Positions 1-20,000 of a DNA stretch of 20,000 nucleotides are shown piece by piece. Under the pieces are notes generated by a model. The model searched no databases. It saw only the letters and a list, made by a program, of their open reading frames with translations, and had not been told where the DNA came from. Where the stretch lies: the IMG/VR virus record IMGVR_UViG_3300011008_002732; one strand, given 5' to 3'. The first letter of the stretch is position 1. The number at the start of each line of letters is the position of its first letter. The position numbers and the translations under genes were made by a program. Source of the DNA: an uncultured virus (IMG/VR IMGVR_UViG_3300011008_002732) (lineage: Duplodnaviria > Heunggongvirae > Uroviricota > Caudoviricetes).

Positions 1-492
1 GTTGAACTTCTCATATTCGGAATACTCTCCGGCATCACTACACCACTCCTGGAGATACTTCTTCGATTTCTCCGTGGAATAGGTGAACGTGCCGTCGCAG
101 CACATCCCTTCCGTCATTTCTATCCCGAAGTCACAGGCATATACGTCCCGGCCCTCGTATTCGTCTATCTCGTCGAGGATGAACTGCTTGCAGTAGTCGA
201 AGAACGGCTCCACATCTTCTTCCTCATCAACCTCGATGGGGTACAATTCGTCCACATCAACGAACAGCAACTCCTTGTTATCATGGGCATCCTTGAACTC
301 ATTGCCGTTGAGATACCACCCTTCAGCAATTCCCTTAGTCTTGACGTACTGGCAAATCCAGTAGTGCAATTTCTCGTCGAGACCTCCGTAACCTCTTACA
401 AGATACGAGTGGATTTCCCTGCCGTTCAGTTCGGGAACTTCCTCCGGCCACTTGTGCCTGCAGGCATCGTCATTGATTATCAGTTTCTTCAT
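1..492 (-). CDS. Acidic hypothetical protein, runs off the window (not in ORF track)
   Basis: ATG at 492 gives MKKLIINDDACRHKWPEE...DVDELYPIEVDEEEDVEPFFDYCKQFILDEIDEYEGRDVYACDF...EYSEYEKFN; open to position 1; overlaps the end of the upstream gene. Confidence 0.8.
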   Translation of the reverse strand, partial: MKKLIINDDACRHKWPEEVPELNGREIHSYLVRGYGGLDEKLHYWICQYVKTKGIAEGWYLNGNEFKDAHDNKELLFVDVDELYPIEVDEEEDVEPFFDYCKQFILDEIDEYEGRDVYACDFGIEMTEGMCCDGTFTYSTEKSKKYLQEWCSDAGEYSEYEKFN

Positions 493-901
493 CTTCGTCC
501 TCATCTTCTTCCAAGTGGTCTTCTACATACTTCTGAAAATCCTGCTTAACGTCCTCATCGGACATATTTTCAGCAGACTCGTCAGATACCCACTCGTCGA
601 TTAGTTCTTTAAAATCTTCGTCATACTCCTCTTGAAGGATGCTGCGGTAGTGGTCCTCCCAATCCTCATCATCTTGATTGGTCAGCGCCTCATAGTTCCG
701 ATAGCCGAGCAGATCAGCAATCTGGTCTCGCTCTAACCACAGGAAATCATTCAGTTCCGTGTCGGTGATGCCATCGGGGTACATTTCCTCGATGTGCTGC
801 TCCAGCCTTTCACAATCGGAATGGCTCAAATCGTCCAAGGTGTCCTTTCCACCCGACCATGCCTCAAAGTTTTCAAGGCTTTCGTAACAGATAATCTTCA
901 T
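470..901 (-). CDS. Very acidic phage protein (candidate DNA mimic)
   Basis: 143 aa, about one third Asp/Glu; N-terminal FEAWSGGKDTL...TDTELNDFLW pattern typical of a small phage family; AAGAGCA before ATG. Confidence 0.85.
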   Translation of the reverse strand: MKIICYESLENFEAWSGGKDTLDDLSHSDCERLEQHIEEMYPDGITDTELNDFLWLERDQIADLLGYRNYEALTNQDDEDWEDHYRSILQEEYDEDFKELIDEWVSDESAENMSDEDVKQDFQKYVEDHLEEDEDEDEETDNQ

Positions 902-1021
902 TGCTCTTTACTTTTTACATTTCTTATATAACAAAGAGGGGGGAGGGGGTCTGCTTTTACGTCTGCCTTATCCCTCATTTGCGATAGCCGACGAACGCTA
1001 TCTTTCGATCACACCCAGCTC

Positions 1022-1411
1022 TTATTCCCTTATCTTATTCATTTCCGATACCAGCCAGTCTATCTCTGCCTCTGTCAGCGGATAGCCCTGCTCTCTCCTG
1101 AAGTTGATGATGAACAACTGACCTACGGCATCCAACAGGCGGTCGTAGATATTGGAGGGGATGGCACCTTCAAAGTCGGCTATCAATCCCTTCACGAAGT
1201 TCTGCTTGCTTTCCTTGGCTTTCTTCTTCTCCTCCTGTACCTGCTGCTCATAGATGGAGGCTTTCTGATAGAACTGGCAGCAGTACTCCAGCCCGAAATC
1301 ATTCTTGATGTTCTCACACATCTGGTCGATGTCGTGCGCTCCGAAGAAATCTTGGAAGTAGGTGTCACCTTTGAGTGACTGCAAAATCTGAATTTCTTGT
1401 TTCTTATCCAT
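1022..1411 (-). CDS. Hypothetical phage protein
   Basis: 129 aa ORF with AAGAGCA-ATG start. Confidence 0.8.
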   Translation of the reverse strand: MDKKQEIQILQSLKGDTYFQDFFGAHDIDQMCENIKNDFGLEYCCQFYQKASIYEQQVQEEKKKAKESKQNFVKGLIADFEGAIPSNIYDRLLDAVGQLFIINFRREQGYPLTEAEIDWLVSEMNKIRE

Positions 1412-1440
1412 TGCTCTTTTCTTTATAGATGAATACTCTC

Positions 1441-1623
1441 TTAGTTGAAGTACGCTGTTCTGATGGCTTTCTTCACCGTCCTTTCAGCGTGGATATAGCC
1501 ACCTCCGCAGAGTCTTTTGATTTCACCATTCTCGCTTTCTGCGAAAGTGCCTCTCTGAATGAAGTCAGACCAAACCTTGAATTGCTGACCCTTTACTTCG
1601 ATGTTTCTTACGTTTGCTTTCAT
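1441..1623 (-). CDS. Small hypothetical protein (MKANVRNIEVKG..., 60 aa)
   Basis: Start moved from 1704 to ATG 1623, which has the AAGAGCA motif and lies downstream of the promoter at 1661-1692. Confidence 0.75.
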   Translation of the reverse strand: MKANVRNIEVKGQQFKVWSDFIQRGTFAESENGEIKRLCGGGYIHAERTVKKAIRTAYFN

Positions 1624-1652
1624 TGCTCTTCTTTGTTTTATGAGGTTCTTTA

Positions 1653-1692
1653 ATTTGATGTAAAGGTAGTCATTTTTTTGCAAATGACCAAA
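1653..1692 (-). promoter_or_regulatory. Bacteroidetes-type promoter with internal inverted repeat, copy 1
   Basis: Minus strand TTTG (1692-1689), 20 nt, TACCTTTA (1668-1661); GTCATTT-N6-AAATGAC palindrome in the spacer; 37/40 identical to 8311-8350. Confidence 0.75.
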
Positions 1693-1737
1693 TTTCTCGG
1701 GCATTATTTTCGCTATAAAAACATAATAATCAATGAT

Positions 1738-2028
1738 TTAACTTTTGCTTGCACAAGACCTTAAATCAGACAAGGAAACCTGCTTGATGTCCTCAATGGA
1801 ATACTTCTCCAGCAGCCATCCGGCGAATGTCTGTCGCCCGTCGGAGTGCCAGTAATATCTCGAATATAACCGCTGGCGCAAGATTCTCCTTTCGCGCTTC
1901 TCTGGGTTTTCCTGCTCACTCTTTTGGAGCCATTTCTTCTGTGCTTCAGCACACCTCCTTCTGAAGTGAAGGAAATCGTCCTGGCTGTCGAAGTGCTCAC
2001 GTTTGTACTTGTTCTGCTTCTTTGTCAT
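1738..2028 (-). CDS. Basic hypothetical protein
   Basis: 96 aa K/R-rich ORF, ATG 1 nt after the upstream stop. Confidence 0.7.
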   Translation of the reverse strand: MTKKQNKYKREHFDSQDDFLHFRRRCAEAQKKWLQKSEQENPEKRERRILRQRLYSRYYWHSDGRQTFAGWLLEKYSIEDIKQVSLSDLRSCASKS

Positions 2029-2029
2029 A

Positions 2030-2189
2030 TCAGTCTCTATTGATGTAACCTATTCTGTCCTCACCATAATCATCCATCCATGTGTGAGGGCCATCGTCTA
2101 ACTTAGCCTTGCCTCCGTCAATGTATCGGACGCAATGCTCCTTGAGGGCGCAACGGTAAGCGTTGCAGTAACAAAAAATCTGTCTTCAT
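2030..2189 (-). pseudogene. Small Cys-rich protein frameshifted at a T6 run
   Basis: ATG AAG ACA GAT TTT-T-TGT TAC TGC; removing one T gives MKTDFCYCNAYRCALKEHCVRYIDGG...INRD-stop, which fills the gap between its neighbours. Confidence 0.6.
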
Positions 2190-2193
2190 ATCT

Positions 2194-2631
2194 TCATTTC
2201 TTGATTTTGTCTAACCAAACATTATCATTCTCAAAGTAGAAGCGATAGCCCATGTACTTATGGTCGGTATTCACGGCTCCATTCCTGTCAAGCGTTCCAC
2301 GCTGGTTCTGACGACAGCAACGGGCAACATTGTATCTGCTACCATTACACCACTGAGCAGCGGCATCCACATAGAAAAAGAACAGGAACTTACCCTCATC
2401 CGTCACGGCTATAACTGCTTTCTTAGGCCGGCCCGAATTAGGTCCGCCTCCGTTGTTCCTGTGCAGTTCAAGGTTCTTCCAGCCTTTGGAGCAATTCTTC
2501 TGCTTATGCTTTGGAAGGTACTCGCTCCATTTCCTGCCCTTGTTCGCAGGGGTGTGGCCTTTCAAGAAGCGTCCGTTGACAGGGTTCCTGTAACTTCTTT
2601 CCGATTCTATGTACAATTCTCCGTAACTCAT
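2194..2631 (-). CDS. NUMOD-type DNA-binding motif protein
   Basis: GRFLKGHTPANKG motif and C-terminal KAVIAV...AAAQW...VARCC...GYRFYF (NUMOD1-like); no nuclease motif seen. Confidence 0.6.
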   Translation of the reverse strand: MSYGELYIESERSYRNPVNGRFLKGHTPANKGRKWSEYLPKHKQKNCSKGWKNLELHRNNGGGPNSGRPKKAVIAVTDEGKFLFFFYVDAAAQWCNGSRYNVARCCRQNQRGTLDRNGAVNTDHKYMGYRFYFENDNVWLDKIKK

Positions 2632-3107
2632 AAGTCTTCAAATAATTCCAGTTGTCTGATTGGTTCCTTGTGGTCCCTATGCTCGCTCATGTACCATGCG
2701 CGAAGTTCATTGGCAATCCTCGTTCTCTCAGCAATGCTGACATTCTTCTGATCTGCAAGGCTGTTTGCTCTGAGGGCGGCTTCAAGGCTACCGCCAATCT
2801 TCTTGTCGTCGAGAAACACCATGTACTCCGTAAACACTCTGTTGGTAGACTTGGCATCCTCAGCCTCACCCTCCGTCTGGTATCTCCAGCATACCGTGTA
2901 CTGAGCACTCCGCATTGACTTGCTCATACGATGGTGGTCAGCCACCCCCTCTGTATTCTCGTAGATGATACTGATACCTTCGCGCTTTCTTATCTTGCCG
3001 AGTTTGGCCCAGCCGTAGTAAACACGAAGACGAGACGGCTTCTTCTGAGTTTGAGGATTCTGCTTCAACTCAAGCCTCTTCAACTGGTCTATGAGGACGG
3101 TATTCAT
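2628..3107 (-). CDS. Hypothetical phage protein
   Basis: ATG 3107 overlaps the upstream stop (ATGA); 159 aa. Confidence 0.75.
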   Translation of the reverse strand: MNTVLIDQLKRLELKQNPQTQKKPSRLRVYYGWAKLGKIRKREGISIIYENTEGVADHHRMSKSMRSAQYTVCWRYQTEGEAEDAKSTNRVFTEYMVFLDDKKIGGSLEAALRANSLADQKNVSIAERTRIANELRAWYMSEHRDHKEPIRQLELFEDL

Positions 3108-3454
3108 AACTTGCTGTTCTTTCTGGTCTCTGCCCTGTGCTTGGCATCGTACCTGTTGTGACATGCCTGGCACAAAGCACGAAGATTATCTGGGTCGCAA
3201 TTCTCTGGCTGATGGTCGAGGTGGGCGACTGTCAAAACGATATGAGCAAGTTTCCCTGTTTTCTCATTCCAACGGTCGGTGTGATTCTCAACACCGCAGA
3301 ACTCACAGCGGTTATTGGCTCTCTTCAATATAGATGCTCGTATCTCTTTCCAGTTGGCAGGATAACGGCTCTTATTCTCTGGTCTTATTGGGTGCTCATC
3401 ACGATAGACTTGCATCTTCAAAATAGCACGTTTCAGTTCGTCACCTATTGTCAT
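3104..3454 (-). CDS. HNH endonuclease family protein
   Basis: RYPANWKEIR...CEFC...LTVAHLDH...N...NLRALCQACHNRYD. Confidence 0.85.
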   Translation of the reverse strand: MTIGDELKRAILKMQVYRDEHPIRPENKSRYPANWKEIRASILKRANNRCEFCGVENHTDRWNEKTGKLAHIVLTVAHLDHQPENCDPDNLRALCQACHNRYDAKHRAETRKNSKL

Positions 3455-3602
3455 ACCTTATTCTACGTTTTTTGTTAGACTTTTTACGATGTTCGTATTT
3501 TGTCTGGTTTCTGGCAATGTCGCAAGGCTTAGTGCCTTGACAGATGCAGTGATTTCCATACATCTTACTCTTTTGGTAATACTTACATCCAGTACACTTC
3601 AT
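3441..3602 (-). CDS. Small Cys-rich basic protein (53 aa; not in ORF track)
   Basis: MKCTGCKYYQKSKMYGNHCICQGTKPC...; ATGA overlap; AGAAAGGAGGT upstream. Confidence 0.65.
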   Translation of the reverse strand: MKCTGCKYYQKSKMYGNHCICQGTKPCDIARNQTKYEHRKKSNKKRRIRYDNR

Positions 3603-3781
3603 TTTGAACCTCCTTTCTCTTTAACATTCTGGAGTTTCTTTCCAGTCATGGGGCATATATCACCAACAGGAGCGGCACCGTCTTTCAGTCCAAAGTCGCA
3701 ACTCTGAGTATCTGCGCCTGTACGGTTCCATCCATCGACTGGAGTATAGCCATGCTCACAATTCAAACACTTACGCTTCAT
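3599..3781 (-). CDS. Small Cys-rich hypothetical protein
   Basis: MKRKCLNCEHG...CDFG...CP; ATG 1 nt after the upstream stop. Confidence 0.65.
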   Translation of the reverse strand: MKRKCLNCEHGYTPVDGWNRTGADTQSCDFGLKDGAAPVGDICPMTGKKLQNVKEKGGSK

Positions 3782-3782
3782 A

Positions 3783-4187
3783 CTATTTGGAATAGAAATT
3801 ACACCAACGTTCAAAATAGACTATACCATAGAATGGTTCTTTTATCTTTGCCCACACATCACTGAAAGTCTCTGGGATATTCCTCATTATGAAACCATCA
3901 CCAGTGCTACCGTCTGCATACTCGTAACCGCTTTTCTTTTCATCCTGCTTGCAGAGGAATTGAACAATTATTTTTGCAACGATGGAAGCATCAAAATCAA
4001 ACTGGTACTGTTGCCACCCTTTTATGTCGCTGTCACCTTTCCAACCTATGCAGTATTTACCATCATCTGTTGTCTGGAAGACAATTTTGCTATGGCTATT
4101 TTCAGAAAAGGACAACGCAAATCGTAACACCTCTTCTAACAGTTCCATGCGACCAGATATTTGAAAGACTTGATTACTTGGAAACAT
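3783..4187 (-). CDS. Hypothetical phage protein
   Basis: 134 aa ORF with GAAAGGAGG upstream. Confidence 0.75.
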   Translation of the reverse strand: MFPSNQVFQISGRMELLEEVLRFALSFSENSHSKIVFQTTDDGKYCIGWKGDSDIKGWQQYQFDFDASIVAKIIVQFLCKQDEKKSGYEYADGSTGDGFIMRNIPETFSDVWAKIKEPFYGIVYFERWCNFYSK

Positions 4188-4188
4188 C

Positions 4189-4347
4189 TTACTTTCCTCC
4201 TTTCACAAAAATCACATTCTTGCCATCTGACCTATAATCTTTGTGGCAATGACCACTAAACTTGCAATCATCACCTCCAGCAAGAAAAGCGCAACCGCTA
4301 CAGTCTTCATTGTCGGTTTTCTCGACACACAGCAAATGCTCCCCCAA
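4189..4347 (-). pseudogene. Cys-rich ORF lacking a clear start, out of frame with the upstream gene
   Basis: (TTG)GEHLLCVEKTDNEDCSGCAFLAGGDDCKFSGHCHKDYRSDGKNVIFVKGGK-stop, ending 1 nt before the next ATG; begins at a G5 run. Confidence 0.5.
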
Positions 4348-4663
4348 TTAGAGCATCAGCAAACGACACAGCGGATGAGGCACAAACTTCTGCTAAAGTC
4401 TTTCCTTCGGCATCATCACCCAAACTATGACCTGACATCAATATGGAGCGAGAAGTTTCAGCGGCATAAGGCAGCATTTCCCTTGCTATCTCATATCTAC
4501 GCTGTTCCCAATCCACACTTGCAGGAAACTCAAACATTTCTGTCGGAATAATGATTTTGTTAGAATCTTTTGGGTCGAAAAAACCAATAACTTTCGTTTC
4601 CTGTGCATCAAAGCACGGAATCATATCGACCATCTTTTCTTCTGCTCTACTATATACTTTCAT
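4307..4663 (-). CDS. Hypothetical phage protein (DWEQRRYEIAREM motif family)
   Basis: 118 aa; motif common in Bacteroidales phage early proteins. Confidence 0.75.
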   Translation of the reverse strand: MKVYSRAEEKMVDMIPCFDAQETKVIGFFDPKDSNKIIIPTEMFEFPASVDWEQRRYEIAREMLPYAAETSRSILMSGHSLGDDAEGKTLAEVCASSAVSFADALIGGAFAVCRENRQ

Positions 4664-4839
4664 TTCTTGATTATCTCTTTAATTGAGGTTGTGGCAAACC
4701 TTTCGGCATCCACTTCCACGAATTTAACCATTCCTACTATTAAATTCTTGATTACAGGATTGTCGGTCTGACTTATCAACATGCGTCCGTCTTTCGTTAC
4801 CAGTGTTATCTGGCAGGTTTCAATATCAGCGGTAGTCAT
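4660..4839 (-). CDS. Small hypothetical protein (59 aa; not in ORF track)
   Basis: MTTADIETCQITLVTKDGRMLISQTDNPVIK...; ATGA overlaps at both ends. Confidence 0.7.
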   Translation of the reverse strand: MTTADIETCQITLVTKDGRMLISQTDNPVIKNLIVGMVKFVEVDAERFATTSIKEIIKK

Positions 4840-5018
4840 AGATGGTCATATTCAATTTCCTGCCAATCCTTACCATTGAATGTAACTTTGTCGGCAGCGA
4901 CATCAATAACACAGTTGATTGTCTCACCATTCCACATATTTTCGTAGGTGTACCAGTCAGTCCAAAATGCTGTCTGATCTTTGCATATTACCAAATACTT
5001 CATATTATCTGTATTCAA
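4836..5018 (-). CDS. Small hypothetical protein
   Basis: 60 aa, ATGA overlaps. Confidence 0.7.
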   Translation of the reverse strand: MNTDNMKYLVICKDQTAFWTDWYTYENMWNGETINCVIDVAADKVTFNGKDWQEIEYDHL

Positions 5019-5227
5019 AGCGTTTTAACCTCTTCTTCGATTTCTTCATTGCGCTCAAATAGTGCTTTCAGAATCTTATCTTTCGTTTTGCGGTCATGGA
5101 CACAGGCGAAAGTGTCATTTCCATAAACCTTAACCATACCATCACCTTGTAAGAAACTGACGGCAGTTTTCAATTCTTTCAATTCATTGGCCAGTTGGTT
5201 GGCCCTCTGTAAATTCCGTATTTCCAT
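5015..5227 (-). CDS. Small hypothetical protein
   Basis: 70 aa, tightly packed in the operon. Confidence 0.7.
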   Translation of the reverse strand: MEIRNLQRANQLANELKELKTAVSFLQGDGMVKVYGNDTFACVHDRKTKDKILKALFERNEEIEEEVKTL

Positions 5228-5229
5228 AA

Positions 5230-5691
5230 TTAAAATAATCTTGACCTAATACGATTCCAATAATTCTTTTTCGAGTAGTTCCTACGCTTATCGTAGGCAT
5301 AGAGTTTTGAACGGTATGGGGGCAATTCCCTCTCTGGCTCATTCAGAATGGCAGCATCCATCAACTGTATCTCTGGCGGTTCTGGCATGGTCAGAACATG
5401 ACACGGCACAGCTTCCGTTACAACCTCAATGGCACGAAACACCTCTTCACTGACTTCAATATGCACGTCAACGGTCTGTTGCTCCACGTCAGGCGCAAGC
5501 TGCTCACTCTGGAACTCTAACCATGTGTCGATGTCAGAGCGAGAGACACGGCCCACACTCAACGCTTCTACAAACTGACACAAAGAATCATATCCAGTAC
5601 CAATGCGCTTTTTGAGCATTCCGTATCTGGCATAGATGGTGCCAACTTTGAATCTTATCGTATATTCCAGTTCTGCCATGTTGCCAGTCAA
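5230..5691 (-). CDS. Hypothetical protein
   Basis: 153 aa ORF; start uncertain (TTG 5691 or a downstream ATG). Confidence 0.7.
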   Translation of the reverse strand: MTGNMAELEYTIRFKVGTIYARYGMLKKRIGTGYDSLCQFVEALSVGRVSRSDIDTWLEFQSEQLAPDVEQQTVDVHIEVSEEVFRAIEVVTEAVPCHVLTMPEPPEIQLMDAAILNEPERELPPYRSKLYAYDKRRNYSKKNYWNRIRSRLF

Positions 5692-6272
5692 CTCAATTTG
5701 AACGTGAACACATAAACATAAGGGTTACTATCCCATGTTCCCTTACCGCTAACCTTATCAATGAGGGAAGAGAACGCATCCTTTGGGGTACGATACCATT
5801 TTGATTTCCCCTCTCCAATCCGATAGCCATATTTAGCCACGCCTTTAGGGTCATACATTATTCCCTCTGCCAGACAATCTTCATCCGAAATGTCCTGCAG
5901 ACGTTCAAAGTCAACTCCAGTTATCTTGATTCTGACAGGCATATATTCAGCCTTGACGAACATCTTATTTCCCCAACCTGGCGATTCAGTTATAAACTCA
6001 TCACCAACCATTTCAAAGTCTGAATCTGGGTAGATTTCTCTATACCTCTGCGCAACGGCAATAACCTCACCGACCTTGATAGGACACACTTTCAGAGCAA
6101 ACTCTTTCAACGGCAATTCACGTTGGGTTGGATTTCCGAGAATACCTGTCAACTCTTCTGCAATATCCCACTGCCGGACTACTCTTGACGCAATCCGTCT
6201 GGTCTTACTTTTTGCTCCATGAATGACAGATGCGGTCAAGCCACACCTGTCATTGAACATCATCTTTCTCAT
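5688..6272 (-). CDS. ASCH/PUA-like domain phage protein
   Basis: MFND...VIHGAKSKTRR at the N-terminus; ERLQDISDEDCLAEGI; WDSNPYVYVFTF at the C-terminus. Confidence 0.7.
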   Translation of the reverse strand: MRKMMFNDRCGLTASVIHGAKSKTRRIASRVVRQWDIAEELTGILGNPTQRELPLKEFALKVCPIKVGEVIAVAQRYREIYPDSDFEMVGDEFITESPGWGNKMFVKAEYMPVRIKITGVDFERLQDISDEDCLAEGIMYDPKGVAKYGYRIGEGKSKWYRTPKDAFSSLIDKVSGKGTWDSNPYVYVFTFKLS

Positions 6273-6544
6273 ACCTCCTTGATTTCAAAAACGTGGAACA
6301 CCAGTTTACCTTCATACATCTGGACGGTGCCGATGTAGTTTTCAATGATGCTGTCTTCGACAGGGTAGCCAGTTCCGGCTATGCGGAACCAGCGTTCCTC
6401 CAATGTCATTTTGTTTGGGTCAACAGCTGCCCAAAGGCAGGGTCTTCCGTTCTGAACTTGAACGGAAAGAACCCTTGCGCCCTTTGGCATCATGACTACC
6501 ACTTCGTCTTGAATGTCGAGCGGATATTTGTACACCCTTTTCAT
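6269..6544 (-). CDS. Conserved small phage protein
   Basis: VYKYPL...MPKGARVLSVQVQ...LWAAVD...GTG...YIGTVQ...LVFHVFE pattern; AGAAAGGAGG upstream. Confidence 0.75.
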   Translation of the reverse strand: MKRVYKYPLDIQDEVVVMMPKGARVLSVQVQNGRPCLWAAVDPNKMTLEERWFRIAGTGYPVEDSIIENYIGTVQMYEGKLVFHVFEIKEV

Positions 6545-6918
6545 TCCTCAGCCTCCTTTCTGTTGAATGGACCAACATAGTCAGCCCAAATCTGGATGAA
6601 CTGCTTACCGAAGTAGACGGCCAGTTCATCTGACTTGACAGCAAGGCGAGAGCCGATGNNNNNNNNNNNNNNNNNNNNNNNNNNNNNNNNNNNNNNNNNN
6701 NNNNNNNNNNNNNNNGAGATATTGGCAGTTCGGCTTAACTCATCATATTCCATCACTAACGGATTGTCGTCACCGAGTTCTCGTATGGCATCTTCAAAGG
6801 TCTTGATGCGCTCCATTACTGGGCGGTTGTCATTTACTTCCTCGTCGATGATGGTTAACACTCCATTGACCCATTCGGCTTTCTTGCCATCGGGTACTGC
6901 GATTGTTACTTCTTTCAT
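6541..6918 (-). CDS. Putative DGR target-like protein, interrupted by an assembly gap
   Basis: RIKTFEDA...[57 N]...IGSRLAVKSDELAVYFGKQFIQIWADY; GSRL is the typical end of a CLec-type variable repeat; true length unknown. Confidence 0.6.
   Translation of the reverse strand: MKEVTIAVPDGKKAEWVNGVLTIIDEEVNDNRPVMERIKTFEDAIRELGDDNPLVMEYDELSRTANIXXXXXXXXXXXXXXXXXXXXIGSRLAVKSDELAVYFGKQFIQIWADYVGPFNRKEAEE
6659..6715. other. Assembly gap (57 N)
   Basis: Run of n; the only ambiguous stretch in the window. Confidence 0.99.
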
Positions 6919-6944
6919 TGCTCTTTGTTGTTTAGGGGTTTAAC

Positions 6945-7172
6945 TTATAATTCCTGTGCTATTGCCATTATGGCCAACACCATCGGCAACTGTGTGTTAG
7001 CCTCCTTGTTGTCCATTTTGTCGAGGTCGATTAGGATGGGTTCCTCGGAAGCCTTCAGTCTTTCGACCACTGCCTCCAACTTCTTCTCGTCCTCCTCAGT
7101 GTCCGCATCGGCCATGAGGATGCCCTGTGCAAGCATCAGAGCCTTGTTCTTGATTTCAATACAAACTTTCAT
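6945..7172 (-). CDS. Small hypothetical protein
   Basis: 75 aa in the operon. Confidence 0.7.
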   Translation of the reverse strand: MKVCIEIKNKALMLAQGILMADADTEEDEKKLEAVVERLKASEEPILIDLDKMDNKEANTQLPMVLAIMAIAQEL

Positions 7173-7184
7173 AATCTCACTGAT

Positions 7185-8021
7185 TTATTTGACTTCAAAT
7201 TCTATCTGTCCGAATTTCTTCTGTATAATCTTCATCGACGTGACCACATGGCCCTCAAACTTGAACTTGCAGGGAGCAGCATAAGCCTCCATGCAATCAC
7301 GCAGCGACTCATTGATGGGGTTGGTATAGACAGGAACCTCTCCTCCAAGTTTCTCCGACATCAGAGCGTCCATGCGTCTGTTGTGCTCCTTCAACATCTG
7401 GAGCATCACCATTGCTATGCAGGCATCCGTCCGCATGTCGAGGTATGGGTCTGTAGCCCACTGCTTCTTCAGTTCGTTGTTCAACGAGTAGAACAGGAGC
7501 ATGAAGTCCGTCTGGCATTTCTTCACGAACTCATCGGCCGATTTCTCCATCTTCTCGATGTGCGCCCTGTCGAGGTCTTTCCTGCAGTCACGGAGATAGT
7601 TCTCGCGCAACTCCTTGACAGTCCGGCTCAGTTTCTTCGTCTCTGATATTCTGTTGTCAATGCCAAACCTCACAACCTTGAAGGCGAAGTACCAGGCCAC
7701 TTCTGTGATGATGAGAGGAACAAAGGCAATATTCATGTTCTCCTCGAAGGTGAAGGTCTCTAACATCGTCATGGTGCCGTCATGCACCTGACGCTTGAAC
7801 TGATCCTCCGTGACTGGCACTCCAGGAATAGCGGAAACCTTGGCCGGCTTCTTCTCCTCTTCCTTGCAACCGAAATGGGTCTTGCGGTTGAGCATCTTGC
7901 CATCCATCTTATAGGCGATGTTCAAATACCACTCGCCCTTTGCAATGGGCTTGCCGCATTTTGCGCAGGTATGCTCCTTCCTCGCCTTGGGGGTGGTGAT
8001 ATGGATAACTTTCTCCTTCAT
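7185..8021 (-). CDS. Hypothetical protein with N-terminal zinc-finger-like motif
   Basis: ARKEHTCAKCGKPIAKGE...HFGC followed by a helical domain. Confidence 0.8.
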   Translation of the reverse strand: MKEKVIHITTPKARKEHTCAKCGKPIAKGEWYLNIAYKMDGKMLNRKTHFGCKEEEKKPAKVSAIPGVPVTEDQFKRQVHDGTMTMLETFTFEENMNIAFVPLIITEVAWYFAFKVVRFGIDNRISETKKLSRTVKELRENYLRDCRKDLDRAHIEKMEKSADEFVKKCQTDFMLLFYSLNNELKKQWATDPYLDMRTDACIAMVMLQMLKEHNRRMDALMSEKLGGEVPVYTNPINESLRDCMEAYAAPCKFKFEGHVVTSMKIIQKKFGQIEFEVK

Positions 8022-8269
8022 TTCCTCTTCATCATCTTGTTAAAGAACATCTGTGTGTCCTCTTCGGAAGCCTTGTCGCAGATTTCAACTGGAACTGCAA
8101 AGGCTTCTGCATCTTCCGCATCATTGAAAGCAAGTTCTCCGTCAGTCAAGGCGACTGCAAGGAGGTATGCCTCATCACCAAACTTGTCTGTTGTGTAGCC
8201 ACCCACCATTCCGAGGTGACTTTTGATACCGTCAAGGTAAACAATCGTGCCGAGTGCTTCTTTTTTCAT
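8018..8269 (-). CDS. Small hypothetical protein
   Basis: 83 aa, AAGAGCA-ATG, first gene after promoter 8311-8350. Confidence 0.75.
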   Translation of the reverse strand: MKKEALGTIVYLDGIKSHLGMVGGYTTDKFGDEAYLLAVALTDGELAFNDAEDAEAFAVPVEICDKASEEDTQMFFNKMMKRK

Positions 8270-8310
8270 TGCTCTTCTTCTTTAATTCGTTACTAAATGA
8301 TGTTTCTTAT

Positions 8311-8350
8311 ATTTGATGTAAAGGTAGTCATTTTTTTGCTTTTGACCAAA
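8311..8350 (-). promoter_or_regulatory. Bacteroidetes-type promoter, copy 2
   Basis: TTTG (8350-8347), 20 nt, TACCTTTA (8326-8319); 29 bp identical to 1653-1681. Confidence 0.75.
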
Positions 8351-8396
8351 GGAAAAACCATGTATTTTCAGCGTAACATTCTGATTTTCAATAAGT

Positions 8397-9143
8397 TTAA
8401 CTTTTACTTTCAGAGATCTGCTCCACATGCTGTTTCACATACTCTTCGGGGGTAACGATCGTATGCTTCATCAGAGTCTTACGCATCGTTTCCTGCGTTG
8501 ACCTGTCGAGGTTGTAAACGTTATGGATAATCTCATTGCACATTTTCACAAGAGACTCCACAGACAAGGGCGAAGGCTGTCCCTTCTTCTTTGGTCTTGC
8601 AAGGGCCTTGGCAGGGTTCTCCAGCAATTCCTTGGTGAAGTTCTTCGGTTCGCCATGCATCTTCACATACTCCTCGTAGGTGATGGCATTCTTCCTATCC
8701 CTCTCACGCTGCTCGTCTCGAAGCTGCCGTTCCCTCTCATCGTAGGCATAGCAGCGTTCCTTGCAGAACTCCCTCAGAGACGTAGTGATAATCAGAGGGT
8801 CTATGCTTCCGTAGAACCTGCCGTACCTCCCGGACTTGAACCGATGGAAGAATAGCATCAGTTCAGACACCTTCAGATAACAGAAGTCCGTTGCTATCAC
8901 GCTGGCACATTCCTCCAGCGGTTTGCCCTGCAACTTCTCCCTTGCACCGCAATACTCCGAGAGGTTGTAGAGTTGGGGAACCAGCCACATCGTGGCGGTC
9001 ATTTCACCGTAGGTCATGTTCAGTTCCGAAAGGACAGGGGCATCACCGAAGTAGCACAGTTCCGCGTCCTTGCACACCTTCATCTGCAGGTCTGGATTGA
9101 ACAGCGTAAGGAACTTCGTCCTGTCACCGTATCGGGTTATCAT
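8397..9143 (-). CDS. Putative helicase loader/inhibitor-like protein (DUF6633-like)
   Basis: Follows the initiator; YLKVSELMLFFHRFKSGRYGRFYGSIDP motif; start could be 9143 or as far as 9227. Confidence 0.6.
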   Translation of the reverse strand: MITRYGDRTKFLTLFNPDLQMKVCKDAELCYFGDAPVLSELNMTYGEMTATMWLVPQLYNLSEYCGAREKLQGKPLEECASVIATDFCYLKVSELMLFFHRFKSGRYGRFYGSIDPLIITTSLREFCKERCYAYDERERQLRDEQRERDRKNAITYEEYVKMHGEPKNFTKELLENPAKALARPKKKGQPSPLSVESLVKMCNEIIHNVYNLDRSTQETMRKTLMKHTIVTPEEYVKQHVEQISESKS

Positions 9144-10107
9144 CGCTTCCTTCTTGCGCTGCAAGTCGGGCGATAATGCTGGCTGCGTCTGCGGCACGAG
9201 CCTCCTTGTTAGACTTATTAACCCCATTGCTATTTCCGTTTGTGATAGCAGCCCTTGCCTGGGCCACCACCTCGTTATACTTTCCGTTTATACTTGTCAC
9301 GCTGAAGTTCTTCAGCAGCCACGGGTCTGTGATGGAGTTGAGGAATGCCGTCAATGCTTTCAGCACGTCCTCTTCCTCCACGCTCATGCCCTTCTGCTTG
9401 CGTGAGTGGATAATCTTCTTCGTGAGTGCATCCATTGCTGCCGCGTCCTTTGCCTGCCAGTAGTACACCCCGCCATCGAACAAGTCCGAATACCGCTTCT
9501 CGAAGATTTCCCTGCCTTTGGTGATAAGGGGGTTGACCTCCTTCTTCTTTGAGGGTTTCTTCTCCACCGGCTTCTGATCCTGCGCGTCAAGCCGTTCCTT
9601 CAGTTCGGACAACTGTTCTTGCATCTGTAGAAGGAGTTTCATGGGTTCCCCACCCAAGCCGACGTCGCAATTTTGCGACTCGGCCTTTATATTATTATCT
9701 TCTTCTTTTAGTCTTCTTATAAGATGCTCGTTTGCCTGCCCGTTTGGTGTCTCATTTGCTGACTCGTTTGTTGACTCGTTTTGCTGATACTTCTCATAGT
9801 TTATGATTGAGATACAGCCGATTACATTGTTTTTCTGTACGCTCACTCTCTTGTCCGACACGAGGTACGAGATAAACCTCTCTACCTTTCCGCGACTCCA
9901 TTTCCACCGCTCGGCCAGTTCAAGGGTGCCCTTATAGACACATCCTCTCTTGGCCTTCACTCTGATACCTCTGACAAAAAACTCGCTCGGGGCAAAGTAC
10001 GCTAACAGGATGAGGTCACACCAAGCCTGCCATTTCGTGAACGGCTCCTTGAGATAGAGGGGGTCGTTCAGCGACGAGCGGTACAACTTGATATATCCTG
10101 TTGCCAT
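9124..10107 (-). CDS. Phage replication initiator / replisome organizer
   Basis: MATGYIKLYR...FTKWQAWCDLILLA...LAERWKWSRGKVERFI...ISIINYEKYQ winged-helix N-terminus; internal iterons; start reassigned to ATG 10107. Confidence 0.8.
   Translation of the reverse strand: MATGYIKLYRSSLNDPLYLKEPFTKWQAWCDLILLAYFAPSEFFVRGIRVKAKRGCVYKGTLELAERWKWSRGKVERFISYLVSDKRVSVQKNNVIGCISIINYEKYQQNESTNESANETPNGQANEHLIRRLKEEDNNIKAESQNCDVGLGGEPMKLLLQMQEQLSELKERLDAQDQKPVEKKPSKKKEVNPLITKGREIFEKRYSDLFDGGVYYWQAKDAAAMDALTKKIIHSRKQKGMSVEEEDVLKALTAFLNSITDPWLLKNFSVTSINGKYNEVVAQARAAITNGNSNGVNKSNKEARAADAASIIARLAAQEGSDDNPIR
9664..9782. repeat. Putative replication origin: five 12-bp-period iterons, AT-rich tract and inverted repeat
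   Basis: gctcgtttg 9726, gcccgtttg 9738, tctcatttg 9750, actcgtttg 9762, actcgtttt 9774; AT-rich 9686-9724; gtcgcaa-tt-ttgcgac 9664-9679. Confidence 0.7.
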
Positions 10108-10121
10108 ATTAACAAAACATA

Positions 10122-10229
10122 GGTCCCAAACAGCCAACCTCTCTGCGTTCGCAGGTGACATTAGAAGTCGGTCTGATTGGAACCCGTAATTTCTCTTGAA
10201 CACTATCTGCAAATGTCACTAAGCAGATA
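10122..10229 (-). ncRNA. Structured RNA leader with probable pseudoknot upstream of the initiator
   Basis: 7-bp hairpin with loop GUGACAUU; about 20-bp stem with G-U pairs enclosing AAUGUCAC and a CUGC-GAAC-GCAG hairpin. Confidence 0.65.
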
Positions 10230-10244
10230 TTTTGATTTCTTGTG

Positions 10245-10272
10245 CAAAGGTACAAAAAATGATTGAAACAAA
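10245..10272 (-). promoter_or_regulatory. Bacteroidetes-type promoter for the replication genes
   Basis: Consensus -7 box TACCTTTG (10252-10245); upstream TTTG at shorter than usual spacing (16 nt). Confidence 0.65.
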
Positions 10273-10313
10273 CGCACATTTTCACGAAAAATCGCATGGT
10301 TGCTAACATTTTT

Positions 10314-10808
10314 TCAGATTTTCACTGTTATACCTTTCTCTGCACTCAGTCTTTTCACCTCATTGGTGAAGTAGTCTATCTTTTCCTGTAACTCGAAGTC
10401 CAGCCAGTGCTTCTGTGACCTGGCCATCATTTCAAGCCTGTTTATCCTGTCGAGTCCAATCTTCTCGACCAAGTTCCTGCGGTAGCCTATCAAGTGGTCT
10501 GCACTAGCCCTGTTGCAGGCACGGCATTCCATGTGGCAGTTGTCCGGCTCCCACCGCGTCGCCATGTGGGTGCGCGAATGGTAGTGGCCGCAATCGCCCT
10601 GCTCGAAACGCTTTATCTGTCCGCAACTAATACATCTGAAGCATCCGTTGGGCATTGCGTCTCTGAGGCGAATGTACGCGCTGAACACCTTGTCAAGTTT
10701 CTTGCTGAGGTCGGCCGGCTTCCTGCCAGCCTGCTTCTTGGCCTTCGGGAAGAGGTCTTGCTCTGCAGACTTCTTCTTTGGCTTGCGTTTCATGTACCAC
10801 GGGAACAT
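10314..10808 (-). CDS. ninG: NinG/Rap-like recombination endonuclease
   Basis: LDKVFSAYIRLRD...CISCG...DCGHYHSR...TRWEPDNCHMECRACN. Confidence 0.85.
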   Translation of the reverse strand: MFPWYMKRKPKKKSAEQDLFPKAKKQAGRKPADLSKKLDKVFSAYIRLRDAMPNGCFRCISCGQIKRFEQGDCGHYHSRTHMATRWEPDNCHMECRACNRASADHLIGYRRNLVEKIGLDRINRLEMMARSQKHWLDFELQEKIDYFTNEVKRLSAEKGITVKI

Positions 10809-10809
10809 A

Positions 10810-11142
10810 CTACTCGAACTTTGTTTCGACAATAATCAGCGGCTCCATGGATAGCAGGAACTTAACCTCACAACCGATGGCGACGGCCACATTGAAATCC
10901 TGTGTGCATCCTGCGCTGTGGTTCCACTTGGGCAGCAGGAGGATGGTGTCACACTCACAGAGCATCTTGAAATCGACTCGCATATGCTCATGGGTGGTGG
11001 CATCCTTCGGCAATCCGTTGAACATGGGGTTGAACACTTCATATCCTTGCTTCTCCAACATCTGCTGGATGGTGAGGAATGTTTGCTTCCTCTCGGAATA
11101 GTCATAATGGCTTATAGGACCGCTGATATAAATTCTCTTCAC
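10810..11142 (-). CDS. DUF4406 / nucleoside deoxyribosyltransferase-like protein
   Basis: IYISGPIS...GYEVFNP...MRVDFKMLCECDTILLLPKWNHSAGC. Confidence 0.8.
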   Translation of the reverse strand: MKRIYISGPISHYDYSERKQTFLTIQQMLEKQGYEVFNPMFNGLPKDATTHEHMRVDFKMLCECDTILLLPKWNHSAGCTQDFNVAVAIGCEVKFLLSMEPLIIVETKFE

Positions 11143-11147
11143 CTTCT

Positions 11148-12323
11148 TTAGAAATTGATATTAGTAAGCTGTCTGCCTCTCGATGTAACAATCCATTTGG
11201 AAGAACGGGGGGGGCACTCGATACGCAGGTCAGCAACATTCCCGAACCTTCTGAACGACCCTCCAAGGTCAATGACCCATCCTTCCTTGCCCTTGCACGG
11301 GCGAATGGCTCTTCCCACCATCTGATAGTACAGGGCCAGCGACTTCGTTGGTCTTCCAAGGATAATCGTATCTAACTCCGGGTAGTCGAAGCCTGTTGTG
11401 AGGGTTCCCACGTTAGCCACGACCTTGATGCGCCCGGCCTTGAAGTTCTCAAGTATCGCCTCTCGCTCCTTCTTCGGTGTCTCACCTGTCACGATTGCGG
11501 ACTTGATGCCCTTCACACCCAGTTTCTCAACCAGTTCCCCTGCCTCCTCGATGAAGCGCGTGAACACCAGCACACCATTCCTCGGGACACCGCTCTTCGG
11601 CTTTAGCACTCTGAGCGTGGTGGTGGTCAGTTTGTCATAGAAACCGCTTCGCTCATACTCTTCCTTCAGACTCTTCTCGTCATAGTCGGCACCAGTAGAG
11701 TTGCTTTTCACCATTTCGAGGTTGATGGCCGTGAGGTCATAATAACTCAAGTCGGCAAGGAAGCCCTTGGCCAATAGTTCTCCGACTTGGCAGTAGTACA
11801 GCACCCTGTCGAATATCCTCGGACGTGTGCGAGTGAGGAACTTCAGCATCGACATACCATCCGAACCTCTGCCGAGGCGATATGGGGTTGCAGTTAAACC
11901 TACCACCTTCCTTGGAACGGCATGCAGAAACTTCTCATACTGACCCTCCTTGCTATTTACTCCATGGCATTCATCAATCATAACGTTTCTGAAATGGGCG
12001 AAGTCATCCATATGGTTCATCACGCTTCCTATGGTGGCAAAGGTAATCCTATTTATCTCCTTGCGACCTACCGACGCAGAATATATAGAACAGTCCCAGC
12101 AACCGTAACTCTGCAATTTGGCGAAGTTCTGCTCCAGTATTTCCTTGGAAGGTTGCAGGATAAGCAACGGGCCATCAATCCTGTGTGCTATGTCAGCAAT
12201 CACCAGGCTCTTGCCCGCGCCAGTAGGGAGGATGAGTAACCCGTTACTCTCCCTCTTACTGGCGAAGGCCTCCACGGCCGCGTCACTCGCTGCTTTCTGA
12301 TATGACCTAAGAACGTACCCCAT
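11148..12323 (-). CDS. SF2 DEAD/DEAH-box helicase (RadD/YejH-like)
   Basis: LRSYQ, PTGAGKS, DECH, GLTATP, LTTGFD, QMVGRAIR. Confidence 0.93.
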   Translation of the reverse strand: MGYVLRSYQKAASDAAVEAFASKRESNGLLILPTGAGKSLVIADIAHRIDGPLLILQPSKEILEQNFAKLQSYGCWDCSIYSASVGRKEINRITFATIGSVMNHMDDFAHFRNVMIDECHGVNSKEGQYEKFLHAVPRKVVGLTATPYRLGRGSDGMSMLKFLTRTRPRIFDRVLYYCQVGELLAKGFLADLSYYDLTAINLEMVKSNSTGADYDEKSLKEEYERSGFYDKLTTTTLRVLKPKSGVPRNGVLVFTRFIEEAGELVEKLGVKGIKSAIVTGETPKKEREAILENFKAGRIKVVANVGTLTTGFDYPELDTIILGRPTKSLALYYQMVGRAIRPCKGKEGWVIDLGGSFRRFGNVADLRIECPPRSSKWIVTSRGRQLTNINF

Positions 12324-13048
12324 TACTCGTCCTCCTCATCGTCATTCTCCCAAGGGTCTGTAGCATCGTCGGGGTTGTCACCTCCTTCGTCACCAAAGGG
12401 GAGTTCGTTCCCATCGTTGTCCTTGCCTTCATCGTTCTTCTCCTCCGGCTTCGGTGCCTCTGGGAACTCCAGCCCGAACAACTCCAGCATGGCCTCTCGG
12501 TTCTTCTCCTCGTTGGCCCACAACTCATGATGGTCATACACCTCGAAAGCCTTGGCCAGCACGAACACCTTCTTGTTCTTGTCGTAGGTGTAGATGGCAT
12601 AGTAGCCAGCAAGGGCGATGCAGAAGGTCTCTTTCGACGAGAGGGCGACCTCGCGCGTTCCGGCCTTTACCTCGGCAGCATAATTGGCCACTTCGGCAAG
12701 GATGGAGTCGTATGCCTGTTCGGCACGCTTCTTCATGGCCTTGATTTCCTCCAGCGTTTCCTCAAGGTTGAGTTTGCGCTTGGGCACCTCGTTCTCCTGC
12801 ATCACGCAGTATTCCTCTCGGATATTGCGGATTTCAAACTCGTCCAGCTTGCGCATGACGGTCTCACCGCTGGGGAAGGTGGCGACGAAGTTATCGCCCA
12901 CGAACTTGATAACCTCCGCTGAGTTCTTGAACTTCTTGCCGCCCTTGGCCTTTGAGAAATCCAGTTCTGCGGGGAACAACTCTTTCACATAGTCGGAGAG
13001 TACATACTCCACTTCTTTAGGCTCGTAGCCTTTCAAATCTGCGTACAT
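12323..13048 (-). CDS. Hypothetical protein with coiled coil and acidic tail
   Basis: Likely start MYADLKG (13048); tail ...DGNELPFGDEGGD...ENDDEEDE. Confidence 0.8.
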   Translation of the reverse strand: MYADLKGYEPKEVEYVLSDYVKELFPAELDFSKAKGGKKFKNSAEVIKFVGDNFVATFPSGETVMRKLDEFEIRNIREEYCVMQENEVPKRKLNLEETLEEIKAMKKRAEQAYDSILAEVANYAAEVKAGTREVALSSKETFCIALAGYYAIYTYDKNKKVFVLAKAFEVYDHHELWANEEKNREAMLELFGLEFPEAPKPEEKNDEGKDNDGNELPFGDEGGDNPDDATDPWENDDEEDE

Positions 13049-13071
13049 TTGATTACAATTTAGATGGTGAA

Positions 13072-13494
13072 TTACTTGTTGCGGATGCGCTCCCACAGGG
13101 AACGGCTCTCCAGTCTCTTGATAGTCTCTCTGAGGTCGTCAATGACCTTCTCACGCTCTGCGGCCTGTTTGATGAGGTTGTCAAGCTGCTCCTTCTTCTG
13201 CTTCTCCAGTTCCTCGTCAAAGAGGCCCTGCTTGAAGTGCTCCTCGACCTCGGCCTTCACGTCGTCAAAGCCGGCATACTCCTTCTTGTCGCTGACAAGG
13301 AAAGGAATAAAGGGGTGCTTCTTTACGCTGATGCAGCGCACCTTGCCCTCCTTGGCCATCTTCTCAATTTCGGCCTCATGGTCTTCCTTGACCTTGGCCA
13401 ACTCCTGTTCAAGAGCATCGATACGTGCGCTCTTGCTGCTGATGCTGCTCTGAAGAGCATCATACGTTGTCAGTTCTAATCTAACTTCTTGCAT
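13072..13494 (-). CDS. Coiled-coil hypothetical protein
   Basis: 140 aa, heptad-rich, ends RSLWERIRNK. Confidence 0.75.
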   Translation of the reverse strand: MQEVRLELTTYDALQSSISSKSARIDALEQELAKVKEDHEAEIEKMAKEGKVRCISVKKHPFIPFLVSDKKEYAGFDDVKAEVEEHFKQGLFDEELEKQKKEQLDNLIKQAAEREKVIDDLRETIKRLESRSLWERIRNK

Positions 13495-13514
13495 TTTACT
13501 TAAACTTTATAGGG

Positions 13515-13970
13515 TTACAAAAATTCTGCATACGCTTCCATCTGTCTCTGGGCCTCGAACAAGGCGTCAGTCTCATTGGGGGATGGAATGTAGAGACCTG
13601 CCACGGCACTTGACCAGTTGCGAAACCGTTCTATCGCCTGTGTCATTTCCGCTGTGTCAAGGTCTCTGCTGCTCCTTAGCCTTACCACCTCCTGGCCCCG
13701 CTTGTTCACCCTCTTGACCTCGAAAATGTCCCTGTTCAGTTTCCGCTTGAAGATGTCCTGCTTCACTTCGTCTATCGAATATCCGAACTCGCTTGCATAG
13801 TAGCCGAGGCATACATGCAGGTAGGCGTTCTGACTGGACGAACGTTGCCTGTGCTTCTTCTTCACCTCGACGATGCCGAGGGGAGCCTTGATGCACTCCT
13901 GGTACACCTTGTTGCAGTAGTCCTTGAACTGCTGGGCTTCGTAGGGGTTGTGGAGGTTGAATACTGCCAT
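13515..13970 (-). CDS. NinB-like recombination protein
   Basis: RSSSQNAYLH...GYSIDEVK...RSSRDLDTAEMTQAIE. Confidence 0.7.
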   Translation of the reverse strand: MAVFNLHNPYEAQQFKDYCNKVYQECIKAPLGIVEVKKKHRQRSSSQNAYLHVCLGYYASEFGYSIDEVKQDIFKRKLNRDIFEVKRVNKRGQEVVRLRSSRDLDTAEMTQAIERFRNWSSAVAGLYIPSPNETDALFEAQRQMEAYAEFL

Positions 13971-13972
13971 AC

Positions 13973-14200
13973 CTATCTCAGAATATAGTTGGCGAAATGC
14001 ACCGGACGGCCAGTGATGCGGCTCGTCGATGTCACGGTCTCAGTAACGATGTCATGACCCTCGTCGCGCAAGTCCTTGATACGTTGCGCAAGTGCATAGC
14101 ATCCGTATTCTCTCAGAGCCGTCAGAGGCTCGATGCTCCCGAAGTTCCTCAGATGAGCAAGTATCATGCTCTTCTGTGTAGGCTTACCGTCTTGTTCCAT
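13973..14200 (-). CDS. Small helix-turn-helix protein (HTH_39-like)
   Basis: TQKSMILAHLRNFGSIEPLTALREYGCYALAQRIKDLRDEGHDI; start reassigned to ATG 14200. Confidence 0.8.
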   Translation of the reverse strand: MEQDGKPTQKSMILAHLRNFGSIEPLTALREYGCYALAQRIKDLRDEGHDIVTETVTSTSRITGRPVHFANYILR

Positions 14201-14204
14201 TGTA

Positions 14205-14684
14205 CTAAAATGGTAAATCATCGGGGTTGTCAACTGGCATACCGTTCTCGTCCACCTGCGGAGGGAACGGCTGCTGTGCTGGCTGTGGAGCATACTGAGG
14301 CTGCTGTGCCGGCTGCTGGTTCGTGGGAGCCGTGCCCGGCTGATAGCCGTTCTGTTGCTGCTGTTGCTGTGCAAGCACAATCTTGAAAGCATTGATGGTG
14401 GTGAAATACTTTATCTCGCCAGTCTGCTGGTCGGGGTACTTCGCACCCTTCAGAGAGAAATCAACCGTCACCTTCTGACCGATCTCGAACTGGTCGATGA
14501 GTGCGCAGTTGTTACCGCCCAACTCGAACTTGGGATGGTTCTCCCACGGTTCACCCGTATCGGGGTTGTACCGAGTGCAGTCAAGGACGAACTCACGTCT
14601 GTAGAACGGCTGGCCACCATTCTTTGGAGTGCGGGCGATGGTCTCGCCCACTAACTCCAACTTACCTGTTATCTGAAATGCCAT
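14205..14684 (-). CDS. DUF3127 single-stranded DNA-binding protein
   Basis: MAFQITGK...RREFVL...GQKVTVDFSLKG...YFTTINAFKI, Q/P-rich linker, DDLPF tail. Confidence 0.85.
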   Translation of the reverse strand: MAFQITGKLELVGETIARTPKNGGQPFYRREFVLDCTRYNPDTGEPWENHPKFELGGNNCALIDQFEIGQKVTVDFSLKGAKYPDQQTGEIKYFTTINAFKIVLAQQQQQQNGYQPGTAPTNQQPAQQPQYAPQPAQQPFPPQVDENGMPVDNPDDLPF

Positions 14685-15618
14685 TTCCGAAGATTTTCTC
14701 GTTAGTAATCTTGTCTCTGTTGTTCTCCAGGAACTCAATCAAGCGTTCACACTGCTGTACGAGCATCATGCGAGCCTGCTCATGGTCGTAGGTGTAAACC
14801 TCCTTGTACTGAGTGCCTGTGATGAGAGGTGTCCTGCCCGAACCGCCCTTCAGAACATAGATGGTGTACTCGAATGACTGCACCTCGTTCATCATGTCCG
14901 ACTCTATGAGCGTGAATGGGTAGGCGTAACGCTGCCACTTCTTCTGAAAGTCGCCAAAGGTGTACCGCTTCGTCGTCTTCGCATCGAACACCTTCATCAT
15001 TCTGAGGTAGTCGATATATCCGTGCAGTTCCACGACACCCTTTGACGTTTCGAGGTTGGCTTTCGTGTAGTACTGGCAGATCGAGCCCTTGAAGTAGTTC
15101 GCTGCCTCCAGACAGAAGTCCTTGTCGAAGAAGAACTCAAAGCCCTCGATGCCCACATAGATGAATGACACTCCAATCTTCGTGAACTCCTCGATGCTCT
15201 GCTCCGGCTTCAGTTCCTCTGGTATCACGTTCTTCCCGAGGACATCAGCCTCATACGACATCTTCTTCAGACGTGCCTCGTACAAGTCCTCGCCATTCCG
15301 TATCGTCTTGATGATAATACCTTCGTTCGAGGGCTTGCACTTCTTCACCAGGCAGTCCACAATCTCGTTGAACGCTGTGCCCTTGCTTGCCGCCTCGGAT
15401 GGCGGTGTGGGCACCTTGTTCACCTTGTCGATGAACTCCTGCTTCAGAAGAGCGTCCACTTCCTCCTCGGAGTAGTGGAACGTCTCTTCTGTCTCATTCC
15501 AGTTGAGGTGCCATGCGCCTGTCTCGTCTTGGTAGAAGAACTCCTCCACCTTGGTATCGACCATGCGCTGAAAGGCATCCAGCAGGGATGGTGAGAAAGC
15601 ATAATTAGGCTGCTGCAT
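14662..15618 (-). CDS. PD-(D/E)XK-like phage exonuclease
   Basis: SPSLL...AASKGTAFN...GYIDYL...VFDAKTT...WQRYAY; lies between the ATPase and the SSB. Confidence 0.7.
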   Translation of the reverse strand: MQQPNYAFSPSLLDAFQRMVDTKVEEFFYQDETGAWHLNWNETEETFHYSEEEVDALLKQEFIDKVNKVPTPPSEAASKGTAFNEIVDCLVKKCKPSNEGIIIKTIRNGEDLYEARLKKMSYEADVLGKNVIPEELKPEQSIEEFTKIGVSFIYVGIEGFEFFFDKDFCLEAANYFKGSICQYYTKANLETSKGVVELHGYIDYLRMMKVFDAKTTKRYTFGDFQKKWQRYAYPFTLIESDMMNEVQSFEYTIYVLKGGSGRTPLITGTQYKEVYTYDHEQARMMLVQQCERLIEFLENNRDKITNEKIFGNGISDNR

Positions 15619-16552
15619 CTTCGTAGGTCTTAGACTTGGCATTCCACTTCAGCTTCAGTTCCTCGACCTTGTTCTTGAACAGGTCACGGGCGCGAACCTT
15701 GCTGTCCCAAATAATCTCGGCCTGGGCGATATTCTTGGCGAACTCGTTGGCTGACTGCGCATCGGTGATGCAAGCGATAGCCTGCTCGATCTCCTCCAGC
15801 AGCTCATTGTAGCGCTTGCGCGTCTCTTCAATCTTCTTGACGTTGGCCTCGTAGTAGCCGAACACCTTCTGAAGGGTGTCGTTCTGCTGAGTCACGTTGC
15901 CGTTGGCATCGACAATGACAGGTATCTTCTGCCATGCAGGGAGGTTGCAGGTGTTCTTGGCATAGAACTTCTCCTGCGGAGTCCAGTACACGGTCCGGTC
16001 GGGGCCGACAGCCTGCACATATCCTACAAGGTCAAGCTCCTTCATGAGGTCGCCTGCGGATGAACCGCCAATCTCCGGACGGACAATCTTCGTCTCTCCA
16101 TCCTTCTCCTCTCGCTCATGTGCTACGAAGACGATGTTCTTGCCCATCATGGCCACTTCTCTGAGGAAGTTTTGGAACATCACCTTACGGGCGCCATAGC
16201 CCTTCAGACTGAGAGAGCCGTCACGCTGCTTCATCTTTGAGTCGTTGCGCATGATGTAGTCGGACATGAAATCCAACATCTTGCCTGCGGTGTCGATAAC
16301 GATGGTCTTGCATTCGACCTCGCCACCCTTCAACTCTTCGAGGGCCTGGAGTGCTTCCTCCCAACTCTTCACTTGCAGCGTCGGACACTGGAACGCTACG
16401 TTTACTCGCTGCACACCTCCGTCGAAGTCGAACAGGACGGGATTGGGTGCACTCAGTGCCATTGTTGACTTGCCGATACCCGGCTGACCATAGACCAGCA
16501 TCTTGATGGTGGTCACGAAATCTAACTCGTTCGGTTTCTTAAATAAACTCAT
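15605..16552 (-). CDS. AAA_24 / Sak4-like ATPase recombinase
   Basis: YGQPGIGKST Walker A, FDFDGG, IVIDT Walker B, FVAHE. Confidence 0.85.
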   Translation of the reverse strand: MSLFKKPNELDFVTTIKMLVYGQPGIGKSTMALSAPNPVLFDFDGGVQRVNVAFQCPTLQVKSWEEALQALEELKGGEVECKTIVIDTAGKMLDFMSDYIMRNDSKMKQRDGSLSLKGYGARKVMFQNFLREVAMMGKNIVFVAHEREEKDGETKIVRPEIGGSSAGDLMKELDLVGYVQAVGPDRTVYWTPQEKFYAKNTCNLPAWQKIPVIVDANGNVTQQNDTLQKVFGYYEANVKKIEETRKRYNELLEEIEQAIACITDAQSANEFAKNIAQAEIIWDSKVRARDLFKNKVEELKLKWNAKSKTYEDAAA

Positions 16553-16584
16553 TGCTCTTGAATTTGGATTGATTAAACATATAG

Positions 16585-17136
16585 TTAACTAAACAAATGG
16601 TTCTTGTTCGCATACTGGATAAACTCGCTCTTCTCATGGATGCCCAGCTTGGCATACACCGACTTGACGTGGTTCTTTATCGTGAAAGGAGAGAGGTACA
16701 TTCGCTCTGCCACCTCTTCGTTGGTGCATCCGTCATAGATGAGCCGCATCACCTCCAGTTCCTTCTTCGAGAGCTGGGTGTTGAACTTCGGCATGCAGAC
16801 GATCCCCTCAAACGGACATTCGCCTCTGAGGGGACACTGCACCTTCTCGAACGCAAAGGCTGAGGATGGTTTGTAGTCCAGTTCTGCCGTGTCAAGCCTT
16901 CCGAAGTTGCACTTGCAGAACCTGCGGACAATCAAGAAGCGGTAGTAGGACACCCGCATCGCGCTCTTCTGATAGCACTCGCTCAAAGCCTTGTAAGCCT
17001 CTGGGTAGCACTCCATCATCCTTTCGATAAGCATGGCGATGATGTCTTCTTTCGACTCGTCCAGTCTCTCGTTCCTTCCGTCAGAGGTGATGTACCATAC
17101 CTCTCCGTCAATCGTGTAGAACTCCAAACCTTCCAT
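16585..17136 (-). CDS. LuxR/GerE-family transcriptional regulator
   Basis: C-terminal LSKKELEVMRLIYDGCTNEEVAERMYLSPFTIKNHVKSVYAKLG; Cys cluster CPLRGECPFEGIVC; start MEGLEF. Confidence 0.88.
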   Translation of the reverse strand: MEGLEFYTIDGEVWYITSDGRNERLDESKEDIIAMLIERMMECYPEAYKALSECYQKSAMRVSYYRFLIVRRFCKCNFGRLDTAELDYKPSSAFAFEKVQCPLRGECPFEGIVCMPKFNTQLSKKELEVMRLIYDGCTNEEVAERMYLSPFTIKNHVKSVYAKLGIHEKSEFIQYANKNHLFS

Positions 17137-17137
17137 A

Positions 17138-17344
17138 TCAGTCTTCCCACAAATCTTCGACTGCAATGCCCGTCTTCCGTGACAGAAGTTCGACATGGCT
17201 CTTGTTCTGCGGCTTCATCCCGTAGATAACCCAGTTACGGACGGTCGCTGCCGCAACTCCAGCCTCGATGGCCACCTCATTGATGAAGTCAGTCTTAGGA
17301 TGGCTTGCGTCTGGTAATTGCGAATAATAGCCCTTGAGGGTCAT
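17138..17344 (-). CDS. Cro-like HTH regulator
   Basis: FINEVAIEAGVAAATVRNWV...LLSRKTGIAVEDLW; divergent from the CI-like gene; start 17344 or 17386. Confidence 0.75.
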   Translation of the reverse strand: MTLKGYYSQLPDASHPKTDFINEVAIEAGVAAATVRNWVIYGMKPQNKSHVELLSRKTGIAVEDLWED

Positions 17345-17368
17345 TTTTCGCAGATTTTTCTCGTTTTC

Positions 17369-17456
17369 TTTGGCGATTTCGTACATTTTTACCAATTTTG
17401 CACTGTTATTTATAAAAGATAGTGCAAAGGTAGCAATTATAATTAGAATATTCAAA
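17369..17456. promoter_or_regulatory. Lysis/lysogeny switch region
   Basis: Minus: TTTG (17456-17453), 20 nt, TACCTTTG (17432-17425). Plus: TTTG (17369), 20 nt, CAATTTTG (17393-17400). Inverted repeat tttgcact...agtgcaaa between them. Confidence 0.65.
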
Positions 17457-17500
17457 GAAAATCCTAAGAAAATACTATTTTGCAAGAATTTTTAACTTTT

Positions 17501-17893
17501 ATGGGTATAAAAGACAGGTTGTATGCTTTTTTGGAGGCAAAGAAACTCAAGCCTTCCGCCTTTGAACGCAAGTGCGGTCTCTCTAACGGCTTCTGTAGCA
17601 AGGTAAACGACAATATAACTGATGGGTCAATTCTACTTATACAGAATGGCTTCCCCGAGTTGAACATCAACTGGCTCAAGACTGGTTTCGGGCAGATGCT
17701 TAACGAACAGAGATTAGAATATCCTAACCCCGATGAAGGAGGCAACATGCTCGCCATGGTGCGTATGATGCAGGAATTCATACAACTCGGCAAGAAGAAC
17801 GCTGATGCCAACCTCATGAACGCTGAGGCGAACAAGCTCAATGCGCAGAATCTGGAAAGGCTAATCACACTCCTGGAGCATAAATTAGACTGA
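17501..17893 (+). CDS. CI-like HTH repressor without a peptidase domain
   Basis: IKDRLYAFLEAKKLKPSAFERKCGLSNGF...FPELNINWLKTGFGQM. Confidence 0.82.
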   Translation: MGIKDRLYAFLEAKKLKPSAFERKCGLSNGFCSKVNDNITDGSILLIQNGFPELNINWLKTGFGQMLNEQRLEYPNPDEGGNMLAMVRMMQEFIQLGKKNADANLMNAEANKLNAQNLERLITLLEHKLD

Positions 17894-17895
17894 CT

Positions 17896-18216
17896 ATGGC
17901 TATGATAATCTCTCCCGAAGGGGTGGCGATCACCGCACGCTTTTTCAAAGTCATAGACATCCTCTCCGAGGCAAGACACCTCAGAGGGCTTCAGACATTC
18001 ACGGCCAGGTATAATCTGAACAGACGGAACCTGATGCACGTCAAGGAGAGGCCGAACAATGCCGTCCTTAAACCCGAAGTGCTGGCGCACCTTGTACGCG
18101 ACTACGGCGTTTCTGGAACGTGGCTTCTGACAGGGGAGGGGTCTGTGTTCCAAGACGGCACCGATAAACCCGAGCCTGTGAAGTGGAGAAACAAGCCGAG
18201 GGCTGACAAGCAGTAG
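17896..18216 (+). CDS. Second CI-like HTH protein
   Basis: RGLQTFTARYNLNRRNL...YGVSGTWLLTGEGSVF. Confidence 0.7.
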   Translation: MAMIISPEGVAITARFFKVIDILSEARHLRGLQTFTARYNLNRRNLMHVKERPNNAVLKPEVLAHLVRDYGVSGTWLLTGEGSVFQDGTDKPEPVKWRNKPRADKQ

Positions 18217-18217
18217 T

Positions 18218-18394
18218 TCATCCATATCTTCTTTTAGCCTCCTCCCTCGCCCATTCATAGTTTCGTGTCAAGTATCGTCTCACGGTGGAAGCGGAACAGC
18301 CGAACAGTTCTCCTATCTTCCAATATGCCAATCTTCCGCAGACATGCAGCACGAAGAATGAAACATAATCATCTGACTCCAATTTCCTATACAT
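18218..18394 (-). CDS. Small HTH protein (58 aa; not in ORF track)
   Basis: MYRKLESDDY...LAYWKIGELFGCSASTVRRYL...RRYG-stop. Confidence 0.65.
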   Translation of the reverse strand: MYRKLESDDYVSFFVLHVCGRLAYWKIGELFGCSASTVRRYLTRNYEWAREEAKRRYG

Positions 18395-18406
18395 ATTTCT
18401 TGTTCA

Positions 18407-19381
18407 TTATGTCGGGCCTCCACACTTGCGAAATGCACCTGCAGGAAGTTTCCACTTCTTGTTGTCCGGCACCAGTATCGAAGCAGAATATTCGTAAGAT
18501 GTGGCCAGACGTGATATTTCTTCTGTGATAGCCTCGTATGGAACACCTCTCTTGATAAGCGTCGCAAGATCGATGTCACGCTTCATTGTGTAGCCGAAAT
18601 CTTTCTCGAAGGCTATCAGACGTTGTGCTTGCTGATGGCTTACGCAAGCGGCACTCGCAAACTGGTGGCAGTTGCCGAAGATGCAGAACTTACATGAGCA
18701 CCGTCCAAATCCCATGAAATAACAGGGGTGAGGGCGTACACGATATTTCTCCAGCATATCCCATATCTGCTGTTCCTTCCAATCACGAATAGGACGAAAG
18801 CGGTCTATATGTCTGAAGAATTTCTTTCCGCTGCGGAGGTCGGCCCTATCCGGCTCCAGTATAGCATAGTTTGCCCGTTGCTTACTCTCTTCTCCTCGTT
18901 CACCCGACAAAATCAGTGTGCGGATATTGCGGAATCGTTTGTCGTTTCGTAGAACCGTGGCACATACGTCTATCTTCAAATAAGCGCTGCACCATCTTAC
19001 CCGTAAGTCTGGTGACGGTTGCGGAAACTTCCTTCGCGTCGATACCTTTCCTTTACCACTGTCTATGATGTAAACATCGCCACTGGCACTCTCGTAGTGT
19101 ACTGGTGCCGTCCTGTCATTCTCACGGGTCATTTCTCGCATAAACCCTCCCTCCTTCCACTGATAGAGTACCGGAATTCCGAAGGCATCACCAACTTTCT
19201 GACAATAGTCTGGAGTTACCTCCCAGTCAAAGAGAGTTGCCATCCTTCCATCAATGTCCTGATGCCATAGTTCTATCTTCTCTTTGGGTACACCGTTATC
19301 AAGGAGAAAAAGGAGGCAGGCAGTGCTATCCTTTCCTCCAGAGAAACTGACAATATACTTGTCGTAACTATACAAATCCAT
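18407..19381 (-). CDS. PAPS reductase family (PP-loop) protein
   Basis: VSFSGGKDS, RWCSAYLKID, GERGEESKQRA, RPIRDW, HPCY, RCSCKFCIF. Confidence 0.88.
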   Translation of the reverse strand: MDLYSYDKYIVSFSGGKDSTACLLFLLDNGVPKEKIELWHQDIDGRMATLFDWEVTPDYCQKVGDAFGIPVLYQWKEGGFMREMTRENDRTAPVHYESASGDVYIIDSGKGKVSTRRKFPQPSPDLRVRWCSAYLKIDVCATVLRNDKRFRNIRTLILSGERGEESKQRANYAILEPDRADLRSGKKFFRHIDRFRPIRDWKEQQIWDMLEKYRVRPHPCYFMGFGRCSCKFCIFGNCHQFASAACVSHQQAQRLIAFEKDFGYTMKRDIDLATLIKRGVPYEAITEEISRLATSYEYSASILVPDNKKWKLPAGAFRKCGGPT

Positions 19382-19385
19382 AGTC

Positions 19386-19589
19386 TTACATGCTTGCTTT
19401 CCAAAACTTCACTATATCCAAGCCCGTGTAGAACTTCCGGCCATTCGACTTGCGATGCTTGCAGTCGATGCCCGTAGGCCCTACATTCGTATGCCTCCGC
19501 AGGGTGTTCCTATGGATGCCCAAAATCTCTGCAGCCTCGCCTATACTGAACCTTGCTGTAGGCGATACTCTTGGCTCTTCGTTTACCAT
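19386..19589 (-). CDS. Excisionase/MerR-like HTH protein
   Basis: FSIGEAAEILGIHRNTLRRH...RKFYTGLDIVKFW. Confidence 0.75.
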   Translation of the reverse strand: MVNEEPRVSPTARFSIGEAAEILGIHRNTLRRHTNVGPTGIDCKHRKSNGRKFYTGLDIVKFWKASM

Positions 19590-19590
19590 A

Positions 19591-19788
19591 TCAGTCAACC
19601 CGCATTTCTATTGGCTTGCCCTTCAGCGACGGCCGCCTCTCTATTACCCTTGCATAGACATCTTCCAGGTCCAGTTTTAACAGCGGACAATACTGATACC
19701 GTAACGTGAACACAAACTTGTCGTGAAGCATGACGTCCACAAACAGAACCTTGTTCTTTAAGGTGGGAGGAGTAGGAATTGCTCTCAT
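19591..19788 (-). CDS. Small hypothetical phage protein
   Basis: MRAIPTPP...FVDVMLHDKFVFTLRYQYCPL...RRPSLK; TGATG overlap. Confidence 0.7.
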   Translation of the reverse strand: MRAIPTPPTLKNKVLFVDVMLHDKFVFTLRYQYCPLLKLDLEDVYARVIERRPSLKGKPIEMRVD

Positions 19789-20000
19789 CACTCGTCCTCC
19801 ATTGGTACATACTTCATAACACACCAAGCAGCGACTGCGAAATTCGTCACCACTACGACAGCGACAAGTAGATTCTCGCCGCCTAAGCACAATCCCACAA
19901 ATGACAGACTGAACCAAGCCGATATGAGTTTCTGCTTGACAGTCATCTTGTCCCAATGTACTGACTGCTTCCAAAGGGAAAACAAACTTGTTTCTTTCAT
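19788..20000 (-). CDS. Small membrane protein (start may lie outside the window)
   Basis: Two hydrophobic segments. Confidence 0.65.
   Translation of the reverse strand: MKETSLFSLWKQSVHWDKMTVKQKLISAWFSLSFVGLCLGGENLLVAVVVVTNFAVAAWCVMKYVPMEDE

Follow-up and report, generated by a model that had tools for sequence, protein, structure and literature searches.

DGRs are best known for altering phage tail fibres. The locus examined here raises the question of whether a small gene lying among phage early genes can also be a DGR target, and why the one assembly gap in its surroundings falls inside it. The window, meaning the whole 20-kb stretch of DNA that was analysed, is a phage early region in which every plausible gene lies on the minus strand. 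Its ORFs encode an HTH protein, a PAPS-reductase-like protein, a LuxR/sigma-like regulator, a Sak4-like annealing protein, NinB, a SNF2/DEAD helicase, NinG and a DnaD-like loader, along with DUF6633, an HNH endonuclease and numerous small ORFs. An earlier note on this DNA had placed the only N gap of the window inside one gene and its end at the motif IGSRL, and the sequence bears out both statements. The single N run (6659-6715, 57 N) lies within minus-strand ORF 6541-6918, and the sense strand directly after it reads C-ATC-GGC-TCT-CGC-CTT (6658-6643). Translation in frame through the N run gives 67 residues, 20 X and a further 38 residues starting IGSRLAVKS. The features of the locus, in window coordinates, are these.

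6541-6918, minus strand: phrog_11581-family gene with the scaffold gap, a probable member of a second (remote) DGR target family (ORF, translation, phrog_11581 match at E 1.3e-16)
6716-6918, minus strand: residues 1-67, a conserved N-terminal domain (beta-hairpin and helices) and the start of a variable linker (alignment, AF2 models)
6659-6715, no strand: scaffold gap, 57 N standing for about 258 nt, namely about 165 nt of invariant coding sequence and a variable VR core of about 93 nt (contig overlay)
6645-6658, minus strand: invariant 3' end of the VR (IMH-like), coding for ..I-G-S-R, with 6658 the final base common to the alleles (match to the LoVEphage template repeat; contig ends and branches)
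6640-6644, minus strand: VR-specific flank TTGCT, where VR copies and template diverge (comparison with relatives)
6595-6630, no strand: perfect 9-bp inverted repeat (arms 6595-6603 and 6622-6630) within the codons D-E-L and Q-F-I (sequence, shuffles, family comparison)
6269-6544, minus strand: DUF7352/phrog_3848 gene, the downstream neighbour, overlapping the target stop by 4 nt (ORF, PHROG/Pfam)
5688-6272, minus strand: phrog_874 gene, which recurs close to the target gene at many otherwise unrelated loci (PHROG, locus comparison)
8397-16552, minus strand: upstream replication/recombination block with Sak4-like, NinB, SNF2/DEAD helicase, NinG, DnaD-like loader and DUF6633 genes (PHROG/Pfam)

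The product of 6541-6918 has no Pfam match. It belongs to phrog_11581 (profile length 200, function not assigned), which it matches in two stretches covering its N- and C-terminal parts, with E 1.3e-16 for the gapped protein. Members of this family are about 190-200 aa long; it has 518 database matches, the best 120 of which are 179-212 aa. A relative is encoded in 370/417 candidate viral stretches and in 97/111 genome stretches. Distant homologs in Flavobacteriia and Chitinophagia occur as tandem copies of 135-173 aa immediately upstream of a template and RT.

The closest syntenic relative of the window is G007, a 52-kb genome in which the products of 23 window ORFs match one locus (L101), mostly at 80-97% amino acid identity and in the same order. 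Its homolog of the target matches phrog_11581 at E 6.5e-48. The target gene lies between the DnaD-like/DUF6633 genes and DUF7352 in the window and occupies the same place in G007. The earlier note had described the gene as lying among early accessory genes, not tail genes, and this description extends beyond the window. In the window, G007, LoVEphage and Versailles the gene is found in a recombination/replication block and not in the tail block. In LoVEphage it sits among methyltransferases and RtcB, and the Versailles copy comes after NinB. A blastn search of 5688-8021 against GenBank phages returned no match. Promoter and terminator scans of 5600-8500 did not rise above shuffled sequence, the scan models being ones that do not cover Bacteroidota promoters.

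Alignment of the family revealed that the segment preceding ..SARLAVKS or ..IGSRLA alternates invariant and fully variable residues (LWLFGGxSxxGSxCGLAxAxSxxAWSxSxAxx). In G002, a 61.8-kb genome scored as 100% complete that has only the target gene in common with the window, this segment is one of three repeats of about 115 nt. One copy is AAC-rich and adjoins an RT, and the other two differ from it only at its adenines (19/19 and 22/22). The arrangement in G007 is similar. Its tail block contains tape-measure, Dit-like and tail proteins and a 453-aa tail protein (phrog_5302) that carries VR1 near its C-terminus, and after this protein come the template repeat (TR) and then a 474-aa RT. The target homolog lies 29 kb from the RT and template, and 12/12 differences from the template are at its adenines. 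Between its first target and the RT, G007 has a single small ORF (13474-13788), which overlaps the TR and is matched by neither Pfam nor NCBIfam; no Avd-like gene was recognised there. Mismatches lie at TR adenines in 11/13 cases in G009 and in 19/19 substitutions in G008, which also has a 3-nt indel. The VR of the LoVEphage target, compared with the TR beside the RT, differs at 17 positions, all of them adenines.

A survey was then made of 50 further family-bearing viral records, 25 of which had an RT match; among the 25 records with a completeness of 90% or more, 16 had one. Together with six found earlier this gave 31 RT-bearing records. A template-like copy of the C-terminal VR of the gene, about 110 nt, was located within about 1.5 kb of the RT in 27/31; no VR copy was seen in the RT locus of the other four. 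Of the 27, 25 have 7 or more mismatches, of which 80% or more are at A, and summed over the 27 records 375/384 mismatches fall at template adenines. The earlier note had proposed asking whether VR differences fall at TR adenines, and in the relatives they do.

Sequence variation within the family is concentrated in the same codons. In an alignment of 136 members, the 13 VR codons for which the G007 TR has A at position 1 or 2 have an entropy of 3.1 bits; the remaining 22 VR codons have 1.27 bits and 151 columns outside the VR have 1.26 bits. In 56 locus pairs at least 95% identical over about 2.5 kb, 813 differences lie in the 127-nt VR core and 3708 in the remaining 2430 nt or so. The closest informative pairs have 18 differences in the VR core against 7 outside it (L114/L118) and 18 against 8 (L116/L118). 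Among near-identical relatives, differences are 25-50 times denser in the VR core than in the flanks; three nearly identical locus pairs have 0-2 VR differences.

What kind of protein is diversified was approached through its architecture. The N-terminal residues (1-49, about 50 residues) are 90-94% identical to many clusters. They are followed by a variable linker, a conserved helix (..AYLKLRIIAAALNEGW..), the VR and about 35 helical residues. Two AF2 models of the family (pLDDT 71.9 and 80.1) have a beta-hairpin and short helices in the N-terminal part, with strands at 12-17 and 20-25, and the VR part has the lowest confidence in them. The C-type lectin is the usual fold of DGR targets. Foldseek comparison of the two models with the PDB, in which the VR is of low model confidence, gave best E values of 4.1 and 1.3. 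A wide VIA-align search gave best Z values of 4.1 and 3.3 and matched no solved C-type lectin. A sequence profile against the PDB found nothing below E 0.14, phmmer with the G007 tail target gave nothing significant, and a family protein had no match in Pfam at E <= 1. In BFVD there were 5 matches at E <= 0.001, all to uncharacterised gut-phage proteins, some from crAss-like viruses, and the ESM Atlas returned only unnamed viral clusters and no structure for the target protein. The earlier note had suggested predicting the fold of gap-free homologs; models were obtained, but no named fold emerged from them.

The protein is probably soluble. None of 120 members has Cys in its first 30 residues, and in a crude hydropathy test the highest 19-residue values of these members reach at most 1.72, with a median of 1.14. 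Neither a lipoprotein box nor a membrane helix is apparent by this crude measure, in line with the earlier claim that the target lacks a signal peptide; no segment resembling a signal peptide or membrane span was seen.

The most likely role of the target protein is that of a ligand binder outside the virion. A possible, somewhat unlikely, alternative is that it acts as an adhesin, either associated with the virion or released on lysis. It would then be an accessory module for receptor binding that attaches by its conserved N-terminal domain and whose gene lies away from the tail block. The VR, and hence the chemistry of the binding surface, is common to the target and the co-templated tail protein (29/43 residues identical), the target has a weak match to phrog_5302 'tail protein', and a highly conserved N-terminal domain would suit docking to a constant part of the phage. 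However, the likeness to the tail protein is confined to the 43-residue VR. The gene is placed in the recombination/replication blocks of four unrelated backbones. The Versailles copy is labelled 'tail protein', but this label comes from HHpred-against-PHROGs annotation of a gene that follows NinB. Among 21 candidates there was none in which the N-terminal domain forms part of a longer, fused protein, which is weak evidence against an adhesin.

If the protein is a non-virion ligand binder, its conserved N-terminal domain would dock a constant partner while the hypervariable surface meets a changing one. The position of the gene suggests that its role may be intracellular counter-defence. A more specific picture, which we consider rather unlikely, is put forward tentatively. 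It supposes that the DGR diversifies a binder whose place of action is the infected cell rather than the virion, for example as a variable decoy or inhibitor of fast-changing host defence proteins. Its scaffold would not be a recognisable C-type lectin, and its gene alone would have passed as a module among unrelated phage backbones of Bacteroidota, in each of which it is wired to the template that also rewrites a tail protein. BI-TP1, PV4-TP1 and LoVEphage-like prophages are cultured relatives; since such relatives exist, the function of the target can be tested.

The earlier note had found no RT or TR in the window, and Pfam, tblastn and template-repeat searches of the 20 kb agree with it. 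None of 38 minus-strand ORF products belongs to an RT family in Pfam. The RTs of 3 relatives gave weak tblastn matches only (best E 0.004), and the template repeats of five relatives matched the window over no more than 13 nt at the gap edge. On the contigs of the relatives the RT and target are 9.2-46 kb apart, with a median of 29 kb, and an RT outside a 20-kb window is therefore expected. The same distance accounts for the scarcity of second VR copies, which were present in 16/160 loci cut at +-10 kb and absent from the window. The earlier note had further supposed that the gene is diversified by an RT/TR cassette elsewhere. TR/VR pairs in 27/31 RT-bearing relatives support that part of the claim; for this particular phage, the conservation of synteny with G007 leads us to infer that it would encode its own RT and TR beyond the window.

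Whether the VR is variable in the source population of the window was examined at the gap itself. The gap is a property of the source scaffold, because G001, the nearest record, an IMG/VR 'provirus' of 13,283 nt that matches window 6718-7172 at 100% over its initial 455 nt, begins 2 nt past the gap (6718), in frame with the partial gene; its span equals 6718 to 20000. Logan contigs of four public runs were compared over 6200-7200. Three runs (X1-X3) are from one sample, the probable source of the window, and the fourth (X4) is from another study; the material consisted of contigs, not raw reads. The contig that spans 6200-6658 in X1 and X2 has its end at precisely 6658. Two contigs of 153 nt, with depths of 10.3/16.9 and 7.4/11.4, overlap its last 30 nt (6629-6658) and extend 123 nt beyond. 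Over the first 30 letters of this extension, the part visible in each arm, the two agree at 0.88. On the other side of the gap a 264-nt contig covers 6716-6814 and enters the gap by 165 unique letters. The C-side break is therefore a two-armed bubble of about 93 nt. The flanks of the arms are identical, with 0 other letters in X1-X3, so the sample contained at least two VR versions.

The same contigs give the true length of the gap. In X1 and X2 the hidden sequence amounts to 165 + 123 - 30 = 258 nt, and in X4 a 21,213-nt contig links 6658 to 6716 with 258 letters in between. That the N run is a deliberate mask of 57 letters was rejected, given these 258 letters and the in-frame start of G001 just past the gap. 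The full gene is thus most likely 203 + 258 + 118 = 579 nt, or 192 aa. The suspicion in the earlier note that more than 57 nt are missing was correct; the best homologs, at 179-212 aa against the 105 real residues of the window gene, likewise indicate that far more than 19 codons are hidden. That note had also named closure of the gap by one invariant sequence among the results that would speak against it. X4 does close the gap with a single contig; X1 and X2 show two arms. An exact-pattern scan for gap-spanning copies of the C-side flank found 0 in viral_contigs and 0 in metagenome_contigs.

The alleles differ where a DGR would be expected to act. Four letters distinguish the X1 consensus from the X3 contig, and by hand reading they all lie at positions 1-2 of three codons within ..W-S-x-S-S-A-x-I-G-S-R-L. 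The resulting residue pairs are Leu/His, Phe/Tyr and Leu/Thr, and the three codons align, again by hand reading, to Asn codons of the LoVEphage TR. From these differences and the contig break and branch at 6658, the gap ends at the last variable base, 6658, where the two alternative contigs of the probable source sample depart. The claim that the gap ends at the VR boundary is thus upheld. Beyond it, at 6645-6657, the window reproduces the 3'-terminal 13 nt of the LoVEphage template repeat exactly. In G007, G008, G009 and LoVEphage both VR copies are followed by TTGC and the template by TAAC or ATAC; the flank is different in G002, with CTTC after the VRs and AAAC after the template. The window has the corresponding IMH-like boundary, an invariant 3' end and then a VR-specific flank.

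We consider it improbable that the gene is an orphan or fossil target whose phage has lost its RT and TR, with the two versions belonging to co-resident strains and not to ongoing diversification. No RT/TR is present in the window, and 9/25 family-bearing viral records that are at least 90% complete have no RT match, so some members of the family may be orphan targets. One locus (L108, in G015, 95% complete and without an RT match) has a second VR-like copy with mismatches that are not adenine-specific, and other phages branch inside the gene, at 6785-6814, in the same runs. Against this, G007, the closest syntenic relative, has both RT and TR and 12/12 mismatches at adenines. The arms lie on identical flanks, and the visible allele differences are at positions 1-2 of codons that are Asn in the LoVEphage TR. 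A plain assembly or scaffolding artefact, or a low-coverage hole with no link to hypervariation, is highly improbable: the 57 N do misstate the length of the gap by about 200 nt, and the N-terminal contig end (6716) is not at a graph branch in the Logan contigs, but X1 depth is even on both sides (22.9 and 22.6) and the arm depths add up to 27.2, near that of the flank. The break on the C side falls on the very base where two alternative contigs start, and it coincides with the VR end as defined independently in relatives.

In BPP-1-type DGRs a hairpin lies just downstream of the VR. The earlier note had reported a perfect 9-bp inverted repeat downstream of the gap, and it is present (GATGAACTG at 6595-6603 and CAGTTCATC at 6622-6630, with an 18-nt spacer). 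The window has no other perfect 9-bp repeat whose loop measures 3-30 nt. Block-shuffled sequence contains a mean of 1.97 per 20 kb, so the occurrence of one is not beyond chance. The arms contain the reverse complements GAACTG and CAGTTC, which encode the conserved residues E-L and Q-F. Among 51 unique family sequences only that of the window pairs at 9/9; the 50 others pair at 4-8 of 9, with mismatches at synonymous positions and no compensatory changes. The LoVEphage target, which is clearly rewritten, lacks the inverted repeat, and the sequence downstream of the tail-protein VRs is unrelated. The proposal that the repeat is a 3' hairpin serving as a DGR element was therefore rejected: it is perfect only in the window and not conserved, its loop is 18 nt, its codons are conserved and it has no compensatory pattern. 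We judge it to be a coding coincidence.

Taken together, 6541-6918 is very probably a remote DGR target, with a gap that arose from at least two VR versions in the sample, a VR rewritten from a distant RT/TR and a product that is most likely a non-virion ligand binder. The target would be a small soluble protein of about 192 aa with the DGR VR in its C-terminal part. A single TR beside the RT, at the end of the tail-gene block, would be copied into cDNA with errors at adenines. This cDNA would replace two VRs, one in the tail protein next to the TR and the other in the target gene tens of kb away among replication/recombination genes. Common to both VRs are the 5' homology and a GC-rich 3' end (..CGGCTC(T)CGCC), which in most relatives examined is followed by TTGC, a sequence that the TR lacks at this point. 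During assembly of the source sample, the presence of at least two VR versions would have forked the graph at the last variable base, 6658, and the scaffolder would have put 57 N in place of about 258 nt.

A second target among early genes implies that phages hyper-diversify a protein with another role, possibly in intracellular phage-host conflict. Four things are added here to the published case, that of Quimbyvirus and LoVEphage. It belongs to a very large family present in many unrelated gut-phage backbones. Distance statistics are provided, and since targets are 9-46 kb from the RT, surveys confined to RT neighbourhoods miss them. The target has a short-read assembly signature, a scaffold gap ending at the invariant 3' end of the VR. 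Finally, the C-type lectin fold was not recovered for the family by structure searches.

How does the window compare with known systems? The DGR of Bordetella phage BPP-1, reportedly described by Doulatov and co-workers in 2004, is said to have the tail fibre Mtd as its target. Likenesses to the present family are the adenine-specific transfer from TR to VR and a GC-rich invariant 3' end that is common to VR and TR and gives way to differing sequence. In contrast to BPP-1, the target of this family is not a tail fibre, and 9-46 kb separate it from the RT. Its VR has no conserved, GC-rich hairpin with a short loop on its downstream side and is followed by about 35 residues, so it is not at the extreme C-terminus. 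Guo et al. 2011 (PMC3240598) also deal with the BPP-1 DGR.

Tentaclins provide a case (Baykov et al. 2023, PMC10743442) in which one gut-phage DGR serves two functionally different target genes. The window family differs from them: its proteins are about 195 aa long, carry the VR near the C-terminus, lack Ig domains and do not match Pfam. PMC12694917 deals with DGR targets of about 2000 aa and not with a small target of the phrog_11581 type, PMC12823448 only cites DGRs, and the available portion of the Hankyphage paper (PMC6199706) yielded no second or remote target. According to Roux et al. 2021 (PMC8144416), their own DGR survey could not detect remote targets. A literature search found no paper on the phrog_11581 target family beyond the Quimbyvirus case.

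That case is the nearest parallel. According to Benler et al. 2021 (PMC8008677), Quimbyvirus ('Quimbyviridae') has a distal, non-structural DGR target near methyltransferases and a tRNA ligase, and both of its targets are called C-type lectin proteins. LoVEphage, a Bacteroides phage, and Quimbyvirus are each reported to have about 95% identity to one and the same prophage of B. dorei, CP011531.1 (PMC8525569 and PMC8008677), and appear to be the same phage. The LoVEphage protein QVQ57199.1 (MW660583.1, 33613-34197) is 41-44% identical to residues 38-191 of a family protein (P0003), with E 2e-19, and its neighbourhood in LoVEphage is the one reported for the Quimbyvirus target. The LoVEphage paper, in the portion at hand (PMC8525569), mentions the RT and not the distal target. 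The two systems have the same protein family and the same layout, a tail-fibre-like protein beside the TR and RT and a small, distant, non-structural gene. A C-type lectin is claimed there; structure searches here matched no solved C-type lectin, though the family may still have that fold. The systems differ in backbone, the Quimbyvirus target lying in a methyltransferase/RtcB island and that of the window among Sak4, NinB, NinG, SNF2-type helicase and DnaD-like loader genes. A remote second DGR target is already published (Benler et al. 2021, PMC8008677), and the window is a further member in a different backbone.

Contigs of X1 and X2, two sequencing runs of the probable source sample, were compared with the window across the target gene (window 6541-6918, minus strand). 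A 30 nt stretch at window 6785-6814 was the sole stretch common with other contigs, of 6,476 nt in X1 and 3,039 nt in X2, which diverge from the window beyond it. The 5' part of the target gene is common to related phages, with the branch point inside the gene. This branching fits the target-gene family, in which a highly conserved N-terminal 49 residues is followed by a variable linker.

Family members were also found without a recognizable reverse transcriptase (RT). RT matches were absent in 9/25 viral records of the phrog_11581 family with completeness of at least 90%, namely G015, G029, G033, G035, G042, G043, G051, G052 and G057 (loci L108, L134, L138, L142, L152, L153, L165, L166 and L171, respectively). 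L108 holds a second copy resembling the variable repeat (VR) about 10 kb away, with 70% identity and mismatches without adenine bias. In these nine records the DGR target is possibly an orphan or a fossil. G007, the closest syntenic relative, encodes a long RT of 474 aa, in which residues 357-429 show a weak match to phrog_19665. Only one small ORF lies between the RT and target 1, the tail protein with VR1, and it overlaps the template repeat. An Avd-like protein was not recognized in this region (L181 13474-15246).

One family member belongs to Bacteroides phage Versailles:

L214 6977-7558 (ON453897.1 10181-10762): family member annotated 'tail protein'

It sits between NinB and a replisome organiser despite its annotation, which probably stems from the likeness of its VR to phrog_5302.

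A phrog_874 gene (window 5688-6272, minus strand) was seen again close to the target gene, at most a few kb away, in many loci that have almost nothing else in common with the window (e.g. L114, L140, L131, L117, L177, L155, L130, L028 and L108). The phrog_874 gene could be a linked module or partner of the target gene. Separately, the early region contains a 47-nt direct repeat whose copies are 89% identical:

Window 1646-1692: copy at the start of gene 1441-1704
Window 8304-8350: copy just upstream of gene 8018-8269 (minus strand)

The repeat may be a promoter or operator common to early-region genes.

Through its C-terminal domain, an ABC-three-component-system protein in the PDB (9ny1/9nxx) gave a weak and non-significant match (E 0.64) to positions 61-98 of the family profile A3, a conserved helix region. 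BFVD fold matches to the AF2-predicted structure of a family member (me6a652730b22) include uncharacterised proteins from crAss-like viruses (ctDAq1, E 2.8e-4; ctXt06 and cr128_1, weaker), suggesting that the modelled fold may extend beyond the phages sampled.

Distant homologs of the target gene were found in Elizabethkingia, Chitinophagaceae, Apibacter and Chryseobacterium genomes:

L087 9467-11642: distant-homolog locus
L097 9959-11943: distant-homolog locus

L088, L090, L093, L096 and L098 are further such loci. These homologs, of 135-173 aa, are short target genes in tandem that lack the phage N-terminal domain and are directly followed by a template repeat and RT; mismatches fall at template adenines in 10/12 to 16/16 cases.

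What the first reader, a model, noticed from the sequence alone, without database searches (positions are those of the whole stretch)
10122..10252. Pseudoknotted RNA leader between a dedicated promoter and the replication initiator
Seen on the minus strand after the TACCTTTG box: P1 UAUCUGC/GCAGAUA (10229-10204) with loop UUAGUGACAUUU. Then a long stem GGUUCCAAUCAG-A-CCGACUUCU / AGAGGUUGG-CUGUUUGGGACC (10184-10122) with three G-U pairs that work only on this strand. The stem encloses an unpaired AAUGUCAC plus a CUGC-GAAC-GCAG hairpin. AAUGUCAC is the exact 8-nt complement of the P1 loop GUGACAUU, and the stem ends 14 nt before the ATG. Inference: a cis-regulatory or processed antisense RNA controlling replication genes, conceptually like the P1 C4 or P4 CI RNAs that pair with their own leader. 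It could act as a second immunity layer. I do not recognise the family.
Basis: partly seen in the sequence, partly recalled or inferred. Interest (0 to 1): 0.7.

Follow-up and report, generated by a model that had tools for sequence, protein, structure and literature searches.

The report
Pseudoknotted leader RNA before phage replication gene
A small group of phages of rumen Prevotella-like bacteria carries a conserved, knotted RNA fold, crossed by a short open reading frame, just ahead of their DNA-replication starter gene, and it probably gates how much of that protein is made.

Summary
The fold has z -3.87 on this strand against -1.22 on the other.

Eleven further distinct copies were found in IMG/VR phage contigs, metagenome contigs and one Prevotella MAG. 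Each lies between a NinG/Rap gene and a DnaD-like initiator/loader gene. Across the 12 sequences, 95.2% of pair cells are standard pairs and 25 of 40 pairs change on both sides (0 of 500 shuffles reach this). The pseudoknot is paired in 12 of 12. Rfam 15 has no match, so this is a new RNA family.

One feature is new. An ORF of 54-92 codons runs through the whole fold in 12 of 12. It starts upstream of the conserved TAYCTTTR promoter box and ends at or near the initiator ATG. Its peptide is not conserved, but its openness is non-random (0 of 5000 shuffles).

The best reading is a cis-acting gate on initiator expression. A terminator-like hairpin with a U tract is overcome by ribosomes translating the leader ORF. 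This mechanism is inferred, not shown. The P1 C4 / P4 CI "immunity RNA" idea found no support.

The parts
10314..10832 (-). NinG/Rap-like junction endonuclease gene (stop TGA 10316-10314), upstream neighbour in all members looked at
   Evidence: Pfam NinG 1.8e-24; PHROG 5034 1.2e-42. The upstream sequences of the homologues end in the same reading frame.
10109..10309 (-). Leader ORF of 66 codons. ATG 10309 lies 4 nt after the ninG stop, and TAA 10111-10109 lies 1 nt before the initiator ATG. The ORF runs through the promoter box and the whole RNA fold.
   Evidence: An ORF of 54-92 codons is present in 12 of 12 members. The peptide is not conserved: frame shifts occur in L007, L112 and L149, and minimum changes by codon position are 68/75/88. 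Openness is non-random: 0 of 5000 column shuffles give 12 of 12 open, and P(>=10) is 0.0036. There are 0 stop sites in this frame against 17 and 13 in the other two. It matches no protein family.
10245..10252 (-). Bacteroidota-type -7 promoter box TACCTTTG (inferred promoter; TSS expected near 10240-10236)
   Evidence: It is conserved as TAYCTTTR in 12 of 12. The consensus TAnnTTTG is taken from passages of PMC7366714. No transcript data are available.
10204..10229 (-). P1 hairpin: 7-bp stem and 12-nt loop
   Evidence: 6 of 7 pairs change on both sides.
10212..10219 (-). Pseudoknot 5' strand GUGACAUU, in the P1 loop
   Evidence: The 8 pairs are 100% paired in 12 of 12. Two pairs are compensatory (in L004 only), and there are 4 G-U cells.
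10186..10203 (-). Variable A-rich linker between P1 and P2 (length 9-18 nt among members)
   Evidence: alignments
10121..10185 (-). P2 long stem (21 pairs, one U-U mismatch, one bulged A). It encloses the 8-nt internal loop and P3.
   Evidence: (15 of 21 pairs change on both sides). The hairpin alone folds at -30.6 to -34.2 kcal/mol in the 5 members computed before the script stopped.
10155..10162 (-). Pseudoknot 3' strand AAUGUCAC, the internal loop between P2 and P3 with no unpaired flanking nucleotide
10143..10154 (-). P3 hairpin CUGC-GAAC-GCAG (4 bp with a variable tetraloop)
   Evidence: 100% paired; 2 of 4 pairs change on both sides
10108..10120 (-). U-rich spacer between P2 and the initiator ATG
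   Evidence: At least 5 T in 8 within 0-2 nt of the stem in 11 of 12 members. This start context is A-poor and U-rich compared with 18 other gene starts in the window.
9124..10107 (-). DnaD-like helicase loader / replication initiator gene (327 aa)
   Evidence: PHROG 2514 at 5.4e-22, PHROG 186 at 4.6e-13, PHROG 428 at 3.2e-5. No Pfam, NCBIfam or PDB sequence match.

Best explanation
This is a real, previously uncatalogued cis-acting RNA element in the mRNA leader of the phage replication initiator/loader gene.

Shown:
- It is an H-type pseudoknot. The P1 loop pairs with the internal loop of a long P2/P3 hairpin. The loop lengths of 3 nt and 1 nt are invariant.
- It is conserved with covariation and is single-copy per phage genome.
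- It always lies between ninG and the initiator gene.
- It is followed by a U-rich tract.
- It is crossed end to end by an ORF that is kept open although its peptide is not conserved.

Inferred mechanism: the P2/P3 hairpin plus U tract acts as an attenuator. It is terminator-like and also abuts an A-poor, weak start site. Ribosomes start the leader ORF 4 nt after ninG, on read-through transcripts of the upstream replication/recombination operon. They melt the fold, suppress hairpin formation behind the polymerase, and stop at the initiator ATG, where they can re-initiate. Initiator synthesis is therefore gated by ribosome traversal.

Transcripts from the internal TAYCTTTR promoter lack the ORF's start codon. 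They would fold into the pseudoknot and be terminated or poorly translated.

The pseudoknot most likely pre-organises and stiffens the hairpin, setting the threshold. Its exact role is not known.
For: Structure:
- z -3.87.
- Among 12 members, 95.2% of cells are paired and 25 of 40 pairs are compensatory; 0 of 500 shuffles reach this.
- RNAalifold predicts the same helices.
- 41 G-U cells against 8 A-C cells.

Single copy and context:
- One R1 hit in each of 5 of 5 phage records of 52-74 kb.
- The initiator protein begins M-x-x-GYIKLYR in 10 of 12 and M-E-GYVKLYR in L007/L112, 13-19 nt after P2.

Leader ORF:
- Present in 12 of 12.
- Openness: 0 of 5000 frame-preserving column shuffles give 12 of 12.
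- Stop sites are 0 / 17 / 13 in the three frames.
- The stop always lies at least 5 nt beyond the last P2 pair. It is 1-7 nt before the ATG in 8 of 12 members and overlaps the gene start in 4 of 12.
- ORF starts (-99 to -162) all lie upstream of the -7 box (-72 to -87).

Terminator-like features:
- Hairpin of -30.6 to -34.2 kcal/mol in 5 of 5 computed.
- U tract in 11 of 12.

Weak autonomous start:
- 5.2 A and 8.2 T in the 20 nt before the initiator ATG.
- 10.6 A and 3.3 T before the leader ORF.
- 8.1 A and 4.0 T for 18 other starts in the window.
- Bacteroidota lack Shine-Dalgarno sequences and favour A at -3, -6 and -11 to -15 (passages of PMC7366714).

Precedent: ribosomes that translate to within a few bp of, or through, an intrinsic terminator repress it, from about 90% to under 10% efficiency (passages of PMC4824070, which also name the pyrBI leader).
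Against: - No transcript, 3'-end or ribosome data exist for this element.
- Termination at the U tract is not shown. The simple terminator scan did not flag the site, because its loop limit is 8 nt.
- The U tract could instead be an S1-type enhancer or plain AT-rich spacer.
- The model gives the most conserved part, the 8-bp pseudoknot and the junction-proximal pairs, no necessary role.
- Such sequence conservation inside helices would fit recognition by a protein or another RNA better.
- It is odd for a promoter to sit upstream of its own terminator unless the short RNA has a use.
- The promoter is inferred from a consensus. Window-wide, TANNTTTG is at chance level (9 matches against 8.7 expected).
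- The ORF test chose the open frame after the fact, which calls for a factor of 3. The 12 sequences also include close relatives.
Confidence: 0.42

Rival explanations
1. This is a translational control element of the plasmid I-complex (IncI1/IncB) type. Leader-ORF translation and the pseudoknot together activate initiator translation. An unknown trans factor (RNA or protein) binds the P1 loop to shut it off. No transcription termination is involved.
For: The same three ingredients occur upstream of a replication initiator: a leader ORF ending at the rep start, a hairpin loop that forms a pseudoknot with a distal sequence, and coupling. The plasmid system is described in passages of PMC8053102. 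The P1 loop and its partner are the most conserved parts of the element. The initiator start is weak.
Against: The distal pseudoknot strand lies about 50 nt upstream of the ATG, inside a stable hairpin, and not next to the start site. No TANNTTTG box lies on the opposite strand between 8315 and 13044, so no antisense RNA gene is evident. There is no Rfam similarity.
Confidence: 0.17
2. The internal promoter makes a short (about 125-nt) terminated pseudoknot RNA. This RNA acts in trans on the long replication mRNA, or on other targets, as an immunity or copy-control RNA.
For: A conserved promoter box (12 of 12) sits about 10-15 nt before P1. A terminator-like 3' end follows in 11 of 12. The two conserved complementary 8-mers could kiss between molecules. 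Some relatives are classed as proviruses.
Against: There is only one copy of each 8-mer in the window. No conserved extra site exists in 5 relatives; 5 extra 9-mer matches lie at unrelated places and on both strands. The invariant loop geometry (3 nt / 8 bp / 1 nt) suits an intramolecular H-type knot. This reading does not explain the open reading frame.
Confidence: 0.13
3. It is a protein-binding operator in the mRNA. One version is autoregulation by the initiator or another phage protein, as in the T4 gene 32 leader pseudoknot. Another is an RNA that modifies RNA polymerase, as in HK022 put. Both comparisons are recalled, not tested.
For: The invariant nucleotides lie in helices around the P2/pseudoknot/P3 junction rather than in unpaired junctions. 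The element occurs only with one clade of initiators (at least 54% identity) and is absent from 7 more distant loci. It sits just after a promoter box.
Against: No RNA-binding domain was found in the initiator. No excess of terminators lies downstream that would call for antitermination (16 found against 16.0 expected). This reading does not explain the open frame.
Confidence: 0.13
4. It is a single-stranded DNA structure, such as a priming signal or origin element beside the loader gene, or a small self-cleaving ribozyme with pistol-like topology.
For: G-T pairs are also tolerated in folded ssDNA. The location is next to replication genes. A hairpin loop pairing with the 5' side of an internal loop between two helices is the pistol topology (recalled).
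Against: The element is co-oriented with a conserved promoter box and crossed by a selected ORF. No iterons or AT-rich unwinding region lie nearby. No Rfam ribozyme matches at E up to 10. There is no unpaired nucleotide on the 3' strand between P3 and P2, where pistol is cleaved.
Confidence: 0.06

Closest known systems
IncI1 (ColIb-P9 repY/repZ) and IncB (pMU720 repB/repA) replication control
   Same: A leader ORF ends at the initiator start. A hairpin loop forms a pseudoknot with a downstream sequence. Both lie upstream of a replication initiator gene. (The system is as described in passages of PMC8053102.)
   Different: Here the distal strand is inside a long hairpin about 50 nt before the ATG, not at the ribosome-binding site. 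The leader ORF is 54-92 codons and crosses the knot itself. No antisense RNA gene is evident. The host is a Bacteroidota phage without Shine-Dalgarno-type initiation. There is no sequence or Rfam similarity.
pyrBI-type translation-coupled attenuator (E. coli)
   Same: A leader ORF runs through a terminator-like hairpin and stops just beyond it, so a closely following ribosome can prevent the hairpin. (The principle is in passages of PMC4824070. The details of pyrBI are recalled.)
   Different: No nucleotide-sensing pause is evident. The hairpin is much longer and knotted to an upstream hairpin. An internal promoter box lies inside the leader ORF. Termination is not shown.
P4 CI RNA and P1/P7 C4 RNA (phage immunity RNAs made from the leader of the operon they control)
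   Same: A structured RNA is encoded in the sense strand of the leader of a replication/antirepressor operon, with complementarity to the same leader (recalled knowledge).
   Different: Those RNAs have two or more target sites. Here each 8-mer occurs once. There is no Rfam match, and processing is unknown.
Pistol self-cleaving ribozyme
   Same: The topology matches: a hairpin loop pairs with the 5' strand of the internal loop between two further helices (recalled).
   Different: No Rfam hit at E up to 10. No unpaired 3'-strand junction nucleotides. It lies inside a selected ORF.
T4 gene 32 mRNA leader pseudoknot
   Same: A pseudoknot sits in the 5' leader of a phage replication-protein mRNA, followed by an A/U-rich stretch up to the start codon (recalled).
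   Different: There is no evidence that the DnaD-like protein binds RNA. The spacing is far shorter (13-19 nt). A leader ORF is present.

Membership tests
Any Rfam 15 family | Covariance-model match | tested here: not met
   0 matches at gathering thresholds over the whole window. At E up to 10 on 10050-10350, the only hit is a chance mir-787 match (13.7 bits against a gathering score of 57), upstream of the element.
I-complex plasmid rep leader (IncI1/IncB) | Leader peptide ORF that ends at or overlaps the initiator start | tested here: met
   12 of 12: the stop lies 1-7 nt before the ATG in 8 members and overlaps the gene start in 4.
I-complex plasmid rep leader (IncI1/IncB) | Pseudoknot whose distal strand lies next to the initiator ribosome-binding site | tested here: not met
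   The pseudoknot is present, but the distal strand 10162-10155 lies 48-55 nt upstream of ATG 10107 and is enclosed by P2.
I-complex plasmid rep leader (IncI1/IncB) | Antisense RNA gene opposite the leader | tested here: inconclusive
   No TANNTTTG box on the plus strand between 8315 and 13044. The plus-strand fold is unremarkable (z -1.22). No RNA data are available.
P4 CI / P1 C4 immunity RNA | Two or more target sites in the operon complementary to the RNA | tested here: not met
   One copy of each 8-mer. One-mismatch matches number 19 against 18.6 expected. No conserved extra 9-mer in 5 related genomes.
P4 CI / P1 C4 immunity RNA | Processed small RNA conferring immunity | not testable with these tools
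   No RNA run was listed for this sequence.
Intrinsic terminator / translation-coupled attenuator | Stable hairpin followed at once by a U tract | tested here: met
   Hairpin of -30.6 to -34.2 kcal/mol in 5 of 5 computed. At least 5 T in 8 within 0-2 nt of the stem in 11 of 12. The site is not flagged by the simple scan, whose loop limit is 8 nt.
Intrinsic terminator / translation-coupled attenuator | Leader ORF spanning the hairpin with its stop beyond it | tested here: met
   12 of 12: stops lie at +49 to +114, against the last P2 pair at +44. Openness is non-random.
Intrinsic terminator / translation-coupled attenuator | Transcripts actually end at the U tract and read-through depends on translation | not testable with these tools
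   No transcript data.
Pistol ribozyme | Unpaired junction with the scissile dinucleotide on the 3' strand between P3 and P2, and the conserved core | tested here: not met
   P3 and P2 are contiguous on the 3' strand, and the flanking pairs covary. No Rfam match.
Riboswitch | Conserved unpaired nucleotides forming a ligand pocket, with mutually exclusive expression-platform pairings | tested here: not met
   The invariant columns lie in helices. Loop flanks and the linker vary. No conserved alternative pairing was seen.

The most novel reading that the evidence does not exclude
The element is a two-output device. On long operon transcripts it is a ribosome-gated attenuator for the initiator. 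From its own internal promoter it produces a roughly 125-nt terminated pseudoknot RNA. The two exposed 8-mers of that RNA kiss the same sites on the long mRNA in trans, blocking leader-ORF traversal. This would be a sense-strand 'countertranscript' giving copy-number or immunity control of phage replication in Bacteroidota, a mechanism class so far known only from plasmids and from P1/P4.
Probability: 0.12. Interest if true: 0.8.

Novelty: new variant of a known kind. Interest (0 to 1): 0.6.

Why it matters
Almost nothing is known about how phages of Bacteroidota, dominant bacteria of gut and rumen, control replication. Their hosts also lack Shine-Dalgarno-based initiation, so the RNA control devices worked out in E. 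coli cannot simply be assumed.

This element is a compact, covariation-supported RNA of about 110 nt. It has a testable pseudoknot, a leader ORF selected to stay open regardless of its peptide, and a clear target gene. It offers a tractable model for transcription-translation coupling and leader-based control in this phylum.

It is also a candidate for a new Rfam family. If it works as proposed, it would be a phage counterpart of the leader-peptide/pseudoknot control of plasmid replication.

Tried and rejected
- **Known RNA genes.** Rfam gave nothing at gathering or E-value thresholds. ARAGORN found no tRNA or tmRNA.
- **First collection pattern.** It returned 66 stretches, of which 8 loci (7 contigs, all but two already in hand) were true members. 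The rest were chance matches or an unrelated coding repeat.
- **Core-pattern scans.**
  - Viral contigs: 8 of 8 stretches were true, on 8 contigs already in hand.
  - Metagenome contigs: 37 stretches, of which 10 were true and gave 3 new distinct sequences.
  - Genome contigs: 27 stretches, of which 1 was true, a Prevotella MAG.
  - A looser pattern allowing any middle dinucleotide in the knot gave 10 stretches. Five were known members and five were chance, in coding sequence.
- **Searches with covariance model R1.**
  - No copy in 7 loci of more distant initiators.
  - 1 true and 1 weak hit in 151 genomes of the Prevotella MAG's family. The weak hit (29 bits) lacks the internal loop and was judged spurious.
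- **Window's own assembly.** It is not held.
- **RNA evidence.** No RNA holder was listed for the sequence, so no reads could be laid.
- **Earlier findings of this scan.** None.
- **Programmed frameshifting into the initiator frame.** Rejected, because the relative frame of the leader ORF and the initiator differs among members (offsets) and no slippery site is conserved.
- **Leader ORF as a conserved small protein.** Rejected: the frame shifts among members, there is no codon-position bias, and it matches no family.
- **Conserved pairing of the linker with the U tract, or of the U tract with the start of the gene.** Seen in some folds only and not pursued.
- **Start-site accessibility.** Unpaired probabilities of 0.34-0.49 in 5 members were uninformative. 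That script stopped on an assertion after 5 of 12.
- **Iterons or an origin near the element.** None found.
- **A second class of structured leader at a distant initiator (L010, z -5.59).** Not conserved in its 3 relatives.
- **Literature.** Full-text searches found no description of this element. Searches were for comparison systems.

Full report
**Context**

The window is a replication/recombination module of a phage or prophage of Bacteroidota, with its genes on the minus strand. The genes, in order, are:
- a PAPS-reductase-like gene
- a LuxR/sigma-like regulator
- Sak4
- NinB
- a helicase
- DUF4406
- NinG/Rap (10832-10314)
- a 206-nt gap
- a 327-aa protein matching PHROG 'DnaD-like helicase loader' (5.4e-22) and 'replication initiation protein' (3.2e-5), at 10107-9124

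The protein has no Pfam, NCBIfam or PDB sequence match. 'Initiator/loader' therefore rests on PHROGs alone.

**Checking the observation**

- The minus-strand RNA 10260-10100 folds into P1, P2 and P3 at -48.6 kcal/mol, z -3.87, with 0 of 200 shuffles as good.
- The complementary strand gives z -1.22.
- The P1-loop octamer GUGACAUU (10219-10212) and the internal-loop octamer AAUGUCAC (10162-10155) are exact complements.
- The last P2 pair lies 13-14 nt before ATG 10107.

**Relatives**

- A protein-based scan of IMG/VR gave 14 loci. The 7 closest initiators (at least 54% identity) carry the element. The 7 more distant ones (35-47% over the N-terminal domain) do not.
- DNA-pattern scans of viral, metagenome and genome collections added further copies among many chance matches, which I sorted by inspection.
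- The total is 12 distinct sequences, one of them on a contig of a Prevotella MAG (L149).
- A covariance model (R1) finds exactly one copy in each of 5 of 5 related phage records of 52-74 kb. Among these, one is classed as having terminal repeats and one as a provirus.
- Among 151 genomes of that MAG's family, R1 finds the seed plus one weak hit that I judge spurious.
- The family is therefore real but narrow.

**Structure**

On the 12-sequence alignment:
- 95.2% of 478 pair cells are standard pairs, against 83.5% in shuffles and 36-43% for slid partners.
- 25 of 40 pairs change on both sides.
- No shuffle of 500 reaches any of the five measures.
- By helix, pairs changing on both sides number 6 of 7 in P1, 15 of 21 in P2, 2 of 4 in P3 and 2 of 8 in the pseudoknot.

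The pseudoknot is paired in all 96 cells. Its two both-sided changes come from one sequence, L004 (GUAGCGUU with AAUGCUAC), which was found through the protein and not through the motif. Four further cells are A-to-G changes that give G-U. The second and later patterns did not constrain the P1 loop, so its complementarity in those hits is not an artefact of the search.

RNAalifold predicts the same nested helices on its own (31 pairs, 22 with compensatory change). G-U cells number 41 against 8 A-C cells, so selection acts on this strand.

The topology is an H-type pseudoknot with invariant loop lengths: 3 nt before and 1 nt after the loop strand. No nucleotide is unpaired between P2, the knot strand and P3. 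The invariant nucleotides sit in the helices around that junction. The P3 tetraloop, the linker and most of P1 and P2 vary freely.

An ORF runs through the entire leader in 12 of 12 members, with 54-92 codons.
- In the window it starts at ATG 10309, 4 nt after the ninG stop. It ends at TAA 10111-10109, 1 nt before the initiator ATG.
- Its peptide is not conserved. The frame shifts relative to the RNA core in L007, L112 and L149. Minimum changes by codon position are 68/75/88. It matches no family.
- Yet its openness is not chance. I shuffled the variable columns while keeping pairing, relatedness and frames. 0 of 5000 arrangements left all 12 open, and 0.36% left 10 or more open.
- Across the alignment, the other two frames hold stops at 17 and 13 distinct sites. 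This frame holds none. Allow a factor of 3 for choosing the frame after the fact.
- In every member the ORF starts upstream of the promoter box (-99 to -162 against -72 to -87). In every member it stops at least 5 nt beyond the last P2 pair.
- The stop is 1-7 nt before the initiator ATG in 8 of 12 members and overlaps the gene start in 4.

**Other features bearing on mechanism**

- *U tract.* The 8-12 nt after P2 are U-rich: at least 5 T in 8 in 11 of 12 members. The P2/P3 hairpin alone is worth -30.6 to -34.2 kcal/mol in the 5 members computed.
- *Start contexts.* The 20 nt before the initiator start hold on average 5.2 A and 8.2 T. Before the leader ORF start they hold 10.6 A and 3.3 T. For 18 other starts in the window the figures are 8.1 A and 4.0 T.
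- *Host translation.* Bacteroidota lack Shine-Dalgarno sequences and favour A at -3, -6 and -11 to -15 (passages of PMC7366714).
- *Promoter box.* It matches the TAnnTTTG -7 consensus given in the same passages and is conserved as TAYCTTTR in 12 of 12. An identical TACCTTTGCAC lies in the only other large gap of the gene array, before the LuxR/sigma-like gene. Window-wide, however, the bare motif is at chance frequency. No transcript data could be obtained.

**Best explanation**

The element acts in cis on expression of the initiator. I read the P2/P3 hairpin with its U tract as an attenuator that also abuts a weak start site.

Ribosomes begin the leader ORF right after ninG on transcripts of the upstream operon. 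They must traverse and melt the fold. A ribosome close behind the polymerase would prevent the hairpin, and the ribosome then stops at the initiator ATG, where it can re-initiate.

This accounts for several findings:
- the open but sequence-indifferent frame
- the position of its start and stop
- the U tract
- the poor autonomous start context

Experiments in E. coli show that ribosomes reaching to within a few bp of an intrinsic terminator cut its efficiency from about 90% to under 10% (passages of PMC4824070).

The reading does not explain why the 8-bp knot and the junction pairs are the most conserved part. It also does not explain what the internal promoter is for. I put this mechanism at about 0.4. 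The existence of a functional RNA structure I put at about 0.9.

**Rivals**

- *Purely translational device of the IncI1/IncB kind.* This would combine a leader peptide, a pseudoknot and an antisense RNA (passages of PMC8053102). It shares three ingredients with this element. But the distal knot strand is not at the start site, and no antisense gene is evident.
But there is no second target, and the idea does not explain the open frame.
- *A protein-binding operator.* This fits the conservation inside helices but has no direct support.
- *ssDNA or ribozyme readings.* These are unlikely.

**Novelty**

Rfam 15 has no match. Two full-text searches aimed at such an element found no description. 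Supplements were not consulted.

The kind of element, a structured cis-regulatory leader with a leader ORF before a replication gene, is known from plasmids and from attenuators. This family, its knot-inside-an-ORF layout and its host group are new.

Noticed in passing
window 17422-17432 (-): A second TACCTTTGCAC box, identical over 11 nt to the one at 10252-10242. It lies in the 267-nt gap upstream of the LuxR/sigma-like gene and is probably the promoter of the whole replication/recombination operon.
   Followed up: partly
window 10270-10299 (-): A small inverted repeat (GCGATTT, 6-7 nt, AAAATGTGC) just upstream of the -7 box, conserved in most members. It is a possible regulator-binding site. 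The weak Rfam mir-787 hit only reflects this hairpin-like region.
   Followed up: no
L010:1360-1515: A distant initiator homologue (47% identity over the N-terminal domain) has an unrelated, very stable leader hairpin with flanking A and U runs, ending 4 nt before its ATG (z -5.59). It is not conserved in its three relatives.
   Followed up: partly
window 9124-9227 (-): The initiator ORF and the next ORF (DUF6633, 9227-8397) overlap by 104 nt if ATG 9227 is the start. The true start of the downstream gene may lie further in.
   Followed up: no
L155:1501-1598: A weak R1 match (29 bits) in another genome of the family. It is a plain long hairpin without the internal loop or the knot partner, and I judged it unrelated.
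   Followed up: yes
L022-L080 (about 20 loci, span 64): The first pattern also hit a repeated, nearly identical coding stretch in many isolate-derived proviruses, unrelated to the element. It serves as a reminder that inverted 8-10-mers 50 nt apart occur by chance in large collections.
   Followed up: no
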